Part shown: in pieces, positions 1 through 64,000 of the stretch
Layout: the number at the start of each line of letters is the position of its first letter
Position numbering within the stretch: position 1 is the first letter of the stretch
Sequence record: ON568341.1
Reading direction: 5' to 3' (one strand)
DNA: 64,000 bases
Notes under the pieces: generated by a model
What the model saw: only the letters and a program-made list of their open reading frames with translations
The model's database searches: none
Told to the model about the DNA's origin: nothing
Made by a program: the position numbers and the translations under genes

Positions 1-1920
1 ACCACTAGTGATATTCTGTTGAATAATATCCTGAAAATGTAGAGTATAGTCTCCTTGATTAATATATATAATATTGGAGTTATATGGGTTATTTTGTAAG
101 TTAATCGGAACTTCATATGCACCTAATTCTTTATCAGGTGTTACGGTTCTACTATAAGTTCTAATTTGAATAACAGAATCATCATCTAAATCTACCGAAC
201 TATCAAGTGTGATGCTTTGTACTTGGCCTTTTGATACATTCTTTGTATATTTTGATACATTAACACCATCGACATTAACTTCAATAATATCAGAATCATT
301 ATCTAAAACTTTTTGAGCTAATTCAAACGTATGATCATATTTTAAAATCTGAATACCATCACCACTAATCTGATGCCAGTCCAAATAAGTTTCACGTTCT
401 GCTTTATAGTACTGATATGTTCTATCAACTTCAATAACATATGCATACATACCATCAACAGGTTCTTTGAACACTTCCATGTCATATACAGTACTGAATA
501 CTCGATACATGTCAGTGCGTTGGACCTGTGGAGTTTGTTTTACATATTGTTTAGAGTATTCGTTTGAACGAACCCAATCAGTTTTTAGATTCATTTTATT
601 ATTTTCATCAATAATGTTATAATAATACAATCCACCAATTTCAACTTCAACACCAAGATGATCATATGTATAACGTTGTGATTGCAAAAAGTTTTCATAG
701 GTGTAATAGTTATAATCACCAAGTTCAATGTTATACCCATATACACTATCAGTAGCGTAATTATAATTTATTTTAAAACCAAATAATTGTGAACCTTTAA
801 AGTTACTGGATGGGTATGTTGTACTATTATCTAGTTTAATCCCATTGCGATCATAAAGTTGGAATTTTGGGAAGACGTTAACACTAGGTTTAGACTGTGC
901 ACGAACCCACAAATTACCATTCCAAAACATAGAACTATTACCATATTCATTACCTTTGGTAATTAAAACAACATCTCCATCCTGTGGTTCACCACTTGGA
1001 CGAGATTCTGATTCTTCATCGGGGTCTAGTGCTAAGCCATAAACACGTGTACCATCTTGCATTTTTTTAACATATACTTTATAAATCCTATTGTTTTCAC
1101 CATCGTTACCAATACTAGTGAATAGAATACGCATACCATCTTGTGGAATAATACCATCAATACGAATACCACTATTGACATCTTTTTGGATAATATCTTC
1201 AGGTTTAATATTATCAGAAAAAAGTTCAACTGTACCACGGAATTTCGTACCGTAGTTAATTAGCTCAATGTTTTTATTATATTCAATAATTGGTGCACGA
1301 GCACGAATAAAACGAGCATCTTGCATTAATTCTTCGGTCAAGATTGAACCATCTTCCAGTGTCTCACCTAAAGTATACCAAAAGTTTTGTAATGACCAAG
1401 TATTACCATTAAGTGCACCACGTTCCATGACAATGTAGTCAGGAGTAGTAATATTATAAGAGTTTTTTGTATCCCAAAGATATGAGCTAAAATTATTCAT
1501 TTTATTTGGGTTAATTGCAGGTGTCCATGCGTAAAACTTACCGTTAAATAAGCGACTTTCATTATCGGTTAGTGCTCCATAATGACTCATGTACCCAACC
1601 AGATCATCATAAAATTGAATTGAACGAATAGTCGAATCATCATTTTTAGAGACGTAAGCAGTGGACAACTGATATAGTTGTCGAGCAACAGTACTTTCGT
1701 GTAAAAAGATATTACCAGCAGCGGCTGGAGAACCCATATCACCAATATAACCGTCAACTAATTCGTTTTCAGCCGGATTAAACCATTGTTGAATAACATC
1801 ATCACTGACTTTCTGAATATCTTCTAAGCCTTGCATCCACTCAGGCAATCTTTTAATAAAAAGCTTTTTCTGTACTGCTTCAGCCATCTGTGTAGGTTGA
1901 AACTTAAAATTATTAGTCAT
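1..1920 (-). CDS. Large baseplate wedge/structural protein (gp7-like position), runs off the left edge
   Basis: Manual translation from ATG at 1920 (SD GGAG upstream): MTNNFKFQPTQMAEAVQKKLF... stays open to base 1. Missing from the ORF track because it has no stop in the window. Lies downstream of the gp6-like gene behind an ATAAATA late promoter. Confidence 0.7.
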   Translation of the reverse strand, partial: MTNNFKFQPTQMAEAVQKKLFIKRLPEWMQGLEDIQKVSDDVIQQWFNPAENELVDGYIGDMGSPAAAGNIFLHESTVARQLYQLSTAYVSKNDDSTIRSIQFYDDLVGYMSHYGALTDNESRLFNGKFYAWTPAINPNKMNNFSSYLWDTKNSYNITTPDYIVMERGALNGNTWSLQNFWYTLGETLEDGSILTEELMQDARFIRARAPIIEYNKNIELINYGTKFRGTVELFSDNIKPEDIIQKDVNSGIRIDGIIPQDGMRILFTSIGNDGENNRIYKVYVKKMQDGTRVYGLALDPDEESESRPSGEPQDGDVVLITKGNEYGNSSMFWNGNLWVRAQSKPSVNVFPKFQLYDRNGIKLDNSTTYPSSNFKGSQLFGFKINYNYATDSVYGYNIELGDYNYYTYENFLQSQRYTYDHLGVEVEIGGLYYYNIIDENNKMNLKTDWVRSNEYSKQYVKQTPQVQRTDMYRVFSTVYDMEVFKEPVDGMYAYVIEVDRTYQYYKAERETYLDWHQISGDGIQILKYDHTFELAQKVLDNDSDIIEVNVDGVNVSKYTKNVSKGQVQSITLDSSVDLDDDSVIQIRTYSRTVTPDKELGAYEVPINLQNNPYNSNIIYINQGDYTLHFQDIIQQNITSG

Positions 1921-1957
1921 TTTCTGGACTCCATATAATTCGTTCATTCATTTATTT

Positions 1958-1964
1958 TATTTAT
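1958..1964 (-). promoter_or_regulatory. Late promoter ATAAATA
   Basis: tatttat on + strand, ~40 nt upstream of the 1920 start; T4-type gp55 late promoter core. Confidence 0.7.
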
Positions 1965-1969
1965 TAGAT

Positions 1970-1993
1970 AAAAAAGGCGTTCCGAAGAACGCC
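1970..1993 (-). terminator. Rho-independent terminator, UUCG loop
   Basis: Minus strand GGCGTTC-TTCG-GAACGCC followed by T6, just after the stop at 2003. Confidence 0.9.
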
Positions 1994-2002
1994 AGTGTAA
2001 TA

Positions 2003-5000
2003 TTAAGAACCAATATTTATATTGCTTTTAGCTAATGAGTTAACTATTTGAACATTTTCTACTGATGCCGTACTCAAAAATATTTGGTCCGAACGTGATG
2101 GAATTTCAAATAGTGACCCAAATTTTGAATTTGGATTTTGTGCAACAATAACAATTGTACTAATATGTCTCCCCAATTGGGAATGTATATAAGTACACAA
2201 ATCAGTGTAATAGAAACTTTCACCAAAATCCCAATTATCAACATTAAAATATTCATTTGTTAATGCAATAACATTTTGACGAATTTCATCGTCACTCATA
2301 GTACTATTTGGTAATTTAACAACTTTAAAATCAGCTTTATAGTCTTCAGCAGCACTATTGCCAAACAATGGTAGGTACTCTGCACTATGCCAAATAATAC
2401 TGTCACTGATGACAATTTTTTGCTCAACATCTTTGAACATATTTTTCAATTCAACTGATGTAGGTGGTTTTGGGATACTTCCAACTGCATTATTTTTCAA
2501 CCACACATCAACTTCGGTTTTATACGAGTTAGTTAGAACATACATATCAATTAAGTTTGTTCTACTTGGATCAATGCGATTATCGTCAGGTGCATAATGT
2601 TTCCAATGGAAGTCAATACTTGTACGAGCATTTGTTTTGACTGTGTATTGTGCAGTAACATCTTTATAACCATAGTAATCCAACTTCTGATTCTCATCAG
2701 AATTAGTACCCATGTTGTTAATTGTACGATAAAATGCGAGTTCTGGTGTAACAGTTATGGTGTCATCTGAATATGTCAAATTACTAATTAATTGACCCAA
2801 ACGATCATTGTTGTTACCAACGGTTTGTTCGATGAAATAATATTTACCATCATATTTAAAACACACTAAGAATCCAGAACCTTTACTGTACAATCCACTC
2901 AATGAGTTAGAACGAATTGCATTATTTCGTACAAATTCAGTTCTTTTATATGTATTAGGTTCAGCTAATGCTTGTTCCATCGTATAAGACCAAGATGAAT
3001 CTAGAAACGTGAATGTATCATTTGGTAAAGATAGAACTGAAATAGTAAAATCATTATTTTCTTTGAATATCAAAATACCACCATATTTCAATGCATCAGT
3101 ACCTGACCATTCTGGAACAATTTCTTTAAATTGGTTTGGTTCCAATGGTATACCATTACTATCTACTTTTCTAGATGTGACAATAATACGAGAGCCATCA
3201 AGATATCCATTTTCTTGCTGTATTGTATCATAAATTTGAAAATCAATATTACTCGTCAGTCCAGAATTGTTAGTACTGGTGGTGTTCGAAGATAAAATTT
3301 CAATCTTATCGCTTTGAACAGTGCCAGTACTAATATCAGTTATTTTTTTGGATGAAACAAAGTAAAATTTCACTTTATCCCCACCAACGAATATATATTC
3401 AATACCATTAGCGTCAAATTCCCAAGTTTCTGCTGTATATTTTACATTTATAACAACCAAAACTTCATGACCATTATACATAATAGTATCATCATTCGTA
3501 CTTACTTCTACCGGAACCCATGCAGTTGTTTCTTTGTCATGCACAATGACAAAATCAGTTTTCTTATCCAACATTGCAGAAATAGATTGAACTTCAACGG
3601 AATCAAACCTAGTTCTATATGGTAATATATAATCAATTGCTTGCATTCTACTTGGTACGGATGTACTTAATACATAAAACCCATTATCTAATACACTAAC
3701 AATACTTGCCCATACTGTAGTGGTAGAGTTAGAAAATTTAATCAAAGTACCCACCTGATACGAGCCATATACAGTCCCAGATGAACCCAAAATTCTACCA
3801 TATGTATTTGTAGTATAATTTGAATTATATACAGGCGTCCATGATTGTTGGATTTCAATGCCAATCGTATTGGAAGGGTAAGCTTGATAGCGTTGTATTA
3901 CCGCATTTTCACCAATCAATGGTTGAATATTATCAATAACAATGCTGGCATTAGTTTTTGTTGTTGGTAGTAATAGTGACCTATTAAATTTAGTATTTTC
4001 TTGATATAATGCCCCGTCATCACTAAACACATCAGTGTTTTGGTATTTTCCAGTAGGATCATTGATGTCAATAAATCTAGACTGACCACTATAAATTCTA
4101 TTAATAGCTTTCGACTTAAGCACTGTATTCCCTAAACTAAGGGGTGCTATATTATAATCTTCACCATTAACAAAGCGGTTTTGTGTATAGTACATTTGTG
4201 GTGCACGTGCTTTAATCTGCTCAATTGTCTCAGCACTTTGTGCACGATCTGATTCATATTGTAATGAAAAACGTACATCCAACGTACTAGATTCATAACT
4301 TGATTGTGTTTTAGTTCGATATGTATACTTTACACTTTTATTTTGAATTTCTGATGTTTTAATGTTATACGTTTTACCATTACTGACGCGATACCACACG
4401 CGAAAAGTTCCACGCGGCACAACACCACTTCTAGAATCTGGATATTTAATTGTTATTTGGTCTTTGTCACGTGTTGAAACAGCAAAAATTGTTTTTAATT
4501 GACGGTTAACCGTATTATATGCAATACTTTCCATAGATGGTACTTTTGTCCATTTCGCACGCACAATACCATCTTCATTAATTTCTTGAACCCAAACATC
4601 AGTTTCGTTTATATTATCAACGTTTACATCTTGTATTCTATTTTCTTCACGAATATTATATTGATAATCTTGATATGTCAACGTCCCTTGTATAAAATAT
4701 ACAAAAAAACCAGTATTTGGTGAACTGAATCCATTACCATCATTTTGATAGACAATATATTTTTGTTCTTGCGGTTCTGGGTGACGTTCCTCAACACCAA
4801 CGGATGTAATGTCAGGGTTTACCACTTCAAATGTCATAGATTCACCATTTACTGTTGCAACAAATGGTATACTTGGTGCAGTCATTGGAATTGTATTCAT
4901 CCTATACAATTGTCGAGATACACCATTAACATCAATACGTTTAACTGGGTTACCAAATTGATTAGTACTAACAAATGAGCTATTCATAACAAGAATGAAG

Positions 5001-5464
5001 TTTTCATACCAATTTGCATCCATCGGGTCATTCCAACGAATAATTTTATCTTTTAGCGATTCATTGAAACTATTACGAACATCTTGGTTAGTTTTAATTT
5101 CAGTTAATTTAGCAACTGCACGACCAGGATAAGAACGGCGTGGTGCATAAGAAATCATTTTAGCTAGTTTTAGAACTGATGCACGACGTGTTGCAGTATC
5201 TAAAAAGTTTTCACGTGTGTTTAAATCCATACGAAATGCCAAGTTCTGTCCTAGCATAGAAATTGTATCCAGAATAAAAATGAATTGGTCATTTTCAATC
5301 CAGTCATTGAATGAATCAGGATACGTTTGACGCAAATAATCAATCATACTCTGGCGAATAGTATCAAAATCATATGCAGTAAGATTGATTTTATAAAAAC
5401 TTTCATAAACTTGAGTCCAATCTTCACCACTATATAAATTTGATTGCCTTTTTTGTTGTGACAT
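2003..5464 (-). CDS. gp6: Baseplate wedge subunit (gp6/J-like)
   Basis: N-terminal YDFDTIRQSMIDYL...ENFLDTATRRASVLKLAKMISY and AETIEQIKARAPQMYYTQNRFVNGEDY motifs; C-terminal FNVDNWDFGESFY; adjacent to gp25-like gene. Confidence 0.85.
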   Translation of the reverse strand: MSQQKRQSNLYSGEDWTQVYESFYKINLTAYDFDTIRQSMIDYLRQTYPDSFNDWIENDQFIFILDTISMLGQNLAFRMDLNTRENFLDTATRRASVLKLAKMISYAPRRSYPGRAVAKLTEIKTNQDVRNSFNESLKDKIIRWNDPMDANWYENFILVMNSSFVSTNQFGNPVKRIDVNGVSRQLYRMNTIPMTAPSIPFVATVNGESMTFEVVNPDITSVGVEERHPEPQEQKYIVYQNDGNGFSSPNTGFFVYFIQGTLTYQDYQYNIREENRIQDVNVDNINETDVWVQEINEDGIVRAKWTKVPSMESIAYNTVNRQLKTIFAVSTRDKDQITIKYPDSRSGVVPRGTFRVWYRVSNGKTYNIKTSEIQNKSVKYTYRTKTQSSYESSTLDVRFSLQYESDRAQSAETIEQIKARAPQMYYTQNRFVNGEDYNIAPLSLGNTVLKSKAINRIYSGQSRFIDINDPTGKYQNTDVFSDDGALYQENTKFNRSLLLPTTKTNASIVIDNIQPLIGENAVIQRYQAYPSNTIGIEIQQSWTPVYNSNYTTNTYGRILGSSGTVYGSYQVGTLIKFSNSTTTVWASIVSVLDNGFYVLSTSVPSRMQAIDYILPYRTRFDSVEVQSISAMLDKKTDFVIVHDKETTAWVPVEVSTNDDTIMYNGHEVLVVINVKYTAETWEFDANGIEYIFVGGDKVKFYFVSSKKITDISTGTVQSDKIEILSSNTTSTNNSGLTSNIDFQIYDTIQQENGYLDGSRIIVTSRKVDSNGIPLEPNQFKEIVPEWSGTDALKYGGILIFKENNDFTISVLSLPNDTFTFLDSSWSYTMEQALAEPNTYKRTEFVRNNAIRSNSLSGLYSKGSGFLVCFKYDGKYYFIEQTVGNNNDRLGQLISNLTYSDDTITVTPELAFYRTINNMGTNSDENQKLDYYGYKDVTAQYTVKTNARTSIDFHWKHYAPDDNRIDPSRTNLIDMYVLTNSYKTEVDVWLKNNAVGSIPKPPTSVELKNMFKDVEQKIVISDSIIWHSAEYLPLFGNSAAEDYKADFKVVKLPNSTMSDDEIRQNVIALTNEYFNVDNWDFGESFYYTDLCTYIHSQLGRHISTIVIVAQNPNSKFGSLFEIPSRSDQIFLSTASVENVQIVNSLAKSNINIGS

Positions 5465-5520
5465 AATTTATTCCTTTAAATCAGTAAAGTACTAGTTCAG
5501 TACTGGGAATTATATAGAAA

Positions 5521-5527
5521 TATTTAT
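5521..5527 (-). promoter_or_regulatory. Late promoter ATAAATA
   Basis: tatttat 57 nt upstream of the gp6-like start. Confidence 0.65.
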
Positions 5528-5530
5528 TCA

Positions 5531-5559
5531 AAAAGAAAAGCACTCAGAAGAGTGCTTTT
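5531..5559 (-). terminator. Rho-independent terminator
   Basis: AAAAGCACTC/GAGTGCTTTT stem with T-tract on minus strand after the gp25-like stop. Confidence 0.8.
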
Positions 5560-5565
5560 TCTTAG

Positions 5566-5961
5566 TTATAAAGACGATACAGAATATGTTGCCATTCTAT
5601 TATTACTTCTTGCATCAAAGACTATAGAAAGTTCTTCTACCGTATTCAATACAACGTATTGTAATACGATATTCATTTGGTATCCATATTCAATTCTTGA
5701 AATTTGTATGTTTTTAAGATTTAAGCGTGGATCTAAGCTAATAATCCTACGTGCATCTGCTTCTAAAAGGTTAATAGTATTATATCCTTCCAATTCAAAC
5801 AACAAATCCCATGCAATAAACCCATAGTCTGCATCGAATGCTCTTTCGCCTTTTTTTGTATTAAAATGATTCATCAAATCCTGACGAACCAATTCATTAT
5901 CATACAACGTTTCAGTTCTACCCACAACTGGTGTAGAGAAACCTTTGAAAACAACTGCCAT
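5566..5961 (-). CDS. gp25: Baseplate wedge subunit gp25-like (sheath initiator)
   Basis: LVRQDLMNHFNTKKGERAFDADYG and DPRL motifs of the GPW/gp25 family. Confidence 0.9.
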   Translation of the reverse strand: MAVVFKGFSTPVVGRTETLYDNELVRQDLMNHFNTKKGERAFDADYGFIAWDLLFELEGYNTINLLEADARRIISLDPRLNLKNIQISRIEYGYQMNIVLQYVVLNTVEELSIVFDARSNNRMATYSVSSL

Positions 5962-5974
5962 TGTCTATTTCCTT

Positions 5975-6463
5975 TTATACGGATTCGACGATACGTGCCA
6001 TCTTTTCCGCTCTAGAAGTGGTTTGTTTATACCATGTACTATCACGCAATTCTTTACCAGCAGTTTTATAATCAGCTTTACCTAATGCGGACATTGCTTT
6101 TTTGAATTTCAAAACTTTGGTTTTACCCATTTGGAATACCATCATCCACAATACACGTTGTACCTGTACTGGTGCTGTCATACCAAACTGTTCATAAATG
6201 GATTTTGCGTCATTGTACGCAGTTTGAGCATCTTTAATAAGAAGTTGGTCTGCTTGTTCTTCAGTTAAACCATTTTTGAAGTTCTCGTTGGGAAGAACTA
6301 AATGACCATAACCAATAGTATCAAGTCCGAGGCTATCTTTATATACCCAAAACTTATCATTTTTAAAATATCCAAGTTTTTTTTGATAAGAAATTGTACC
6401 TTCAAACTCTTTAATTTCTTTAAAAAACTGCTCATCTGTATTTTTAATTTCCCATTTACTCAT
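5975..6463 (-). CDS. T4-type lysozyme (GH24 muramidase)
   Basis: E..G...YKDSLGLDTIGYGH with E/D/T triad; LWMMVFQMG and WYKQTTSRA as in T4 lysozyme. Confidence 0.9.
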   Translation of the reverse strand: MSKWEIKNTDEQFFKEIKEFEGTISYQKKLGYFKNDKFWVYKDSLGLDTIGYGHLVLPNENFKNGLTEEQADQLLIKDAQTAYNDAKSIYEQFGMTAPVQVQRVLWMMVFQMGKTKVLKFKKAMSALGKADYKTAGKELRDSTWYKQTTSRAEKMARIVESV

Positions 6464-6479
6464 AAAGACATCCTCATTT

Positions 6480-6487
6480 TATTTATA
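6480..6487 (-). promoter_or_regulatory. Late promoter TATAAATA
   Basis: Perfect T4 late consensus 17 nt upstream of the lysozyme ATG. Confidence 0.8.
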
Positions 6488-6499
6488 GTACTGAAATAT

Positions 6500-9163
6500 T
6501 TATTGACATGCCTCCAAACGTCGAGCCATTAACTCAGCACGGCGTGTCGTTTGGCGATACCAAGCCGAATTACGGATTTGTGCTGCTGCTTGTTTATAAT
6601 TTCCTTTCGCTAATTCAGATAACATTGTTTTAAATTTAAGAACTCCACCTTTGCCCATTTGAAATACCATTTGACATAGAACTTGCTGTGCCATATAAGG
6701 AGTTTTCATGTTATATGATGCATAAATTGATTTAGCATCATAAATTGCTTTACTACTATCACGAACAAGCATATCATTTGCTTGTTGTTCAGTTATACCA
6801 GAAGAAAAGTTTTCGCCATTCACGATTAAATGACCGTAACCAATAGTTGGGTAGCCACGACTATCCAAATAACGCCAGAATTTACCATTTCGATAATACC
6901 CTTTTGCTTGTTGATATTGCATAGTACCCTCATATTCCTTTAATTCGGAAATAAATTGAGAATCACCTGGGACAATTTTCCAATCTATTGCAGTTTTATC
7001 TACATTACCGACATTATATGTTGGTTGTACAACTGGTGTAGATGATACACCACTTCTCTGTGTTCTTCTTTTACGAGGTACATGTCGTGAGCCACGCTGT
7101 GAATAACCAGTACCAATTGTTTTAATTTTGGTAGTAACGACCAATTCATCACTATCAACGGATGGTTGTACTACTGCTTGCGGTGAAGATTGATTTGTTG
7201 CTTGACCTGCAATCAATGTTTTATTAGCTGCATCTGCACCAATACCAGTTTGTGATGCATAAAATAATCCTGGGTCAACTGAACCACTAAAGCCGAGGAC
7301 GTTAGCTGACGTTACACGTATTTCAAATTGCATAACACCATTTGCTTTACCAATGACCTGTCCCTTTTGAACTACATCCTTGTTTAGTAAATTCGTTTGA
7401 ATATTATAAAATATAGATTTATAACCAGATTTATGTTGAATCAAAATCCCACCATTAGTAATTACAACAACACCACCATCTGGTGCAACAACATCTCCTT
7501 TACATTGTATTTCCCATCCAGAACGGTCAGTCTTTCCTCCATTTTGTGTTGGAATGCCTTTTCCCCAATAGCCGTATTGACGAATGGTCCCACTACACGG
7601 CATATACATATGCAAACCTTCATATGTAATGCTATACCCAGTCATTCCAGTATCAGATACCATTAAATCTTGTGTTTGAACTTGTTCGGTTTCGGGTGTA
7701 TAGTTCACAAACTGAATAGCTTCAGTTTCTTGAGCTTCAGGAATTTCTGGTGTAACATCATTTGCAGGCTGTGGCTGAACAGGGGATTCACTTGAAATCT
7801 TCCCCCCACCTTGTCTTGGTGGTTCAACATAACTACCATGGTTTTTCGCATCAACCCATGAAACAATGTCATGAATGTGTTCATTAAGACCAGCAGATGG
7901 TGTTCTGAAATTTGGTGCAGTAAATTCAGCAGTACCGCTATTACCACCACTATTAACTGTTAATGTTTGACCTCCACCACTAACAATTGCTGAAGATGAA
8001 CCAATTAAGTTTGCAGATGTAGAAGCAGAAATAGACGCATTTGAACCAGCAGTAATATCAGTACTGCTACCACTTTGCATACGTAAGGACGCAGCAGTGA
8101 CCAGTCGAAGATCAGCACCGGAATTAACCACAACTTGTCCACCAACTTTTGCATCAAGAGTTCCAATTAGATCTAATTTAGTATTGGCTCCTACGCGTGC
8201 ATTAAAATCTTGACCCGTTTCAATATTATATGAACGACCAGCAGTGATGTTAATATCTTGCCCTGCACGAATATTGATATTCTTATCACAGTGCATGTCA
8301 ATATCCCCTTCACCAGTAAATTTTATACGGGCGGTCCCATCACGATTAATTAAAAGTACATCCCCCGTTGCTTCTGATAATAAAAGTTGTGCACCACTAC
8401 GGGTTTTTATTACAACTCCTTCATTTTTACGAGAACCAACACGGGTGTCGTTTACTGGGTTATTGAATTGTGTATCTTGATATCCATCTGGGTCTTGATC
8501 CCATGTGGGTGCAGTTAATTCCTCTTCGGTATAGCCATCATCAATGATGAAACTATTTCCACGTGGGGATGACATCCCATATACAGTACTCGTTGTTTGG
8601 CGAGTACTACTTCGGTTAGCAAGGCCAGCTTCTTCATCATACAAAAGGTTTTGCTTTTTAAGACCAGCAATAATTGGAACATTTGCATATTTGTCTTGCA
8701 TATCAGTAGTGAGTGTGTTACGATCATAGTCAGTAACAGGAAGAGGCATATCTGTTCCGCTATAATTACTAACATCTGTTGCCATACCAGGGACCATAGT
8801 ATTCATGCGATGGTCATATACACAACCAATCCAATACGCTTGAAATGTACGAGCCTGTGCGAAAATCACAACAACAGTGCACCCAACATCAGGCGGCACA
8901 GCCCAGAATCCATAACCTTTAGGATACTGTCCATAAGCATCTGCACTTGGAATACCTGGTGTTTTACCAGCAAAAGGAGACATATAAGATGCCTCAATCC
9001 ATGATTCTTTTGAATTTTTATCGCTTTGTGAACCTTGTATCCAAACTTTTAACTTTCCAGATTTAGTTGGATCTCTATTATCCATAACTGTTGCTAATTG
9101 TGGATAAGCTGGGTCAAAACGACCCAACTGTTGTTGTGCATACTTTTTACTTGTATCTGCCAT
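6500..9163 (-). CDS. gp5: Baseplate central spike (gp5/VgrG-like) with degenerate M23-like domain and C-terminal lysozyme
   Basis: N-terminal OB-fold (RDPTKSGKLKVWI...GFWAVPPDVG), beta-helix repeats, HIH apex motif (LNEHIHD), M23-like segment, then a GH24 domain (YLDSRGYPTIGYGH). Confidence 0.85.
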   Translation of the reverse strand: MADTSKKYAQQQLGRFDPAYPQLATVMDNRDPTKSGKLKVWIQGSQSDKNSKESWIEASYMSPFAGKTPGIPSADAYGQYPKGYGFWAVPPDVGCTVVVIFAQARTFQAYWIGCVYDHRMNTMVPGMATDVSNYSGTDMPLPVTDYDRNTLTTDMQDKYANVPIIAGLKKQNLLYDEEAGLANRSSTRQTTSTVYGMSSPRGNSFIIDDGYTEEELTAPTWDQDPDGYQDTQFNNPVNDTRVGSRKNEGVVIKTRSGAQLLLSEATGDVLLINRDGTARIKFTGEGDIDMHCDKNINIRAGQDINITAGRSYNIETGQDFNARVGANTKLDLIGTLDAKVGGQVVVNSGADLRLVTAASLRMQSGSSTDITAGSNASISASTSANLIGSSSAIVSGGGQTLTVNSGGNSGTAEFTAPNFRTPSAGLNEHIHDIVSWVDAKNHGSYVEPPRQGGGKISSESPVQPQPANDVTPEIPEAQETEAIQFVNYTPETEQVQTQDLMVSDTGMTGYSITYEGLHMYMPCSGTIRQYGYWGKGIPTQNGGKTDRSGWEIQCKGDVVAPDGGVVVITNGGILIQHKSGYKSIFYNIQTNLLNKDVVQKGQVIGKANGVMQFEIRVTSANVLGFSGSVDPGLFYASQTGIGADAANKTLIAGQATNQSSPQAVVQPSVDSDELVVTTKIKTIGTGYSQRGSRHVPRKRRTQRSGVSSTPVVQPTYNVGNVDKTAIDWKIVPGDSQFISELKEYEGTMQYQQAKGYYRNGKFWRYLDSRGYPTIGYGHLIVNGENFSSGITEQQANDMLVRDSSKAIYDAKSIYASYNMKTPYMAQQVLCQMVFQMGKGGVLKFKTMLSELAKGNYKQAAAQIRNSAWYRQTTRRAELMARRLEACQ

Positions 9164-9176
9164 ATTTTTTTATTCC

Positions 9177-11426
9177 TTAGTCAACTATACTATCGTGACG
9201 TTTAAGTGCACGGATTACAATTGCAGCTTGAATTTGTTGTGTAAAAGAACCACCTGCACCAAAATCATGAACGATTTTATTAACACGATAAATTGTTTGA
9301 TTAAACGTAGTTGGTGTATTAATATCCAATACACCAGTGTTATCATTAATTGACACTACTGGTTGTAATTTTAATAATAGATATGCTTCAGATGTTATGT
9401 AGTTTGCTACGTGATAATCATCTGGATTAATTTCCATATCCTCACCATTAATTACTTGCTCTAGATATTGTAAGTACGAGTAATCACTCCATCCTAACCA
9501 ATATGGATCACCAACTACACGCATATCAAGCTTGCACAAAAAAGGTCTATTGTAATAGTTGTCACGTATTTTACGTCTATCCATTTCATATGTACTACTG
9601 TTATCGTTTAGAGAAGCCGATAACGTCGTTTCATTATTGGTTGCTTCAGTAGGCATTGTGAATACTTCACCATAACGATGTCCAATCCCATCAGTTCCTT
9701 CATCGTTTTCTTCATATGTAGTGACATAATCTTCAATATATTGTGGTAACACATTTACTTGATAATTATTATAACGGTCTTGTTCTTCAGCGTTCCCGAC
9801 CTGCATTTGGTTTTTAGCCAACGTATCAATTTCTGACAATAAATCTTGTTGGTCTTTTGTTAACATTCCACCCATATCACGTGTTACACGCAAATCACTT
9901 GTTTTTGCCCATGCATCTGGTATACTATTATATTGCACACCTTGTATATTCAATTCTTGTGAGTTATGTGTACCAGAATGGTTTGCCACGTCTTGAATTG
10001 GCCCTGGGTTACGGGTAGTGGCTACGAAAAATTGTTGGTCAAATTTTAAATCCAAATCAATTATCTCACTATTAAGACCACTAAACTGATAATTATAAGT
10101 TTTTATATTCAATTTTGGTTTTTGATCGATAGGATCTACATATTTTTCCGCATTCTCAAAGAAATATTCAAATGTGAAATTTTCTGGTTGTAAATCAGAT
10201 TCATGTACAATATCACCTATCTTAAATTTAACTATATAAAAAATAACTTTATAAACTGAAGTGTTACGATAATTATCAAAACCAATATATTGTTTTATTG
10301 GTATAATATTAACAAATTGTCGTACACTGGTGCTCTCATCTGCTTGTACTGTACAAGTATCAATAACATCATCAATAATTCTGGATATAGGAGTACTTGG
10401 GTTCCATGAAAAGTTTTTAGAACCTTGGGTTCCACTTTTAGTTGTTCCAGCTTCTGCCATTTGTTTAGAATCATAATTTATAAACAAATCTTGTAAATCA
10501 GGAGCAACTTTAAATTCAAAAAATTTGCCATCAGATAATTCACCAAATTTATATCTAAGATACCCATATTGTTGGTCAGCCATCTGATTTAATTTATCTT
10601 CCAAATCAAAACAGAAATCACCAAAGTTTTCAGCCGTACAATTAAATGGTTCTTTAAGTGTCCATTCAATATTATCAACCAATGCTGCTCTATTATGAAC
10701 TAAACTCATAGAATACATCATAGTACTTCCACTTTGTGATGCACTAGCCGTTATACTATTAATTTTAACTGACCATCTTCGTGTTGTTTCAGGAATAATT
10801 TCAGGGATTCCATTCTTATTAAAACCTATGAACTTTAATTCCAATATCAAAGGTAAGTCCATGAATTTATGAAATCTAAGTTTATTACTTAACGATATTA
10901 GTTCATCATATAGACTCATACTATTATTTTCAGACATATTAAGAACAGCCGTATTGAAACAATAGTTAGTTGTCATTCCAGGTGTGGATGGTCCAGCTTG
11001 CGTCATTTGTACACTTGTGATATTATATTTTCCACTAACACCACTTTCAGATATAACATGACGCTGCACGTCGGCATCTGGATAAAGCCAAAAATTTTTA
11101 AAATCATCCTTATCCAACGCAAACAGACAAAAATGCCAAGTTGGATTATCATATTTTAATAGTTTGTTGTTGTATGGTATCACAAATTGACTTAAATCTA
11201 AATCTTCATAAACTTGTCCCATACCAGCACTCTGTGATGGCAATGACTCAACATTACTAACATTTGCTTTATAGTTATTTTTTGTAATAGCTTTCACGTC
11301 ATTTTGTAATGTATTAGCGGTAGCTTTCAAACTATCCAATGAATTAGATGCAGTTGTTTTTGTCTTCTTATTAATACTTGAAATATCATTTTGAAAATTA
11401 TCAACTGTACTTCGTAAATCTGCCAT
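9177..11426 (-). CDS. Baseplate hub protein (gp27-like)
   Basis: Position upstream of gp5; C-terminal LDMRVVGDPYWLG...YRVNKIVHDFGAGGSFTQQI typical of hub proteins. Confidence 0.6.
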   Translation of the reverse strand: MADLRSTVDNFQNDISSINKKTKTTASNSLDSLKATANTLQNDVKAITKNNYKANVSNVESLPSQSAGMGQVYEDLDLSQFVIPYNNKLLKYDNPTWHFCLFALDKDDFKNFWLYPDADVQRHVISESGVSGKYNITSVQMTQAGPSTPGMTTNYCFNTAVLNMSENNSMSLYDELISLSNKLRFHKFMDLPLILELKFIGFNKNGIPEIIPETTRRWSVKINSITASASQSGSTMMYSMSLVHNRAALVDNIEWTLKEPFNCTAENFGDFCFDLEDKLNQMADQQYGYLRYKFGELSDGKFFEFKVAPDLQDLFINYDSKQMAEAGTTKSGTQGSKNFSWNPSTPISRIIDDVIDTCTVQADESTSVRQFVNIIPIKQYIGFDNYRNTSVYKVIFYIVKFKIGDIVHESDLQPENFTFEYFFENAEKYVDPIDQKPKLNIKTYNYQFSGLNSEIIDLDLKFDQQFFVATTRNPGPIQDVANHSGTHNSQELNIQGVQYNSIPDAWAKTSDLRVTRDMGGMLTKDQQDLLSEIDTLAKNQMQVGNAEEQDRYNNYQVNVLPQYIEDYVTTYEENDEGTDGIGHRYGEVFTMPTEATNNETTLSASLNDNSSTYEMDRRKIRDNYYNRPFLCKLDMRVVGDPYWLGWSDYSYLQYLEQVINGEDMEINPDDYHVANYITSEAYLLLKLQPVVSINDNTGVLDINTPTTFNQTIYRVNKIVHDFGAGGSFTQQIQAAIVIRALKRHDSIVD

Positions 11427-11437
11427 GTGTTACTCCA

Positions 11438-11752
11438 TTAGCCTATGTTTCGAGTACCATTAAGATAGTTTTGTACTCTTTGATTTGCTGGTATTCTAAT
11501 TGTTACTCCACTTTTAAAATTATATATAGGATCTTCTCCTAATATATCTGGATTTAACAATGCAAAAATATAATATAGACGTTCATTGCCATACATCTCG
11601 TAGGCTAAACGCCAGGGTTGATATTCATACTTCAATGGGATCTCATAAAAATCATCAGTATCAGCAGGAACTATATCTCGTGGTAAATTATAACCAAGAT
11701 ACCAAGATTGTTTCACCTTAGCATAAGGTGAGTATTGACTATAGTTGGACAT
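11438..11752 (-). CDS. LysM-like baseplate wedge protein (gp53-like)
   Basis: PWRLAYEMYGNERLYYIFALLN...GVTIRIP LysM-type pattern. Confidence 0.75.
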   Translation of the reverse strand: MSNYSQYSPYAKVKQSWYLGYNLPRDIVPADTDDFYEIPLKYEYQPWRLAYEMYGNERLYYIFALLNPDILGEDPIYNFKSGVTIRIPANQRVQNYLNGTRNIG

Positions 11753-12483
11753 TAAATAAATCCTCCTTTGCGTAATAGTTCACCTCGTTTAAATGCATTG
11801 AGGTTAAACGTTTTAGTCATATAATCAGATGTCGGTTGTTCTTCAAGTTGTAACATAACTGATATTTTTTGTGGAACCCAAACTTCATCTTGTGGATTCA
11901 TATATCCAGTACTTCTAAGTTGTTCGAAGAATTTTCTACTATCCATATCGGATAAATTAAAAGTACTGTCACTACTATTCAAAGGAACTTGAATATAAGA
12001 AACATCATTAGGATATGTAAAATTATAAGATTTTAAAATTACCGGAATATCATTATATGTGTAACGACCATATCCACTTAAAAGTAAAATTGGTGGTGGT
12101 GCACCAGCAATTGCCAATTCGGGGTTATTAGCAGATGCTGCTTGTCTACCAAAATCCATCAATGAAACCGAACGTATAAAATGAACACATGCCAATGCAT
12201 ACATGGCTTCTGCTGCCGTATTAGCATAAAATTCACCCTGAATAGTGAAAACCGTATTGGTGGTGTTTTTGTAATTATTATAGTTACTATTGGTATGTAT
12301 AGGTGACTGTGTTTCATACTGAATTGACCTTTGTTCAGTAATTATTGGTGTTACAGTCCAAACCAACCCATTAGTTGGACGCAGAAACGAAAGTAGTGTT
12401 GGTTCGGAGCTATCCCCGAAATCACCATATACATAGTTAGCACCTGCGGCTTTAGGTCGTAATCGAATTCTACGATCAATCAT
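11752..12483 (-). CDS. Tail-tube initiator/baseplate protein (gp48/gp54-like)
   Basis: APPPILLLSGYG...PVILKSYNFTYP motif. Start moved from 12540 to ATG 12483 (GGAG SD, downstream of late promoter at 12518). Confidence 0.65.
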   Translation of the reverse strand: MIDRRIRLRPKAAGANYVYGDFGDSSEPTLLSFLRPTNGLVWTVTPIITEQRSIQYETQSPIHTNSNYNNYKNTTNTVFTIQGEFYANTAAEAMYALACVHFIRSVSLMDFGRQAASANNPELAIAGAPPPILLLSGYGRYTYNDIPVILKSYNFTYPNDVSYIQVPLNSSDSTFNLSDMDSRKFFEQLRSTGYMNPQDEVWVPQKISVMLQLEEQPTSDYMTKTFNLNAFKRGELLRKGGFI

Positions 12484-12517
12484 CTTTTGATTCTCCATCA
12501 TAAGGGAACATTTGATG

Positions 12518-12525
12518 TATTTATA
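12518..12525 (-). promoter_or_regulatory. Late promoter TATAAATA for baseplate operon
   Basis: Perfect consensus, back-to-back with the + strand promoter at 12527. Confidence 0.8.
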
Positions 12526-12526
12526 C

Positions 12527-12556
12527 GTGGGACAAAACACTTTTTGGTGCTATAAT
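12527..12556 (+). promoter_or_regulatory. GTGGGACA-16-TATAAT promoter (early/middle class)
   Basis: gtgggaca, 16-nt spacer ending tgc, then tataat; upstream of gp55/47/46. Confidence 0.75.
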
Positions 12557-12613
12557 AACATTGATGGTATAAGGATTGTATCTATTGGATTTAAACATGG
12601 AGAGTTGAATATA

Positions 12614-13453
12614 ATGACAAATAGACCAAAGCGTAAAAAGTATCTCAATAATGCTGATTTACTTCGTGAAATACAAAAAAGTAAGATTTCATATTGCTGG
12701 TTATTAGACAAATCATATAGTATGTATGATTATATCGTTTTTCATGAGTCAGAAATTACTGCTGAGTTACTTGAAAAAGCAAAAGCAGCACGAATTAAAC
12801 GACTTAACAATGAAATGCTTGATAGTATTCGTGCAAAGGAAAATATGAGTGCTAAAAAAGCGAAAGAATATGCAGAAGAAAATAATCTAGTTATTACTGA
12901 TGTTCCAATTGATGAAGTAGTTATTCGTGTTATTACAGATGAACACATCCCACCAGATACTAGAGTTAATTTTGAACCTTTCAAACATTATATCGTAGAT
13001 AATGAAGGTATTCTTTATGAAGTATGTCGCTCTCATTGGAAAGGTGACCTTGAATCTGGGGAATTTAGTACTGTTCATGGTAAAATAACAAATGAACTAG
13101 GGAAAATGTTCATTAAACTAGCAGAGGAAATCTCACATAAATCTAACTATAGAAACTATACATACTTAGATGAAATGATGGGTGATGCAAGAATACAATT
13201 AGTTAAAAATGCACTTCTCTTTAAAGAGAGTATTCTTTATAAAAAAGACAAACCCGCTGTACAACTAAATCCTTTCTCTTACTATACATCATTCGTAAAC
13301 AATAGTTTTCGTTCAATTTTGAATAGTGAGAAAAATGTTCGAAATATACGTGATGATTTACTTGAAATGCATGGCTTTACACCATCACATACACGTCAAA
13401 TTGAAATTGAATTGAACATGATTGAAAGGAAAAATGAAGATGGCACTGTTTGA
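12614..13453 (+). CDS. gp55: Late-transcription sigma factor (gp55-like)
   Basis: KYLNNADLLREI, NYRNYTYLDEMMGDA and NPFSYYT motifs. Start moved to ATG 12614 after GGAGAG SD. Matches abundant (T)ATAAATA promoters. Confidence 0.85.
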   Translation: MTNRPKRKKYLNNADLLREIQKSKISYCWLLDKSYSMYDYIVFHESEITAELLEKAKAARIKRLNNEMLDSIRAKENMSAKKAKEYAEENNLVITDVPIDEVVIRVITDEHIPPDTRVNFEPFKHYIVDNEGILYEVCRSHWKGDLESGEFSTVHGKITNELGKMFIKLAEEISHKSNYRNYTYLDEMMGDARIQLVKNALLFKESILYKKDKPAVQLNPFSYYTSFVNNSFRSILNSEKNVRNIRDDLLEMHGFTPSHTRQIEIELNMIERKNEDGTV

Positions 13454-14471
13454 TAAAGCAATTACATTCACTGATATCCATTTAGGTTTAAAGAATAACA
13501 GCAAGCAGCACAATGAAGATTGTTTAAACTTCATTAAATTTATGATTGATGTAGCTAAAAAAAATAATATTAAATTTTGTGTTTTTATGGGTGATTATTT
13601 TCACAATAGAAGTAATATAAATATCCAAACACTAAACTATGGTTTACAAATACTTCAATTACTAAATGATAATTTTGAAAAAGTTTATTTTCTAGTTGGG
13701 AACCATGATATGTATCACAAAAACAAACGTGATATAACAAGTATCAACATGGCCCAAGTTTATGAAAATATAGAATTCATAAACGAAATTACAACGATTG
13801 ATGATTGTACTTTTATTCCTTTCATGATTGAAGATGAATATAAGTTGTTACCACAACTAAAAAGTAAGTATGTTTTTGGACACCTAGAATTACCAGGTTA
13901 CTTACTTAACAAAATGGTCGAAATGCCCGACCATGGTAAAGAAACAGAGGGTTCTTTTGGTGGTTGTGAGTATGTTTTTAGTGGGCATTTTCATAAGAGA
14001 CAATCAAAAACAACATCAAAGGGAACTCGTGTAGTTTATACTGGTAATTGTTTCCCACATAATTTTTCCGATACATGGGATGATGCAAGAGGTGTGATGA
14101 TTTTAGAACATGGAAAAGAACCAATTTTCAATTCTTGGACAGAAGCACCAAAATATAGAACATTTACACTTTCAGAACTTTTGACTGACCCAAGTTATTA
14201 TCTTCAAGAGAATACAATTTCAAAGGTTCAAGTTGATATTGCGATAACTACAGATGAAATTAGTTTTATTCGTGATACTTTCACTAAACTTTATAACATA
14301 CGTGAATTTAACGTAGTTACTAGTAAACAAAGTATATCAGAATTGATTGAAGATGGTAAAAGCTTTGAAAGTACTGAGTCAGTTGATGAGATTGTTTTAC
14401 AACAAATTATGGAAATTGATTCACCAATGTTCGATAAAAATCTTCTAATCCAAATTTACAGATCGCTATAA
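13440..14471 (+). CDS. gp47: Recombination nuclease, Mre11/SbcD-like
   Basis: DIHLG, GDYFH, GNHD, GHLE, GHFH metallophosphoesterase motifs. Confidence 0.93.
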   Translation: MALFDKAITFTDIHLGLKNNSKQHNEDCLNFIKFMIDVAKKNNIKFCVFMGDYFHNRSNINIQTLNYGLQILQLLNDNFEKVYFLVGNHDMYHKNKRDITSINMAQVYENIEFINEITTIDDCTFIPFMIEDEYKLLPQLKSKYVFGHLELPGYLLNKMVEMPDHGKETEGSFGGCEYVFSGHFHKRQSKTTSKGTRVVYTGNCFPHNFSDTWDDARGVMILEHGKEPIFNSWTEAPKYRTFTLSELLTDPSYYLQENTISKVQVDIAITTDEISFIRDTFTKLYNIREFNVVTSKQSISELIEDGKSFESTESVDEIVLQQIMEIDSPMFDKNLLIQIYRSL

Positions 14472-14479
14472 GGGAATAT

Positions 14480-16627
14480 ATGCTAAACATTACACGTATA
14501 TCAATGAGGAACTTCTTTTCATTTGGGAACGCACCACAATCAATAGAATTGAATAGTTCTGATATTTCATTAGTTCTTGGGCAAAATAATGATGCAGTTA
14601 TTGAAGGTGGTGATAGCACTGGACGACGAAATGGAGTAGGGAAAAGTGCTATTATTCAAGGATTAGTTTTTGGCTTATTTGGGAAAAGTATTGGTAATGA
14701 TATTAAAATTCCCAACCTAGTCAACAAAACTAATGGCAAAAATTGTGAAGTAGTTATAGAGTTTGAAAAAGATGGTGTGCAATATATAGTTGAGCGTGGG
14801 AGAAGTCCTACGTATTTCAATTTTATCACATTAGGAAAAGATAATAAGATTGAAGATGAATCGAGAGGTGAAAAAAAAGACACACAAGAAGATTTGAATG
14901 AAATTCTTGGAATATCTCAATTATTATTTGAACATATTGTAGTTCTTAATGCGAACGTAGAACCGTTTTTGGCTTTATCATCTCAAAAACAACGTGATAT
15001 GATAGAAGAACTTCTTGGAATAACACAGTTGACTGAAAAAGCTGAAATTCTAAAGGAGATGTACAAGGATACTAAACGTTTAGCCGAACAAGAAAAGTTC
15101 AAAAATGAAACTGTGGCTGCAAGCAATGAACGCATTCAAAAAAGTATTGAAGTACTTCAAGAACAGGCTAACCAATTTGAGATTGATAAAAGTAATAGAG
15201 TATCTAAGCTAAATGAAGAGTTGAATATATATAAAACTTTAGATTTCAATGATCTCTACCAAGCTGCTGAAGAGAAAGAGAAAGCTCTTATTCATAACGC
15301 AAAGCGTGGTGAAATTGAACGCCGTGTACAAGAGTTGGCTTTAAAATATGATGCTTATGAACGTGAACTTGAAACGTCCAAGCGAGTGTTAAATCTAAGC
15401 ATTGATAATTTAAAAACGATTGATATTAGTTCGGAATTGGAAAATCACAAGGAGTTGGAAATATGGAAACAGTTAGAGGCTATTCTTAAAGAGAATAATA
15501 ATCAAAAACGTTTCAAAGAACAAAAGCTCAACTCACTAAAAGTTGCGTTGAATGGATATAAATGTTCAATTAATACTGAAATCGATAAATTATCAACAGT
15601 TGAAAGCAGTAAATGTCCACTTTGTATGTCTGATTTGGAACATAACGAACATACATCTTCAATTAAAGACAAAATTCAAAGTTCTATTAGTGATCTTCAA
15701 ACCAAAATTGATAGTTCTTCTTCAGAAATTGAAACATTACTTAAAGAAATTGAGAGTATTGAGATTTTTGATATGCCACCTAAACCAGTGACATACTATA
15801 ATACACTTTCAGAAGCACAAATGCATGAACATAAGCTTCAAGAACTGATTAAAAAGAGCGAAGAAGAACCAATAAACATCTATGCTAACGAACTTATGTC
15901 ATCATATGATGAACTTAACTCATATGAACTAATGGAAGTACCAGATACATTAAACAAGTACGAAGTTAAAGAGCTAGAAATGACCGTAAGCTCGTTATCA
16001 CAGCAATTAGAACGTGAATTGAAGACTACTAACACTTTTATTAGCCAAATTAACACCCTTAAGACAGATTCTTTAGTTACAATAGACTATAGTGACTATA
16101 ATAATCTTGATAAAATGTCAAATCACCAAGATTTTTTGGTTAAATTACTATTGAACAAGGATTCTTATGTCCGTAAGCGTATTATTGAGCAAAATATCTC
16201 ATATTTGAATACACGACTTCAGTATTATATCGATATGTGCGGTTCTGAGCACAATGTTGTCTTTTTGAATGATTTGAGTGTTGAAATTGAGAAAAGTGGG
16301 CAGTACTTTGACTATAAACAGCTTAGTAGGGGTGAGCGTACAAGGGTAAACATCGCATTATCTTGTGCTTTCCGTGATACATATGAGTCATTATACCAAA
16401 GTATTAATATTCTTATCATTGATGAGATGATTGACCAAGGTCTTGACTCAAGTGGTGTTCTACGTGTGTGGTCTATCTTCCAAGATATGGCTGCTGTACG
16501 TGGTAAGAATGTTTATGCTATTTCCCACAGAGAAGAGTTACTTTCTAAGACTGAAAAAATCCTCAAAGTTGTTAAAGAGGACGGATTCAGTACTGTTGAA
16601 TATGCAACTCTTGATGATGTTTTCTAA
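14480..16627 (+). CDS. gp46: Recombination ATPase, Rad50/SbcC-like
   Basis: Walker A NGVGKS, coiled coil with CPLC zinc hook, LSRGE signature, Walker B IIDE. Confidence 0.93.
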   Translation: MLNITRISMRNFFSFGNAPQSIELNSSDISLVLGQNNDAVIEGGDSTGRRNGVGKSAIIQGLVFGLFGKSIGNDIKIPNLVNKTNGKNCEVVIEFEKDGVQYIVERGRSPTYFNFITLGKDNKIEDESRGEKKDTQEDLNEILGISQLLFEHIVVLNANVEPFLALSSQKQRDMIEELLGITQLTEKAEILKEMYKDTKRLAEQEKFKNETVAASNERIQKSIEVLQEQANQFEIDKSNRVSKLNEELNIYKTLDFNDLYQAAEEKEKALIHNAKRGEIERRVQELALKYDAYERELETSKRVLNLSIDNLKTIDISSELENHKELEIWKQLEAILKENNNQKRFKEQKLNSLKVALNGYKCSINTEIDKLSTVESSKCPLCMSDLEHNEHTSSIKDKIQSSISDLQTKIDSSSSEIETLLKEIESIEIFDMPPKPVTYYNTLSEAQMHEHKLQELIKKSEEEPINIYANELMSSYDELNSYELMEVPDTLNKYEVKELEMTVSSLSQQLERELKTTNTFISQINTLKTDSLVTIDYSDYNNLDKMSNHQDFLVKLLLNKDSYVRKRIIEQNISYLNTRLQYYIDMCGSEHNVVFLNDLSVEIEKSGQYFDYKQLSRGERTRVNIALSCAFRDTYESLYQSINILIIDEMIDQGLDSSGVLRVWSIFQDMAAVRGKNVYAISHREELLSKTEKILKVVKEDGFSTVEYATLDDVF

Positions 16628-16636
16628 TTAAAAGAT

Positions 16637-16662
16637 AAAGGGAGCCTTAGCTCCCTTTTTTT
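16637..16662. terminator. Bidirectional terminator between convergent gp46 and endonuclease VII
   Basis: AAAGGGAGC-CTTA-GCTCCCTTT with T-tract; loop contains the minus-strand stop. Confidence 0.85.
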
Positions 16663-17138
16663 ACATCAACCATATTTAATTTACCGTCCTTAATCAGCTT
16701 TCTAGCTTGTTTTGCACGAGTAGTAGTGTTACTGCCAGGGACAACTCCGAACCCTTCCAGAATCTCGTTTTGCTGCGTTGCTGGGAGCCTTTTAAATTTA
16801 TTAGTATCCACTGTTAGTGCCGTGTGATGTATAACTTGCTCTTCTGGTGGAATATTATTGTTCTTTTCAAGGTAGTCAGCAAGGTTGCGTAGTACTTCAT
16901 GCAATGGCTTATCTGTTAAATGACTAAGACAGCGTTTAAATGAATTTGCAACCCTTCCTTCCCATCCATTCACCTCATTTTGAAGAACCTGTCTACAATG
17001 TTGATTTCCACCATGATAGTGATCCAGAACTGGTTTAGTTATTTTTATGCCTATGATGGGGTCAATGCCATTTTGTTTATTTAGCAATTCAGTTCGATAG
17101 TTTGCAGCATCCTTACTATCTTTTAATCTTTTTTTCAT
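16647..17138 (-). CDS. gp49: Recombination endonuclease VII (Holliday junction resolvase)
   Basis: KPVLDHYH...CRQVLQNEVNGWEG...LRNLADYLE pattern of the EndoVII family. Confidence 0.8.
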   Translation of the reverse strand: MKKRLKDSKDAANYRTELLNKQNGIDPIIGIKITKPVLDHYHGGNQHCRQVLQNEVNGWEGRVANSFKRCLSHLTDKPLHEVLRNLADYLEKNNNIPPEEQVIHHTALTVDTNKFKRLPATQQNEILEGFGVVPGSNTTTRAKQARKLIKDGKLNMVDVKKGS

Positions 17139-17168
17139 AATTCCTCACCAAACTATTTGTCATCACAA

Positions 17169-17176
17169 TATTTATA
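17169..17176 (-). promoter_or_regulatory. Late promoter TATAAATA for endonuclease VII
   Basis: Perfect consensus ~30 nt upstream of ATG 17138. Confidence 0.75.
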
Positions 17177-17227
17177 GATTAGTTATTTGCAATATTTTAA
17201 GTACTTAATGAATATTTTATAAAAATA

Positions 17228-17257
17228 GTGAGACAACTTTAAAATTTGTGCTATAAT
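17228..17257 (+). promoter_or_regulatory. GTGAGACA-16-TATAAT promoter driving the putative ncRNA
   Basis: gtgagaca acttt aaaatttgtgc tataat; same class as promoters at 12527, 45943 and 56742. Confidence 0.8.
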
Positions 17258-17263
17258 ATTTGT

Positions 17264-17734
17264 TGTAGTAATGACAATCCTGTTGAATGCAGAAATGCAT
17301 ATAAATGAGAACCTGATCCTATCGAAAATGTAGATGGCAGATGAGCAGTTCAACAGTGCGATGAGCAGAAGAAACCCGTCAGATGTGGGCATAGTTTGAA
17401 CCCCTCACGGCAATGCGGCTCAATAAAGAACTCCGATAAGCATACAGAGAGTTCCTAGATAGACATATAAGGATCGCACCTTACCAGATTTGCTAAGGGA
17501 GTTTATTAAGTGATTTTAATAAACAGCCTGAAGTTTGATTGTATAGACTTTCAGGTGAGTGTCAGGATGATTAAGACTGACGACCGTTGCATATGACCGT
17601 GATAGGGAGAAACCGAGCAACCCGCTTCCGTTTGCGATTGATCTTTTTACAATATAGATCCGTCCAAAATTCACGATACAATAAATGCTGAAACCATCAG
17701 CGTCAAGAAATAGAGACTTCATTGTCTCTTTTTT
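17264..17734 (+). ncRNA. Putative large structured non-coding RNA of unrecognised family (~470 nt)
   Basis: Bounded by promoter and terminator, no credible + strand ORF, GC-richer than flanks, and about ten stems (e.g. 17280-87/17349-56, 17428-33/17449-54, 17501-09/17516-24, 17527-32/17550-55, 17687-91/17697-701). Confidence 0.6.
17712..17734 (+). terminator. Rho-independent terminator ending the putative ncRNA
   Basis: AGAGAC-TTCATT-GTCTCT followed by a T-tract. Confidence 0.75.
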
Positions 17735-17740
17735 ATTGTC

Positions 17741-17950
17741 TTCATTCCCCTGCGGGGGGATGAAAATGTCCTCAACAAATCCCGTCAAGTATTAAATCTT
17801 TTAAAGTTCTTTATAATTAATTTAATGAAATGAATATGAGTTACGTAGTAACGAATATTCTTCAGCTAACGAATGAAATGAGTTAGATGAATCCAATAAT
17901 ATTAAAATTAATTCTTCCATAATTCAATTCAAATAATTCTGTAGTTTAAT
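17741..17950. other. G6 hairpin plus AT-rich repeated tract; candidate replication origin/unwinding element
   Basis: TTCATTCCCC-TGCG-GGGGGATGAA hairpin, then AT-rich DNA with direct repeats AATGAAATGA, ATGAGTTA and TAACGAAT (each twice). Confidence 0.4.
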
Positions 17951-17951
17951 G

Positions 17952-17980
17952 AAAAAAAAAACCAGCAACAATGTGCTGGT
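17952..17980 (-). terminator. Rho-independent terminator of gp26/gp51-like operon
   Basis: ACCAGCA...TGCTGGT stem then a long T-tract on the minus strand. Confidence 0.85.
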
Positions 17981-17990
17981 CGTGTGGGAT

Positions 17991-18200
17991 TTAGTGCTTC
18001 TCGTTTTGTTTTTTAATTTTTTTATTAAAAGACTTAACTAATAAGTCTCTATCTATTAATGGCATATTAAGAAGTGTTCCGTAATCAATATTATCCATAT
18101 ACACAGAACACTCCATTAGTGCATTTTTGATTTCTGACTTATTCAGTTCTATCTCCTTCAGTACTTCTTGTATTTCTTCAGGAGATGACTGGAGAAGCAT
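17991..18200 (-). CDS. gp51-like baseplate hub/tail assembly protein (possibly the frameshift extension of the upstream ORF)
   Basis: YGTLLNMPLIDRDLLVKSFNKK pattern; TAATG overlap; no SD visible upstream. Confidence 0.6.
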   Translation of the reverse strand: MLLQSSPEEIQEVLKEIELNKSEIKNALMECSVYMDNIDYGTLLNMPLIDRDLLVKSFNKKIKKQNEKH

Positions 18201-19036
18201 TACTCGAAAAAATGACTAGGATCATATTTTAGTCCATCAATTTCCCATTGATGATTACATCCATCACACTCAACTTCCATACTATGCGATACTCCAATTT
18301 CAAGTACTTCATCCATTTTTTCACGAATTAGTTTAAGAACTCCTTTTGATTGTTGTCCAAGCCACTCATTAATGAATTCTTTTTCAACTACTTCATCACC
18401 ATCTGGAGTGATGATTTTTGCAATAACTCCACCAATCATATCAAAGTTTAGTTGTGCCATATTTTCAAATACTTCAGAAAATATTTTTACTTTTTCGTCT
18501 TGTTCAATCTCAGCAGTTTCTAGAAACTTAGTTTTCTGCTGCTCACTGAACATACGCTCAGCAAACGATGAATATTCTTTCCATGTTAGTGGTCTAAACT
18601 CTAAACGTAGTCCATTATCTAAATCAATAGATGGGATTTCTTCGAATGCTTGTGCAGTTTCAAGAAGATATGATAGATTACGTTCAAAACGACCTTCTTT
18701 TTCACATTCAGGACATACAGCGTTAATATCATATGTTTCTTCTTTAGATGCAACTTTAATAGCAATAAGAAGCATTTCAACGTCATTTACATATAACTCA
18801 TCAGCATCAATAACATTAGGAACACAGTTTTCAATGACACGTGATACTGCATCGCCGTTTAGTAACATATCTGGTGTATTGAGTGTCATTTCATCACGTG
18901 CACTACGTGCACAAACGCCACATTTGACACCTTTTGGACCTAAAACTCCGTCTTTATAAGGAATAATGCCGTTAGTAACTAATTTTGTACTGATCTCTTC
19001 AATTTTAGTGTACTTAGCAAGTGGATTCATAGCCAT
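18200..19036 (-). CDS. gp26: Baseplate hub assembly chaperone (gp26-like)
   Basis: ARDEMTLNTPDMLLNG, DVEMLLIAIKVAS, two CxxC motifs (CPEC, CDGC). Confidence 0.8.
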   Translation of the reverse strand: MAMNPLAKYTKIEEISTKLVTNGIIPYKDGVLGPKGVKCGVCARSARDEMTLNTPDMLLNGDAVSRVIENCVPNVIDADELYVNDVEMLLIAIKVASKEETYDINAVCPECEKEGRFERNLSYLLETAQAFEEIPSIDLDNGLRLEFRPLTWKEYSSFAERMFSEQQKTKFLETAEIEQDEKVKIFSEVFENMAQLNFDMIGGVIAKIITPDGDEVVEKEFINEWLGQQSKGVLKLIREKMDEVLEIGVSHSMEVECDGCNHQWEIDGLKYDPSHFFE

Positions 19037-19072
19037 TTTTGTTAAATCTCCATGTAATAAATGTGTTTATAG

Positions 19073-19079
19073 TATTTAT
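19073..19079 (-). promoter_or_regulatory. Late promoter ATAAATA
   Basis: Upstream of the gp26-like start; divergent partner at 19128. Confidence 0.65.
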
Positions 19080-19127
19080 GACCCCAATAAAAATTAAATA
19101 AACCATTTTTTATAATCACAATAGTTT

Positions 19128-19135
19128 TATAAATA
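19128..19135 (+). promoter_or_regulatory. Late promoter TATAAATA
   Basis: Perfect consensus 33 nt upstream of tape-measure ATG. Confidence 0.8.
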
Positions 19136-19167
19136 TTTCTATAATACATTTATTAAAAGGGAATGTT

Positions 19168-21372
19168 ATGGCTGGAAATACAAGTGATTACCTACTCCAG
19201 CAGTTGGTTAATCAAACTAAAGATAACAACGATAGTTTGAGTGCTATACGTGAGTTATTGGCTGAAAATATAAAAAATGACAGAAAGAAGTCTGGTTCTA
19301 AAAGTGGAAAACGCAATAGTAGCAATTCATCAAGTACTGGAAATCGTGGTTCACGAACTAGTAACAAGAGTGCTGATGGTAAAGAATTTGGTAAAATATT
19401 CAAATCATTATCATCGGAAGTATCAAATGTTGGTAAAACTATGATGAGCACTTCTGCAAATGTTAGTAATGTTGTCAATTCAATGGGAATGAGTGCATCT
19501 TCATTTGCTGGAACATTGTCAATGATTCCTGGTCCTGTTGGTGCAGCAGCAACTGCTTTTAAATTGGTCGCTGACGTTGGTATGGCAGTATATAATGTAT
19601 TAAACGCACAACTTGAAGTTTATAATAGAATAAACAGTGCTGGTGTTGCCCTATCTGAAGGTTATGGTTCCATATTAAAAGGTGCAGGTGCATCAATGAT
19701 GAGTGTTGATGCATTTGGTGAAGCATTACAAACACATAGTTCTGTTGTTGCACAATTGGATGGAGCATATGGTGATGGTGTTTCTACCTTTGGTAAATTA
19801 TTGGGTACTGTACAACAGGCACAAAATCAATTAGGCTTATATGGAGTATCACAGAAAACATTAACTGATTTAACTGCACGTAATATTAAATTCCAAAAGC
19901 AATTTGGTGGAAGAGAAATGTTACGTAGTATGGATCAAGCAAAAAGCACTGAACAGTTTATTATGAGCATGACTAAGTTCAGTAAAAGTATGGGTGAATC
20001 AGTTGATGCACTATTAAATAAAACACAAAACTTAGATAAATCATTAGACACACGTTCAATGCAAATAGCATTACAAAACTATTCTGGATTATCTGGTAAA
20101 GCAGCGGTTGAAACATCAAAAGCATTTAACGAAGCTGCTGCAAGTATGGGTGATGCGGGTGCTGATTTTCTACGTTTGATTTCACATCGTTTGACGATTG
20201 GTGGTGTACCAGATGATTTATTGACTCCAGTACTTAATCAATTCGCCGACTTAGGTGAGAACTTGGTACGTAGTGGCGTTACTGATTCACAAGAAATTCG
20301 TCGCCAGCAGATAGAATTTGTTAAAAAGAACAAAGAATTAATAAAGCAAGATTTATTACATCAGATTAATTTAGGAAACACTACTGCTGCAATCTTCAAC
20401 CAACAACTGCTTGATATGGAAGCTGCGATAAACGATCCTAAGAGTCAACCAGCAGATAAACTAACACAATTCACTGATAGATTCAATAGATGGATTAGTA
20501 AAGAATTTTCTGCACCATTTAATAAAATGTACGCAGATACTCAAAATTCTATTGCCGATTACCTTACTGATATTGCTGATCGAACCGATGGTGCATGGGA
20601 GTTTATTGGTCAGTTAGCACTTGATGGGTTTGGTTTAGTTCCAATTGCGAAAGATGCAGTTGCGTATTTGGATAGGATTGGTGGTGAGTTTGAGCAGTGG
20701 TTAGAAGGTTTAGGTACTGAAATTTTTGGTAGTGGATACAATAAAGTTTCAGAATCATTTAATAATTTCATGAATAACTTAATGGATTTACCTGGTAAAT
20801 TATGGGATTCAGTCAAAGGTTGGTTTGGTGGTTCAAGTGATAAAGTAAAAGTTGATAATAACCCTGTTACTGATGGTGCTGAAAAAGTTAACAGCTACTT
20901 CGAAGAAAAAATGAATTCATTTGGTGATTATATTTCTAATTCATTTGATCATTTTTTAAAATGGAATTCAAGCAGGAACTTCAAACAGCCCAAACCATTA
21001 GATGAATCTGTAGCAGAAAAACTTATTAGTAGTGGTCTTGAAAATAAACCAAGTGCAACTGCTAGAATAGAAAAATCTGAACATGTTGCACCTTATGTTA
21101 CTATTACTCCTAAAACATTCGATAAATCAGCATGGGGTCCGAATGAACCACCGATTCAAGCACAACCTGACGATTATGAGTCAATGAAAGCGATGATAAA
21201 TAATGGTAGTAGTATGGCAAATGCTAATAATAATGCCACAATTTCAGAAGACATGAAAGAATTACTTAAAAAACTTGCTGATGTTAACGAGCAATCCCTA
21301 TCTGCTGTACAACAGACAAATAACTATCTAAGAACTATCTCTGAAAACACTCAAGGTGAGAGAAACAGTTAA
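19168..21372 (+). CDS. Tail tape measure protein (gp29-like)
   Basis: 734 aa, Ala/Gly/Ser-rich helical sequence with W/F-spaced repeats, next to gp26/gp51-like genes. Confidence 0.65.
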   Translation: MAGNTSDYLLQQLVNQTKDNNDSLSAIRELLAENIKNDRKKSGSKSGKRNSSNSSSTGNRGSRTSNKSADGKEFGKIFKSLSSEVSNVGKTMMSTSANVSNVVNSMGMSASSFAGTLSMIPGPVGAAATAFKLVADVGMAVYNVLNAQLEVYNRINSAGVALSEGYGSILKGAGASMMSVDAFGEALQTHSSVVAQLDGAYGDGVSTFGKLLGTVQQAQNQLGLYGVSQKTLTDLTARNIKFQKQFGGREMLRSMDQAKSTEQFIMSMTKFSKSMGESVDALLNKTQNLDKSLDTRSMQIALQNYSGLSGKAAVETSKAFNEAAASMGDAGADFLRLISHRLTIGGVPDDLLTPVLNQFADLGENLVRSGVTDSQEIRRQQIEFVKKNKELIKQDLLHQINLGNTTAAIFNQQLLDMEAAINDPKSQPADKLTQFTDRFNRWISKEFSAPFNKMYADTQNSIADYLTDIADRTDGAWEFIGQLALDGFGLVPIAKDAVAYLDRIGGEFEQWLEGLGTEIFGSGYNKVSESFNNFMNNLMDLPGKLWDSVKGWFGGSSDKVKVDNNPVTDGAEKVNSYFEEKMNSFGDYISNSFDHFLKWNSSRNFKQPKPLDESVAEKLISSGLENKPSATARIEKSEHVAPYVTITPKTFDKSAWGPNEPPIQAQPDDYESMKAMINNGSSMANANNNATISEDMKELLKKLADVNEQSLSAVQQTNNYLRTISENTQGERNS

Positions 21373-21383
21373 GGACGAAAATA

Positions 21384-23123
21384 ATGAGTTGGAAACGACA
21401 TATGACAGTGGGAAGGTCAAAGCTATCGACTATCCCAAATCAGTCCAATAATAGCAATAAATCAACAGGAACAAAAACCAATTTTGCTTCCTATCTTCCA
21501 GTTGTATATAATGGATTGGCAAACCGTACTGAACGTTATAGTCAGTATGAGCAAATGGACCAAGACCCTGAAATTAGAACTGCATTGAATATCATTGCTG
21601 ACTTTTGTACTCAAAGTACTGAAGATTATGGTTTACCATATAAAATAAAATACAAAGATGATATTGGGGATACTGAAGTAACAACGATTGAAGATCGTTT
21701 AGATGCATGGACTGAACAAAATGATTTTAAAACACGAATGTATGAGATTGTACGTGGTCTTTTGAAATATGGGGACCAGTTTTTTATCCGAGATCCAGAA
21801 ACATTTGATTGGTATTGGGTGAGTCCAAAAAACGTCGAACAAGTATTTGTTAATGAAGCAACTGGGAAAACACCAGTAATTTATTACATACGTGATGTAT
21901 CATTAAACTTAAAAGATAAAGTTTATAGTAATCTACAAGTTGGATTCGATAAAACCGCTTATCCTGGTGCTATTCCTACAACAATGGGTGGTGGTGGTTC
22001 TGTCGCTGCTGGCGGTGCATCTGGATTCACTAGTCAAGGTAATACTGCTGACCCTTTCAGCACTAATGGTCAATTAGATGTTATTCCTGTTGGTGCAGAA
22101 CACGTAATCCATTTGACGCTAAATACTGGACAAGATGGAGTATGGCCTTTTGGTACTAGTATACTTGAGGATGTATTCAAAGTTTATAAACAAAAAGAAC
22201 TTCTAGAAGATAGTATCATAATTTATCGTGTACAACGTGCTCCAGAACGTCGTGTTTTTAAAATCGATGTTGGTGATATGCAAGCACATCAGGCAATGGC
22301 TTATGTGGAAAGATTTAAAAATGAAATTCATCAGCGTAGAATACCTTCAAACAAAGGTGGAAGTACTTCTTTAATGGATGCAGCATATAATCCTTTAAGT
22401 ATATTAGAAGATTACTTTTTCCCACAAACTTCTGAAGGTCGTGGTTCGGATGTTCAAACTTTACCAGGTGGTGATAACTTAGGGCAAATTGATGACTTAC
22501 GCTACTTCAATAATAAATTGATACGTGGTCTTCAAATACCAGCTTCCTATCTACCACAAGGTCCAGATGATGGTGGTGTTTCATTATTTGGTGATGGTGC
22601 AACACAAGCTATGGCAAGTGAATTACGATTCAATAATCAATGTATGCGTTATCAGCGTTTAGTTGCGAAACATTTTGATGCTGAATTCAAAAGATTTATG
22701 GTAAAAAATGGATATAATATTAGTACTTCATCATTTGAAGTCATTATGAATCCACCAATTAACTTAGCTTCTTATCGTAAAGCTGAATTGGATGCTAAAT
22801 TAATTAATACATATCTACCTCTTAATGATTTACCTTATATGGCTAAACAAACAATTCTTGAGAAAATGGGCTTTTCTAAAGCAGATATTGTTAAGAATGA
22901 ACAAATGTGGTTACAAGAGAATCCACAAGATGGTTCTCAACCTTCTAGTGGTGAAGAAGATTCTGCTGGATTACAGTCTGTTGGTATTGATGCACCAAAT
23001 GACCCAGGTATGGATCTTGGTATTGACGGTGATGGTAATTTAGAAAGTGCTGATTCCGAATATCAAGAACAACAAAGTGGAAGTGATGGTTTCAATCCTA
23101 ATAATTTAGGCAATTCTTTTTAA
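21384..23123 (+). CDS. gp20: Portal protein
   Basis: YEQMDQDPEI, LLEDSIIIYRVQRAPERRVFKIDVG, EDYFFPQTSEGRGSDVQTLPGG motifs. Confidence 0.97.
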   Translation: MSWKRHMTVGRSKLSTIPNQSNNSNKSTGTKTNFASYLPVVYNGLANRTERYSQYEQMDQDPEIRTALNIIADFCTQSTEDYGLPYKIKYKDDIGDTEVTTIEDRLDAWTEQNDFKTRMYEIVRGLLKYGDQFFIRDPETFDWYWVSPKNVEQVFVNEATGKTPVIYYIRDVSLNLKDKVYSNLQVGFDKTAYPGAIPTTMGGGGSVAAGGASGFTSQGNTADPFSTNGQLDVIPVGAEHVIHLTLNTGQDGVWPFGTSILEDVFKVYKQKELLEDSIIIYRVQRAPERRVFKIDVGDMQAHQAMAYVERFKNEIHQRRIPSNKGGSTSLMDAAYNPLSILEDYFFPQTSEGRGSDVQTLPGGDNLGQIDDLRYFNNKLIRGLQIPASYLPQGPDDGGVSLFGDGATQAMASELRFNNQCMRYQRLVAKHFDAEFKRFMVKNGYNISTSSFEVIMNPPINLASYRKAELDAKLINTYLPLNDLPYMAKQTILEKMGFSKADIVKNEQMWLQENPQDGSQPSSGEEDSAGLQSVGIDAPNDPGMDLGIDGDGNLESADSEYQEQQSGSDGFNPNNLGNSF

Positions 23124-23125
23124 AC

Positions 23126-23132
23126 ATAAATA
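23126..23132 (+). promoter_or_regulatory. Late promoter ATAAATA followed by leader hairpin (23145-23170)
   Basis: ataaata; AATGAGGG/CCCTCATT stem. Confidence 0.6.
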
Positions 23133-23196
23133 ACAGTGTATAAGAATGAGGGTTTATATTAGCCCTCATTTATAATGCATATTTCAAGGAGATTGA

Positions 23197-23424
23197 ATGT
23201 TAAAGGACATCTTTGAATCTAGCAGTGATTCAATGTACGACCCTGAAGATGATCAGAACGTATATAAAATTACTGACTCCAGAAAACCAAAACTAACATT
23301 ACAAGTATTAAATAACTTAAGAAAGTATCGTGAATTTAAAGCACATGAGGAACAACGCCGCAAAAATGTGGTTGCTGTTGTTTATGCATCTACCCCAACA
23401 GGTGATGATTCTGGATTAATGTAA
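23197..23424 (+). CDS. Small head-module protein (prohead core candidate)
   Basis: AGGAG SD; SRKPKLTLQVLNNLRK motif; located between portal and core genes. Confidence 0.7.
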   Translation: MLKDIFESSSDSMYDPEDDQNVYKITDSRKPKLTLQVLNNLRKYREFKAHEEQRRKNVVAVVYASTPTGDDSGLM

Positions 23425-23513
23425 ATCAAAAATCGCACTTTTTTAAGCTTTTAAAAAAGGTGATTTTATTCAGTACTAAATAATATCATACTTTATACGA
23501 ATATAATATATCT

Positions 23514-24356
23514 ATGGAGGATATAATGGCGAATTTAAAACTACTACAAGAAGCAATTGCGGCGTTTGCAAATGGTGAACAAGATATTGCTGATAAAAAA
23601 ATGCGTAAGTATTTTGTTGAGCAAGCACAAGAAATTAACAAGAAGCTAGAAGAAAGCATGGAAGATGAAGACGAGGAAGTTGAAGTCGAAGATGAAGAAC
23701 AGCTTGACGAAGATTTTGATGTGCAACCAGATGCTGGTCTAAATGCTGAAATCGAATACACACTTGGTGAAGAAGATGAAAGTGCAGAAGATGAAGTTGA
23801 GTTTTCTGCTGATGCTGATGGTGACGGTGAAGATGATGTTGATGTGGAAGTGAAGGCAGATGCTGATGTTCCTTCTGAAGATCAATGGGAATCAATTCAG
23901 GATGCTTTCCGTGGTTTACAACAAATGTTTGATGAAATTGGTGATGGCGAAGTTGACCTAGATTCCGATGAAGAAGTTGAAGATAGTGAAGAAGAAGTCG
24001 GCGTTGACGGTGAAGACGAATTTGCTGACGTTGAATTCGGTGATGAAAAAATTGGTGAATCCTTCAAACTAGAAAAAGTTGCACCTGTCGACAAGAAAGA
24101 AAAAGCTGGTACTCATACTAAATCCCCAGTAGCACCTGAAGCAAAATCCCCAGTAGCAGGAGCAGAACCAGTTAAATTTGCAAAGAAAACTGATCAAGCA
24201 CCACTAGTAGACCTAGATGATAAATCTGTTCTACCAAAAGATAACCTTGATCTTGGTAAAAATGCTCGCGGTGAAATGAAAGATGTAAAAGCACCAAAAA
24301 CTACTGCATCAAATTCTAAATCACCACTAAGTAAAGCACAACCTAAAGTAAAATAA
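23514..24356 (+). CDS. Acidic prohead core protein (gp67-like role)
   Basis: Extremely D/E-rich, GGAGG SD, upstream of the protease. Confidence 0.65.
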   Translation: MEDIMANLKLLQEAIAAFANGEQDIADKKMRKYFVEQAQEINKKLEESMEDEDEEVEVEDEEQLDEDFDVQPDAGLNAEIEYTLGEEDESAEDEVEFSADADGDGEDDVDVEVKADADVPSEDQWESIQDAFRGLQQMFDEIGDGEVDLDSDEEVEDSEEEVGVDGEDEFADVEFGDEKIGESFKLEKVAPVDKKEKAGTHTKSPVAPEAKSPVAGAEPVKFAKKTDQAPLVDLDDKSVLPKDNLDLGKNARGEMKDVKAPKTTASNSKSPLSKAQPKVK

Positions 24357-24376
24357 ATAAATGAAAGGAGATCATT

Positions 24377-25000
24377 ATGAGTAGTATGATACGTGAATGG
24401 TCTTCATTCAATGATTCTAAAGTTGTTTTGGAACATCGTGATAATGGGTTTGGTGGGCGTGATTGTTACCTTCGTGGTATTGCAATTCAAGCAGACCAAC
24501 GCAATTTGAACGAGAGAATTTACCCTTTATCTGAAATTACAAGAGCAGTAAATAATATGAATCAGCGTTTAGCTAAAGGTGAAAGTATTCTTGTTGAATG
24601 TGACCATCCAGAAACACTGACTATTAATTTAGACCGAGTAGCAGCAATGATTACTAAGGTTTGGATGGAAGGTGCAAATGGTATGGCTGAAATCAAATTA
24701 CTTGATACTGCACATGGTCAGAATATCCGTAAAATGCTAGAGGCTGGTGTAAAACTTGGTGTAAGTTCTCGCGGTTCCGGTAACGTAGATTATAATGGAA
24801 TAGTTTCTGATTTTGAAATTATCACTATTGATATTGTTGCTCAACCTAGTGCTCCAGAAGCATACCCAACAGCGGTATTTGAATCTCTGATGAGTAAGTA
24901 CGGATCACCTTGTAATGGTTCTAAAAAAATCACTGAATCTAAAAAAGTAAATAATTTAGATTCTGAAATATACGATTTTTTCAAGAAATTAAAAGGTTAA
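24377..25000 (+). CDS. gp21: Prohead protease
   Basis: NLNERIYP, ECDHP, LDTAHG, GVSSRGSG, DIVAQPSAPEAYP motifs. Confidence 0.95.
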   Translation: MSSMIREWSSFNDSKVVLEHRDNGFGGRDCYLRGIAIQADQRNLNERIYPLSEITRAVNNMNQRLAKGESILVECDHPETLTINLDRVAAMITKVWMEGANGMAEIKLLDTAHGQNIRKMLEAGVKLGVSSRGSGNVDYNGIVSDFEIITIDIVAQPSAPEAYPTAVFESLMSKYGSPCNGSKKITESKKVNNLDSEIYDFFKKLKG

Positions 25001-25011
25001 CATTTTAAAAA

Positions 25012-25019
25012 TATAAATA
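25012..25019 (+). promoter_or_regulatory. Late promoter TATAAATA
   Basis: Perfect consensus upstream of scaffold gene. Confidence 0.8.
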
Positions 25020-25066
25020 TCTGTATGTTGAAGTACAGATATTTCAGTACTTAAAGGAGAGAACGA

Positions 25067-26182
25067 ATGTCTAAATTAGAAAAGCTTCTAAAAGAATCAT
25101 CTCTTTCTGATGAGGCAAAACAGCTAATTCAGGAAGCATGGAATGAAGAAAAGAATACACTAGCCGCAGAGATGCGTGAAGAAATGAAAGGCCGTTATCA
25201 GCAAGATTTGGCTGAATTAACCGAAGGGTTGAACACTATGGTTACTCAAGTCATTGCTGAAGAAATGGGTGCTGTATATGAAGAGAAAAAACGTCTTGTT
25301 GAAGACCGTGTAACTCTACGTAAAACACTAAGCAATTTCTCTGCGTTTTCAAATTCTGTTTTGGCTGAAGAAGTTAAACAAATGCGTAAAGAGCGTAAGC
25401 ATCTGCATGAATGCATGGGTAAATTCGTTAATTTTTCTAACGGTATCCTAGCAGAAGAACTAAAAGAATTCCACACAGAAAAACGTCAACTGGTTGAAGC
25501 TCGTGTAAAATTACTTGCAGAAGGTTCACGTCAAATTGCTGAAGCTCGTAATAACTTCATCAAACGTACATCTGAAAGTGCTGCTAAATATATTGCAGAG
25601 ACAACACAGAAGAATCTATATGCGTTAAAACAAGATCTAGTGGAAGCGAAACAAAATATGTTTGGTCGTAAAATCTTTGAAGCATTTGCTCAAGAATTTA
25701 ATGTCAAACAATTCAATGAAAATTCATTGCTACGTTCACTAACTGAAACAATTAAATCTAAAGAAGATGAAATTGATCAAGTTAAGCAAGAACTACATGA
25801 AACTGTTAATGCGGTTAAAGCTGCTAAAACTAAACTACGTATTATGGAAGATGCACAAGCCCGTAATGCGATTATGTCAGAACTAGTAAAACCACTAACT
25901 GCACAGCAAAAACAAATTATGGAATCCCTTCTAGCAACTTCACCTACTGAAAAGCTTAAAGAAGATTTCAGTAAGTACCATAAGTCAGTACTTAACGGTA
26001 CTAAAGTAAATGAATCTGCTACCACTCGTCAAGCAGTTCAGTCTTCCGCTAAGAAAACTCTTGCAGAAGGTAAAGTGATCACTGGCAACCGTCAGGCTAT
26101 TGTTGAAAGCGAAGAAATGACCGCTGACGATATGGCATTCCTAAAAGAACTCGATGTTCTTTCGGGTATCAATAAAAAATAA
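25067..26182 (+). CDS. gp22: Prohead scaffold/core protein
   Basis: Coiled coil, FGRKIFEAFAQEF motif, between protease and capsid genes. Confidence 0.85.
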   Translation: MSKLEKLLKESSLSDEAKQLIQEAWNEEKNTLAAEMREEMKGRYQQDLAELTEGLNTMVTQVIAEEMGAVYEEKKRLVEDRVTLRKTLSNFSAFSNSVLAEEVKQMRKERKHLHECMGKFVNFSNGILAEELKEFHTEKRQLVEARVKLLAEGSRQIAEARNNFIKRTSESAAKYIAETTQKNLYALKQDLVEAKQNMFGRKIFEAFAQEFNVKQFNENSLLRSLTETIKSKEDEIDQVKQELHETVNAVKAAKTKLRIMEDAQARNAIMSELVKPLTAQQKQIMESLLATSPTEKLKEDFSKYHKSVLNGTKVNESATTRQAVQSSAKKTLAEGKVITGNRQAIVESEEMTADDMAFLKELDVLSGINKK

Positions 26183-26220
26183 ACATTTTAAAGCATTTTA
26201 ATAATCAATTTTTTCAGTTC

Positions 26221-26228
26221 TATAAATA
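26221..26228 (+). promoter_or_regulatory. Late promoter TATAAATA for major capsid gene
   Basis: Perfect consensus; AAGGAG SD downstream. Confidence 0.85.
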
Positions 26229-26273
26229 ATATCATACTGAAAAACGAATATAACATCTTTAAGGAGATATATA

Positions 26274-27449
26274 ATGTCACAACTACTAAATGAATCCAAA
26301 TGGGTAGCAGTAAAAGAGAAACTAGTTGAAGGTCTACAGGGTACTCGTAAGTCTGTAATGGAAACTGTTCTTGATAACCATCGTAAAGTTATGCTAACTG
26401 AATCCGCAACTTCTGGTGCAACTACCGCTGGTAATATCGCTACACTAAACAAAGTGATTCTACCAATTATGCGTCGTGTAATGCCAACTGTTATTGCTAA
26501 CGAAATTATCGGTGTTCAGCCTATGACTGGCCCAGTCGGTCAAATTCACACCCTACGTGTACAATATGCTGATAATGCACCTGGTGTTATCGCTGGTGAA
26601 GAAATGCTTTCTCCATACAAAATCGCTAAATCCTACTCTGGTGAACTAAATTCTGATAACAGCAATCCTCAAGCTGCTCCTACTAGCCAACTAGAAGGTA
26701 CTATGGGTCGTCGCGTTAACATCCGTATTCTACGTGAAACAGTTGAAGCGAAATCTCGTCGTCTATCTGCACGTTGGACTGTTGAATCTGCACAAGATGC
26801 TCAATCCCAACATGGTGTTGACGTTGAAGCAGAACTAATGGCTGCAATCGCTCAAGAAGTTACCGTAGAAATCGACCAAGAGCTACTAAGCCGTCTACGT
26901 GCACTACCTGGTGCTGCTGCTGTAACTTATGACCAATCTAAAGTTACTGGTGTTGCAACCTTCGTTGGTGATGAGCACGCTGCTCTAGCAACTCTAATTA
27001 ACCGTCAAGCAAACGAAGTTGCTCGTCGTACTAAGCGTGGTGCTGCAAACTGGGCTGTTGTTTCCCCAACTGCACTAACCATTCTACAATCTGCTACTAC
27101 TTCTAGCTTTGCACGTACCACTGAAGGTACTTTCGAAGCACCAACTAACGTTAAGTTTGTAGGTACTCTAAATAGCACTATGCGTATTTTTGTTGATACT
27201 TATGCAAGTGATTCAGAAGATATTCTAATTGGTTATAAAGGTAATGCAGAAACTGATGCTGGTGTGTTCTATTGCCCATACATCCCACTAATGGCATCCG
27301 GTACTGTAATGGACCCTAACACTGGTGAATTGGTCACAACCTTCCTCACTCGTTATGGTTACGTACAACTCACTGACTCAACCAGTAGCTTGGGTAATGC
27401 TGCGGATTACTACAGCAAAATCGCTATCAAAAACGTTACTTTCATGTAA
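26274..27449 (+). CDS. gp23: Major capsid protein
   Basis: IIGVQPMTGPVGQIHTLR, SRRLSARWTVESAQD, FYCPYIPL, TRYG motifs. Confidence 0.97.
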   Translation: MSQLLNESKWVAVKEKLVEGLQGTRKSVMETVLDNHRKVMLTESATSGATTAGNIATLNKVILPIMRRVMPTVIANEIIGVQPMTGPVGQIHTLRVQYADNAPGVIAGEEMLSPYKIAKSYSGELNSDNSNPQAAPTSQLEGTMGRRVNIRILRETVEAKSRRLSARWTVESAQDAQSQHGVDVEAELMAAIAQEVTVEIDQELLSRLRALPGAAAVTYDQSKVTGVATFVGDEHAALATLINRQANEVARRTKRGAANWAVVSPTALTILQSATTSSFARTTEGTFEAPTNVKFVGTLNSTMRIFVDTYASDSEDILIGYKGNAETDAGVFYCPYIPLMASGTVMDPNTGELVTTFLTRYGYVQLTDSTSSLGNAADYYSKIAIKNVTFM

Positions 27450-27492
27450 TATTGATTTTTGTAGAATTTATAGAATAAAAAACTTTTATACT

Positions 27493-27517
27493 AGGGACTC
27501 TTCGGAGTCCCTTTTTT
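27493..27517 (+). terminator. Rho-independent terminator, UUCG loop
   Basis: AGGGACTC-TTCG-GAGTCCCT-TTTTT. Confidence 0.92.
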
Positions 27518-27540
27518 GGTTTTTATATAACTAAAAGATC

Positions 27541-27569
27541 TTGACAGTACTTAACAATTGTAGTATCAT
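27541..27569 (+). promoter_or_regulatory. Sigma70-like promoter TTGACA-17-TATCAT
   Basis: Canonical -35, 17-nt spacer, near-consensus -10, upstream of the endonuclease gene. Confidence 0.6.
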
Positions 27570-27603
27570 ACGTGTAAATAAAGAAAAGAACTCGGAGAAA
27601 ATC

Positions 27604-29199
27604 GTGTTAGAAGAAATCAAGAAGTTTTTATCAGAGAAAAATGTTCGTGGTGTTAAATCTGCTCTGCAAGCAAAATCTGTATACATTGAATTCCTGCGAG
27701 AGATGTTTGGTGATATCGATCTTAATGAAATGATTTATATGGTATTGAATGATATTACTTCAGTGCCGAATGCTGAATGTGGTGACAAAGCTAAGTTTAT
27801 AAGTATTACCGAAGGATATTCTTACAAGTGCAATAAACCATTTCAAGGAAAAGGAAAATGCCTTATCTGTTGCTCCGCAGTTGCTAGGAAACGTAAAGAA
27901 ACTTACAAAGAAAAAACTGGTTATGATAACCCGGCACAGAATCCAGAAATTCAAAAGAAAATAGGGTATACCAATGAACAACGTTATGGCACTCGTATTG
28001 CTCAACAATCTGAACAAGTAAAGCAGAAATCAATAGAAACTAATATTAAAAAGTATGGTGTTGTTCATCCATCACAGTTGGAAAGTAATAAACAGCAACG
28101 TTTACAAACGGTACAAGAAAAGTATGGTATCAATAATGTATGGCAACTTAATAAAGGTCTTAGTGCACGTTATGAACAGTTTAAAACACGATTTGAACAG
28201 GATGGTAAATTTACTCTTTTAAGTGATGAATCCCATTATGATAATAGCAATGACGCAACTCATGCAATCATGCACTGGAAATGTAATGAATGTGGTAATG
28301 AGTTTGATAAAGTTGCTCTTTGCTTACGCTGCCCTAAGTGTGAACCATATTCATCCAGTACTGAAGAAGTAAATCTTTATAATTACATTACCTCTATCTA
28401 TAGTGGTGTGGTTATTCAAAACAGCCGCAACATCATCAAAGGTAATGAGATTGATATCTTCATCCCAGAATTGAAACTTGGTATTGAGTTCAATGGTGAG
28501 TATTGGCATCGTGATGAAGTTCGTGGTAAAAACTATCATCAATCCAAATACTTCAAAATGAAGGAAGCAGGATACAAACTTATCACTATCTATAGTAATG
28601 AATGGTCAAATAAAACTGAAATTGTTAAGAATCGTTTGAAAAGTTTGATTAGTGTGGATAGTAAAATCTATGCTCGTAAGTGTGAAGTTAGATTGGTTGC
28701 CCATGAAGAATGTGATAAATTTTTGTATGAACATCATATTCAAGGACCATGCCAATCATCAATCAAACTTGGACTTTACTATAATGATGATTTGGTTGCT
28801 TTGATGACATTTGGTGCACCACGATTTAACAAGCAGTATGAATATGAATTACTGCGTTATTGTTCTAAAGGAACAGTTGTTGGGGGTGCATCGAAACTGT
28901 TAAAACATTTTGAACGTATGTATCTTCCTAAATCTCTTCTTTCATACGCCGATATGAACTGGAGTACTGGTAATTTGTATGAAAAAATTGGTTTTACTTT
29001 AGAAGAAGTAACTCAACCTGGTTATTTTTACTATGATAGAAAAAACGAAGTTGTTTATTCTCGCCATCAATGCCAAAAACAAAAACTTATTAAAAAATAT
29101 AATTTTGATAGTTCTATGACAGAGAAGGAAATGACAAAAGAATTAGGATACTTTAGAATCTATGATTGTGGTAACTTAGTTTATAAAAAGATTTACTAA
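27604..29199 (+). mobile_element. Free-standing Hef-like putative homing endonuclease
   Basis: YG..N..Q repeats, CxxC zinc motifs, EIDIFIPELKLGIEFNGEYWH PD-(D/E)xK-type core, C-terminal IYARKC...YELLRYCS...SYAD domain. Start moved to GTG 27604 (GGAG SD; aligns with the paralogue N-terminus). Confidence 0.75.
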
Positions 29200-29216
29200 A
29201 ATACGGGAGAATACGG

Positions 29217-29567
29217 ATGTTAACTGTATACAAATTTAACAAAGAAGAGTACTTAAAGAGTCAGTACTCAAATATAGAAATAAATGTTCCTTATGGTACG
29301 TTAGTTGGATATGATGAAGCCACTGAAACATTGTATTATAATGATGATAGATTGGATTATAGTTTAGATTCTTTCATAGAAGATATACTTAATACACAAA
29401 CTGAAGATATGTTGTATGAAGAATACATCGATCATTATAGAGAACGTATGTCGGTGCTGCATTCTGATGCTCCTGTACTAAACATAGCACAAGAACCATC
29501 GGAATTTCAGCCACATAATCCTTTTCAACGTTTAATTGATATTGGTTTAAAATTCACTATTAGTTGA
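29217..29567 (+). CDS. Hypothetical protein
   Basis: GGAG SD, 116-aa ORF filling the intergenic space. Confidence 0.6.
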   Translation: MLTVYKFNKEEYLKSQYSNIEINVPYGTLVGYDEATETLYYNDDRLDYSLDSFIEDILNTQTEDMLYEEYIDHYRERMSVLHSDAPVLNIAQEPSEFQPHNPFQRLIDIGLKFTIS

Positions 29568-29606
29568 TAGATAAATATCTCCATATTAATGATGGAGATT
29601 GAATCT

Positions 29607-29915
29607 ATGTCACAGATATGTTATGTTATAATAAACTCTGCATGGCCTGACTATGTTAAGATTGGTTTCACTTCTAAATCTGAAATGACAGAGCGTTTGA
29701 GAACGTATCAGACAGCTACCCCGTTTCGTGATTTTGAAGTTTATCATGAAGTTCACTTTGAAGACGCACGTTTAGCTGAAAAAGAGATACATAAAAGGCT
29801 TAAACAAATGAATGCAACTAGACAACCAAACACGGAGTGGTTTAAAATGTCTAAAAAAATAGCAGCAAACATCATTGATTCTGTGTGGGATGATATGGAT
29901 AACGACTTGCTATAG
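29607..29915 (+). CDS. T5orf172/GIY-YIG-like small nuclease domain protein
   Basis: CYVIINSAWPDYVKIGFT...ERLRTYQT...EWF. Start possibly 29589. Late promoter ATAAATA at 29571-29577. Confidence 0.75.
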   Translation: MSQICYVIINSAWPDYVKIGFTSKSEMTERLRTYQTATPFRDFEVYHEVHFEDARLAEKEIHKRLKQMNATRQPNTEWFKMSKKIAANIIDSVWDDMDNDLL

Positions 29916-29955
29916 GAATAAATATAGTATATATTAATCATAAAGGGATTTATAC

Positions 29956-31566
29956 ATGAGCATAAGTTTTAATAACCCATTGGATACAATGACCAGTACT
30001 GGTGCTAATGGATCTTTAGAACTAATAGTGCTTGGTGGTACACCAACTAACCCAAGACCTATTCGTTTTAATTCGTCATCAGTTATTATACCAGTAAAAA
30101 CACTACCTACTGGTGAGCAAGGTGCAATGGTTTTTGATAGAAATGAATTAGTTTTGAAGTATCATAACGGTACAAGTTGGATTGCAGTGTACGATAATGA
30201 TACTATTTTGGAGCCAATTAGGATTTCACTAGATGAAGTAAACAGAAAACTAAATTTAAAGGTAGAAAGTGTAACATATAGTAGCAGTTCTGTTCCAAGT
30301 GCAAGTATAAGTGGAACTAATTTAAATATTGTATTCCCTACTGTGTCTACGGGTGGTTCTGGCCCTACTGGACTTTATACTTCACTAAAACCTGGGGCTA
30401 TTACACAATATTCATTGACTTCTGGTCAATCGGTTGCTAGTATACGCGAACAAATGTCAGGACAATCGAATGGACAAAGTGGACGAAACGGTTCACAAGG
30501 TGCTCCGTGGAAAACGTCAGACGGTTGGTGTTTTGCTGATGGTATGTGGTGGCAATGGGAGGGGGAAAATGGTACAATTACCAAACAAGTACCAAACCTT
30601 AACCAAAACGCGTATTTAAAAGGTATATCCACATCGGGTGTAACTAAAACTGATAGTGTTATTGGTAGTAGCGGTAATATTAGCGGCACAGTATTAAGTG
30701 TTGCCCAGTTACCATCACACTCATTTAGTTTTAGTGGGACCACTAGTGCTGCTGGTCGTCACGGTCATAGTCAGGCACTAAAAGGTAATGACCGTAGTGG
30801 TCTAAATGCAATAACATCTAGTAGAGATAATGGCATCCCAACTGTAATCAGTAATATTAATGAAGCACCCGACCATGTTCACTCATTTAGTGGAAACACA
30901 AACACACTTGGTGGAAATCAGCCACATTATCATGGCATTAGTAACATTGATGTGGAACACTTAAACGTCGCCTACCTATATAACATTGCTGAATCTAACG
31001 TCGCATTGAGCGAAAAAGTTGCAAATAAACGTTATGTACTAAAAACTGGTGATACAATGACTGGTTCATTGACTATTGCAAACAGTGCATCCATACAGTC
31101 AAATGATACATCATTAGTTCTTTATTTCCGCAATGCAAGTGGTGGTGAACGTGCAGCGGTATATCATAACTCATCAAACAATACCTTGAGATTACGTTCC
31201 GGTGGTGCTGAAGTAGCTGTAAACTCTTCTGGTAACTTATCTGCTCCATCTTTAACTGTTTCTACTAACTCAGCTACTGTTGGTGGCAAAAATATTGTTC
31301 GTTCTATTAACGGAAATGCAGCAGATGGTAATGGTAATGTTACATTACAAATTAGTGCTAATAATGTACAAAGTGTACGTTTGAGTGCAAGAATTGAAAC
31401 TGGTAAAATGTCTGACAAGTCGTGGACATATACACCGGAGGGTTCCTTTATGGATGGAATATATCTTTCTGTAAATGGTAGCTCTGGTACACACGTCGAA
31501 CGCCTAAGTTATCGTTTTATTCAAGTACAAATTAATGGCAACTGGGAAACTGTACGTCCACAATAA
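29956..31566 (+). CDS. Tail fibre protein
   Basis: Collar-like GTVLSVAQLPSHSFS/HSFSGNT repeats, KTGDTMTGSL, VRSINGNAADGNGNVTL and VQSVRLS...YRFIQVQINGNW tip; late promoter at 29918-29924. Confidence 0.88.
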   Translation: MSISFNNPLDTMTSTGANGSLELIVLGGTPTNPRPIRFNSSSVIIPVKTLPTGEQGAMVFDRNELVLKYHNGTSWIAVYDNDTILEPIRISLDEVNRKLNLKVESVTYSSSSVPSASISGTNLNIVFPTVSTGGSGPTGLYTSLKPGAITQYSLTSGQSVASIREQMSGQSNGQSGRNGSQGAPWKTSDGWCFADGMWWQWEGENGTITKQVPNLNQNAYLKGISTSGVTKTDSVIGSSGNISGTVLSVAQLPSHSFSFSGTTSAAGRHGHSQALKGNDRSGLNAITSSRDNGIPTVISNINEAPDHVHSFSGNTNTLGGNQPHYHGISNIDVEHLNVAYLYNIAESNVALSEKVANKRYVLKTGDTMTGSLTIANSASIQSNDTSLVLYFRNASGGERAAVYHNSSNNTLRLRSGGAEVAVNSSGNLSAPSLTVSTNSATVGGKNIVRSINGNAADGNGNVTLQISANNVQSVRLSARIETGKMSDKSWTYTPEGSFMDGIYLSVNGSSGTHVERLSYRFIQVQINGNWETVRPQ

Positions 31567-31576
31567 GGAGTGTGTG

Positions 31577-32086
31577 ATGCAATTAACAAATTTTAAGATG
31601 TATGACAAAGAAGGTGGTAATTCTAATTCATTATATATGATTTCTGATGAAGGTATGGATTGGTATGATTCTCGTGGATTGTTTGACATTAATAAAGCAA
31701 AATTTATGTATGATAATAATGGTCTGATTGTTTCAGCATCATACAACATTCACGAATTAGTACCTTTGGGTTTTAGCGTTGCTGAAATAGATTATGATGG
31801 GGATATCAATAAACTATATGGTATGGTTTATGATGGTAACACTATTAGTGAATATGTTGAAACTAAAGAAGAAAAAAATGAACGCTTAAAAAATGAATTG
31901 GCAAATTTAAAATATATGGCAATCCAAGAAATCAGCCACTTAAAAACCGCTATGGATCTTGGTTTAGCAACGGATGAAGAATCAGTATTGTTTGGGAAAT
32001 TAAAAGAATATGTAACACAATTATCTTCAATTAAACCAGCAGATATGATTAAGAAAACATTTTCATTCCCAGTTAAACCTGAATAA
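31577..32086 (+). CDS. Tail fibre assembly chaperone
   Basis: LYMISDEGMDWYDS...ELVPLGFSVAEI and AMDLGLATDEE...FPVKPE (Tfa/Caudo_TAP-like); start moved to ATG 31577 after AGGAG. Confidence 0.8.
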   Translation: MQLTNFKMYDKEGGNSNSLYMISDEGMDWYDSRGLFDINKAKFMYDNNGLIVSASYNIHELVPLGFSVAEIDYDGDINKLYGMVYDGNTISEYVETKEEKNERLKNELANLKYMAIQEISHLKTAMDLGLATDEESVLFGKLKEYVTQLSSIKPADMIKKTFSFPVKPE

Positions 32087-32090
32087 AAAA

Positions 32091-32120
32091 TTGGGACAGT
32101 GGATATAACTGTGATACACT
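32091..32120 (+). promoter_or_regulatory. TTGGGACA-16-TACACT promoter
   Basis: Same spacing and TGn extension as the other promoters of this class; upstream of dsbA-like and polymerase genes. Confidence 0.6.
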
Positions 32121-32183
32121 TAAGTCATCTCACTAATGGTAGTGAGATGACATTTTTTCAAAACACATGGAGATATACAAAAA

Positions 32184-32486
32184 ATGGCTAAATCTAAAAA
32201 AGAAGTTAAAGTAGAAATTCGTGATCTAAACGATGAACAACGTAAACGTCTCGGTGATGCACTTAATAACATTGTTGTACAACTTACTTTCATTGATGAT
32301 ACCAAAGCATCCTTGTCAGATTTTGTTTCTAGTATTTCAGATGAACTAGGTATCAATGCATCTGATATCAAGCAAGCTGCACAGCGTATGTACAAAGGTG
32401 ATTACTTTGATAAACAAAGCAAACTAGATAACATCGAAACTATCCTAAGTGTTACTAATAATCTACCACAAGCAGATGATTACTAA
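32184..32486 (+). CDS. dsDNA-binding protein (T4 DsbA/GapR-like)
   Basis: ISDELGINASDIKQAAQRMYK resembles T4 DsbA (AKDELGVDGKMFNRLLALYHK) in size and pattern. Confidence 0.6.
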   Translation: MAKSKKEVKVEIRDLNDEQRKRLGDALNNIVVQLTFIDDTKASLSDFVSSISDELGINASDIKQAAQRMYKGDYFDKQSKLDNIETILSVTNNLPQADDY

Positions 32487-32509
32487 TTTCTAATAAAATA
32501 TATTCAATG

Positions 32510-32536
32510 GCCTCCAGTGACGGAGGCTTTCTTTTT
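32510..32536 (+). terminator. Rho-independent terminator
   Basis: GCCTCC-AGTGAC-GGAGGC-TTTCTTTTT. Confidence 0.75.
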
Positions 32537-32565
32537 AACTTAATAAACGTAAGGGAATATAAACG

Positions 32566-35500
32566 ATGTATATCGATGCTTATATGGAACGTAAACGTAC
32601 TGGTGATATTCTTCATGTTGTGGAACGTAAAAATGGTAAACGCATTCTACGTGAATTGGACCCAGTATATGAATATTATGTTGAATCACCACAAGGAACA
32701 CATAAAACTGTTTATGGTACAATGGCTAAACATTTTGAGTTTCAAACCCAAGCTCAAATGAATAAAAGTGTAGAGAAACACAAAAGTGAAGGTCTACGTA
32801 TTTTTGAAAGTGATTGTAATATCATATTCAAAACCTTAGCTAAAGAATATATGGGGAAAGGTTCACCAGATTTGAATATCGTATTCTTCGATATTGAGAC
32901 TGACTTCCATAAGAAATTTGGTTATGCTCCACCATCGGACCCATTTAACCGCGTAACTGCTATTTCTTTATATCAATCATGGACTGGAAAAGATTATGTA
33001 CTTACTTTACCACCAGTTGATATGGAAATTTATGAAGCACAAGATATTGTTCGTAAACTAAATGAAGAAACAAATGATCCTAACAGTACTGTGATTCTAT
33101 ATACAGACGAAAAGGAAATGTTTATGGAATTCTTTAGTTTAATTGATGACTCTGATGTTATTTCAGGATGGAATAGTGAATTTTTTGATATTCCATATAT
33201 GATCAATCGAACTAAAAAAATCTTCAATGAAGCAACGACTGCTCGTTGGTGTTTATGGAATAAAAAACCAAATTCACGTGAAGCCGATAACTTTGGAAAA
33301 ACTGTACAAACTTATGATCTGGTAGGACGTGTTCATCTAGATTACTTGGCTTTGTATAAAAAACATGCTGGGCAAGTTGAACAATCTTATAAACTAGATT
33401 ATATTGCTGAAAAAGTAACAAAAGAAAATAAAGTATCTTATGAAGGTTCATTGGATAAACTTTATAGAGAAGATTACATTACTTTCTTGCGTTATTCTAA
33501 ACAGGATAGTATTCTTCTTAAAAAGATTGATGCTAAATGTGACTATATCAACCTACACAATCGTCTTGCACATAAAGAGTGTGTACTTATTAGTACAACA
33601 ATGGGTTCAGTAGCACTAATTGACACTGCTATTATTAACTTAGCACATAGCCGTGGTGAAGTTGTTTTTAACAAAGCACCTAAAGACGATGTTGAGTTTG
33701 ATCCAGAAATGGAATATTATAGTGATGATGGTGAAGATGAAGAAGAGAAAATCAGTGCAAAAGCCGCAGGTGCATGGGTACAAGATCCAGTTTTGGGACT
33801 TGTAAGTGACCTTGGATGTACTGACTTTAACTCTCTTTATCCTACAGTTCTACGTACATTGGGAATGAGCACAGAATGTATTCTTGGTCAATTACGTCAA
33901 GATTATACGGATGCGTATCTTGCAGCTAAAATTCAGGAACAGAAAAATAAATCCAAATCTAGATCATTTGAACCAGACTGGACTGCCGCATGGCATGGTT
34001 TGTTTGCTGCTGTTGAGTTCACTATGGTTCATGAAAAGTCAGAAGAAACATTGATTGTAGATTTAGAAGATGGGAGTTCTTTTAAAGCAACTGGAAAAGA
34101 ACTATATGATATTATTTTTGCAGAAGATAGTACTATTGTTCTAAGTGCAAATGGAACCTTGTTTGATAAATCAAAATCTGGTGTAATTCCAGATATTCTT
34201 ACACAATGGTATTCTGAACGTAAAGCTCAACAAAAAATGGTTATTGATTACAAACATATGTGTACTGATGGTTGGGAGTTTAATGGTCATGAAAAAGTTG
34301 AACCACTATTGACAAACTATACCCCAGGAACTATGTTTAGAACTAATATCCATGATAACGATCCTGTATACTTACTTCGCAAAGAAATTGGCAAAGGACA
34401 ATGGGATGAAGTTGCTAAGTTGATTGTAGAAAATGGATTAGTACTTAAAGATGGTCGCATTTACTGTCCTAAAGAAGAAAAAGATTACTTCAAACAACGT
34501 AGTGCTTTCTGGAAACAGAACCAACAGATTCGTAAAATTCTTCTAAACAGTCTATATGGTGCACTACTGAACAAAGGTTCTCGTTTCTTTGATAAGCGTT
34601 TGGGTCAATCTGTCACATTAACTGGTCGTTCGATGACTAAGCATATGGCAAGTCGTATCAATGAAATTACAACTGGTGTATATATTCATCACGGCGGTTC
34701 TGTGATCTATGGGGACACTGACTCTGTGTACTTTAGTGTAACGCATTATCTAAAAGAACAAGGCATTCCATATAATTTATCTAAAGAAGAAATTGTTGAT
34801 ATGTATATTAAAATTGGTGAAGAAGTTGGTGAATCTTTTCCATCATTTATGCATCAAATGTTCAACACTGGTATTGAAAAAGGTAAGATTGTTGGGGCAG
34901 ACCTTGAGATGGTTGGTTCCCGTGGATTATTCTTGAAGAAAAAACGTTATGCAATTTTGAAGTACTGGGAAGATGGATTTCGCAAAGATATTGATGGTAA
35001 ACCTGGTGAAATCAAAGCTATGGGTCTTGAAATTAAACGTTCAGATACACCAAAATACATCCAGAACTTCCTAGAAGAGACTCTAATTGCACTACTGGTA
35101 GGTGAGAATGAACAACAGTTAAAACAGCGTGTACGTGCTTTTAAGGACGTATTTAAAGATATGCCTGTGCATGAAAAAGGCTCACCAAAAACTGTAAAAA
35201 ACTACACAAATTTAGAGGCCGAATATCAACTAACAGGTAAGTGTAAGGTTGGGCACGTTCTTGCTGGTATTCAATGGAACCGCTTACGTGAAGTTTATGA
35301 TGATAAAACTGTCCCAGAAGTAACTGATGGAACAAAAGTAATTGTTTGTAACTTAAAAGATAATCCAATGGGGATTAAAGCAGTTGGTTATCCAATTGAC
35401 TGTGTTGAGTATCTACCTGAATGGTTCTTAGAACTACCATTTGACACTGAAAAAATGGAAGAGATTGTTCTAACTAAAAAATTAGAGAATATTTTTGGTA

Positions 35501-35571
35501 TTTTAGATATGGATATTGGTATTCATGAAAAAAGTACTGCATCAGTAAACAATGGATTCTTCACTTGGTAA
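32566..35571 (+). CDS. gp43: Family B DNA polymerase
   Basis: Exo I FDIETD, DFNSLYP, KILLNSLYG, YGDTDS, KKRY motifs. Confidence 0.97.
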   Translation: MYIDAYMERKRTGDILHVVERKNGKRILRELDPVYEYYVESPQGTHKTVYGTMAKHFEFQTQAQMNKSVEKHKSEGLRIFESDCNIIFKTLAKEYMGKGSPDLNIVFFDIETDFHKKFGYAPPSDPFNRVTAISLYQSWTGKDYVLTLPPVDMEIYEAQDIVRKLNEETNDPNSTVILYTDEKEMFMEFFSLIDDSDVISGWNSEFFDIPYMINRTKKIFNEATTARWCLWNKKPNSREADNFGKTVQTYDLVGRVHLDYLALYKKHAGQVEQSYKLDYIAEKVTKENKVSYEGSLDKLYREDYITFLRYSKQDSILLKKIDAKCDYINLHNRLAHKECVLISTTMGSVALIDTAIINLAHSRGEVVFNKAPKDDVEFDPEMEYYSDDGEDEEEKISAKAAGAWVQDPVLGLVSDLGCTDFNSLYPTVLRTLGMSTECILGQLRQDYTDAYLAAKIQEQKNKSKSRSFEPDWTAAWHGLFAAVEFTMVHEKSEETLIVDLEDGSSFKATGKELYDIIFAEDSTIVLSANGTLFDKSKSGVIPDILTQWYSERKAQQKMVIDYKHMCTDGWEFNGHEKVEPLLTNYTPGTMFRTNIHDNDPVYLLRKEIGKGQWDEVAKLIVENGLVLKDGRIYCPKEEKDYFKQRSAFWKQNQQIRKILLNSLYGALLNKGSRFFDKRLGQSVTLTGRSMTKHMASRINEITTGVYIHHGGSVIYGDTDSVYFSVTHYLKEQGIPYNLSKEEIVDMYIKIGEEVGESFPSFMHQMFNTGIEKGKIVGADLEMVGSRGLFLKKKRYAILKYWEDGFRKDIDGKPGEIKAMGLEIKRSDTPKYIQNFLEETLIALLVGENEQQLKQRVRAFKDVFKDMPVHEKGSPKTVKNYTNLEAEYQLTGKCKVGHVLAGIQWNRLREVYDDKTVPEVTDGTKVIVCNLKDNPMGIKAVGYPIDCVEYLPEWFLELPFDTEKMEEIVLTKKLENIFGILDMDIGIHEKSTASVNNGFFTW

Positions 35572-35584
35572 GGAGTTAGATAAT

Positions 35585-35734
35585 ATGGTTATTGTAAATG
35601 AAATCGAACTAAATTATGATGAAGTAAACGACACTTTCACCAATGCAGTATTGAACATTACTGAAGAAAGTGTAAATGATGCATGGGAAAAATATGTAGA
35701 ATGGGCTGCATTACAAGGTAAAAATAATGAGTAA
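35585..35734 (+). CDS. Small hypothetical protein
   Basis: AAGGAG SD before ATG 35585; coupled to the next ORF. Confidence 0.5.
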   Translation: MVIVNEIELNYDEVNDTFTNAVLNITEESVNDAWEKYVEWAALQGKNNE

Positions 35735-36023
35735 TATATATAAGCGTATTGGAGAAGTTCTGGAAGGTAATGGTATCATTAATTCAGTTCTAGCATACGA
35801 TAATAATGAAGAGATGGTTCTAATTGGTGCTGGTTTTACCCGCACTGGTTCGGTGGAAGTTGATGGCGAAATTGCTGATATCTACACTATTGTGAAAAAG
35901 CGTAATGTTGTTTTTGTGGATGATGTGTATACATTAAAAGACTTGGCAAATTTACGTAATAAAATTGGCATGAGTTCCACTATTGATAAACCTTATCTTA
36001 AACGTTGGAACACAAAATTCTGA
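35727..36023 (+). CDS. Hypothetical protein
   Basis: 98-aa ORF overlapping the upstream stop. Confidence 0.6.
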   Translation: MSNIYKRIGEVLEGNGIINSVLAYDNNEEMVLIGAGFTRTGSVEVDGEIADIYTIVKKRNVVFVDDVYTLKDLANLRNKIGMSSTIDKPYLKRWNTKF

Positions 36024-36031
36024 TAAAAAAA

Positions 36032-36062
36032 ATGAGACAAGCATCATTTTTTGAGATATAAT
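36032..36062 (+). promoter_or_regulatory. ATGAGACA-17-TATAAT promoter
   Basis: Upstream of the clamp-like gene; variant spacer. Confidence 0.6.
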
Positions 36063-36125
36063 GGTGCTTGTAGTAATCTGACATAAACACATTTTTGATT
36101 AACAAATAGAACGGAGAATTATATA

Positions 36126-36857
36126 ATGGATCTACGCAACGTATTACGTGACCTTGTAAACACAACCAGTGGTATTGACTTCTCTTGTATTGCTGTAAGT
36201 AGTGAAGACCGTGGTGAAGGGCAACGTGTATATCTAGAAGCGTACACAGATGACCGAACTCTAGTGATGCGAGCATATACTAAAGAGGATGTTCCTGAAG
36301 TTCAGGGTCGCTTTGGGTTAGGAAATCTAGGTCTTCTTCAGGGTCTAATGTCTCTAAAAACATACAGTACTGAAGGAACAACAATCACATCAAATGTCAA
36401 AGACGGTTCTGTAAAAAGTCTAGCATTTAAATCTGAAGATGCAAGCACTACATTTATGGTACAAGCTGAAAAACTTATTCCAGTACAACCACGTTTTCAT
36501 GAACAACCATATGACGTACAGGTTATTCCTAGTGCAGCAAAAGTTCAAGAACTAAAGAGTTTTTCTGGTGTATTTAAATCATTCAGTTCTCTCGTAACTC
36601 CGTATACTGATGGTGACACACTATACTTTCACGTTGGTGAGAAAAACAAAAGCAACCACGTTGGTTCACTAGCTTTTTCTAAAACTGATGGAGAATTGGG
36701 ACTTGGATTTGGATATAATATTGATCGAGTACTTCAAGCACTATCTCGTGTCTCTAATGCTGAATCTGTATCACTTGGTATCACAAAAACTGGTATGTTA
36801 AATGTCACACTAGATACTGGAATTGCTGTATACAAATTTTATGTAACTGGTTGCTAA
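36126..36857 (+). CDS. gp45: DNA polymerase sliding clamp (gp45-like)
   Basis: ~240 aa, two-domain beta-rich pattern, FGLGNLGLLQGLM, near the polymerase. Confidence 0.6.
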   Translation: MDLRNVLRDLVNTTSGIDFSCIAVSSEDRGEGQRVYLEAYTDDRTLVMRAYTKEDVPEVQGRFGLGNLGLLQGLMSLKTYSTEGTTITSNVKDGSVKSLAFKSEDASTTFMVQAEKLIPVQPRFHEQPYDVQVIPSAAKVQELKSFSGVFKSFSSLVTPYTDGDTLYFHVGEKNKSNHVGSLAFSKTDGELGLGFGYNIDRVLQALSRVSNAESVSLGITKTGMLNVTLDTGIAVYKFYVTGC

Positions 36858-36887
36858 TATAAATAACGGGGAACAAGTTGTTCCCCG
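36858..36887 (+). promoter_or_regulatory. Late promoter TATAAATA with immediate 9-bp hairpin
   Basis: tataaata 36858-65; CGGGGAACA/TGTTCCCCG 36867-87. Confidence 0.6.
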
Positions 36888-36922
36888 AATTAGTTTGATT
36901 TAAAAGTAAAGGAATACAAAAA

Positions 36923-37129
36923 ATGCCATTATATACATATCGTTGTGAAAAAGAAGAATGTAAACATAGTATGGAAAAAATTGTTAAAATTGCTAATCGT
37001 GATGAACCCCATGACTGTCCTAAATGTAATGGTAAAAAGACTATGAAGTTAGAAGTATTCACACCAGGTGATAAAGGTGCTAATCTTTATTTCCGTGGAA
37101 AATGGTTTGCAAATACTGGAGGATACTGA
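36923..37129 (+). CDS. FmdB-family zinc-ribbon protein
   Basis: MPLYTYRCEKEEC...CPKC, FRGKWFANTGGY. Confidence 0.85.
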   Translation: MPLYTYRCEKEECKHSMEKIVKIANRDEPHDCPKCNGKKTMKLEVFTPGDKGANLYFRGKWFANTGGY

Positions 37130-37130
37130 T

Positions 37131-37430
37131 ATGAAAATTAAAATGATTAATGATTACGTTCTTGTTCGTCAAATTGAAGCACAGAATAAAAGTTCTGGTG
37201 GTATTATTCTAGGGAATGTTGAGCCACCATGCATTGGTATGGTAATTTCCGTTGGTCCAGGTAAAGTTCTACCGAACGGACAACTAGCAGAGCATGATAT
37301 TAAAGAAGGTGATATGGTTGTATTTGGACGTTCATCTTTGAACACTCCCCTAACTGAAGATCTTGGTGGTGGAGAAGACACATACTATGTAATGAAAATC
37401 GAAGAGATTTTTGGTAAGAAAAATGGCTAA
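37131..37430 (+). CDS. groES: GroES-like co-chaperonin
   Basis: IKMINDYVLVR...SSGGIILG...GMVISVGPGK...GDMVVF; start moved to ATG 37131 after GGAGG. Confidence 0.92.
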   Translation: MKIKMINDYVLVRQIEAQNKSSGGIILGNVEPPCIGMVISVGPGKVLPNGQLAEHDIKEGDMVVFGRSSLNTPLTEDLGGGEDTYYVMKIEEIFGKKNG

Positions 37431-38148
37431 AAATAAATTTATACCATTTTGGATGATCCCTGCTCACTGGGGACTTTCTGGTAAGGCAAAAGAAATAGCC
37501 AAAGCATATTACTACAATGATGATTATGAAGCTGATATGAAGATTGCAGAATTGACATATCTAACTCCATATGAAGTTGAAGTAGCACAATTGGATATCA
37601 AAAAGAAATATGGTGTAATAGAAGAGTTAGAATATCTAATTGCTATACTAGATGTAGAATTGAAATATTCCAAAATTACTCGTGAACAGTATGATGTTAA
37701 AGTTCTTGATGCAAAATTGAGTACTGGTGCAATCACTGAAAAAGAATATGATATGGAAATCATCGAGCTAATGCCAGATGGTGATGAAAAAAGACTAAAG
37801 GCTATTGAATTTGCATATCGTTATGATGAAATCACACAAAGTGAATATTCTAAGGAAATATATACACTTCGAAAAGAGCCTTGGATTGATTTGAATGTGG
37901 TTCTTGACCCTGAAACAAATGAAGTTGAGTTTGTGTTTGATTATAATGAATATTTCTGGAAAAAACTGAAAGCGGAAGGTCATCCAGGTAATGACGAAGA
38001 AGAAATTATCGATAATTTTGTTAGAGACTTAGGTCGCAAACTTGCTACAGATGATTTCAGTGATGATTATGACGCAAAGTTGGTGAGTGTGAACGAAGGA
38101 TTAGACAAGCTACCTGGTTTACCTGAAGGATTTCGTTCATATAGATAA
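37423..38148 (+). CDS. Conserved hypothetical phage protein
   Basis: 241-aa ORF, IPFWMIPAHWGLSG N-terminus, coupled to groES. Confidence 0.7.
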   Translation: MAKNKFIPFWMIPAHWGLSGKAKEIAKAYYYNDDYEADMKIAELTYLTPYEVEVAQLDIKKKYGVIEELEYLIAILDVELKYSKITREQYDVKVLDAKLSTGAITEKEYDMEIIELMPDGDEKRLKAIEFAYRYDEITQSEYSKEIYTLRKEPWIDLNVVLDPETNEVEFVFDYNEYFWKKLKAEGHPGNDEEEIIDNFVRDLGRKLATDDFSDDYDAKLVSVNEGLDKLPGLPEGFRSYR

Positions 38149-38154
38149 AATATA

Positions 38155-38184
38155 AAAAGGAGAGCGTGTGCTCTCCTTTTCTTT
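38155..38184. terminator. Bidirectional terminator
   Basis: AAAAGGAGAGC-GTGT-GCTCTCCTTTT between convergent genes. Confidence 0.88.
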
Positions 38185-38193
38185 TGTAATATG

Positions 38194-38883
38194 TTAAACC
38201 AATGCTGGAAGATATTGGAATAGTTTAATACCGAAATCCCCTGCTGCATCAGCGGCCTGTGAACGTAGATAAACTTCAGTGACCCCATCTTTAGCAAGTA
38301 GTGGAACACCAGTTAGATCATCAATTAGTAGGCGACCTTCTTCATATTCAGTACTTGGAACGCCTTGTGGTGATTTTAGATCTTTGTTAAAAACACTAGC
38401 ACGTTCAACTAGGAATGTGATAACAGACGCATCATCAAGACTAACTTTACCAGCACTAATAACACCATCTGGTGCGTTGGTGAAACCAGTAACTGGAAAC
38501 ACTTCACTACCATTTCCTGCAATGTTGGATGTTGCAATAACAACTGCACGTTGTTGTACAACATCTACGATGCGTTTTACGTTAGTTTGTGCCGCATAGG
38601 ATGCATTGTAATCTGATTCTAGTGATTCTAGAACGAAAGCAGAACCATCAACACGCTTGATACCTTTATCATTTAGGTATGCTAGAATTTCTTCTGGGAT
38701 ATCAGTGTTTAGAAAACGTTGTAAACCTACATAAGAGGAAACTGCTCCTGTTACAAGAACGTTCACGTCACCAAGTTTACTAATAGCAATAGATGCTAGG
38801 GCGTTAGTACCACAAAAGTAACCTAGAATACGCTCAAATGAATACCCATTGATACGTTCAAAAGAAGTATTAGTATTTGACAT
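38194..38883 (-). CDS. Putative virion structural protein, paralogue B
   Basis: AGAGG SD, CTA-rich high-expression codon style, motifs shared with 38899-39498. Confidence 0.7.
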   Translation of the reverse strand: MSNTNTSFERINGYSFERILGYFCGTNALASIAISKLGDVNVLVTGAVSSYVGLQRFLNTDIPEEILAYLNDKGIKRVDGSAFVLESLESDYNASYAAQTNVKRIVDVVQQRAVVIATSNIAGNGSEVFPVTGFTNAPDGVISAGKVSLDDASVITFLVERASVFNKDLKSPQGVPSTEYEEGRLLIDDLTGVPLLAKDGVTEVYLRSQAADAAGDFGIKLFQYLPALV

Positions 38884-38898
38884 AATATTACCTCTCTA

Positions 38899-39498
38899 TT
38901 ATAGTTGAACTGGAAGAGCAGCACGTACTTTAATAGCTACAGCAGTAGATGCACCTGCATCACCAACACCATCAGTTCCTTGACTTACGAAAGTTTTAGT
39001 ACGAAAAACTTTAGCTTGTGCAATAGATTTAGCTAGGTCAACAGTTGGATCAACTGGAGCAGGACATGCAGAACCTGGACGAACTTCTTGTTTATTAAAT
39101 ACGTCTTGACGTTCACAGATGAAAGTCAATGCAACAGAGTTAGCACCACCTTTAACATCAGTACCGCTAGTACCAAATGCAACTACGTTTGGGTTAGCAT
39201 TTTTAAAATCTTCAGGAATAACAACTTCTGCATCAAGAGCAAGTAGTGAAGTCGTTACAAGAACAGCACGTTGCTGTAGTAGTTGAGTAACCATGAATAG
39301 GTTATATTGTGCATTGCTTAGTGCAGTTTGATATGCATCAGCTTGAGCATCAGAACCATCGGACACAACTTTAGTAGTACCGATTTCAACATCAGTTGGT
39401 AGGTCGATTACGATGGTTACAAAACCGTTGTTGCCACCCCACCATTCACGTGCAACACCAGACATACCATAGTTACGGTTAAAAGAATTAAGACTCAT
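38899..39498 (-). CDS. Putative virion structural protein, paralogue A
   Basis: AAGGAG SD, two upstream late promoters, 5' leader hairpin GCAGG/CCTGC. Confidence 0.7.
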   Translation of the reverse strand: MSLNSFNRNYGMSGVAREWWGGNNGFVTIVIDLPTDVEIGTTKVVSDGSDAQADAYQTALSNAQYNLFMVTQLLQQRAVLVTTSLLALDAEVVIPEDFKNANPNVVAFGTSGTDVKGGANSVALTFICERQDVFNKQEVRPGSACPAPVDPTVDLAKSIAQAKVFRTKTFVSQGTDGVGDAGASTAVAIKVRAALPVQL

Positions 39499-39543
39499 GA
39501 AAATCTCCTTGTCGAATTTTGTGCAGGTTCATCCTGCTTAAAG

Positions 39544-39620
39544 TTATTTATCAAAAAATATTCCTAGCATTTAAATTTACTGGAATAATTAATGAATTTC
39601 TATGATATTATTTATCAAAA
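39544..39620 (-). promoter_or_regulatory. Tandem late promoters (13-nt direct repeat TTATTTATCAAAA at 39544 and 39608)
   Basis: Both copies read TTTTGATAAATAA on the minus strand. Confidence 0.65.
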
Positions 39621-45972
<6,352 letters not shown>

Positions 45973-46060
45973 GTAAAACGTTGAAGGAACAATTAAGTTT
46001 CTGAAACATTGAAGCCAATTAACAAATAACAAAGAAACCCCAATATCAAGGAAGAAATAT

Positions 46061-47113
46061 ATGAAATCTCTAGCTGAAATTCGTGCACACCTAAAAGCAG
46101 AACAAGAAAAAGCAGAAGCTCAAAAGAATGGTACATTTACTGGCGAGCGTAAAGCTGATTCGTTCTTAGCTTTCTGGAACGTACCTTATAACGAACCACT
46201 AAACCTACGTTTTCTACCAGATGCAGATGAGTCTAACCCATTCTTCTGGCGTGAACGTGACATGATTAACCTAACTTTCAATGGTGTAGTCGGTATGCAC
46301 ACTGATAAAGTTACCGTTCAAGTGCCTTGTAATGAAATGTGGGTTCCTAAATCTTGTCCGGTACTGAAAGAAGTACGTCAATGGTTCCAAAGTGCGAATG
46401 AAACAGGGAATGAAGAGCTAAAAGCAATGGCTGGTCGTTACTGGAAGAAGAAAACCTATCTAATGCAATGTTTTATTGCCCCTGATAGTGTTGCAGTAAA
46501 AGACGACATTGCACCAGAAAATCCAATTCGTCGAATTCTGGCTAACAAAGATATCTTTGATAAAGTTAAATCTATCCTACTAAACCCAGGTATCAAAGAA
46601 TCACCAACTCACTACGTTCAAGGTCGTGATTTTGGTATTGTTAAAACTAAGAATGGTGGTGGTTATAATAGCTATGACATGTCACAATTCTCCATGTCAG
46701 AACGCCCACTCAACGAAGAAGAACTTGCAGCAATTGAAAAATATGGTCTATTCAATCTAAATGATTTTATGCCAAAACAACCAACTCCAGAAGAGTTAAA
46801 AGCAATTGAAGAAATGTTTGAAGCATCTGTAAATGGTGAAGCATATGATCCAGCACGTTGGGCATTTGCATATCGTCCAGCAGGTGTACCAAAACCTAAT
46901 ACTGGAACTGTTGCTGAATCAAAACCAACTCCTGCTCCAGCACAACAAGAGTCAGTACCTGCATCAGTAGCACCTACTGCACCAGTTACACCAGCACCAC
47001 AAGCTGCTCCAGTAACTCCAGCAGCTACTCCAGCAGTAACCACTCCTGAAGCACCAAAAGAACAACTATCTGCATCTGCACTAGTTGCTCGTTTGAAACA
47101 ACAAGGTAAATAA
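46061..47113 (+). CDS. gp32: Single-stranded DNA-binding protein
   Basis: LRFLPDAD, CPV, YWKKKTYL, GRDFGIVKT...YNSYDMSQF pattern; upstream of uvsX. Confidence 0.88.
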   Translation: MKSLAEIRAHLKAEQEKAEAQKNGTFTGERKADSFLAFWNVPYNEPLNLRFLPDADESNPFFWRERDMINLTFNGVVGMHTDKVTVQVPCNEMWVPKSCPVLKEVRQWFQSANETGNEELKAMAGRYWKKKTYLMQCFIAPDSVAVKDDIAPENPIRRILANKDIFDKVKSILLNPGIKESPTHYVQGRDFGIVKTKNGGGYNSYDMSQFSMSERPLNEEELAAIEKYGLFNLNDFMPKQPTPEELKAIEEMFEASVNGEAYDPARWAFAYRPAGVPKPNTGTVAESKPTPAPAQQESVPASVAPTAPVTPAPQAAPVTPAATPAVTTPEAPKEQLSASALVARLKQQGK

Positions 47114-47130
47114 TAGTTTTTGAAAAGGTA

Positions 47131-47160
47131 AGGGGCAACAGAGTTTGCCCCGTTTTATTT
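47131..47160 (+). terminator. Probable terminator
   Basis: GGGGCAA-CAGAGT-TTGCCCC then GTTTTATTT. Confidence 0.6.
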
Positions 47161-47182
47161 CATGAAATTCAAGGAGCGAATT

Positions 47183-48301
47183 ATGAAAATGACAAGTGGT
47201 TTTGCGAACATTCTTAAAAACAGTACTGGTAGTGTTAAAAAGAATACTGGTGTTAGTGTTGGTTTTCATGATCCAGATACATGGGTTAGCACTGGTAACT
47301 ATGCACTAAACTATCGTATCAGTGGATATTTTGACCGTGGTATCCCACTAGGAAAAGTAACTATGTTTGCTGGTGAATCAGGTAGTGGTAAATCTTTTAT
47401 CGTATCTGGTAACATTGCACGTGAAGCTCAAAAACAAGGCATCTTTGTTGTTATGATTGACACAGAGAACGCATTGGATTCTGATTGGCTTCAAGCACTT
47501 GGTGTTGACACTTCTGAAGATAAACTGTTGAAAGTCAATATGGGTATGATTGGTGACGTTGCAAAATTCACCTATGAGTTCATTGAAGGCTATCGTAAAG
47601 AATACGAAAATACACCTAAAGATGAACGTCAAAAAGTATTGTTTATTATTGATTCAATTGGTATGCTAAACACTGAAGTAGCCAATGATCAAATGAAAGC
47701 GGGTAATCTTAAAGGTGATATGGGTCATAAACCCAAACAGCTTAAAGCATATATCACAAACTGTGTAAACTCTATTGGTTCATTGAACATTGGCATGGTT
47801 TGTGTGAACCATTCATACGAATCTCAGGACATGTTTAACCCAGATCCTAAAGTTTCAGGTGGTAGTGGTTTGATTTATGCTTCATCTATGGTTATCGCAA
47901 TGGGTAAATTAAAACTTAAAGAAGATGAAGATGGAAATAAAACTTCCGAAGTAAATGGTATTCGTGCTAAATGTAAAGTCATGAAGACTCGTTACAACAA
48001 GCCGTTCGAAGATGTAGAAATTAAAATTCCTTGGGATAAAGGTATGGACCCACGTAGTGGTCTACTAGATATGTTTGAAAAATACGGTCTAATCACTAAA
48101 TCAGGTAACCGTCTATTGTATGTTGATATTGTAACTGGCGAACAGATTCTAAAATATCGCAAAGAGTGGATGCGTAATGAAGATTCATGTCTTGATTTGG
48201 TAATGCATCAATTTAAAAATCATCCTTTGATTGAAGAAGTTAAAGAAGAAGAAAAAGGTGATGAAACTTTTGGTACTGATGTTGATATTAGTGAGGAATA
48301 A
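47183..48301 (+). CDS. uvsX: RecA-like recombinase
   Basis: STGNYALN, AGESGSGKS, DTENA, IDSIG, GGSGLIY; start moved to 47183 after AAGGAG. Confidence 0.95.
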   Translation: MKMTSGFANILKNSTGSVKKNTGVSVGFHDPDTWVSTGNYALNYRISGYFDRGIPLGKVTMFAGESGSGKSFIVSGNIAREAQKQGIFVVMIDTENALDSDWLQALGVDTSEDKLLKVNMGMIGDVAKFTYEFIEGYRKEYENTPKDERQKVLFIIDSIGMLNTEVANDQMKAGNLKGDMGHKPKQLKAYITNCVNSIGSLNIGMVCVNHSYESQDMFNPDPKVSGGSGLIYASSMVIAMGKLKLKEDEDGNKTSEVNGIRAKCKVMKTRYNKPFEDVEIKIPWDKGMDPRSGLLDMFEKYGLITKSGNRLLYVDIVTGEQILKYRKEWMRNEDSCLDLVMHQFKNHPLIEEVKEEEKGDETFGTDVDISEE

Positions 48302-48762
48302 TGAAACCTTGGCATTGGATTATCAAAGATGATAAATCTAAAATTATTGAAATGATTGAGTTCTTTAACAAAGAAATTGAAGAGGCTCGTTGTGAAGTAA
48401 AGAAGATTGGCATCATTGAAAAAATTGCTCAAGAGATTCCTGGCTGGCATGAGACGCGTCTAAGCCAGCTTCAAGAACTTGAAGCAGTATTGGAAATGTT
48501 AGAAATTGAAATGCGTCAGATACAAGCCGAGAAGTTCAAATACTTTCTCGAAGGATACCGCCGTGCACTATCTTCATCTGACTGTAAAAAGTATGTTGAG
48601 GGTGATAAAGATGTTTGTGAGTTAGCAGAACTTATAAACGAGGTATCTTATATAAGAAATACATATTCCAGTATTGTTAAATCCTTAGAGATGAAAGCTT
48701 TTCAGTTAAACAATATTGTGAGACTACGTGCCGCTGGTATTGAAGATAGCCGACTTGACTAA
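48301..48762 (+). CDS. uvsY: Recombination mediator
   Basis: Helical, YLEGYRRALSSSD..KYVEGD pattern, follows uvsX. Confidence 0.8.
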   Translation: MKPWHWIIKDDKSKIIEMIEFFNKEIEEARCEVKKIGIIEKIAQEIPGWHETRLSQLQELEAVLEMLEIEMRQIQAEKFKYFLEGYRRALSSSDCKKYVEGDKDVCELAELINEVSYIRNTYSSIVKSLEMKAFQLNNIVRLRAAGIEDSRLD

Positions 48763-48775
48763 TATAAATTAAATA

Positions 48776-48806
48776 AAAGACAGTTTAAATAAAACTGTCT
48801 TTTTTG
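48776..48806 (+). terminator. Rho-independent terminator
   Basis: AGACAGTTT/AAACTGTCT stem with T-tract. Confidence 0.75.
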
Positions 48807-48821
48807 TTAGGTAATACGGTT

Positions 48822-49541
48822 ATGGGTGCAAATAATAAAAAGCAAACAACAGAACAATTTATAGAAAAATCAAAATCAATTTATGGTGATATATTCTTAT
48901 ATGATAAAACAGTATATGTGAATGTAAATTCAAAAGTTATTGTAACTTGTAAAATACATGGTGATTATGAGCAATTTGTTAAAGTCCATTACAACGGTGC
49001 TGGATGTACTAAATGTTCAAGACGCTCCAAACATACAACTGAAACCTTCATTGAGGAAGCTAATAAAATACATAATGATAGATATAACTATGATAAAGTT
49101 GTATATGGCAAAAACAACAAGCAAAAACTCACTATAACTTGTAAAATACATGGTGATTTTTTACAAAGAGCAAATGATCATTTATCAGGAAAGGGTTGTA
49201 TTAAATGTGCAATATCTAATAAAATGTCCAAGGCAGTTAAAGACATACGTGACGTTTTGGATATGAAAAATGTATCGTATGAAATGGAAAAAACGTTTGA
49301 TGATTGTAAAAATATACTTCCTTTGAGATTTGATTTTTATCTTCCAACGTTTAATATGTGTATTGAATACGATGGTCTTCAACATTTTGAATCATGTGGT
49401 TGGGGCGGTGAAGAAAAACTAAAACTAACTCAGAAAAATGATAAAATAAAGAATGATTATTGTATTCAAAATAATATTAAATTGTTGAGAATAAAATACG
49501 ATGAAGATCATATTAAAATTGTTCTAGAAAATATATCATAA
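48822..49541 (+). mobile_element. Free-standing putative homing endonuclease (Vsr/EDxHD-like core, duplicated zinc repeats)
   Basis: Two TCKIHGD...H..G.GC.KC repeats then LRFDFYLP...CIEYDGLQHF. Confidence 0.8.
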
Positions 49542-49563
49542 GGACGCATATCGCGTCCTTTTT
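49540..49563 (+). terminator. Rho-independent terminator
   Basis: AAGGACGC-ATATC-GCGTCCTT-TTT. Confidence 0.85.
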
Positions 49564-49581
49564 CTATGTGAGATTAAAAAA

Positions 49582-50400
49582 ATGACAAAATTAAATGAAT
49601 TCTTATCAAATATAGCAGTTCTTGATACTGAAACCACTGGTGTTGAAAGTGATGATGATATTATTGAATTTAGTATCTCATATCCATATACTTCACATGA
49701 AAACATTGATACTATTGATAACTATACATTGCGATATAAACCACTGAAAGATATTCCACCAGAAGCATCGGCTGTTCACTTTATCAGTACTGAGGATGTA
49801 GCTAATTGTGTTGGGTATAAAGATGATTTAGATAACATAGATGCACTTATGGGATGCCGTAAGTATTTTGTTGGTCATAATGTACAATTTGACCGTAGAA
49901 TGATGGTAGATAATGAATATAAATATCGTAACTCAGTTTCACAGTACTTACTCGATGAAGATAAATGGATTTGTACTCTTCGTTTGGCTAAGAAAATGTT
50001 TGCAGAAGATACCGAATATAAAAACTTAACTCTAAGTTATTTGTGGTATAAGTTTGGATGCCATCGAGATGTTCACAGACCTATTAATGCTCACGCGGCA
50101 AAAGATGATGTATTCATGTGTTATCAGGTTCTAATCAAATTGGTTGAAATTGCCATCGAACGTGGTCATATTGATTCCAATGGGGATATTGGTGAACAAA
50201 TAGTAGCTTTTTGTAACACCCCAATGCGTTATCAATTCATGCCATTTGGTAAACATAAAGGTGAGCCAATGAATACAGTACCATTGAATTACATTGAATG
50301 GATGATCACTAATAGTGACATTTTAGATGCAAGTAACCCTAACTGTGATAAAGATTTAGTATATACATTTGAGTACGAATATAATACTCGAACTAATTAA
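49582..50400 (+). CDS. DEDDh 3'-5' exonuclease (DnaQ/ExoX-like)
   Basis: LDTETTG, GHNVQFD, HAAKDD; C-terminal MPFGKHKG..VP.NYIEW. Confidence 0.9.
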   Translation: MTKLNEFLSNIAVLDTETTGVESDDDIIEFSISYPYTSHENIDTIDNYTLRYKPLKDIPPEASAVHFISTEDVANCVGYKDDLDNIDALMGCRKYFVGHNVQFDRRMMVDNEYKYRNSVSQYLLDEDKWICTLRLAKKMFAEDTEYKNLTLSYLWYKFGCHRDVHRPINAHAAKDDVFMCYQVLIKLVEIAIERGHIDSNGDIGEQIVAFCNTPMRYQFMPFGKHKGEPMNTVPLNYIEWMITNSDILDASNPNCDKDLVYTFEYEYNTRTN

Positions 50401-50415
50401 TAAAGGTAATCATGG

Positions 50416-51900
50416 ATGAAAACTTGTAAGTTAACCTTATTGGATGAGGTGAATTGTAAATTTGAGGGACTTGATCCCTCAATTAGACAAAAGATGATTC
50501 GTGCAACTGAATATGTGTTACCATATGCAAAGTTCACACCAGCAGGACGTATTGGACGTTGGGATGGTAAAGTTCAGTTTATGAATTTAGGTGGAACAAC
50601 TTATTATCATATGTTAGATAAGTTATTGCCTATTCTTGATGAAGCTAAGATTGACATTGAATTGGTAGATCATAGGGTAGATTATGGATTTAAATTTGAC
50701 CCTATTGATGAAGATATTTTTAGTGATGTTGTATTCGGTGCAGGACACCACATGGAAGGTAAATCCATAAAACTACGTGAACATCAAGTTAATGCGGTTA
50801 ATGCATGTTTGGCTAATCCACACGGATTACTATTGGCAGCTACTGGTGCAGGTAAAACACTCATTACTGCTGCATTGTCAAAGAAAGTGCAAGAGTATGG
50901 ACGTTCTGTTATAATAGTACCAAGTACTGACTTAGTACAACAAACATATGATGACTATATTATGTGTGGGTTGGATACTGGTATGTTCTATGGTTCACAA
51001 AAAGATTTTGGTCACCAACATACTATTACAACGTGGCAATCATTTAACTCTCTATGGAAGAAAACCAAGAAAGGTGAAATTGAATTAACTGAACAAGATG
51101 TTAATGATTTTATCGATGGAGTAGTTTGTGTTATCGTTGATGAGTGTCAAGGTGCAGGTGGTGACGCATTAGTTCAAGTACTATCTAAAGTTATGAACAA
51201 CGTACCATTACGTTGGGGTCTTACTGGTACAATTCCGAAAGATCCGGTTGTCGCCGCAAAAATCAAATGTAATGTTGGTGATGTTATATTTAAAATAACT
51301 GCAAAGGAATTACAAGATAAACAGATACTAAGTACATGTAATGTAAATTGCATAAAACTAAAAAGTAGTATGAAGTTTGCATCATATGCTGAAGAGTTGA
51401 AATACTTAGTAACTGACAGAGATAGAATGGCATATGTAGCATCATTGATATCTGCGTTATCTGAATCAGGAAACACTTTAGTTTTAGTAGATAGGCTTGA
51501 AGCGGGTGAGTTGTTATGTGAATTTTTAGGTATTCCCAAATCAGAATTTGTTCGTGGAGAAACTAAAAAGAAAGATCGAGAATCATCATATGGTGAAATT
51601 CGTTGGGCTGATAATAAAATACTTATTGCGACATACGGTGTTGCCAGTACTGGTATCAGTATTTCAAGGTTATACAATGTAGTATTGATTGAGCCAGGAA
51701 AAAGTTTTGTAAGAACTATACAATCAATCGGACGTGGATTACGCCGAGCAGAAGATAAAGACCATGTGGAAATATATGATATTAGTGGTTCTAATAAGTA
51801 TAGTGCAAAACATTTACGTGAACGTTTAGCATATTATAAGGAAGCACAATATCCGCATAGTATAATAGATGTTAAAGATTGGGAAAACACAGCGGGATAA
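50416..51900 (+). CDS. uvsW: SF2 DNA helicase UvsW
   Basis: ATGAGKT, VDECQ, GLTGT, STGISI, QSIGRGLR. Confidence 0.92.
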   Translation: MKTCKLTLLDEVNCKFEGLDPSIRQKMIRATEYVLPYAKFTPAGRIGRWDGKVQFMNLGGTTYYHMLDKLLPILDEAKIDIELVDHRVDYGFKFDPIDEDIFSDVVFGAGHHMEGKSIKLREHQVNAVNACLANPHGLLLAATGAGKTLITAALSKKVQEYGRSVIIVPSTDLVQQTYDDYIMCGLDTGMFYGSQKDFGHQHTITTWQSFNSLWKKTKKGEIELTEQDVNDFIDGVVCVIVDECQGAGGDALVQVLSKVMNNVPLRWGLTGTIPKDPVVAAKIKCNVGDVIFKITAKELQDKQILSTCNVNCIKLKSSMKFASYAEELKYLVTDRDRMAYVASLISALSESGNTLVLVDRLEAGELLCEFLGIPKSEFVRGETKKKDRESSYGEIRWADNKILIATYGVASTGISISRLYNVVLIEPGKSFVRTIQSIGRGLRRAEDKDHVEIYDISGSNKYSAKHLRERLAYYKEAQYPHSIIDVKDWENTAG

Positions 51901-51921
51901 ACCCGCTGTTTGTGATATAAT
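51892..51921 (+). promoter_or_regulatory. GCGGGATA-16-TATAAT promoter overlapping a hairpin
   Basis: ACAGCGGG/CCCGCTGT stem overlaps the upstream box. Confidence 0.55.
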
Positions 51922-51943
51922 GTGTCATATGTAAACAACAAGG

Positions 51944-52384
51944 ATGTGGAATAAAATGGAATTGAGATCTAGTATTGCTTTTGTCTGTGACCAAGAAACG
52001 TTAGAGGTTATGGATGTATTGTTGAATGATGATGGTATTATGGATGACATGGTGTCTTCTCTTGACTATATTCCTGAACTAGAAACGGATGATACTAACG
52101 TATGGAGATGTAACATTGATGGCGATTCGTGGATTAATATCTATGAATTACAAACACGAATTGATTCTAAGGTTGAATCATTGAAATATGATATCATCTA
52201 TGCAAGTACTGATACAAAAACTTTTATTGATGTAGTAAGTCTAAGTGGTAATTTTGATTCATATCTTGATACTGATGTGGATAAAATTCAAGAGATGTGT
52301 GATACATACGGACTTGAATTTTATGGTGCAGAAGATTTGGATGACGAAGACTATTACGATGATGAAGAAGAATCACAGTACTAA
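51944..52384 (+). CDS. Acidic hypothetical protein
   Basis: 146-aa ORF; start 51944 or 51956. Confidence 0.65.
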   Translation: MWNKMELRSSIAFVCDQETLEVMDVLLNDDGIMDDMVSSLDYIPELETDDTNVWRCNIDGDSWINIYELQTRIDSKVESLKYDIIYASTDTKTFIDVVSLSGNFDSYLDTDVDKIQEMCDTYGLEFYGAEDLDDEDYYDDEEESQY

Positions 52385-52393
52385 GGAGACGAT

Positions 52394-52891
52394 ATGAACG
52401 TATTAACACCAGAAAATACATCTTTTGATATGGATTTAGTAACAGAACATATCCCTGAAGAAATGTATTGTGTTTTGGATTTAAGTCCAAATGGTGAATC
52501 TGATTTTTATTTTAGACATATTCTAAACACCGTATCATTTAATAGTATTAGTGCTGATCTTCAAATTGGTGAAAAGATTATTCAAGTGCCTTTAGGATGG
52601 CAAATTATGTTAGGGGATGAAGAAACTGGTATGGTTGAGATGTGCACAATTGAAAACATTCTCAACATGAAAGAACCAAAAGCTTTTGTTTATAATCCTA
52701 TCCGTTCGATGTATCCTAAGTTTGAGCCAGTAAAAGTACTACGTGTATTTGCTTTAACAACTAAGTGGCAAATTCCAATGCTACCGAAAAAGAATTTACT
52801 CTGTGTGCCGTTACATAGTGGTGAAAATCCACCATGTGTGTACTTTGCAGATGAAAATGAAAAAATTCAAGATTTGTATCTAGGAGTATAA
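52394..52891 (+). CDS. Conserved hypothetical protein
   Basis: AAGGAG SD; QVPLGWQIMLGDEE and KWQIPML motifs. Confidence 0.7.
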   Translation: MNVLTPENTSFDMDLVTEHIPEEMYCVLDLSPNGESDFYFRHILNTVSFNSISADLQIGEKIIQVPLGWQIMLGDEETGMVEMCTIENILNMKEPKAFVYNPIRSMYPKFEPVKVLRVFALTTKWQIPMLPKKNLLCVPLHSGENPPCVYFADENEKIQDLYLGV

Positions 52892-52895
52892 AATA

Positions 52896-53738
52896 GTGTT
52901 TGATTTCAGTGATATTAAAAATAAGTCAGTCGATGATGATAAACCAACACAGCAGTCTTTTTCTATTGCTGAATTTCTAAAACATATTGACCGTGCTGAT
53001 TATAAGTTCTATAATGACATGACAGAAAAAGAACGAAAAGAGTTTACACCTTATACTGTTTTGCGATGGGTAAGCTCTTTGGATGATTCTCTTCAAGTTA
53101 CATATCCAAGTAGTAAAGTTGAAAAAGTATTTGGTAAATGGAAAGCTGGTGGTAAGGAAACATTAACTGAACTAGTAACTGAATTGAAGTCTTCTGGGAC
53201 TAATGTTTCATCAGTAACCAAGTACTGTCACGGTGACTATGATTGGCGTATTAAATTTGCGGTTCAATCTAAAGATGCCGCACAAAAATTAATATCATCA
53301 ATGACAGAATTTGGTGTAACTGGTTCGGAAATTGTGTCATTAGTAGATACTGAAGTTGTAAAATATCAACTTATTATGCTGAATGACATGGTTAATGATG
53401 GTTTTTGGGATATGAAAGAACATCCAGAATTAGTATATCAACTTATGTGCTCAGTGCATGATATGATTGGTGGACAAGAAATGCCCCGTAATTGGTTGAA
53501 TTTTTCTAAAAATTTCAAAAAAGCAAACAATGAACTATTTGAATTAATTAAAAGTTCACAACCTGATACTATTTCTACTCAAATGAATGAAGATGAATAT
53601 AAAATTGTTTTATTACAGTATGATAAAAAATCATTTGAAACATTTCTTGACAATAATGGTTTACAAGATAATGAAAAGAAATCTATGATGAAATTGTTTA
53701 AAGATGAATGTAAAAAATATGGCAAAGAAATCAAGTAA
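52896..53738 (+). CDS. Clamp-loader small subunit-like protein (gp62-like) with internal insertion
   Basis: FTPYTVLRWVSS...LNDMVN...HPELVYQLM pattern resembles gp62-type proteins; GTG start after AGGAG. Confidence 0.5.
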   Translation: MFDFSDIKNKSVDDDKPTQQSFSIAEFLKHIDRADYKFYNDMTEKERKEFTPYTVLRWVSSLDDSLQVTYPSSKVEKVFGKWKAGGKETLTELVTELKSSGTNVSSVTKYCHGDYDWRIKFAVQSKDAAQKLISSMTEFGVTGSEIVSLVDTEVVKYQLIMLNDMVNDGFWDMKEHPELVYQLMCSVHDMIGGQEMPRNWLNFSKNFKKANNELFELIKSSQPDTISTQMNEDEYKIVLLQYDKKSFETFLDNNGLQDNEKKSMMKLFKDECKKYGKEIK

Positions 53739-54429
53739 TAAAGTATACACCTGTAAATTTTGTGACCGTGAATTTAAACGAGAAGAAACTGTCAGCACAC
53801 ATAAATGTATAAAACGTGACCGATACGAAGACCGCCAAAGCCGCCAGATGATGGAGGCTTTTCGTATATATATGCAATTTATGGAATTGAATAAGTTCCC
53901 ATTTAAAAAAGGCGTGGAGCCTTTTATTGCTTTTATAAAATCGAAGTACTTTAATGATTTTTATAGTTTCGCAGAATACTATTTGAATAATAGAGATATT
54001 ATAAATGTGGACGAGTTTGTAAAGAACTTGATTATCACTAACAGACCAATTACTGAATGGAGTACGTATAAAGCAAAAGATGAATGGATATTAAAAACTA
54101 TTCGTGCAGAACATCCAAAAGAAGCTATTGCACGAAGTGTAATATCATTGGTTGAATGGGCTGAAAAGTTGAATGTACAATGGAACACTTTCTTTGAAAA
54201 TGTAAGTTCTGCTCGTGCAATTGCATGGATAGAGAGTGGTAAAATTTCACCGTGGATTATATGGCTTGCTCCTAAAAAAAGTACTAATAAGTTTTTTAAA
54301 AAACTATCAAACTCAGAAATTGAATATATACTTAAATACATCGATCCAAGTTATTTTGAAATAAAAACTATAAAATACAAAAAGGATTGTGATGAAATTA
54401 AGATTATGCTATGTGAGGCAGGATTATGA
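53719..54429 (+). CDS. Zinc-finger hypothetical protein
   Basis: YTCKFCDREF...THKC N-terminal finger; GKISPW motif. Confidence 0.75.
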   Translation: MAKKSSNKVYTCKFCDREFKREETVSTHKCIKRDRYEDRQSRQMMEAFRIYMQFMELNKFPFKKGVEPFIAFIKSKYFNDFYSFAEYYLNNRDIINVDEFVKNLIITNRPITEWSTYKAKDEWILKTIRAEHPKEAIARSVISLVEWAEKLNVQWNTFFENVSSARAIAWIESGKISPWIIWLAPKKSTNKFFKKLSNSEIEYILKYIDPSYFEIKTIKYKKDCDEIKIMLCEAGL

Positions 54430-54755
54430 ATGGAAAAAGTATATATAACAAAATACCAGAAGGGTATGTACCTGTACCTAAAGAACAAAAATCAAAACAA
54501 ATATCTCTACTTAGACAAGGATCTATTACTGAAATAACACTAGATGGCAAAACATTTCAAGTTCACGATCCGGCTCGTGTTGAAAAAATAATTTCTTTAG
54601 TTGAAAGACATGAAGAGCGATTTTTTAGTTTGAGTCAGGAGTTAGCAAAGACAAAACAAAATTGTAAAATATTAGAGAAACAAATATCAACGTTAGTTAA
54701 TACAGTTAAACAGTTACAGGAGCAAATAAAAAATGCAGGATTTGACCGATTCTAA
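54426..54755 (+). CDS. Coiled-coil hypothetical protein
   Basis: ATGA overlap; heptad-rich C-terminal half. Confidence 0.65.
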   Translation: MNGKSIYNKIPEGYVPVPKEQKSKQISLLRQGSITEITLDGKTFQVHDPARVEKIISLVERHEERFFSLSQELAKTKQNCKILEKQISTLVNTVKQLQEQIKNAGFDRF

Positions 54756-55371
54756 ACATTATAGAAAGGCCCGAACTGATATTGACATTGACTTCAAGGA
54801 TAGTAAAAGTGTAATTGCAAAACTTCCTTGTGTACGAAGTACTGAAAAAATTACGGAGGATGGTTTAATCCCCCATAATAGTGGTGTTCATTTTGACAAT
54901 ATACCAACTGATCCAATTACTGGTTTGGCTAGTATACAATATAAAGAAGCTGAAAGGTTAGGATATCAAAAAGTTGATATTCTTTCACAGTCAGCTTACG
55001 TGTATGTTCGTGATAGAGAACATTTAAAAGAACTAATGAATCAGGAACCAAATTGGGATTTATTGTTAGAACCCGAAATAGTAGAGCATCTCTCGCAAAT
55101 TAAAAAACATGTAACATTGTTAAATGTATGGAAGCCTAAATCAATCGACGAACTGGCAATGTTTATTGCCATGATTCGCCCAGGAAAAAGGCAGTGCCAA
55201 AGTATGAACACATGGGACGAGGTAAAAGCCACCATATGGGACTACAGTACTATTGGCACGGACCAAGCAGGAAATAAATTACGATATTTCAAAAAGCCAC
55301 ATGCTTATGCATATAGCTTAATGATTGTTGTTCAACTAAATGCTTTAGTTGAACATCTTACTTCTTCTTAA
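54733..55371 (+). CDS. Minimal DNA polymerase III alpha (DnaE)-like catalytic core
   Basis: TDIDIDF, HNSGV, KVDIL, PKSIDELAMFIAMIRPG, FKKPHAYAY in DnaE motif order. Confidence 0.8.
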   Translation: MQDLTDSKHYRKARTDIDIDFKDSKSVIAKLPCVRSTEKITEDGLIPHNSGVHFDNIPTDPITGLASIQYKEAERLGYQKVDILSQSAYVYVRDREHLKELMNQEPNWDLLLEPEIVEHLSQIKKHVTLLNVWKPKSIDELAMFIAMIRPGKRQCQSMNTWDEVKATIWDYSTIGTDQAGNKLRYFKKPHAYAYSLMIVVQLNALVEHLTSS

Positions 55372-55710
55372 GTGCCACATTACGACGTTTGATGCGTTTC
55401 TGTGGCAAATTGCTTAAAGAAACTACTGGACCACATACGAAATTCACCGATTGTGTATCGAATCTCTGTGTGTACGGTTCAAATTTCTCCATCTCTTCTT
55501 GAAAGAATAGACAAACTGGAATGGTTCTATTACTTTGCCACCACCAATCATGTGCTATACTTAACAATTCGTCTTGCATTGATTCATTCATATCATCGAA
55601 ACAATAAAGAGTTGTATACTGTTTGCTTTTGATTTTGATGATACCAATAAACGTTTTACCATCATACTGGATTACAGTAATGAATGGTGGGATAGTGTTA
55701 TATGATTCAT
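55358..55710 (-). CDS. Conserved WWWxSN-motif protein; reading frame extends upstream of the track start but lacks an in-frame ATG
   Basis: Frame of 55358-55591 stays open for 39 more codons (ESYNTIPPFITVIQYDGKTFIGII...) to 55708. ATG at 55710 is 1 nt out of frame. Late promoter at 55748-55754. Confidence 0.6.
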
Positions 55711-55719
55711 ATTAGTTCC

Positions 55720-55754
55720 ATAAATATTAGTATAAATTTATACCTATTATTTAT
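55720..55754. promoter_or_regulatory. Divergent late promoters ATAAATA (+ 55720-26; - 55748-54)
   Basis: Both cores read directly between the divergent genes. Confidence 0.6.
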
Positions 55755-55767
55755 GGAAGGAAAAACT

Positions 55768-56745
55768 ATGGCTCATCACGGCGTGTTTATGTACCCTTAT
55801 AATCAGGAAGTATCATTGGGCAATTTTAATATGCCATTTAGTAATGAAAAACTAACTATCTATCGAGGGGCAAATAATAATTTATCTTTTACTGTTCACA
55901 ACGCTGATGGAAAATATACTTTATTGAAAGATAATGAATATCTTACATTTATGATTTTTGATGCACGAAATAATACTAAACTATTTGATGTTGTATTGGA
56001 AAAGCAAGAACCAAGTTGGTTATCAGAAAGTGGTCAAGCTCGTCAAACATTGGGAAATAAAAAGAAAGTATACTATGGATGTATTGTTCCAGCAGGAGTT
56101 ATTCAAGATACCAGTCCTGGTTCTAAATATAGATGGAGCATTACTAAAGTAACTATGGATGGTTCACTTATAGAACCAACACAATATCTATACACTGGAA
56201 TGAACTTTGAGGCATCAGCGGAGCTAATAATTTCAGACCAAGCAGCCCCAGTATTTGTTCCTAGTACTGAAATATCTACAGACAAAAATTCAGCCTGGAC
56301 ATCAATAAAGCGTTTATATAATGAACCAATTGGTAATGGTATGATAGGTGAGTATGATATACTCGCATCAACTCCACTTCCAGCACAAATGCAGTATGGG
56401 TTGGTTGATGGGCTAAGTAGCATTGCAATCTATTTTGATAAATTCATTGGAAGAATACAGTTACAAGGATGTTTGTGTAATAATGTACCTAATGATAATG
56501 AAAATTATAAATGGTTTATAATCAAATTAGATGGAAAGGATTATATTGAAAATGGGATTGATATTGATGGATTTCCAAAAGAACTTGATGGTATTCAAGC
56601 ATTTAATTTCAAAGGAAATTATATGTGGTTGCGAATCGTAGTAGCAATTCATCCTAAAAATGTTCCAGTACCATACGACTATGCTGCTGTGCGAAAAGTG
56701 TATGATCCTTTATTAACTGTACCTAAAATTTTGATTCGCAGGTGA
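55768..56745 (+). CDS. Putative virion structural protein
   Basis: LTIYRGANNNLSFTVHNADGK beta-rich N-terminus; late promoter; start moved to 55768. Confidence 0.65.
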   Translation: MAHHGVFMYPYNQEVSLGNFNMPFSNEKLTIYRGANNNLSFTVHNADGKYTLLKDNEYLTFMIFDARNNTKLFDVVLEKQEPSWLSESGQARQTLGNKKKVYYGCIVPAGVIQDTSPGSKYRWSITKVTMDGSLIEPTQYLYTGMNFEASAELIISDQAAPVFVPSTEISTDKNSAWTSIKRLYNEPIGNGMIGEYDILASTPLPAQMQYGLVDGLSSIAIYFDKFIGRIQLQGCLCNNVPNDNENYKWFIIKLDGKDYIENGIDIDGFPKELDGIQAFNFKGNYMWLRIVVAIHPKNVPVPYDYAAVRKVYDPLLTVPKILIRR

Positions 56746-56771
56746 GACAAAATTAGAAGGTGTGCTATAAT
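56742..56771 (+). promoter_or_regulatory. GTGAGACA-16-TATAAT promoter
   Basis: Upstream of primase/helicase. Confidence 0.8.
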
Positions 56772-56800
56772 CATTTGTAAGAAAAGACAAGGATTAACTT

Positions 56801-57856
56801 ATGAACGCTGTACAAAACATAATGGCACAAATAATGAATGATCCAGTACCTTCAATTGGTACATGGTCACATCACAATTGTCCCGCTTGTGTGTTCAGAG
56901 GACATTCAAGGCCGGATACAAAGCACCGTGGTAATCATATGTTCAATGCAGATGGTTCCGTATCATATAACTGCTTTAACTGTAGTTTAAAAACGGGTTG
57001 GCAGCCTGGAAAATATATGAGCAAAGATATGGAGTCTTTGCTCATTTCTTTTGGTGCACAAGATAAAGAAATAGAATTAGTTAAGTTTTATATTAAAGAA
57101 ATGGTTGATAGTGGAGATTACGCTACACAAGAAACGGTTGTATCAAAATTATATGATAGAATAACTGTGCGTGATTTACCATCAAATGCTAAAACATTTT
57201 GGGAATGGGCTTCGTTACCAGAAGACAAAATTCCCCGAGAATTTTTGAGTGTTTTGCATAACGTCAATGAAAGAAACCCATACTTATTAGATTTAGAATT
57301 ATATTGGTCACCCAATAAAGAACATAAAATGTATGATAGATTTATTATTCCTTATTTCATGAATGGGAAAATCATTGGATACACAGCAAGACACAAATTA
57401 AAAGATCCCGGAAGTACATACAGGTTTATAAATCAAGTAAGTACAAATATACTATATAATTATGATTTATTAAAAGATGATAGAATAAAAACAATTTTAG
57501 TATGTGAAGGGCCGTTGGATGCTGCATTGATGGGTGGAGTATCTGCAAATAACTTTAAACTATCCAATGTACAAATTGATGTATTAAAAGATGCACAACA
57601 AAAAGGTAAAAAAGTAGTTATTGTTCCAGACCGAGACAAAGATGGGTTAATAACAATAGAACAAGCACTTGAAAATGGATTCAGTGTGTCGTTCCCAGAC
57701 TTTGGTGCAGTTAGAGAAGGGAGTACTATACGTCACATCAAAGATTTCGAAGAAGCGTGTTCACGTTTTGGAAGGTTATTTTGCTTGCAATTAATACACG
57801 ATAGTATAGTAGATGAGCCATTTTATATAAAAGCTCAAACAGAAAAATGGATGTAA
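56801..57856 (+). CDS. gp61: DNA primase
   Basis: CPAC...YNCFNC zinc ribbon, IIPY...IIGYTAR, VCEGPLDA, VPDRDKDG TOPRIM motifs. Confidence 0.92.
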   Translation: MNAVQNIMAQIMNDPVPSIGTWSHHNCPACVFRGHSRPDTKHRGNHMFNADGSVSYNCFNCSLKTGWQPGKYMSKDMESLLISFGAQDKEIELVKFYIKEMVDSGDYATQETVVSKLYDRITVRDLPSNAKTFWEWASLPEDKIPREFLSVLHNVNERNPYLLDLELYWSPNKEHKMYDRFIIPYFMNGKIIGYTARHKLKDPGSTYRFINQVSTNILYNYDLLKDDRIKTILVCEGPLDAALMGGVSANNFKLSNVQIDVLKDAQQKGKKVVIVPDRDKDGLITIEQALENGFSVSFPDFGAVREGSTIRHIKDFEEACSRFGRLFCLQLIHDSIVDEPFYIKAQTEKWM

Positions 57857-57878
57857 TACATATAATGAGGGAACATAG

Positions 57879-59399
57879 ATGATTCAAAGCACAATGGATG
57901 TGAAACAATATGGGATTAATGCACAACAATACTTATTATCTCAGATTTTCAGTAATCCTGATTTATATGTACGTTGTAAAAATATCCTTAAACCTGAATA
58001 TTTTGATAAAACATTTCATGAAAGTATTAAGTACGTTCATGATTATGCAGCAAAATATAGTTCATCACCAACTTTAAAAGATATTGAAGTTAAAGGTGGT
58101 TATCAATACGACCAATATGAAGTTCAAGAATTACATAAACAATCAGTACTGGATACATGTGGTGAATTTTGCCGACACAAAGCATTAGCATTAGCTGTGG
58201 AAAAGGGAATGGAACTTGTCCATCAGAAAAAATATGGTGGGATAGAAGAACTAATTCGTGAAGCAATGCTGGTAACTGTACAGAATGAGTTAGGTTTGGA
58301 CATTTTTGAAAATCCAGAAGATACTATTCGTTCACTAAGTTCAATGCAAGGGTCATTTAAGAGTGGATGGGAAACACTTGATTACAAACTTTTCGGTGGC
58401 TTTGGGCGTAGAGAGTTAGAGATTTTTGCGGCTGCATCAGGTGGTGGTAAATCAGTAGTATTGCAAAATTTAGCAGTTAACTTTGCTAAAGCTGGAATGA
58501 ATGGTGCATACATCTCTCTAGAACTAGCTGAAGAGTTAGTTGCGGTTCGTATTTATGGTATGATGACTGAATCGAAACTCAGTAACGTAAAAAATGAAGC
58601 TGAAAAGATTGGATTTGCTGTTAAAGTTGAAGGTAAAAACAGTGGTATGTTGCGTATTAAACGCTTACCTGAATCTGTGACAACAACGGACGATATCGAA
58701 AGTTATCTACGTGAATTACAAATTAAGATGGAAATCAAACTTGATTATGTATGTGTGGACTATTTGGACCTATTAACTTCTAATCGTCTTGGACCAAATG
58801 ATAAATCCAATACATTTACTAAAGATAAATTTGTATCAGAAGAATTACGTGCTCTTGCATCAAAAATGGATTTGACTGTATTCACGGCATCTCAGTTTAA
58901 CCGTAGTGGCATGGACGAAGATAAGAAAAGTCAAAGTCAGATTGCTGGTGGTATTTCAAAAATTTATACTGCGGATAACGTAATTTATATTGAAGCAAAA
59001 AAAGACACTGGGGAATTATGGTTTGATTTTCAAAAAACACGTAACAGTAGTGCAGTAGGTTCTCGCTTACGTATGTCCTATGATATTGACTCATTGCGAG
59101 TTCTTGATCACGCAATTACAGTACAACAAATGGAAACAGAAGGTAACGGATTCCGTCACAGTGGTGTTTCTAAGATTGGTGGAGGAAATATGGCATTACC
59201 TCCTAGTACAATGCAAACATTGCGTCATACGCTTTCTGGTACATCAAATTCATTATCTACACAACCAAACAAACAAGTATTACTAAATACTGAGAGTGCT
59301 CCTAACACAACAACACAAAATGAATTACAGCCCCCGCAGCCACATGCAGGTTCTGAACGTGTTCATGCAATGAAGCAATGGTTAAATCAAAGGAAATGA
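57879..59399 (+). CDS. gp41: DnaB-like replicative helicase
   Basis: AASGGGKS, YISLEL, VDYLDLL, TASQFNR, KTRNS. Confidence 0.93.
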   Translation: MIQSTMDVKQYGINAQQYLLSQIFSNPDLYVRCKNILKPEYFDKTFHESIKYVHDYAAKYSSSPTLKDIEVKGGYQYDQYEVQELHKQSVLDTCGEFCRHKALALAVEKGMELVHQKKYGGIEELIREAMLVTVQNELGLDIFENPEDTIRSLSSMQGSFKSGWETLDYKLFGGFGRRELEIFAAASGGGKSVVLQNLAVNFAKAGMNGAYISLELAEELVAVRIYGMMTESKLSNVKNEAEKIGFAVKVEGKNSGMLRIKRLPESVTTTDDIESYLRELQIKMEIKLDYVCVDYLDLLTSNRLGPNDKSNTFTKDKFVSEELRALASKMDLTVFTASQFNRSGMDEDKKSQSQIAGGISKIYTADNVIYIEAKKDTGELWFDFQKTRNSSAVGSRLRMSYDIDSLRVLDHAITVQQMETEGNGFRHSGVSKIGGGNMALPPSTMQTLRHTLSGTSNSLSTQPNKQVLLNTESAPNTTTQNELQPPQPHAGSERVHAMKQWLNQRK

Positions 59400-59402
59400 T
59401 AA

Positions 59403-59675
59403 ATGTCTAGTAAATCCAATAAAAAGAATCTACTTGATAGTATAGTTGACTATACCCCAGAGAAAGATACGTTACAGAGTTTTAGTAATCGTGCAGACCA
59501 TGCAATAAACTCTGTGATTCATTTGTTGGAGAGCATTGAAGATGAATTTAACCAAACTGATGCTGAAGATTTGAAAAAGCGTTTATTTCTAAGTATAAAA
59601 AACCGAGATTATAAAAAGTTTCAAAAAGGGTTAGAGAATATAGCACTTGATGAAAAACGTAATAAGGGTCATTAA
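59403..59675 (+). CDS. Hypothetical protein
   Basis: 90-aa ORF, NRADHAINSVIHLLESI...RLFLSIKNRD. Confidence 0.65.
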   Translation: MSSKSNKKNLLDSIVDYTPEKDTLQSFSNRADHAINSVIHLLESIEDEFNQTDAEDLKKRLFLSIKNRDYKKFQKGLENIALDEKRNKGH

Positions 59676-59676
59676 T

Positions 59677-59841
59677 ATGAAGAAAAAGAATATTAAAGAG
59701 AATGCATCCACAGCATCTACTTCGGCAGGTGCAATTGCATCTGTCAGCACTGGTTTACATTATCCATTACATCGTAGATTGCCTCCAACTAACTTCTTTG
59801 GGTATAAAGTAGTAGAGATAAAAGATAAGGATAAAGAATGA
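59677..59841 (+). CDS. Small protein with capsid-N-terminus-like motif
   Basis: IKENASTASTSAGAIASV; AAGGG SD. Confidence 0.55.
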   Translation: MKKKNIKENASTASTSAGAIASVSTGLHYPLHRRLPPTNFFGYKVVEIKDKDKE

Positions 59842-60230
59842 AACCCTATACTTTCTACACGATACATACTGTAGTAGATATTGGTGACGGTAAAACCCCA
59901 ACAATCATAGATTCAAAATTCACTGGTGCTATGAACTTGTCTAGATTGTTGGAAGCAATTATGGTATATGATTATCCTATGATGGTAAGTGTTGTTAAAA
60001 ATGAAGTTGATTTATATAAAGATAATAATTCATCTTTTTATAATATACCAATTACATGGGGTAAATGTACAATAAGCACATTTAAATTCGCTATACCAAT
60101 GGATGTTGAACTTCGATTACATGGTATTCCATTAGTTCTACCAACTGAACTAAATGGAAAACGAATAACTAAATTTATCACATCTGGTGATGATATCAAC
60201 ATTAGCATCAGTAAACAGACCTTTTCTTAA
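59838..60230 (+). CDS. Hypothetical protein
   Basis: ATGA overlap, 130 aa. Confidence 0.65.
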   Translation: MKPYTFYTIHTVVDIGDGKTPTIIDSKFTGAMNLSRLLEAIMVYDYPMMVSVVKNEVDLYKDNNSSFYNIPITWGKCTISTFKFAIPMDVELRLHGIPLVLPTELNGKRITKFITSGDDINISISKQTFS

Positions 60231-60235
60231 TTGTG

Positions 60236-60242
60236 ATAAATA
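60236..60242 (+). promoter_or_regulatory. Late promoter ATAAATA
   Basis: Upstream of 60288 (GGAG SD). Confidence 0.65.
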
Positions 60243-60287
60243 TCATAAAGCAAGACAGAGGTCTTTTTTATTTTTTATGGAGAAAAT

Positions 60288-61232
60288 ATGGATATAAACC
60301 AAACAGCAACAGAACTTCAAAAGTTCGCAGACGCACATAATTTGAATGTTGATGTTTCTGTCATTCTTGATAATATGGATGCAGGTGATTTCATTACTTT
60401 AAATTCTGCGATTGATAATTCCGATAATCGTGAAATATTTCAAATTTTGCAAAAATATAAAGCACAGATGAGTGAGTGTTATGAATATTTCAGTACTAAT
60501 AATTTGAATAAACATATCAATGAAAGTACTGAGCTACATAGCATTGTTGATGCAATGACTCTAAAGCAACTGGAAGAGACATACACTAAAAAATATACTT
60601 ATTCTGATACATCGAAGCTAACTACCCAAGAATTAAAAGCGATTGTATTTGAAGATTTTCAAAATCAAGCAACTCAAATGCAATCTAAGCAAATTGCTAA
60701 AATGAATGTTTCACAAGGACAACAGCAAGTTAATCCACAAACTCAAGCGAAAATAAAACAGGCTGAGTTACAAAGGAACGCTAATAATATGAAAGTTAGT
60801 GTTCCGGGAACACAAAGCGGTACTGATTCAGTAGAACCTGTTGTTGGTGTAGATCCAGGTCAAACACCAGAGCAAACATTGGTAATTACTAAAAGCGGTA
60901 CTAAACCAAATGAGTTAAATGTTTTCCCATTGAATGATGTTAATCCTATCGATAACCAAAATAATCCAATACGTGAGGAAAAATCCCCACAAGAAATTAA
61001 CAGTGAACTAATGGGAGATGCAAGCTTAGAGCCTGATAGTAATCCTGATTCACCATCACCATTATCATATCATGCACCTGGTATGGGTGAAATGATTCAT
61101 GCTATTTCTGATATTGAAAAGGAAGATGATATTTATGGTGATGAAAGTGTAATGGCAAATCAGTCGCAATCTGATAATGATGATATGGTAGATCAAATTA
61201 TTGATTATTGTCATCGTATGCGAGGTCGCTAA
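60288..61232 (+). CDS. Late hypothetical protein, probable internal head protein
   Basis: Q/N/P-rich low complexity, INE/S candidate protease site. Confidence 0.7.
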   Translation: MDINQTATELQKFADAHNLNVDVSVILDNMDAGDFITLNSAIDNSDNREIFQILQKYKAQMSECYEYFSTNNLNKHINESTELHSIVDAMTLKQLEETYTKKYTYSDTSKLTTQELKAIVFEDFQNQATQMQSKQIAKMNVSQGQQQVNPQTQAKIKQAELQRNANNMKVSVPGTQSGTDSVEPVVGVDPGQTPEQTLVITKSGTKPNELNVFPLNDVNPIDNQNNPIREEKSPQEINSELMGDASLEPDSNPDSPSPLSYHAPGMGEMIHAISDIEKEDDIYGDESVMANQSQSDNDDMVDQIIDYCHRMRGR

Positions 61233-61450
61233 TGAGAACAGTACTGAATGTGTATGGTCATAATACGATGGTTTCCAATGAAGAATACAAACTATTACAA
61301 AAGATAAAAGCACGTGATACTGTTCCAGTTGAAAAGGTTAATGAATATTATCAAGAACTTGCTGATAAAATGGTATCACGCGGTGTTCTAAATAAAATAG
61401 AAAATGGTGATGGTACTGAATCATATCAAACAGTTAGGAGTAGTAAATGA
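61232..61450 (+). CDS. Small hypothetical protein (winged-helix-like pattern)
   Basis: TAATG coupling; LADKMVSRGVLNK. Confidence 0.6.
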   Translation: MRTVLNVYGHNTMVSNEEYKLLQKIKARDTVPVEKVNEYYQELADKMVSRGVLNKIENGDGTESYQTVRSSK

Positions 61451-62124
61451 ATTACGAATATGATCAACAATCAGTCAATCAGATGGCTGATTTGTTAAGT
61501 GGTCTTAATGATATTGAAGCTGGTGAGACACACAATGCGGCAGGTGTACCATATAAAGCTAGTGGTGATATTGGTGCAATGACCGCTATTTTAACTTCAT
61601 TAAATGAAGCGGGTATGGACTATGGTACTGAACCCGAACCTACACATCCGAACGTAGTGCCATATAACGCACCATTTAACGAACACATGAATGGACAACC
61701 ATATGTTCAGCCTATGGTACATCGTTCACCTCCTAAACCGAAAACCAACTGGAGTTTAGTTGAAGAAAAGGTACAAGGTACGAAATCTACTAAAGTTTAT
61801 AGCATTAAGTGTAACCATAGTTCACAAATTATCATGAATAATATTATGATGTATGAAGCAGCACTTACTTTAGTTAACCTTCTTAACGAAGGGAGAATGT
61901 TGACAGATGCTAAAATTCTTGGTATAATTAGTTCGGGTTTGCAATATACAAATGTTATAAGCGAAGCATTAAAAGCAGCCCATAAACGCCAACGTGTACT
62001 TAATGAATCAAAGTATGATGAAGCAAAAGATTTAGATATAATCATTGCAGAAAAGAAAGCAGAAGCTTATAAATTAAAAGAGCGTGTGTTAAACTTTCTT
62101 AAAAATGAAGGGTATATCACTTGA
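61447..62124 (+). CDS. Hypothetical protein, probable head protein
   Basis: ATGA coupling; LNE/S motifs; YEAALTLVNLLNEG. Confidence 0.7.
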   Translation: MNYEYDQQSVNQMADLLSGLNDIEAGETHNAAGVPYKASGDIGAMTAILTSLNEAGMDYGTEPEPTHPNVVPYNAPFNEHMNGQPYVQPMVHRSPPKPKTNWSLVEEKVQGTKSTKVYSIKCNHSSQIIMNNIMMYEAALTLVNLLNEGRMLTDAKILGIISSGLQYTNVISEALKAAHKRQRVLNESKYDEAKDLDIIIAEKKAEAYKLKERVLNFLKNEGYIT

Positions 62125-63872
62125 TTATAGATGAATTGAAGAAATTCTTAAAAAGCAAAAACAAAAAAACATGGGTTAAGTTGGTAAACAATAATGAAGT
62201 ATATTTTAAATATGTTCGTGAATTGTTCCCAACTAAACCCATGAATGAAGCATTATATCTTATAATGAACGATATGGTATGTGCACCATCTGCCCCATGT
62301 GGTTCTGAATGTAAATTTATTAATGGTTCATATGATAAGTATTGTTCTAAACCAACAAAACCAAACAAAAATCGTGATAATGGTTTTTGTGTAGTATGTA
62401 ATGAACATTGGAAGAACACCAAACTCAAAACTACTAAACAAAAATGCATTGATACTTATGGAGTCGAATACCATTGGCAAAGAAATGATGTAAAGGACAA
62501 AATAAAAAGTACTAATATGAAACGATATGGTGTTGAACACAATTCACATATCGAACATGTTCTTGAAAAACGAAAGGAAACTTTCATTAAAAGATATGGT
62601 GTTGAATCACCTTTGGCATCTGTTGAAATTCGTGATAAGATAAAAGCAACAAACATTGAAAAATATGGTGTTGAAAATTATGGAAGTACTGATGAATGTA
62701 TAGAAAAACGAAATAAAACAATGATGGATTTGTATGGTGTTAATAATGCACAACATGTAACGAAATTTTTAAATGAATCAAAGGTTACGAAAGCTAAAAT
62801 TAGGTATGATAAAATTTTATCTATTATTAACCCTTCATATAAAGAACTTTTTGAATATGATGACTTAATTGATTCTACTAATGAAAGTAAACTTCCGTAT
62901 TATTGTGAAATACACAAAGGGTTGTTTTATAGTAATTATAAATATGGTATAGTTTGTAGTGTTTGTAATCCACCCGTGTATAGTTCCATACAAAATGAAA
63001 TAAAGAATTTTGTGTCAACATTGACTGAATGTGACATTATTATGAATGATCGAAGTAATGGGTATGAATATGATATATACATCCCTGAACTTCAGATAGC
63101 AATAGAAGTTAATGGTATGTATTGGCACAAAAGTGATATGGTTGATAAGTATTATCATAGGGCAAAAACAATAAATTCAATCGAACGTGGTATTAGATTG
63201 ATACATATATTTGAAGATGAATGGTACAGTAAACAGAAAATTATTAAAAATAGATTAATGAACGTTTTTCAATGTTCTAGTAAGATTTATGCCAGAAAAT
63301 GTATTGTTAAAAAAATCAATACAAATATTTGTTATGATTTCCTAAACACTAATCATATACAAGGATATACTAGAACTGGAATAAACTATGGTTTGTTTTA
63401 TAAACAAGAACTGGTTGCAGTAATGACGTTCAGTAAAAGTCGATATGATAAAAAATTTGAATATGAGCTAATACGATACTGCTCACGTGGAACTGTTGTT
63501 GGTGGTGCTGGTAAATTATTGTCTGCATTTGAGCGTGATTACAAACCATTGTCGTTGATGAGCTACGCAGACTTGAATTGGGGTTCTGGACAGTTATACA
63601 TATCTCTTAACTTTGAAAATTTAGGATATACAGAACCAAAATATTTTTATTATGATCCAAAAACAAAACAGCGTTTTTCTAGACAAAAATTTAGAAAACA
63701 TAAATTGATTGAAATGGGATACAACTCATCTAAAACCGAAGAAGAGATATGCTTGGGTGAAATTGGATTGTATAAAATATACGATTCTGGCAATTGTAAA
63801 TTTGCTAAATATTATTACAACATAAACATTACAGGAGATATTGAAAAATGTCCAAATCGTACAAAAAACTAA
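62121..63872 (+). mobile_element. Second Hef-like putative homing endonuclease (paralogue of 27604-29199)
   Basis: About five YGVE repeats, EYDIYIPELQIAIEVNGMYWH, IYARKC...YELIRYCS...SYAD. Confidence 0.78.
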
Positions 63873-64000
63873 TGGAAACTGCTTCTCGTGCTGAAGCAAT
63901 GAAATTCATTAAATTGAATGAATCTAATATTGAAAAGGCAGAAATTGTCCTTTCAGTTAAAGGTGAAATTGTTGATAAATTACAACGTCAATCAGAGGTT
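63848..64000 (+). CDS. Partial hypothetical protein running off the right edge
   Basis: AGGAGA SD, ATG 63848, MSKSYKKLMETASRAEAMKFIKLNESNI... open to 64000. Confidence 0.6.
   Translation, partial: MSKSYKKLMETASRAEAMKFIKLNESNIEKAEIVLSVKGEIVDKLQRQSEV

Follow-up and report, generated by a model that had tools for sequence, protein, structure and literature searches.

A large, so far undescribed structured RNA family in RaK2-like jumbo phages

What occupies the 850-nt gap that separates endonuclease VII, on its left, from the baseplate hub side, on its right, in the genome of Escherichia phage UE-S1 (ON568341.1; Asteriusvirus; a RaK2-like jumbo myovirus)? The stretch that we analyzed, hereafter the window, is the final 64 kb of this genome (64,000 nucleotides; window coordinate = record coordinate - 294076). 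The UE-S1 record marks part of the locus merely as a repeat_region, and in the GenBank records of relatives the gap is either left blank or has short hypothetical ORFs placed over it. A sequence-only reading had proposed that positions 17228-17734 specify a large, poorly described phage RNA. We find that the gap almost certainly encodes a member of a functional structured RNA family that has so far gone undescribed; its coordinates, and those of its neighbors, are collected in Table 1.

Promoter, terminator and coding capacity

The strong promoter and the terminator proposed to enclose the stretch were both recovered by scanning, the latter as a weak one. The promoter, found with GTGAGA/GAGACA, a spacing of 16-18 nt and a TG-extended TATAAT, scores 10/12 and places the predicted transcription start at about 17264-17267, and its architecture is kept ahead of every copy of the family. 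It belongs to a phage promoter class, G(A/G)GACA-N17-TGnTATAAT, with six further sites in the window (12548, ~36050, 45889, 45964, 51913 and 56763) that drive other genes; this extended -10 class should be usable by the host sigma-70 RNA polymerase. The terminator of the window copy looks leaky, with a 6-bp stem (three G-C), a 6-nt loop and a run of five U (T5 in the DNA). Its hairpin is present in 17 of 23 aligned copies and absent or degenerate in the other six, which include two of the four Asteriusvirus paralogs; in these six the unit continues unbroken to the ribosome-binding site (RBS) of the next gene. The suggested GC enrichment was borne out as well (0.39-0.45 inside the RNA stretch vs 0.25-0.34 in the flanks). 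The right-hand neighbors, which are convergent with the RNA, match phrog_150 and phrog_18291 (17960..19036, minus strand).

The longest ORF in the stretch is 90 aa, lies on the minus strand (17516-17788) and is only 45 aa long in the 96%-identical ortholog of 121Q. No conserved ORF was found among 27 copies, and the indels among copies do not come in threes. We therefore rejected a protein-coding reading, as no ORF is kept among the copies, in agreement with the original view that the stretch holds no credible sense ORF. A start composed of the Shine-Dalgarno-like G6 run and an AUG was likewise discarded, since the reading frame differs between orthologs. Folding goes beyond that of dinucleotide-shuffled controls, as the proposal requires: the + strand has a minimum free energy of -125.1 kcal/mol against -104.2 +/- 5.7 kcal/mol for 100 dinucleotide shuffles (z = -3.69), and the minus strand gives z = -2.39.

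Table 1. Features of the RNA locus and its surroundings (window coordinates)
Feature	Position	Strand	Details or basis
Endonuclease VII, left neighbor	16647..17138	-	phrog_423, 4.6e-32; UE-S1 annotation
Promoter	17228..17257	+	-35-like GTGAGACA, 17-nt spacer, TG-extended -10 TATAAT (17252-17257)
Core RNA, ~470 nt, predicted start to terminator U-run	17265..17736	+	Folding z, covariation, G.U excess
Pseudoknot 1	17281..17355	+	TGTTGAA (17281-87) with TCAACA (17350-55)
Long-range helix TGAGC/GCTCA	17362-66/17418-22	+	Helix 4/5 pair set; encloses CCGT/ACGG (17376-79/17407-10)
Hairpin GAACTC/GAGTTC	17428-33/17449-54	+	Helices 6-9 region of model
Pseudoknot 3	within 17428..17494	+	Loop AGCA (17439-42) with TGCT (17491-94)
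Hairpin TAAG/CTTA and invariant CUAAGGGAG	17468-71/17480-83	+	Region 17428..17494
Hairpin GTTTA/TAAAC, variable-length arm	17501..17524	+	Helix 10, 5/5 compensatory
3' domain	17525..17682	+	R1 covariance model; curated model
Pseudoknot 2	17525-36/17545-56 (hairpin)	+	Loop ATTGTAT (17538-44) with ATACAAT (17676-82)
Helix GTCAG/CTGAC	17561-65/17577-81	+	3' domain
Pseudoknot 4, GTTGC/GCAAC	17586-90/17617-21	+	3' domain
Helix CGTGA/TCACG	17598-602/17671-75	+	3' domain
Helix GGGAG/CTTCC	17605-09/17625-29	+	3' domain
Arm with portable sub-module	17632-36/17663-67	+	GCGAT-hairpin-CCGTCC (17634-65)
Final core hairpin and twin motif copy 1 CATCAGCGTCAAG	17687..17707	+	Alignment
Weak intrinsic terminator AGAGAC-TTCATT-GTCTCT-TTTTT	17712..17734	+	Scan; helix 18, 5/6 pairs compensatory
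Post-terminator tail	17746..17789	+	C4-TGC-G6 hairpin, invariant GGGGGGATGAA (17747-64)
Twin motif copy 2 AATCCCGTCAAG	17778-89	+	Alignment
Downstream module	17830..17890	+	Hairpins GAGTTAC...GTAAC (17838-52), CTAAC-loop-GTTAG (17865-87)
Right-side terminator, belongs with the convergent neighbors	17960-81		Terminator scan
Conserved 69-aa ORF, right neighbor, convergent	17991-18200	-	Right neighbors together match phrog_150 and phrog_18291
gp26-like baseplate hub gene, right neighbor, convergent	18200-19036	-	PF12322, 1.1e-23

Covarying helices, pseudoknots and a conserved tail

The structure was tested on a MAFFT alignment of 23 diverse copies that had not been fitted to any structure. RNAalifold predicts 78 pairs from these copies, 54 of them with compensatory double changes. 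Our curated model has 19 helices with 101 pairs, and four of the helices are pseudoknots; 94.1% of its cells are standard pairs, a share that drops to 38-42% once the 3' partners are shifted along the alignment by 1-3 columns. Changes on both sides of the pair occur in 73 of the 101 pairs, and the covariation score is 0.50 (slid controls, 0.06-0.09); the measures observed for the model were reached by none of 500 shuffles. Because G.U/U.G cells (159) far outnumber A.C/C.A cells (31), the functional RNA strand is the + strand. Selection on the + strand transcript is strong and maintains 19 helices, among them the four pseudoknots, together with invariant unpaired junctions. The latter consist of the strings GAAAC, AACCCGC, GACCGUU, CUAAGGGAG and GAUAGACAUAU, to which the invariant loop GAAAAUGUA is added, and they are of the kind that may serve as tertiary contacts or binding sites. 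The two traits by which large ornate noncoding RNAs are recognized, extensive compensatory change along several hundred nucleotides and conserved unpaired junctions, are both present.

A covariance model of the 3' domain (R1; 154 positions) recovered 38 of 38 copies with E values of 1e-22 to 1e-36, apart from one copy that is cut by a contig end and scores 7e-16, and it returned nothing besides family copies in ~490 kb. In the resulting alignment of 38 copies, 92.8% of cells are paired.

The 5' part of the core is organized around pseudoknot 1, whose 3' strand TCAACA is located in the loop of the hairpin GCA...TGC (17345-47/17357-59) and which encloses a GNRA hairpin, TGCA-GAAA-TGCA (17288-99), and hairpin H3 (17313-23/17333-40, loop GAAAAUGUA). 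Compensatory changes affect 5/7 pairs of helix 1, 7/8 of helix 2 and 2/3 of helix 3. Farther along, the inner arm CCGT/ACGG is swapped for CCG-UUCG-CGG in two paralogs (L020, L047), and the variable GTTTA/TAAAC arm bears the portable sub-module in GAP32, CBB, BF and Yen9-04. Pseudoknot 2 is the clearest single element, with all seven pairs compensatory and 99.4% of cells paired; elsewhere it takes the forms UCGAAU/AUUCGA, CUUGAAU/AUUCAAG, UCAUAU/AUAUGA and UUCGCAU/AUGCGAA. The core ends in a hairpin that is GCTGA-AACCA-TCAGC in the window and GAYGM/KCGUC in most copies; where RaK2 has GCUUC in place of GCGUC, the 5' arm compensates in the alignment.

Most of the stems that had been read from the single sequence find a place in this fold. 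Eight of them are part of the covariation-tested model, namely CTGTTGAA/TTCAACAG, GAACTC/GAGTTC, TAAGG/CCTTA, GTTTATTAA/TTAATAAAC, CCTGAA/TTCAGG, GTCAG/CTGAC, GTTGC/GCAAC and the terminator; of these, CTGTTGAA/TTCAACAG holds up, yet as a pseudoknot, since a covarying hairpin has the 3' strand of this stem as its loop. TGCA-GAAA-TGCA, GATCT/AGATC and GCTGA/TCAGC recur as hairpins in all copies, with varying length or register. The suggested end-closing pairing of GACAAT with ATTGTC has no counterpart in the aligned homologs and was rejected. What the sequence-only reading missed is that the gene has 2-5 paralogous copies, that several stems are pseudoknots and that the unit runs past the terminator. 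The right boundary at 17734 was drawn too short, as conserved sequence is found up to 17789 and, in looser form, up to ~17890.

This fold bears directly on whether there is a functional RNA at all. The short hypothetical ORFs of some GenBank records and the repeat_region of UE-S1 could point to a chance fold, a decayed or small coding region, or a DNA-level repeat; however, 73 compensatory pairs, a strand-specific G.U excess, the lack of a conserved ORF and indels that are not in threes leave such an explanation with a negligible probability. Expression of the RNA is predicted, and this prediction rests on the conserved promoter and the strand-specific covariation.

Past the terminator, the string of the C4-N3-G6 hairpin, GGGGGGAUGAA, is the same in nearly all copies, and the tail element is unique within the window. 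A twin motif, A(U/C)C-N-CGUCA(A/G), ends the core with one copy and recurs beyond the terminator with a second. The two change together: both read CUUCAAG in RaK2, and AUC turns to ACC in both, such that they co-evolve in sequence and not in complementarity. In relatives, the downstream module takes the form of C-GAA-G triloop hairpins, two or three in number, that carry the loop motif GAACGAAGUGA, and its stems vary in a compensatory manner (CAUUC/GAAUG, CAUAC/GUAUG, CUAAC/GUUAG, CAAUC/GAUUG); in the paralogs it abuts the RBS of the following + strand gene. A search for a pairing partner of the 3' tail by mutual information gave a signal dominated by phylogeny. Two candidate pairings of this region were dropped. 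The 5' arm of the final hairpin can pair with twin motif 2 in GAP32-type copies but fails to do so in the window copy, and an 8-nt complementarity (17258-65/17773-80) is seen in one lineage only and probably lies upstream of the transcription start.

Distribution and age of the paralogs

A blastn search of phage records finds the RNA interval in 72 genomes; identity is 85-100% among Asteriusvirus members and 70-79% in Mimasvirus (GAP32, CBB, XbC2), Eneladusvirus (BF, Yen9-04, pEa phages), Munch-like and Erwinia phages; in Alcyoneusvirus (RaK2, K64-1) a 70-nt core is recognizable. Nucleotide-level conservation is found in all RaK2-like genera. A genome typically has 4-5 matching places, a record of the RaK2 group 1-3; the family itself comprises 2-5 dispersed paralogous copies per genome, four of them in Asteriusvirus. 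The complete Asteriusvirus genome EC22.5-2 carries exactly four, at 89.9, 143.3, 223.1 and 333.2 kb, all on the + strand, which is the strand with most genes; the copy at 223.1 kb is the ortholog of that in the window. The order endonuclease VII, RNA gap, small ORF and hub is kept in GAP32, CBB, BF, EJP2 and Hallingskeid. The best matches of XbC2 and RaK2 lie at other loci and are therefore paralogs.

Wider searches added further members. In IMG/VR, a 17-nt core pattern followed by nhmmer yielded 32 loci with full or partial units, and a JGI metagenome scan yielded four further members. Among the first 120 matches to the 17-mer pattern listed for bacterial genome contigs, one is real and the rest are chance 17-mers; the real one is a 68.8-kb contig in a Buttiauxella metagenome-assembled genome, presumed to be phage DNA. 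As far as sampled, the family appears to be confined to RaK2-like jumbo phages of Enterobacterales.

In a tree of 23 copies, the paralogs of BF, Yen9-04 and XbC2 that adjoin an ADP-ribosylglycohydrolase gene cluster together (100/99 support), apart from the orthologs located between endonuclease VII and the hub in BF, Yen9-04 and GAP32. Since the paralogs thus group by locus across genera, the duplication predates the split of Mimasvirus and Eneladusvirus; judging from this tree, at least one duplication of the RNA gene is older than the genera. The genes that follow the paralogs include the ADP-ribosylglycohydrolase, a methyltransferase (Yen9-04) and assorted hypotheticals. In some phages, a free-standing HNH homing endonuclease adjoins the RNA gene.

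Known RNA families offer no match. With Rfam 15 (4227 families), the whole window gave no hit at gathering thresholds; at E<=10, positions 17100-18050 gave only terminator- or promoter-like chance matches, all outside the core; and at E<=1, five homologous or paralogous loci gave nothing within the RNA. The set spans GOLLD, ROOL, OLE, HEARO, raiA, RNase P, tmRNA, group I/II introns, T-box, riboswitches and known ribozymes. ARAGORN found no tRNA or tmRNA gene in the window. The element is not described in the genome papers on CBB, UE-S1, fEgEco12, EJP2 and others, nor was it found by full-text or sequence-string searches. The fold, its covariation and the empty Rfam and literature searches thus agree with the proposal of an undescribed large phage RNA outside the families (tRNA, tmRNA, RNase P, introns, ROOL, GOLLD, OLE) that had been named. 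Two individual assignments were also rejected: a group I intron, as the locus lies between complete genes and has no Intron_gpI match, and a hammerhead reading of CAGAUGAG/GAAAC, as variation occurs at positions that a hammerhead cannot tolerate.

Candidate roles of the RNA

We tentatively prefer, while giving it slightly less than an even chance, an RNA that acts mainly in trans via its fold. Such an RNA would work by its three-dimensional structure and not by antisense pairing. It would either bind proteins, as the scaffold or host-factor decoy suggested in the sequence-only reading might do, or be an "ornate" RNA capable of catalysis or self-assembly, and it would be produced early, in quantity, from several genes. 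The weak terminator would be leaky, and transcription from the same promoter would extend into the conserved downstream module and, in the paralogs, into the gene that follows; in these copies, the RNA would be freed by processing, for which the twin CGUCAAG motifs are possible sites. Three observations sit less well with a trans-acting product. The terminator-less copies (two of four in Asteriusvirus and several others) are physically 5' leaders; dispersed copies at conserved loci, older than the split of the genera, suit a role in cis at least as well as they suit an argument from dosage; and the invariant DNA beyond the terminator, with its C4/G6 hairpin and twin motifs, is unexplained by an RNA that ends at the terminator. 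A bolder version, in which the family would represent a new class of large, active RNAs, working as a ribozyme or an RNA-only or RNA-protein assembly that is made early from 4-5 genes and takes over or shields a host process, is conceivable though doubtful.

The closest analogs of a trans-acting fold are GOLLD and ROOL, which form RNA-only multimeric cages as seen by cryo-EM (bioRxiv 10.1101/2024.12.08.627333). Like the present family, they are several hundred nucleotides long, often borne by phages or prophages and equipped with their own promoter, with many covarying helices and pseudoknots, and both they and our family are without an associated protein gene and without a known function. In contrast, cmscan reveals no sequence or structure match between them, the hosts differ (Enterobacterales jumbo phages here; Lactobacillales, rumen and lake bacteria for GOLLD/ROOL), and the RNA described here is not beside tRNA genes and has 2-5 paralogous copies per genome.

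The leader-like arrangement of the paralogs raises the alternative of a promoter-proximal element acting in cis, the folded RNA staying with the transcription complex or the nascent transcript. It might promote read-through of weak and later terminators by host RNA polymerase, in the manner of HK022 put/EAR, or stabilize or license long early transcripts. The promoter always begins the unit, the paralogs are co-oriented with the next gene and abut its RBS, and a weak terminator stands right behind the fold in 17/23 copies with none in the rest; furthermore, the unrelated downstream genes suit a general transcription device and not a metabolite sensor, and the ancient conserved positions suit a locus-bound role. 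However, no + strand gene lies downstream of the window copy or of any of its orthologs, where late (baseplate hub) genes run convergently; the other promoters of this class in the window lack the element, and 470 nt with four pseudoknots amount to about seven times the largest known antitermination RNA. HK022 put/EAR likewise places a structured RNA close to the promoter and a terminator behind it, with unrelated genes beyond, but it is ~65-120 nt vs ~470 nt here and shows no detectable similarity, and the window copy has no downstream gene. Neither is a terminator/antiterminator alternative found: over 17 copies, the upstream 90 nt are no more complementary to either arm of the terminator than shuffles are. 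As the terminator arms thus lack complementarity to upstream sequence, an attenuator switch is ruled out. A classical riboswitch or attenuator was rejected on this lack of pairing in 17 copies, on the six copies without a terminator and on the incoherence of the downstream genes, which differ, are absent or are convergent. Overall, we consider an element acting in cis, the main rival, unlikely.

The conserved tail may instead be read, in line with the replication primer suggested from the sequence alone, as part of transcription-primed replication origins, where the 3' part of the structured transcript would form an R-loop at the T-run/C4-G6 and be processed into a leading-strand primer, with the twin ATC-N-CGTCAAG repeats as putative protein-binding sites. 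The model for such an origin is the RNA II pre-primer of ColE1 and, at a greater remove, T4 oriF/oriG. The 4-5 dispersed copies are spaced by 50-110 kb, all along the bulk transcription direction, and the promoter is obligatory. An invariant G6 run lies ~490 nt past the start (cf. ColE1 RNA II), an AT-rich stretch (GC 0.26) comes next, and the post-terminator repeats co-evolve in sequence identity, as repeated protein-binding sites do. Among the genes of the phage are one for RNase HI and others of T4 type for replication and recombination. ColE1 RNA II is ~550 nt long and uses a G-rich/C-rich RNA-DNA contact. It resembles our locus in its promoter ~500 nt ahead of a G/C-run and in a structured transcript as the functional product, and the phage supplies an RNase H of its own; the present RNA differs by lacking homology to it, by its pseudoknotted core, by its multiple copies and by its occurrence in a T4-like phage that replicates mostly by recombination. 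T4 oriF, for its part, adjoins genes 25/26 of the baseplate hub cluster, much as the window copy is beside the gp26 hub cluster. T4 oriF/oriG, which combine a promoter with an unwinding element and an R-loop primer, share with our loci the T4 replication type, the dispersed promoter-dependent elements and one copy next to this cluster, but they have no conserved RNA structure or sequence family, whereas the fold is the most conserved feature here.

This last contrast weighs against origins: those of T4 type need no RNA structure, and an R-loop primer does not call for 19 helices, four pseudoknots and invariant junctions. The repeats are two only, ~80 bp apart, and do not form an iteron array; the cumulative GC skew is featureless at the four sites, which is weakly informative for recombination-driven replication; and no antisense regulator is kept. 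A conserved RNA I-type antisense RNA against the 5' part was not found among the copies, the minus-strand promoter-like sites (17565-17538, 17706-17678) fall in sequence that varies among them, and the covariation is specific to the + strand. Overall, a role as origins would be slightly less probable than action in cis, and the fuller proposal that the units are phage replication origins with a pseudoknotted pre-primer RNA appears improbable to the same degree.

The twin motifs may also be viewed as reaction sites of a self-processing ribozyme, which would cleave or ligate at CGUCAAG to free itself or a segment of ~80 nt, or the unit may be an intron-like or mobile RNA element that once spread as a cassette. 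The pseudoknot-rich build and the invariant junction nucleotides are typical of ribozymes, two identical, co-evolving short motifs flank a segment, the portable sub-module occurs in different arms of different copies, and the adjoining HNH endonuclease would suit mobility. However, no ribozyme or intron model matches, there is no interrupted host gene and there are no exons, and the loci are stable across genera, so that recent mobility has not occurred. We regard this as very unlikely in any of its variants.

A distant relative offers a parallel in arrangement. RNA-seq has defined four intergenic noncoding RNAs of 236-619 nt, ncRNA001-004, in PA5oct (PMC7318152), a related jumbo myovirus; ncRNA004 has a convergent slot and a C-run/G-run hairpin at its end, much as at the RNA locus. 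No homology to the PA5oct RNAs was detected, neither by nhmmer nor by the covariance model with filters off.

The family also carries weight beyond this group of phages. Its covariation support equals that of the OLE, GOLLD, ROOL and raiA classes, and it combines unusual traits: 2-5 ancient paralogs, a shared core whose peripheral arms can be swapped, four pseudoknots and, past the terminator, an invariant tail. To our knowledge, large and intricately folded bacterial or phage RNAs are rare, and nearly all (OLE, GOLLD, ROOL, raiA) are without a known function, partly because their organisms are hard to manipulate. Member phages of the present family grow on E. coli K-12 (Sharanji on MG1655), which makes deletion, complementation, pull-down and structural work straightforward. 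If the RNA indeed has an active role of its own, a genetically tractable E. coli phage system would have its first large "ornate" RNA; under any of the live readings, whether a trans-acting RNA-protein complex or ribozyme, a transcription device or an origin pre-primer, it would be a new jumbo-phage element. The assignment also corrects existing annotation, as dozens of GenBank records place spurious hypothetical proteins over the RNA region.

Modules of the RNA and its 3′ tail

The structured RNA carries a portable sub-module, composed of GCGAU followed by a hairpin with the loop UACAAUAU and then CCGUCCAAAAUU (Table). It lies on an arm of the 3′ domain in the window copy and on another arm (H9) in the GAP32, CBB, BF and Yen9-04 orthologues; this sub-module is a swappable peripheral element. 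Further downstream, a twin motif, A(U/C)C-N(1-2)-CGUCA(A/G), has one copy on each side of the terminator and C4/G6 hairpin. Both evolve in step, each retaining the same sequence as the other; in RaK2, for instance, each reads CUUCAAG. This co-evolution suggests a common partner, which may be a protein, an RNase or a shared pairing strand. Because isolated copies of the post-terminator tail or downstream module also occur a few hundred nucleotides past the main RNA unit in two IMG/VR contigs, the 3′ modules can stand alone.

Table. Features of the RNA gene, its surroundings and related loci (L002, GAP32; L005, Yersinia phage fHe-Yen9-04; L006, Munch; L012 and L066, IMG/VR contigs; L081, EC22.5-2; L086, PA5oct)
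Feature	Location	Strand	Remarks
Bidirectional terminator	window 16637-16658		perfect 9 bp; between convergent gp46-like (Rad50-type) and EndoVII genes
GCGAU-hairpin sub-module	window 17634-17665; L002 ~1650-1700		
Twin motif	window 17695-17707, 17778-17789		
Isolated tail or downstream-module copies	L066:8797-8841; L012:11308-11350		
G(A/G)GACA-N17-TGnTATAAT promoters	window 12548, ~36050, 45889, 45964, 51913, 56763	all +	45889 and 45964 in tandem
HNH homing endonuclease	L081:26076-27032		free-standing; 318 aa; phrog_559, 1.8e-66
HNH homing endonuclease	L006:513-1469		free-standing; 318 aa; CPT_Munch_274; phrog_559, 1.8e-66
Adenine methyltransferase	L005:2128-2934	+	inserted immediately 3′ of the RNA unit
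ncRNA004 (PA5oct)	L086:1117-1735		619 nt; RNA-seq-supported

A non-coding RNA of PA5oct

Like the window RNA, ncRNA004 of the distant relative PA5oct occupies a convergent slot between structural genes, and its 3′ end is a C-run/G-run hairpin (UUCCUUCCC-AAAC-GGGGAGGAA). No homology between ncRNA004 and the RNA family was detectable; ncRNA004 may be analogous, or it may be related but too far diverged to be recognised.

Annotation and insertions at the locus

The GenBank record of UE-S1 places an unnamed repeat_region over window 17274-17431 only (record 311350-311507), and many other records annotate two to five short hypothetical proteins across the RNA gene, which are likely annotation artefacts. 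In some relatives, an inserted HNH homing endonuclease gene separates EndoVII from the RNA gene, a pattern typical of homing beside a highly conserved target; UE-S1 has no such gene at the corresponding spot (window ~17139-17227).

Promoter class of the RNA gene

The RNA promoter belongs to a phage promoter class, G(A/G)GACA-N17-TGnTATAAT, that recurs in the window, often with an A-rich tract upstream. In fHe-Yen9-04, the adenine methyltransferase gene probably owes its expression to read-through transcription starting at the RNA promoter.

Follow-up and report, generated by a model that had tools for sequence, protein, structure and literature searches.

Comparative evidence for a programmed −1 frameshift at the 3′ end of a gp26/gp51-family gene in Escherichia phage UE-S1 and related jumbo phages

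We consider it quite likely that a gene of the T4 gp26/gp51 family in jumbo phages carries a programmed −1 ribosomal frameshift at its 3′ end, from which a 278-aa and a 348-aa isoform would both be made in the phage UE-S1. This reading rests on the comparison of sequences, and the trans-frame product itself has not been observed. The original prediction, made from the letters of one genome, was that a −1 slip adds the product of the downstream ORF to the gp26-like protein, and the comparative evidence gives it strong support. Judged across the relatives, the frameshift is very probably both real and ancient. A literature search found no paper that reports a frameshift at the gp26-like gene.

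The DNA analysed, a stretch of 64,000 nucleotides to which we refer as the window, matches Escherichia phage UE-S1 (ON568341, Asteriusvirus), a Rak2-like jumbo myovirus of 358 kb, at 100% identity. T4-type genes surround the site, namely those for gp47/gp46-like nuclease subunits and endonuclease VII and the gp26-like gene itself. The gp26-like gene and the small ORF which follows it are flanked on one side by the endonuclease VII-side ORFs and on the other by the divergent gene of a 734-aa virion protein, beyond which lie the portal, prohead protease and major capsid genes. A terminator-like hairpin marks the end of the transcription unit (Table 1). The divergent intergenic region contains A/T-rich octamers on each strand which we take to resemble T4-type late promoters; no promoter test was made.

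Table 1. Features at and around the probable slip site, with positions counted within the window
Feature	Position	Strand	Description
gp26-like gene, 0 frame	18200..19036	−	278 aa; T4 gp26/gp51 family (PF12322; phrog_150 'baseplate hub')
Slippery heptamer T_TTT_TTC	18206..18212	−	Third base of codon 275 and Phe codons 276-277
Open stretch of the −1 frame	17991..18215	−	74 codons and stop; predicted 71-residue extension, small helical domain (phrog_18291)
Small ORF as annotated	17991..18200	−	69 aa; ATG overlapping the stop of the gp26-like gene
Intrinsic-terminator-like hairpin and T-run	17960..17981	−	Directly after the −1 ORF; the UE-S1 record also annotates a terminator
Divergent intergenic region	19037..19167		GGAG ribosome-binding site 10 nt before the ATG of the gp26-like gene
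Divergent gene of 734-aa virion structural protein	19168..21372	+	phrog_14121; possible tape measure, not established

Anatomy of the probable slip site in UE-S1

The arrangement at the end of the gp26-like gene can be read directly from the DNA and is the one that had been predicted. The gene closes with the minus-strand 0-frame codons CAT TTT TTC GAG TAA (18214..18200), the heptamer T_TTT_TTC (18212..18206) lies in the X_XXY_YYZ phase of the upstream frame, and the 0-frame stop (18202..18200) is found two codons past it. The small ORF sits in the −1 frame relative to the gp26-like gene, and its ATG (18200..18198) shares one base with the stop, as had been claimed. In the −1 frame there is a stop one codon before the heptamer, after which this frame is open to 17991, that is, for 73 codons counted from the heptamer. 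The claimed lack of an SD was also borne out: no purine-rich motif precedes the ATG of the small ORF, and the GenBank record of UE-S1 marks ribosome-binding sites for the neighbouring genes and none for this ORF. The predicted length of the fusion, 348 aa against 278 aa, holds by counting only (277 + 2 + 69 = 348). The 348-aa product was never assembled as one sequence, and all searches were run on the two frames separately.

How would the two forms arise? According to our model, most ribosomes would read TTT TTC GAG and then stop, which would give the 278-aa short form. A minority would slip with two Phe-tRNAs on TTT in the P site and TTC in the A site; both tRNAs would move back by one base onto T_TT and T_TT, each re-pairing with a Phe codon, and the −1 frame would then be read for 71 codons. 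The resulting 348-aa form would consist of the 277-residue body and a small helical C-terminal domain. We hypothesize that the two isoforms together, in a ratio set by the slip frequency, act as non-virion chaperones for assembly of the baseplate hub/tape-measure complex. Translational coupling at the stop/ATG could in addition yield the small product on its own in UE-S1, its close relatives, Atu_ph07 and the Kaldavass/XbC2 pair. The small-ORF start of UE-S1 that is usable for such coupling is not conserved.

Is a single genome sufficient to recognise such a site? The ORFs of at least 100 aa in the window contain 106 in-phase X_XXY_YYZ heptamers, and in three cases a stop is only a few codons away and a long −1 ORF follows it. 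Taken alone, the UE-S1 genome exceeds chance only weakly, and one genome is not convincing. The octamer at the site (the heptamer plus G) occurs only once in 64 kb, where 4.8 copies would be expected. Of the two remaining stop-adjacent candidates in the window, one, a second heptamer at 41174..41180, was used as a control and was rejected as a product of chance: synonymous or other changes destroy it in three relatives, and the frame offset of the gene downstream of it varies among relatives.

Conservation among relatives and rival explanations

Twenty-six loci were taken from phage records or IMG/VR and six from metagenome contigs, and the gene is intact in 31. The sampling covered Asteriusvirus, RaK2, Mimasvirus, Eneladusvirus, Vibrio and Xanthomonas phages, Atu_ph07, PA5oct, XacN1/Xoo-sp13 and CM1 in addition to the six metagenome contigs. 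The CMSTMSU record, which is marked UNVERIFIED, was left out; its gp26-like gene has two frameshift-type breaks. By tblastn the small ORF was found in 74 phage records, all of them Rak2-like. The gp26-like protein was found in 95 records, including the far more distant jumbo phages Atu_ph07, PA5oct, XacN1, Xoo-sp13 and CM1, and at one place per genome (a very divergent second copy is not excluded). A locus search with the single gp26-like protein returned 3 loci only.

Both the heptamer and the frame relation are conserved, as they should be if the slip is genuine. The six T's, their phase, the −1 relation and a homologous −1 ORF are kept in all 31 intact loci, and the identity of the gp26-like protein goes down to about 20% among the loci examined. 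In every intact locus the invariant Phe-Phe is encoded within T_TTT_TTC or, in the XacN1-like clade, T_TTT_TTT, the 0-frame stop is found 1-15 codons past the heptamer, and the −1 ORF, which is 71-90 codons long, opens 0-57 nt before it. In a DNA alignment of 21 sequences no run other than the six T's is invariant. Seven amino acids (His, Ser, Asn, Tyr, Ala, Arg or Phe) are found at the codon preceding the site, yet its third base is T in all 27 loci compared. TTT likewise serves as the first Phe codon in 27 of 27, against 62% of the Phe codons elsewhere in these genes. From codon frequencies, and with roughly 17 deep lineages treated as independent, we estimate the chance of this pattern at synonymous sites as ~1e-7. 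Judged from this conservation, the slip site stands far above chance.

Selection beyond the heptamer follows the −1 frame. The 0-frame stop wanders among relatives (at −5, +1, +4, +10 and +25 nt, counted from the second codon of the small ORF as annotated), and the length and sequence of the −1 product are kept despite this shifting. Column variability just past the heptamer is 0.84, 0.64 and 1.18 at −1-frame codon positions 1, 2 and 3, respectively, and the rest of the small ORF has the same periodicity. As read from the alignment, the codon phase of variability switches to the −1 frame at the slip site, which demonstrates selection in that frame from this point onwards. Start codons in the −1 ORF are scattered between 36 nt ahead of the heptamer and 114 nt past it. 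The annotated ATG of the small ORF has a counterpart at or near its position in some lineages only, most lineages lack a start near the junction, and the −1 ORF of PA5oct contains no ATG, GTG or TTG anywhere. An ATG at or near the 0-frame stop is present in UE-S1, its close relatives, Atu_ph07 and the Kaldavass/XbC2 pair.

The two frames are also kept apart in the databases. Homologues of the gp26-like protein end 1-15 residues past the Phe-Phe in 119 of 120 cases, and all are 256-317 aa long. The small domain occurs only as gene calls of 51-67 aa which start at differing internal methionines. We found no natural in-frame fusion among 5.8 billion protein clusters or 1.84 billion representatives. 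The frameshift is marked in none of 22 annotated records, in which the small ORF is begun at arbitrary internal ATGs or omitted, and it is because of such mis-starts and omissions that the long isoform is missing from every proteome database searched.

RNA structure near the site differs between clades. In the UE-S1 clade no significant downstream structure was detected (z = −0.9), RNAalifold on all 21 sequences predicted zero pairs and so no structure common to the clades, and Rfam gave only sub-threshold sRNA matches, all of them on the terminator hairpin. The XacN1-like clade has a stem of 10 pairs, 4 of them with compensatory changes, 6 nt past the heptamer; XacN1 itself (z = −2.6) and PA5oct also have a stem at this spacing, and in Atu_ph07 the site is followed by a strong hairpin (z = −5.9 against shuffles). 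Since no conserved stimulatory structure is detectable in the UE-S1 clade, we infer that slipping there is probably a low-level event.

Could the polymerase, rather than the ribosome, be the one that slips? RNA polymerase might add one U in the T6 run, so that some mRNAs would carry both ORFs in one frame. The protein would be identical in either case, and conservation alone therefore cannot separate the two; that it is the ribosome which slips is our inference. Slippage of the polymerase would suit a homopolymer run whose invariant feature is its length rather than the exact form of the heptamer, with T7 in some relatives and T9 in one. It leaves unexplained that the run is always in the phase which lets both tRNAs re-pair, and that in two distant clades a stem is positioned 6 nt downstream, the classic spacing of a ribosomal stimulator. 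Efficient slippage by bacterial RNA polymerase usually needs runs of about 8-9 or more, and T6 is shorter. Because six T's are a short run, we regard transcriptional slippage as unlikely, although it is not excluded.

It may also be that there is no recoding at all, and that the two ORFs are separate genes, the small one being translated by termination-reinitiation and the heptamer being a by-product of Phe-Phe in an AT-rich genome. The stop/ATG overlap of UE-S1, with the same or a nearby arrangement in its close relatives, Atu_ph07 and the Kaldavass/XbC2 pair, would accord with this, all database annotations have two separate genes, and similar coincidences of a heptamer and an ORF do arise by chance in the window. 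What speaks against separate genes is that a start codon near the junction is absent in most lineages and from the whole PA5oct ORF, and that conserved coding in the −1 phase sets in at the heptamer, before any start is reached. In addition, the synonymous positions of the heptamer are invariant in all 27 loci, and the −1 frame relation and the spacing are constant, unlike those of the control gene pair. We find this explanation unlikely as well. Lastly, the two frames might be an error of sequencing or assembly, a true single ORF of 348 codons having been split by a homopolymer miscount. Homopolymer runs are error-prone and the low-quality CMSTMSU record does differ; however, the same two-frame arrangement recurs in over 70 phage genomes that were sequenced independently and in several metagenome assemblies, with different platforms represented, and the billions of clusters and representatives mentioned above contained no single-frame version. 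This distribution effectively refutes an artefact, for which we see next to no room. A programmed slip of the ribosome remains the explanation that we prefer.

Correspondence with T4 gp26 and gp51

Membership of the 278-aa protein in the T4 family is well founded. It matches PF12322 (T4_baseplate) with 84.5 bits against a curated cut-off of 24.5 (E 1.1e-23). Its AlphaFold model has a pLDDT of 89, and a fold search of BFVD with this model gave 75 matches at E <= 0.001, which include 'Baseplate hub assembly protein, bacteriophage T4-like' and Gp26 of Aeromonas phage 25. Four Cys of the body are invariant, as is the Phe-Phe at residues 276-277; the Cys residues probably form a zinc site. Among solved structures there was no PDB sequence match, and the best PDB fold E-value was 0.086. 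An hhalign comparison of the jumbo-phage body profile with the single T4 gp26 or gp51 sequences was weak, and family membership therefore rests on Pfam and the fold search.

The −1 product is harder to place. Its model has 3-4 helices with a pLDDT of 85. A fold search returned its own family only and did not return gp51; matches to a 'tail assembly chaperone' (E 0.95) and a T4-like 'baseplate protein' (E 1.6) were not significant and were rejected. NCBIfam had no match for either product, and even with a lax threshold Pfam yielded no meaningful match to the −1 product. We compared it with the T4 proteins by way of profiles, with T4 genes 26 and 51 read directly from NC_000866. Both gp26 and gp51 belong to PF12322 over their first roughly 200 residues (215.6 and 177.5 bits, respectively). 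T4 gp26 ends three residues past its Phe-Phe, which is encoded by TTC TTT, so that there is no slippery site. T4 gp51 runs on in frame for about 49 residues beyond the PF12322 body, and its relatives have a second, C-terminal domain, PF28602. The profile of the −1 product aligns collinearly with the C-terminal block of the gp51-family profile (hhalign E 4.7e-5, probability 68%); with a permissive setting the alignment reaches the Leu-Leu / Pro-acidic-acidic-Ile motif right after the junction, and against full-length gp51 profiles the match is at E 4.4e-4, with a probability of 34%. In Pfam coordinates gp51 Val199-Phe200 lies opposite the Phe-Phe of gp26; MAFFT prefers another junction register for gp51, and gp51 passes the junction in either register. 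The ends of the two T4 proteins can be matched to those of the jumbo-phage products.

As far as profiles allow a judgement, the −1 product and the gp51 tail resemble each other to a moderate degree, and the fold search gave no confirmation. The downstream ORF had been called 'gp51-like'; this can be kept in the sense of the C-terminal extension of gp51, and it does not apply to gp51 as a whole. T4 seems to encode the short and the long isoform as paralogous genes: since gp26 ends just past its Phe-Phe and the gp51 tail resembles the −1 product, gp26 would be the short form and gp51 the long one. The UE-S1 protein belongs to the same family by both HMM and fold, but there are also clear differences. 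T4 has two diverged and divergently transcribed paralogues, whereas the jumbo phages would have one gene and recoding; the bodies of gp26 and gp51 are about 200 aa compared with 277 in UE-S1; and the −1 product exceeds the gp51 tail by about 15 residues.

What could these proteins do? In T4, both gp26 and gp51 are counted among the chaperones of hub assembly, and the particle does not contain gp51 (PMC3004832). A chaperone role for the UE-S1 products, and their contact with a tape measure, are inferred by analogy from the T4 literature. The virion proteome table of CBB contains the homologue of the 734-aa neighbour, detected with 29 peptides, and does not list the gp26-like protein or the small ORF. 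The pair had been placed next to the tape-measure gene, and this we could not substantiate, as the 734-aa protein has no significant similarity to T4 gp29 or to tape-measure families. BLASTP against T4 gp29 was not significant (E 0.16), and we therefore leave the tape-measure label of this protein open. Pfam at a lax threshold gave nothing meaningful for it, and the label has been given by some depositors only.

Place among known frameshift systems

The slip resembles that of E. coli dnaX (tau/gamma) in being a bacterial −1 tandem slip at a homopolymeric heptamer, with two isoforms in a set ratio that would share an N-terminal body. In dnaX a stop follows almost immediately in the shifted frame, which makes the frameshift product the shorter of the two, and the efficiency is about 50% owing to strong flanking stimulators. 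The UE-S1 site differs in that its shifted product would be the longer one, and in that no stimulator is detectable in its clade.

A closer comparison is offered by the tail assembly chaperones of long-tailed phages. The conserved −1 frameshift in their tail-assembly genes is a textbook case of recoding, and T4 is its long-standing exception: the G/GT frameshift has been described as general in these phages 'except T4' (PMC5009743). The sources for lambda gpG/gpGT and for the conserved frameshift are Levin 1993 and Xu, Hendrix and Duda 2004, as summarised in PMC5009743. As in lambda, the slip in UE-S1 would occur at a heptamer that lies a few codons short of the end of the first of two overlapping ORFs, a majority short form and a minority long form would share the N-terminal body, and the arrangement has been kept although the sequences have very little similarity. 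The products would also be assembly factors and not parts of the virion, which for UE-S1 is inferred from the T4 literature and the CBB table. The differences are equally plain. The UE-S1 products show no relation, in sequence or in fold, to known tail assembly chaperones: neither the gp26-like protein nor the small ORF matches a tail-assembly-chaperone family in Pfam, PHROGs or NCBIfam, and the match of the gp26-like protein to the HK97 chaperone fold has an E-value of 1.3. The pair does not lie between tube and tape-measure genes and is divergent from the 734-aa gene, and the heptamer is all-U and not of the lambda type. Finally, the family is that of T4 hub assembly, from the very lineage which PMC5009743 calls the exception. 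The proposed link of gp26/gp51 to G/GT can thus be upheld for the architecture and the presumed role, but not for fold, sequence or gene position.

With these reservations, the UE-S1 site very probably joins the class of tail-assembly frameshifts, with an evolutionary link to T4. Perhaps the PF12322 family is the T4-superfamily counterpart of G/GT, the single frameshifting gene being the older state, which T4-type phages duplicated into gp26 and gp51. We put this forward tentatively, as an idea that could well be right and that we would not yet favour. If it were true, the single-gene frameshift would have been kept in several jumbo-phage lineages, T4 would be explained as the sole exception, and one would expect gp26 and gp51 to work on gp29, the tape measure, at a fixed ratio. 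The probable slip site brings the recoding device of tail assembly into the hub-assembly family of T4, and it suggests how T4 may manage without a frameshift, by using two paralogous genes instead of two frames.

Other slippery heptamers and overlapping genes

The features discussed here are collected in the table below. The first AAAAAAC heptamer has a stop three codons downstream, and its -1 frame continues into the following gene. This site is a chance look-alike, because the heptamer is absent from three relatives, in which the frame offset of the following gene is also not constant. At a third in-phase heptamer near the end of an ORF, the stop lies two codons downstream and the -1 frame is open for at least 46 codons, up to the window end.

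The two large terminase ORFs overlap by 26 nt and are in different frames, and both pieces are labelled large terminase subunit in the annotations of relatives. The pair may represent a split gene, or else another recoding or splicing event. An overlap is also seen in T4, where genes 27 and 28 share 56 nt, gene 28 being in the +1 frame relative to gene 27; this overlap contains no slippery heptamer. Elsewhere in the window, the major capsid gene (26274..27449) is directly followed by the homing/HNH endonuclease gene.

Coordinates of the features (window positions, except for the T4 genes, which are in NC_000866)
Feature	Position	Strand	Remark
A/T-rich octamer	19128..19135	+	about 33-37 nt upstream of one of two divergent start codons
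A/T-rich octamer	19080..19073	-	likewise, other start codon
Homing/HNH endonuclease gene	27541..29199	+	phrog_3339
In-phase AAAAAAC	41174..41180	+	end of ORF 40692..41186, ahead of ORF 41210..41914
Large terminase ORF	41210..41914	+	234 aa
Large terminase ORF	41889..44549	+	886 aa
Third in-phase heptamer, AAAAAAC	63863..63869	+	end of ORF 62241..63872
T4 gene 27	5229..6404
T4 gene 28	6349..6882

The gp26-like gene and its protein

Compared with the T4-type late promoter consensus, the plus-strand octamer is an exact match and the minus-strand octamer agrees at 7 of 8 positions; both look like late promoters of this type. In the UNVERIFIED record of Escherichia phage CMSTMSU, the gp26-like gene contains two frameshift-type breaks and is annotated as two fragments, which is most likely an assembly error in a low-quality record.

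The cysteines at residues 108, 111, 257 and 260 of the gp26-like protein (18200..19036, minus strand) are invariant in a set of 28 homologues whose identity falls as low as about 20%, and some homologues are named zinc-ribbon ribosomal proteins in JGI auto-annotations. The four cysteines probably form a zinc ribbon which clamps the two halves of the protein together.

Follow-up and report, generated by a model that had tools for sequence, protein, structure and literature searches.

A putative split, thumb-less DNA polymerase III core encoded beside a family B DNA polymerase in the giant Escherichia phage UE-S1

Introduction

The palm of a Pol-beta-like nucleotidyltransferase requires a strand, the GS loop and a helix ahead of the catalytic aspartates to hold the triphosphate. 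In DnaE, the fingers touch both the incoming dNTP and the template. The Pol-beta fold has proved versatile, and enzymes built on it have repeatedly evolved terminal transfer, RNA tailing and the synthesis of second messengers. That the catalytic subunit of a C-family polymerase need not be encoded as a single chain is well established for cyanobacteria, where dnaE is present as two distant genes whose products are joined by protein trans-splicing.

The closest described system is found in large phages. In a computational description, Iyer, Anantharaman, Krishnan, Burroughs & Aravind (Iyer et al. 2021, Viruses 13:63, PMC7824862) reported for group 2.2 jumbo phages a minimal Pol III alpha that is split in two. 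Its N-terminal unit binds the NTP and its C-terminal unit binds Mg2+ and the template; the two are encoded by distant genes, other Pol III domains are lacking, and a family B polymerase is present alongside. The authors suggested that the split Pol III serves in repair or synthesizes one of the strands, presented it as a model of the ancestral form, and named Atu_ph07 as a member of group 2.2 (PMC7824862). PF07733 is among the markers of one jumbo-phage cluster (Weinheimer and Aylward 2022). Our literature search, which omitted most subscription journals, yielded no biochemical or genetic study of the split Pol III.

Here we describe such a pair of genes in Escherichia phage UE-S1 (ON568341.1, 358,076 bp), a giant E. 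coli phage of the genus Asteriusvirus and the 121Q/RaK2 group. The analysis started from the last 64 kb of this genome (64,000 nucleotides, hereafter the window), and genome-wide statements draw on the UE-S1 entry in GenBank and on relatives. The split arrangement was already known from Iyer et al. (2021), whose reading agrees with ours, and the UE-S1 pair is the same thing with nothing different in kind. New in the present work are a scored fold search, the precise position of the break, the finding that the thumb is lost entirely, two conserved gene modules and a linked gene for a zinc-finger protein.

Results

The C-terminal unit

The open reading frame under study extends from position 54733 to 55371 of the window on the plus strand, encodes 212 amino acids, starts with ATG and carries a GGAG sequence 10 nt upstream of the start codon. 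We refer to its product as the C-unit, the C-terminal unit of a split minimal Pol III alpha, an assignment based on its protein family, a fold model and a set of invariant residues. Positions 53700-56800 of the window match positions 347776-350876 of the UE-S1 record with 100% identity. All motifs on which the original prediction for this frame had been built are present and collinear, i.e., TDIDIDF (residues 15-21), HNSGV (48-52), KVDIL (80-84), PKSIDELAMFIAMIRPG (135-151) and FKKPHAYAY (186-194). This set of motifs is more than a chance resemblance.

The C-unit falls into phrog_11778 of the PHROGs collection, designated 'DNA polymerase' (E 6.6e-108 over residues 9-211). A word search returned 789 relatives, with lengths of 157-220 aa among those listed, and at least 589 viral contig stretches encoding a C-unit are present in IMG/VR. 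It had been anticipated that short frames of this kind may already be annotated in relatives. This is indeed the case: the orthologue in phage 121Q, gp16, appears as 'DNA polymerase' in RefSeq, and the frames for the C-unit and for its counterpart described below both already bear the label DNA polymerase in RefSeq and in several GenBank records. In 25 homologues sharing 40-99% identity, residues D16, D18, D20, H48, G51, K80 and D82 proved invariant, as did R149, P150, K187, H190 and Y194. The three catalytic aspartates that the original prediction considered retained (D18, D20 and D82) are thus kept throughout. Comparison with phage 121Q revealed 33 synonymous and four non-synonymous differences, corresponding to a dN/dS of 0.025, and neither a decay signature nor loss of the aspartates was found. 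A promoter scan yielded a site count no higher than in shuffled sequence. In wastewater RNA libraries only short contig pieces of relatives were encountered, for which DNA carry-over is possible.

An AlphaFold2 model of the C-unit was built on the homologue alignment and reached a mean pLDDT of 90.0 and a pTM of 0.78. When this model was searched against the PDB with Foldseek, the top 13 matches were Pol III alpha chains with probabilities of 0.6-1.0 and a best E-value of 1.8e-3. VIA-align of residues 9-212 gave a Z score of 10.0 to 3e0d_A (Taq Pol III alpha, residues 456-841; rmsd 3.8, 202 residues), followed by 9.9 to 5lew (M. tuberculosis DnaE1) and 8.7 to 2hnh (E. coli, residues 397-784); these three alignments cover about 200 of the 212 residues. 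Scores of 6-7 were obtained with chains titled only 'DNA polymerase' and aligned at residues 966-1304, which we read as PolC-type. The 13 best chains all belong to the C family (Pol III alpha or PolC-like), and the best unrelated chain scored 3.9. The structure prediction therefore bears out the proposal that the protein is collinear with the palm and fingers of Pol III alpha.

Sequence comparisons place the motifs in the same register. With hhalign, K80 and D82 of the C-unit align with K553 and D555 of E. coli DnaE and RPG aligns with RPG (E 0.077, not significant alone); with HMMER, DIDIDF falls onto DIDIDF of M. tuberculosis DnaE1 (PDB profile, E 0.83, again not significant alone). Pfam reported DNA_pol3_finger (PF17657) alone, with an E-value of 0.045 and 13.5 bits, under the cut-off of 22, and the C-unit stays under the gathering score for both DNA_pol3_alpha and DNA_pol3_finger. 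Because such links to DnaE by sequence only are weak, the identity of the C-unit rests on the fold, the motif register and the existence of a complementary unit. According to the model, the C-unit is the second half of the palm, with D18 and D20 forming the DxD motif and D82 within KVD as the third aspartate, joined to shortened fingers that contain the RPG (residues 149-151) and KKxH (187-190) motifs.

The nucleotide-binding unit

The designation of the C-unit as a DnaE core in the original prediction is apt insofar as the protein is a palm and finger piece derived from Pol III alpha; the core is not self-sufficient, and the nucleotide-binding half resides on a second protein, the N-unit, encoded about 33 kb away. 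A search of the 121Q genome with PF07733 led to gp56, an ORF of 172-180 aa located about 31 kb downstream and matching the model at positions 16-95. The score of the N-unit is 37.9 bits against a cut-off of 23.9. In UE-S1, the corresponding gene (UES1_042, positions 32463/32529-33005 of the UE-S1 record and outside the window) is annotated as 'DNA polymerase III' and is likewise recognized by PF07733. Its product of 172-180 aa is 97% identical to 121Q gp56, and the distance of about 33 kb from the C-unit gene is counted onward across the terminal repeat of the genome. The N-unit also matches phrog_11127 and positions 360-429 of phrog_405, the family of full-length Pol III alpha. Members of the N-unit family share an invariant W-G-x-G-R-G-S-S-V ... 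D-S-x-K ... E-F block that includes the GRGSS loop.

The two units occur together. A separate N-unit frame of 164-199 aa is present in nine of 12 long IMG/VR contigs with a C-unit, and in all five C-unit contigs that are at least 90% complete. In near-complete genomes, the genes are tens to hundreds of kb apart; no N-unit gene was located within 6 kb of the C-unit gene (0/80 loci), and no C-unit gene within 8 kb of the N-unit gene (0/9 loci). Across 50,697 GenBank phage records, the C-unit was detected in 96, and the tallies for both units are equal for most of the listed genera. The exceptions are Klebsiella phages, with 11 versus 10 records, and phages encoding a full-length DnaE, which are picked up with the N-unit but not with the C-unit. 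Homologues of both units are encoded in Atu_ph07.

As stated in the original prediction, a family B DNA polymerase is encoded alongside. The gene (32566-35571, plus strand) specifies an enzyme of the T4 gp43 type with its own exonuclease domain (phrog_262, E 2.8e-217; PF03104, E 3.5e-23; PF00136, E 1.7e-21), which is presumed to be the main replicase. Family B polymerases (PF00136) were present in 11 of 12 genomes with a C-unit, among them all five near-complete ones. In one distant relative from IMG/VR, the family B polymerase appears to be distributed over two frames of 616 and 567 aa that lie about 2 kb apart (around 115.7-119.4 kb), which may reflect a split gene or an insertion.

Split point and missing domains

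The point at which the polymerase chain is interrupted can be read from the termini of the two proteins. The spacing between GRGS and (E/R)FL amounts to 29 residues in the phage N-unit and in E. coli DnaE alike. Most N-units end with EFLK, equivalent to RFLN390 of E. coli, plus one to four residues, and the C-unit begins just ahead of DIDIDF, the equivalent of E. coli DFDVDF401. In the DnaE register, the end of the N-unit and the start of the C-unit thus place the break inside one and the same palm loop, spanning residues 390-401 of E. coli DnaE. Starting only 15 residues ahead of DxD, the C-unit is devoid of the first palm strand, of the GS loop and of the helix that together hold the incoming nucleotide. 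No GS loop is present on the chain with the catalytic aspartates, and the GRGSS loop sits on the N-unit.

The C-unit is also internally shortened. DxD and the strand carrying HxGG (HAGGV in E. coli) are separated by 32 residues in the C-unit versus 110 in E. coli, i.e., 78 residues fewer. This deficit equals the length of the E. coli thumb, for which we take the limits given in the literature, residues 433-510, and the whole thumb is therefore gone. The domain account of the original prediction had missed this loss and was incomplete in this respect. Some 80 more finger residues are absent between RPG and KxH. The absence of PHP, clamp-binding and OB domains from the C-unit, as originally described, holds. 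Moreover, five near-complete genomes of relatives gave no match to the models for PHP (PF02811) and for the helix-hairpin-helix clamp-binding domain (PF14579, HHH_6); both models did recognize the control genomes. Missing a thumb and about 80 finger residues, the enzyme could have an activity other than processive templated synthesis.

Gene neighbourhoods of the two units

Counts for the gene module around the C-unit were taken over 80 divergent IMG/VR loci, where many of the misses fall at contig ends. The order is UvsW, a 165-aa ORF, sometimes a 280-aa ORF, a zinc-finger protein, the C-unit, a DnaG-type primase and a DnaB-type helicase, and it recurs in loci whose C-unit shares just 37-47% identity. 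In the window, the UvsW-type helicase is encoded at 50416-51900 (plus strand; Pfam ResIII and Helicase_C, phrog_16) and was found in 58/80 loci. The 165-aa ORF (52394-52891, plus strand; phrog_11279, no Pfam match) follows UvsW in 61/80 loci and may encode a UvsW accessory protein. Between these two genes UE-S1 carries a 146-aa ORF (51944-52384, plus strand) that is restricted to close kin (2/80 loci). Downstream of the C-unit gene follow the DnaG-type primase (56801-57856, plus strand; phrog_47, E 7.6e-32; 62/80 loci) and the DnaB/gp41-type helicase (57879-59399, plus strand; phrog_19, E 9.2e-70; DnaB_C, E 3.7e-17; 52/80 loci).

The UE-S1 genome has a terminal repeat of 8,298 bp, represented by positions 55703-64000 of the window. 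Because this repeat begins 331 bp past the C-unit gene, the genes for primase, DnaB helicase and several virion proteins are present twice in the linear genome, and the C-unit gene is single-copy.

Zinc-finger and coiled-coil ORFs upstream of the C-unit had been put forward as coupled neighbours. This proposal stands for the former and not for the latter. The zinc-finger protein of 241 aa (53704-54429, plus strand; phrog_11058, unknown function; zf-C2H2) is encoded upstream of the C-unit in 75/80 loci, and its stop codon overlaps the start of the C-unit gene in 19/72 loci. It was found in 94 phage records, versus 96 records with a C-unit, and for the listed genera the counts are identical. An N-terminal finger of the C2HC/C2H2 type (C-x2-C-x12-H-x-C) has invariant residues C17, C20, H33 and C35, and zf-C2H2 matches 21 of 23 members. 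The model (pLDDT 92.7) exhibits an all-helical body for which no PDB match exceeded Z 4.5; in Foldseek, the zinc finger itself was the sole match, and the protein atlas yielded unnamed phage clusters only. The conserved linkage makes the zinc-finger protein a credible candidate for an accessory subunit. Roles as a helicase loader of the T4 gp59 type or as a DnaE thumb found no support (best VIA-align Z 4.5): similarity to gp59 (1c1k_A) is limited to the C-terminal halves with Z 3.9, within noise, hhalign gave E 0.81, and the gp59 profile PF08994 had no match in five genomes.

The coiled-coil ORF of 109 aa (54426-54755, plus strand; phrog_14909, E 3.1e-47) lies between the zinc-finger and C-unit genes. 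It shares an ATGA overlap with the former (54426-54429) and a 23-nt overlap with the latter (54733-54755). It was detected in only two of 80 loci, both from close kin, in a tblastn search that a short coiled coil may escape. As a conserved partner of the C-unit it is thus unsupported, and it appears lineage-specific. Note that both 54426-54755 and 55702-56745 carry a virion structural annotation in 121Q and flank the C-unit gene inside the replication cluster.

A stand-alone 3'-5' exonuclease similar to DnaQ/epsilon is encoded at 49582-50400 (plus strand; RNase_T, E 5.3e-15; phrog_192). This enzyme may be a partner of the mini polymerase. Its presence in 5/12 C-unit genomes and in only 2/5 near-complete ones rules out that it is an obligate proofreading partner.

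The N-unit gene is part of a module of its own, consisting of the N-unit, a small ORF of phrog_14844, a GroES-like protein and a gp44-type clamp loader; the first three were found in 9/9 distant genomes and the clamp loader in 8/9. The phrog_14844 gene, situated directly downstream of the N-unit gene (UE-S1 record 33072-33416; 121Q gp57), specifies a 114-aa protein of unknown function, another candidate partner of the mini polymerase.

Two further features of the window are recorded here. The large subunit of the terminase (41889-44549) comprises 886 aa versus 545 aa in phage 121Q. A LAGLIDADG/homing-endonuclease domain occupies its residues 284-364 and precedes the match to Terminase_6N (residues 430-637), so that the insert looks like an intein in the packaging ATPase. 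In addition, a 552-aa homing-endonuclease-like ORF (27541-29199; phrog_3339, DUF7487, weak restriction-endonuclease-like match) is located amid structural genes.

Discussion

We consider it probable that the N- and C-units of UE-S1 join non-covalently to form a split mini Pol III, a thumb-less, template-directed DNA polymerase that exists beside the family B replicase. The C-unit would supply the two-metal DxD strand, the strand with the third aspartate and the shortened fingers, and the N-unit would contribute the strand ahead of these, together with the GRGSS loop and the triphosphate-holding helix. As the chain is broken in the loop corresponding to residues 390-401, the two proteins would have to assemble through a shared beta-sheet and thereby complete a Pol-beta-like active site. 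The resulting enzyme would be small, thumb-less and clamp-less, probably distributive and template-directed, and would act alongside the T4-type family B replicase. Since the C-unit gene is grouped with those for UvsW, the zinc-finger protein, primase and DnaB and the module of the N-unit includes a clamp loader, work at primed or recombination-started sites is suggested, that is, in the primosome or in recombination-dependent replication.

The mini Pol III might even be a machine of three parts. The zinc-finger protein would then replace the thumb or the clamp-binding parts, or tether the enzyme to primase and helicase, and the enzyme would extend primers or D-loops before handing over to the family B replicase. 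Such a machine would be a minimal viral equivalent of the way in which DnaE and PolC, or Pol alpha and delta, share their work. We regard this more elaborate version as unlikely.

In principle, the two units may also assemble into something other than a DNA polymerase, namely a terminal transferase, an RNA tailing enzyme or a synthase for nucleotide second messengers. The deletion of the thumb and of much of the fingers fits such a function, as do the absence of a clamp-binding domain and the repeated evolution of these activities in families with the Pol-beta fold. However, the finger helices with RPG and KKxH are specific for DnaE, retained and invariant, the fold of the C-unit matches C-family polymerases only, and the genes reside in replication modules, with primase and helicase in one case and a clamp loader in the other, rather than in defence or counter-defence islands. 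The retained template-binding fingers likewise argue against the tailing or signalling role that had been among the original suggestions. We therefore hold a non-polymerase pair to be rather improbable.

Still less can be said for the original proposal in its strict form, according to which the C-unit alone acts as a minimal nucleotidyltransferase that primes, tails or signals and is helped by its immediate neighbours only. The three aspartates and the finger motifs do reside on a single chain, and the zinc-finger gene is tightly linked. Yet the elements that bind the triphosphate in every transferase of the Pol-beta fold, the first strand and the GS loop, are not on this chain, and precisely the missing part exists as the separate, co-occurring and equally strictly conserved N-unit. 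A stand-alone C-unit is accordingly very unlikely.

Another reading sees in the pair a leftover without catalytic function that persists as a replisome scaffold or DNA-binding factor. It would accommodate the strong reduction relative to DnaE and the fact that no activity is on record. Scaffolds usually lose residues for metal and nucleotide binding, whereas in both units these residues are all invariant down to 32-40% identity, and the dN/dS of 0.025 for the C-unit speaks against such a remnant. We give this idea hardly any credence. Finally, joining of the halves by a split intein, for which cyanobacterial dnaE offers a precedent and the intein-like insert in the terminase a parallel within the window, is practically excluded and was rejected on length, as intein halves need about 100 and 35 residues and just one to four follow EFLK in most N-units and 15 precede DxD.

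Returning to the split mini Pol III, its relation to known polymerases can be specified. With bacterial DnaE and PolC (2hnh, 3e0d, 5lew) it has the palm and finger fold in common (Z 8.7-10.0), and the aspartates of DxD and KxD, the GS loop, RPG and K-x-H occur in the same order and register in the phage pair. The latter comprises about 385 aa in two chains compared with about 1160 aa in one chain for DnaE, and does without the PHP, thumb, HhH clamp-binding, OB and tau-binding domains as well as about 80 finger residues. The split DnaE of cyanobacteria is likewise a C-family catalytic subunit encoded by two distant genes; it is divided at another site, whereas the phage protein is split inside the palm and has no intein halves, so that any assembly must be non-covalent.

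A functional parallel may exist with replisomes that employ two polymerases, such as DnaE and PolC in B. subtilis or Pol alpha and Pol delta/epsilon. There as here, the smaller polymerase is associated with primase and helicase, in the phage by gene position, and stands beside a proofreading replicase. By analogy, and judging from synteny only, the mini Pol III may extend primers before hand-off to the family B enzyme. To our knowledge, T4 gp43 itself needs no primer-extending helper.

If active, the pair, with about 385 residues in two chains, would be smaller by a wide margin than any other DNA polymerase of the C family, and its palm, divided through the beta-sheet, would be an arrangement rarely met among polymerases. 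It would then mark out the smallest catalytic core with which this family of bacterial replicases can work. The split mini Pol III also prompts the question why hundreds of large phages, equipped with a complete T4-type replisome, maintain a second polymerase, and it bears on the origin of C-family polymerases.
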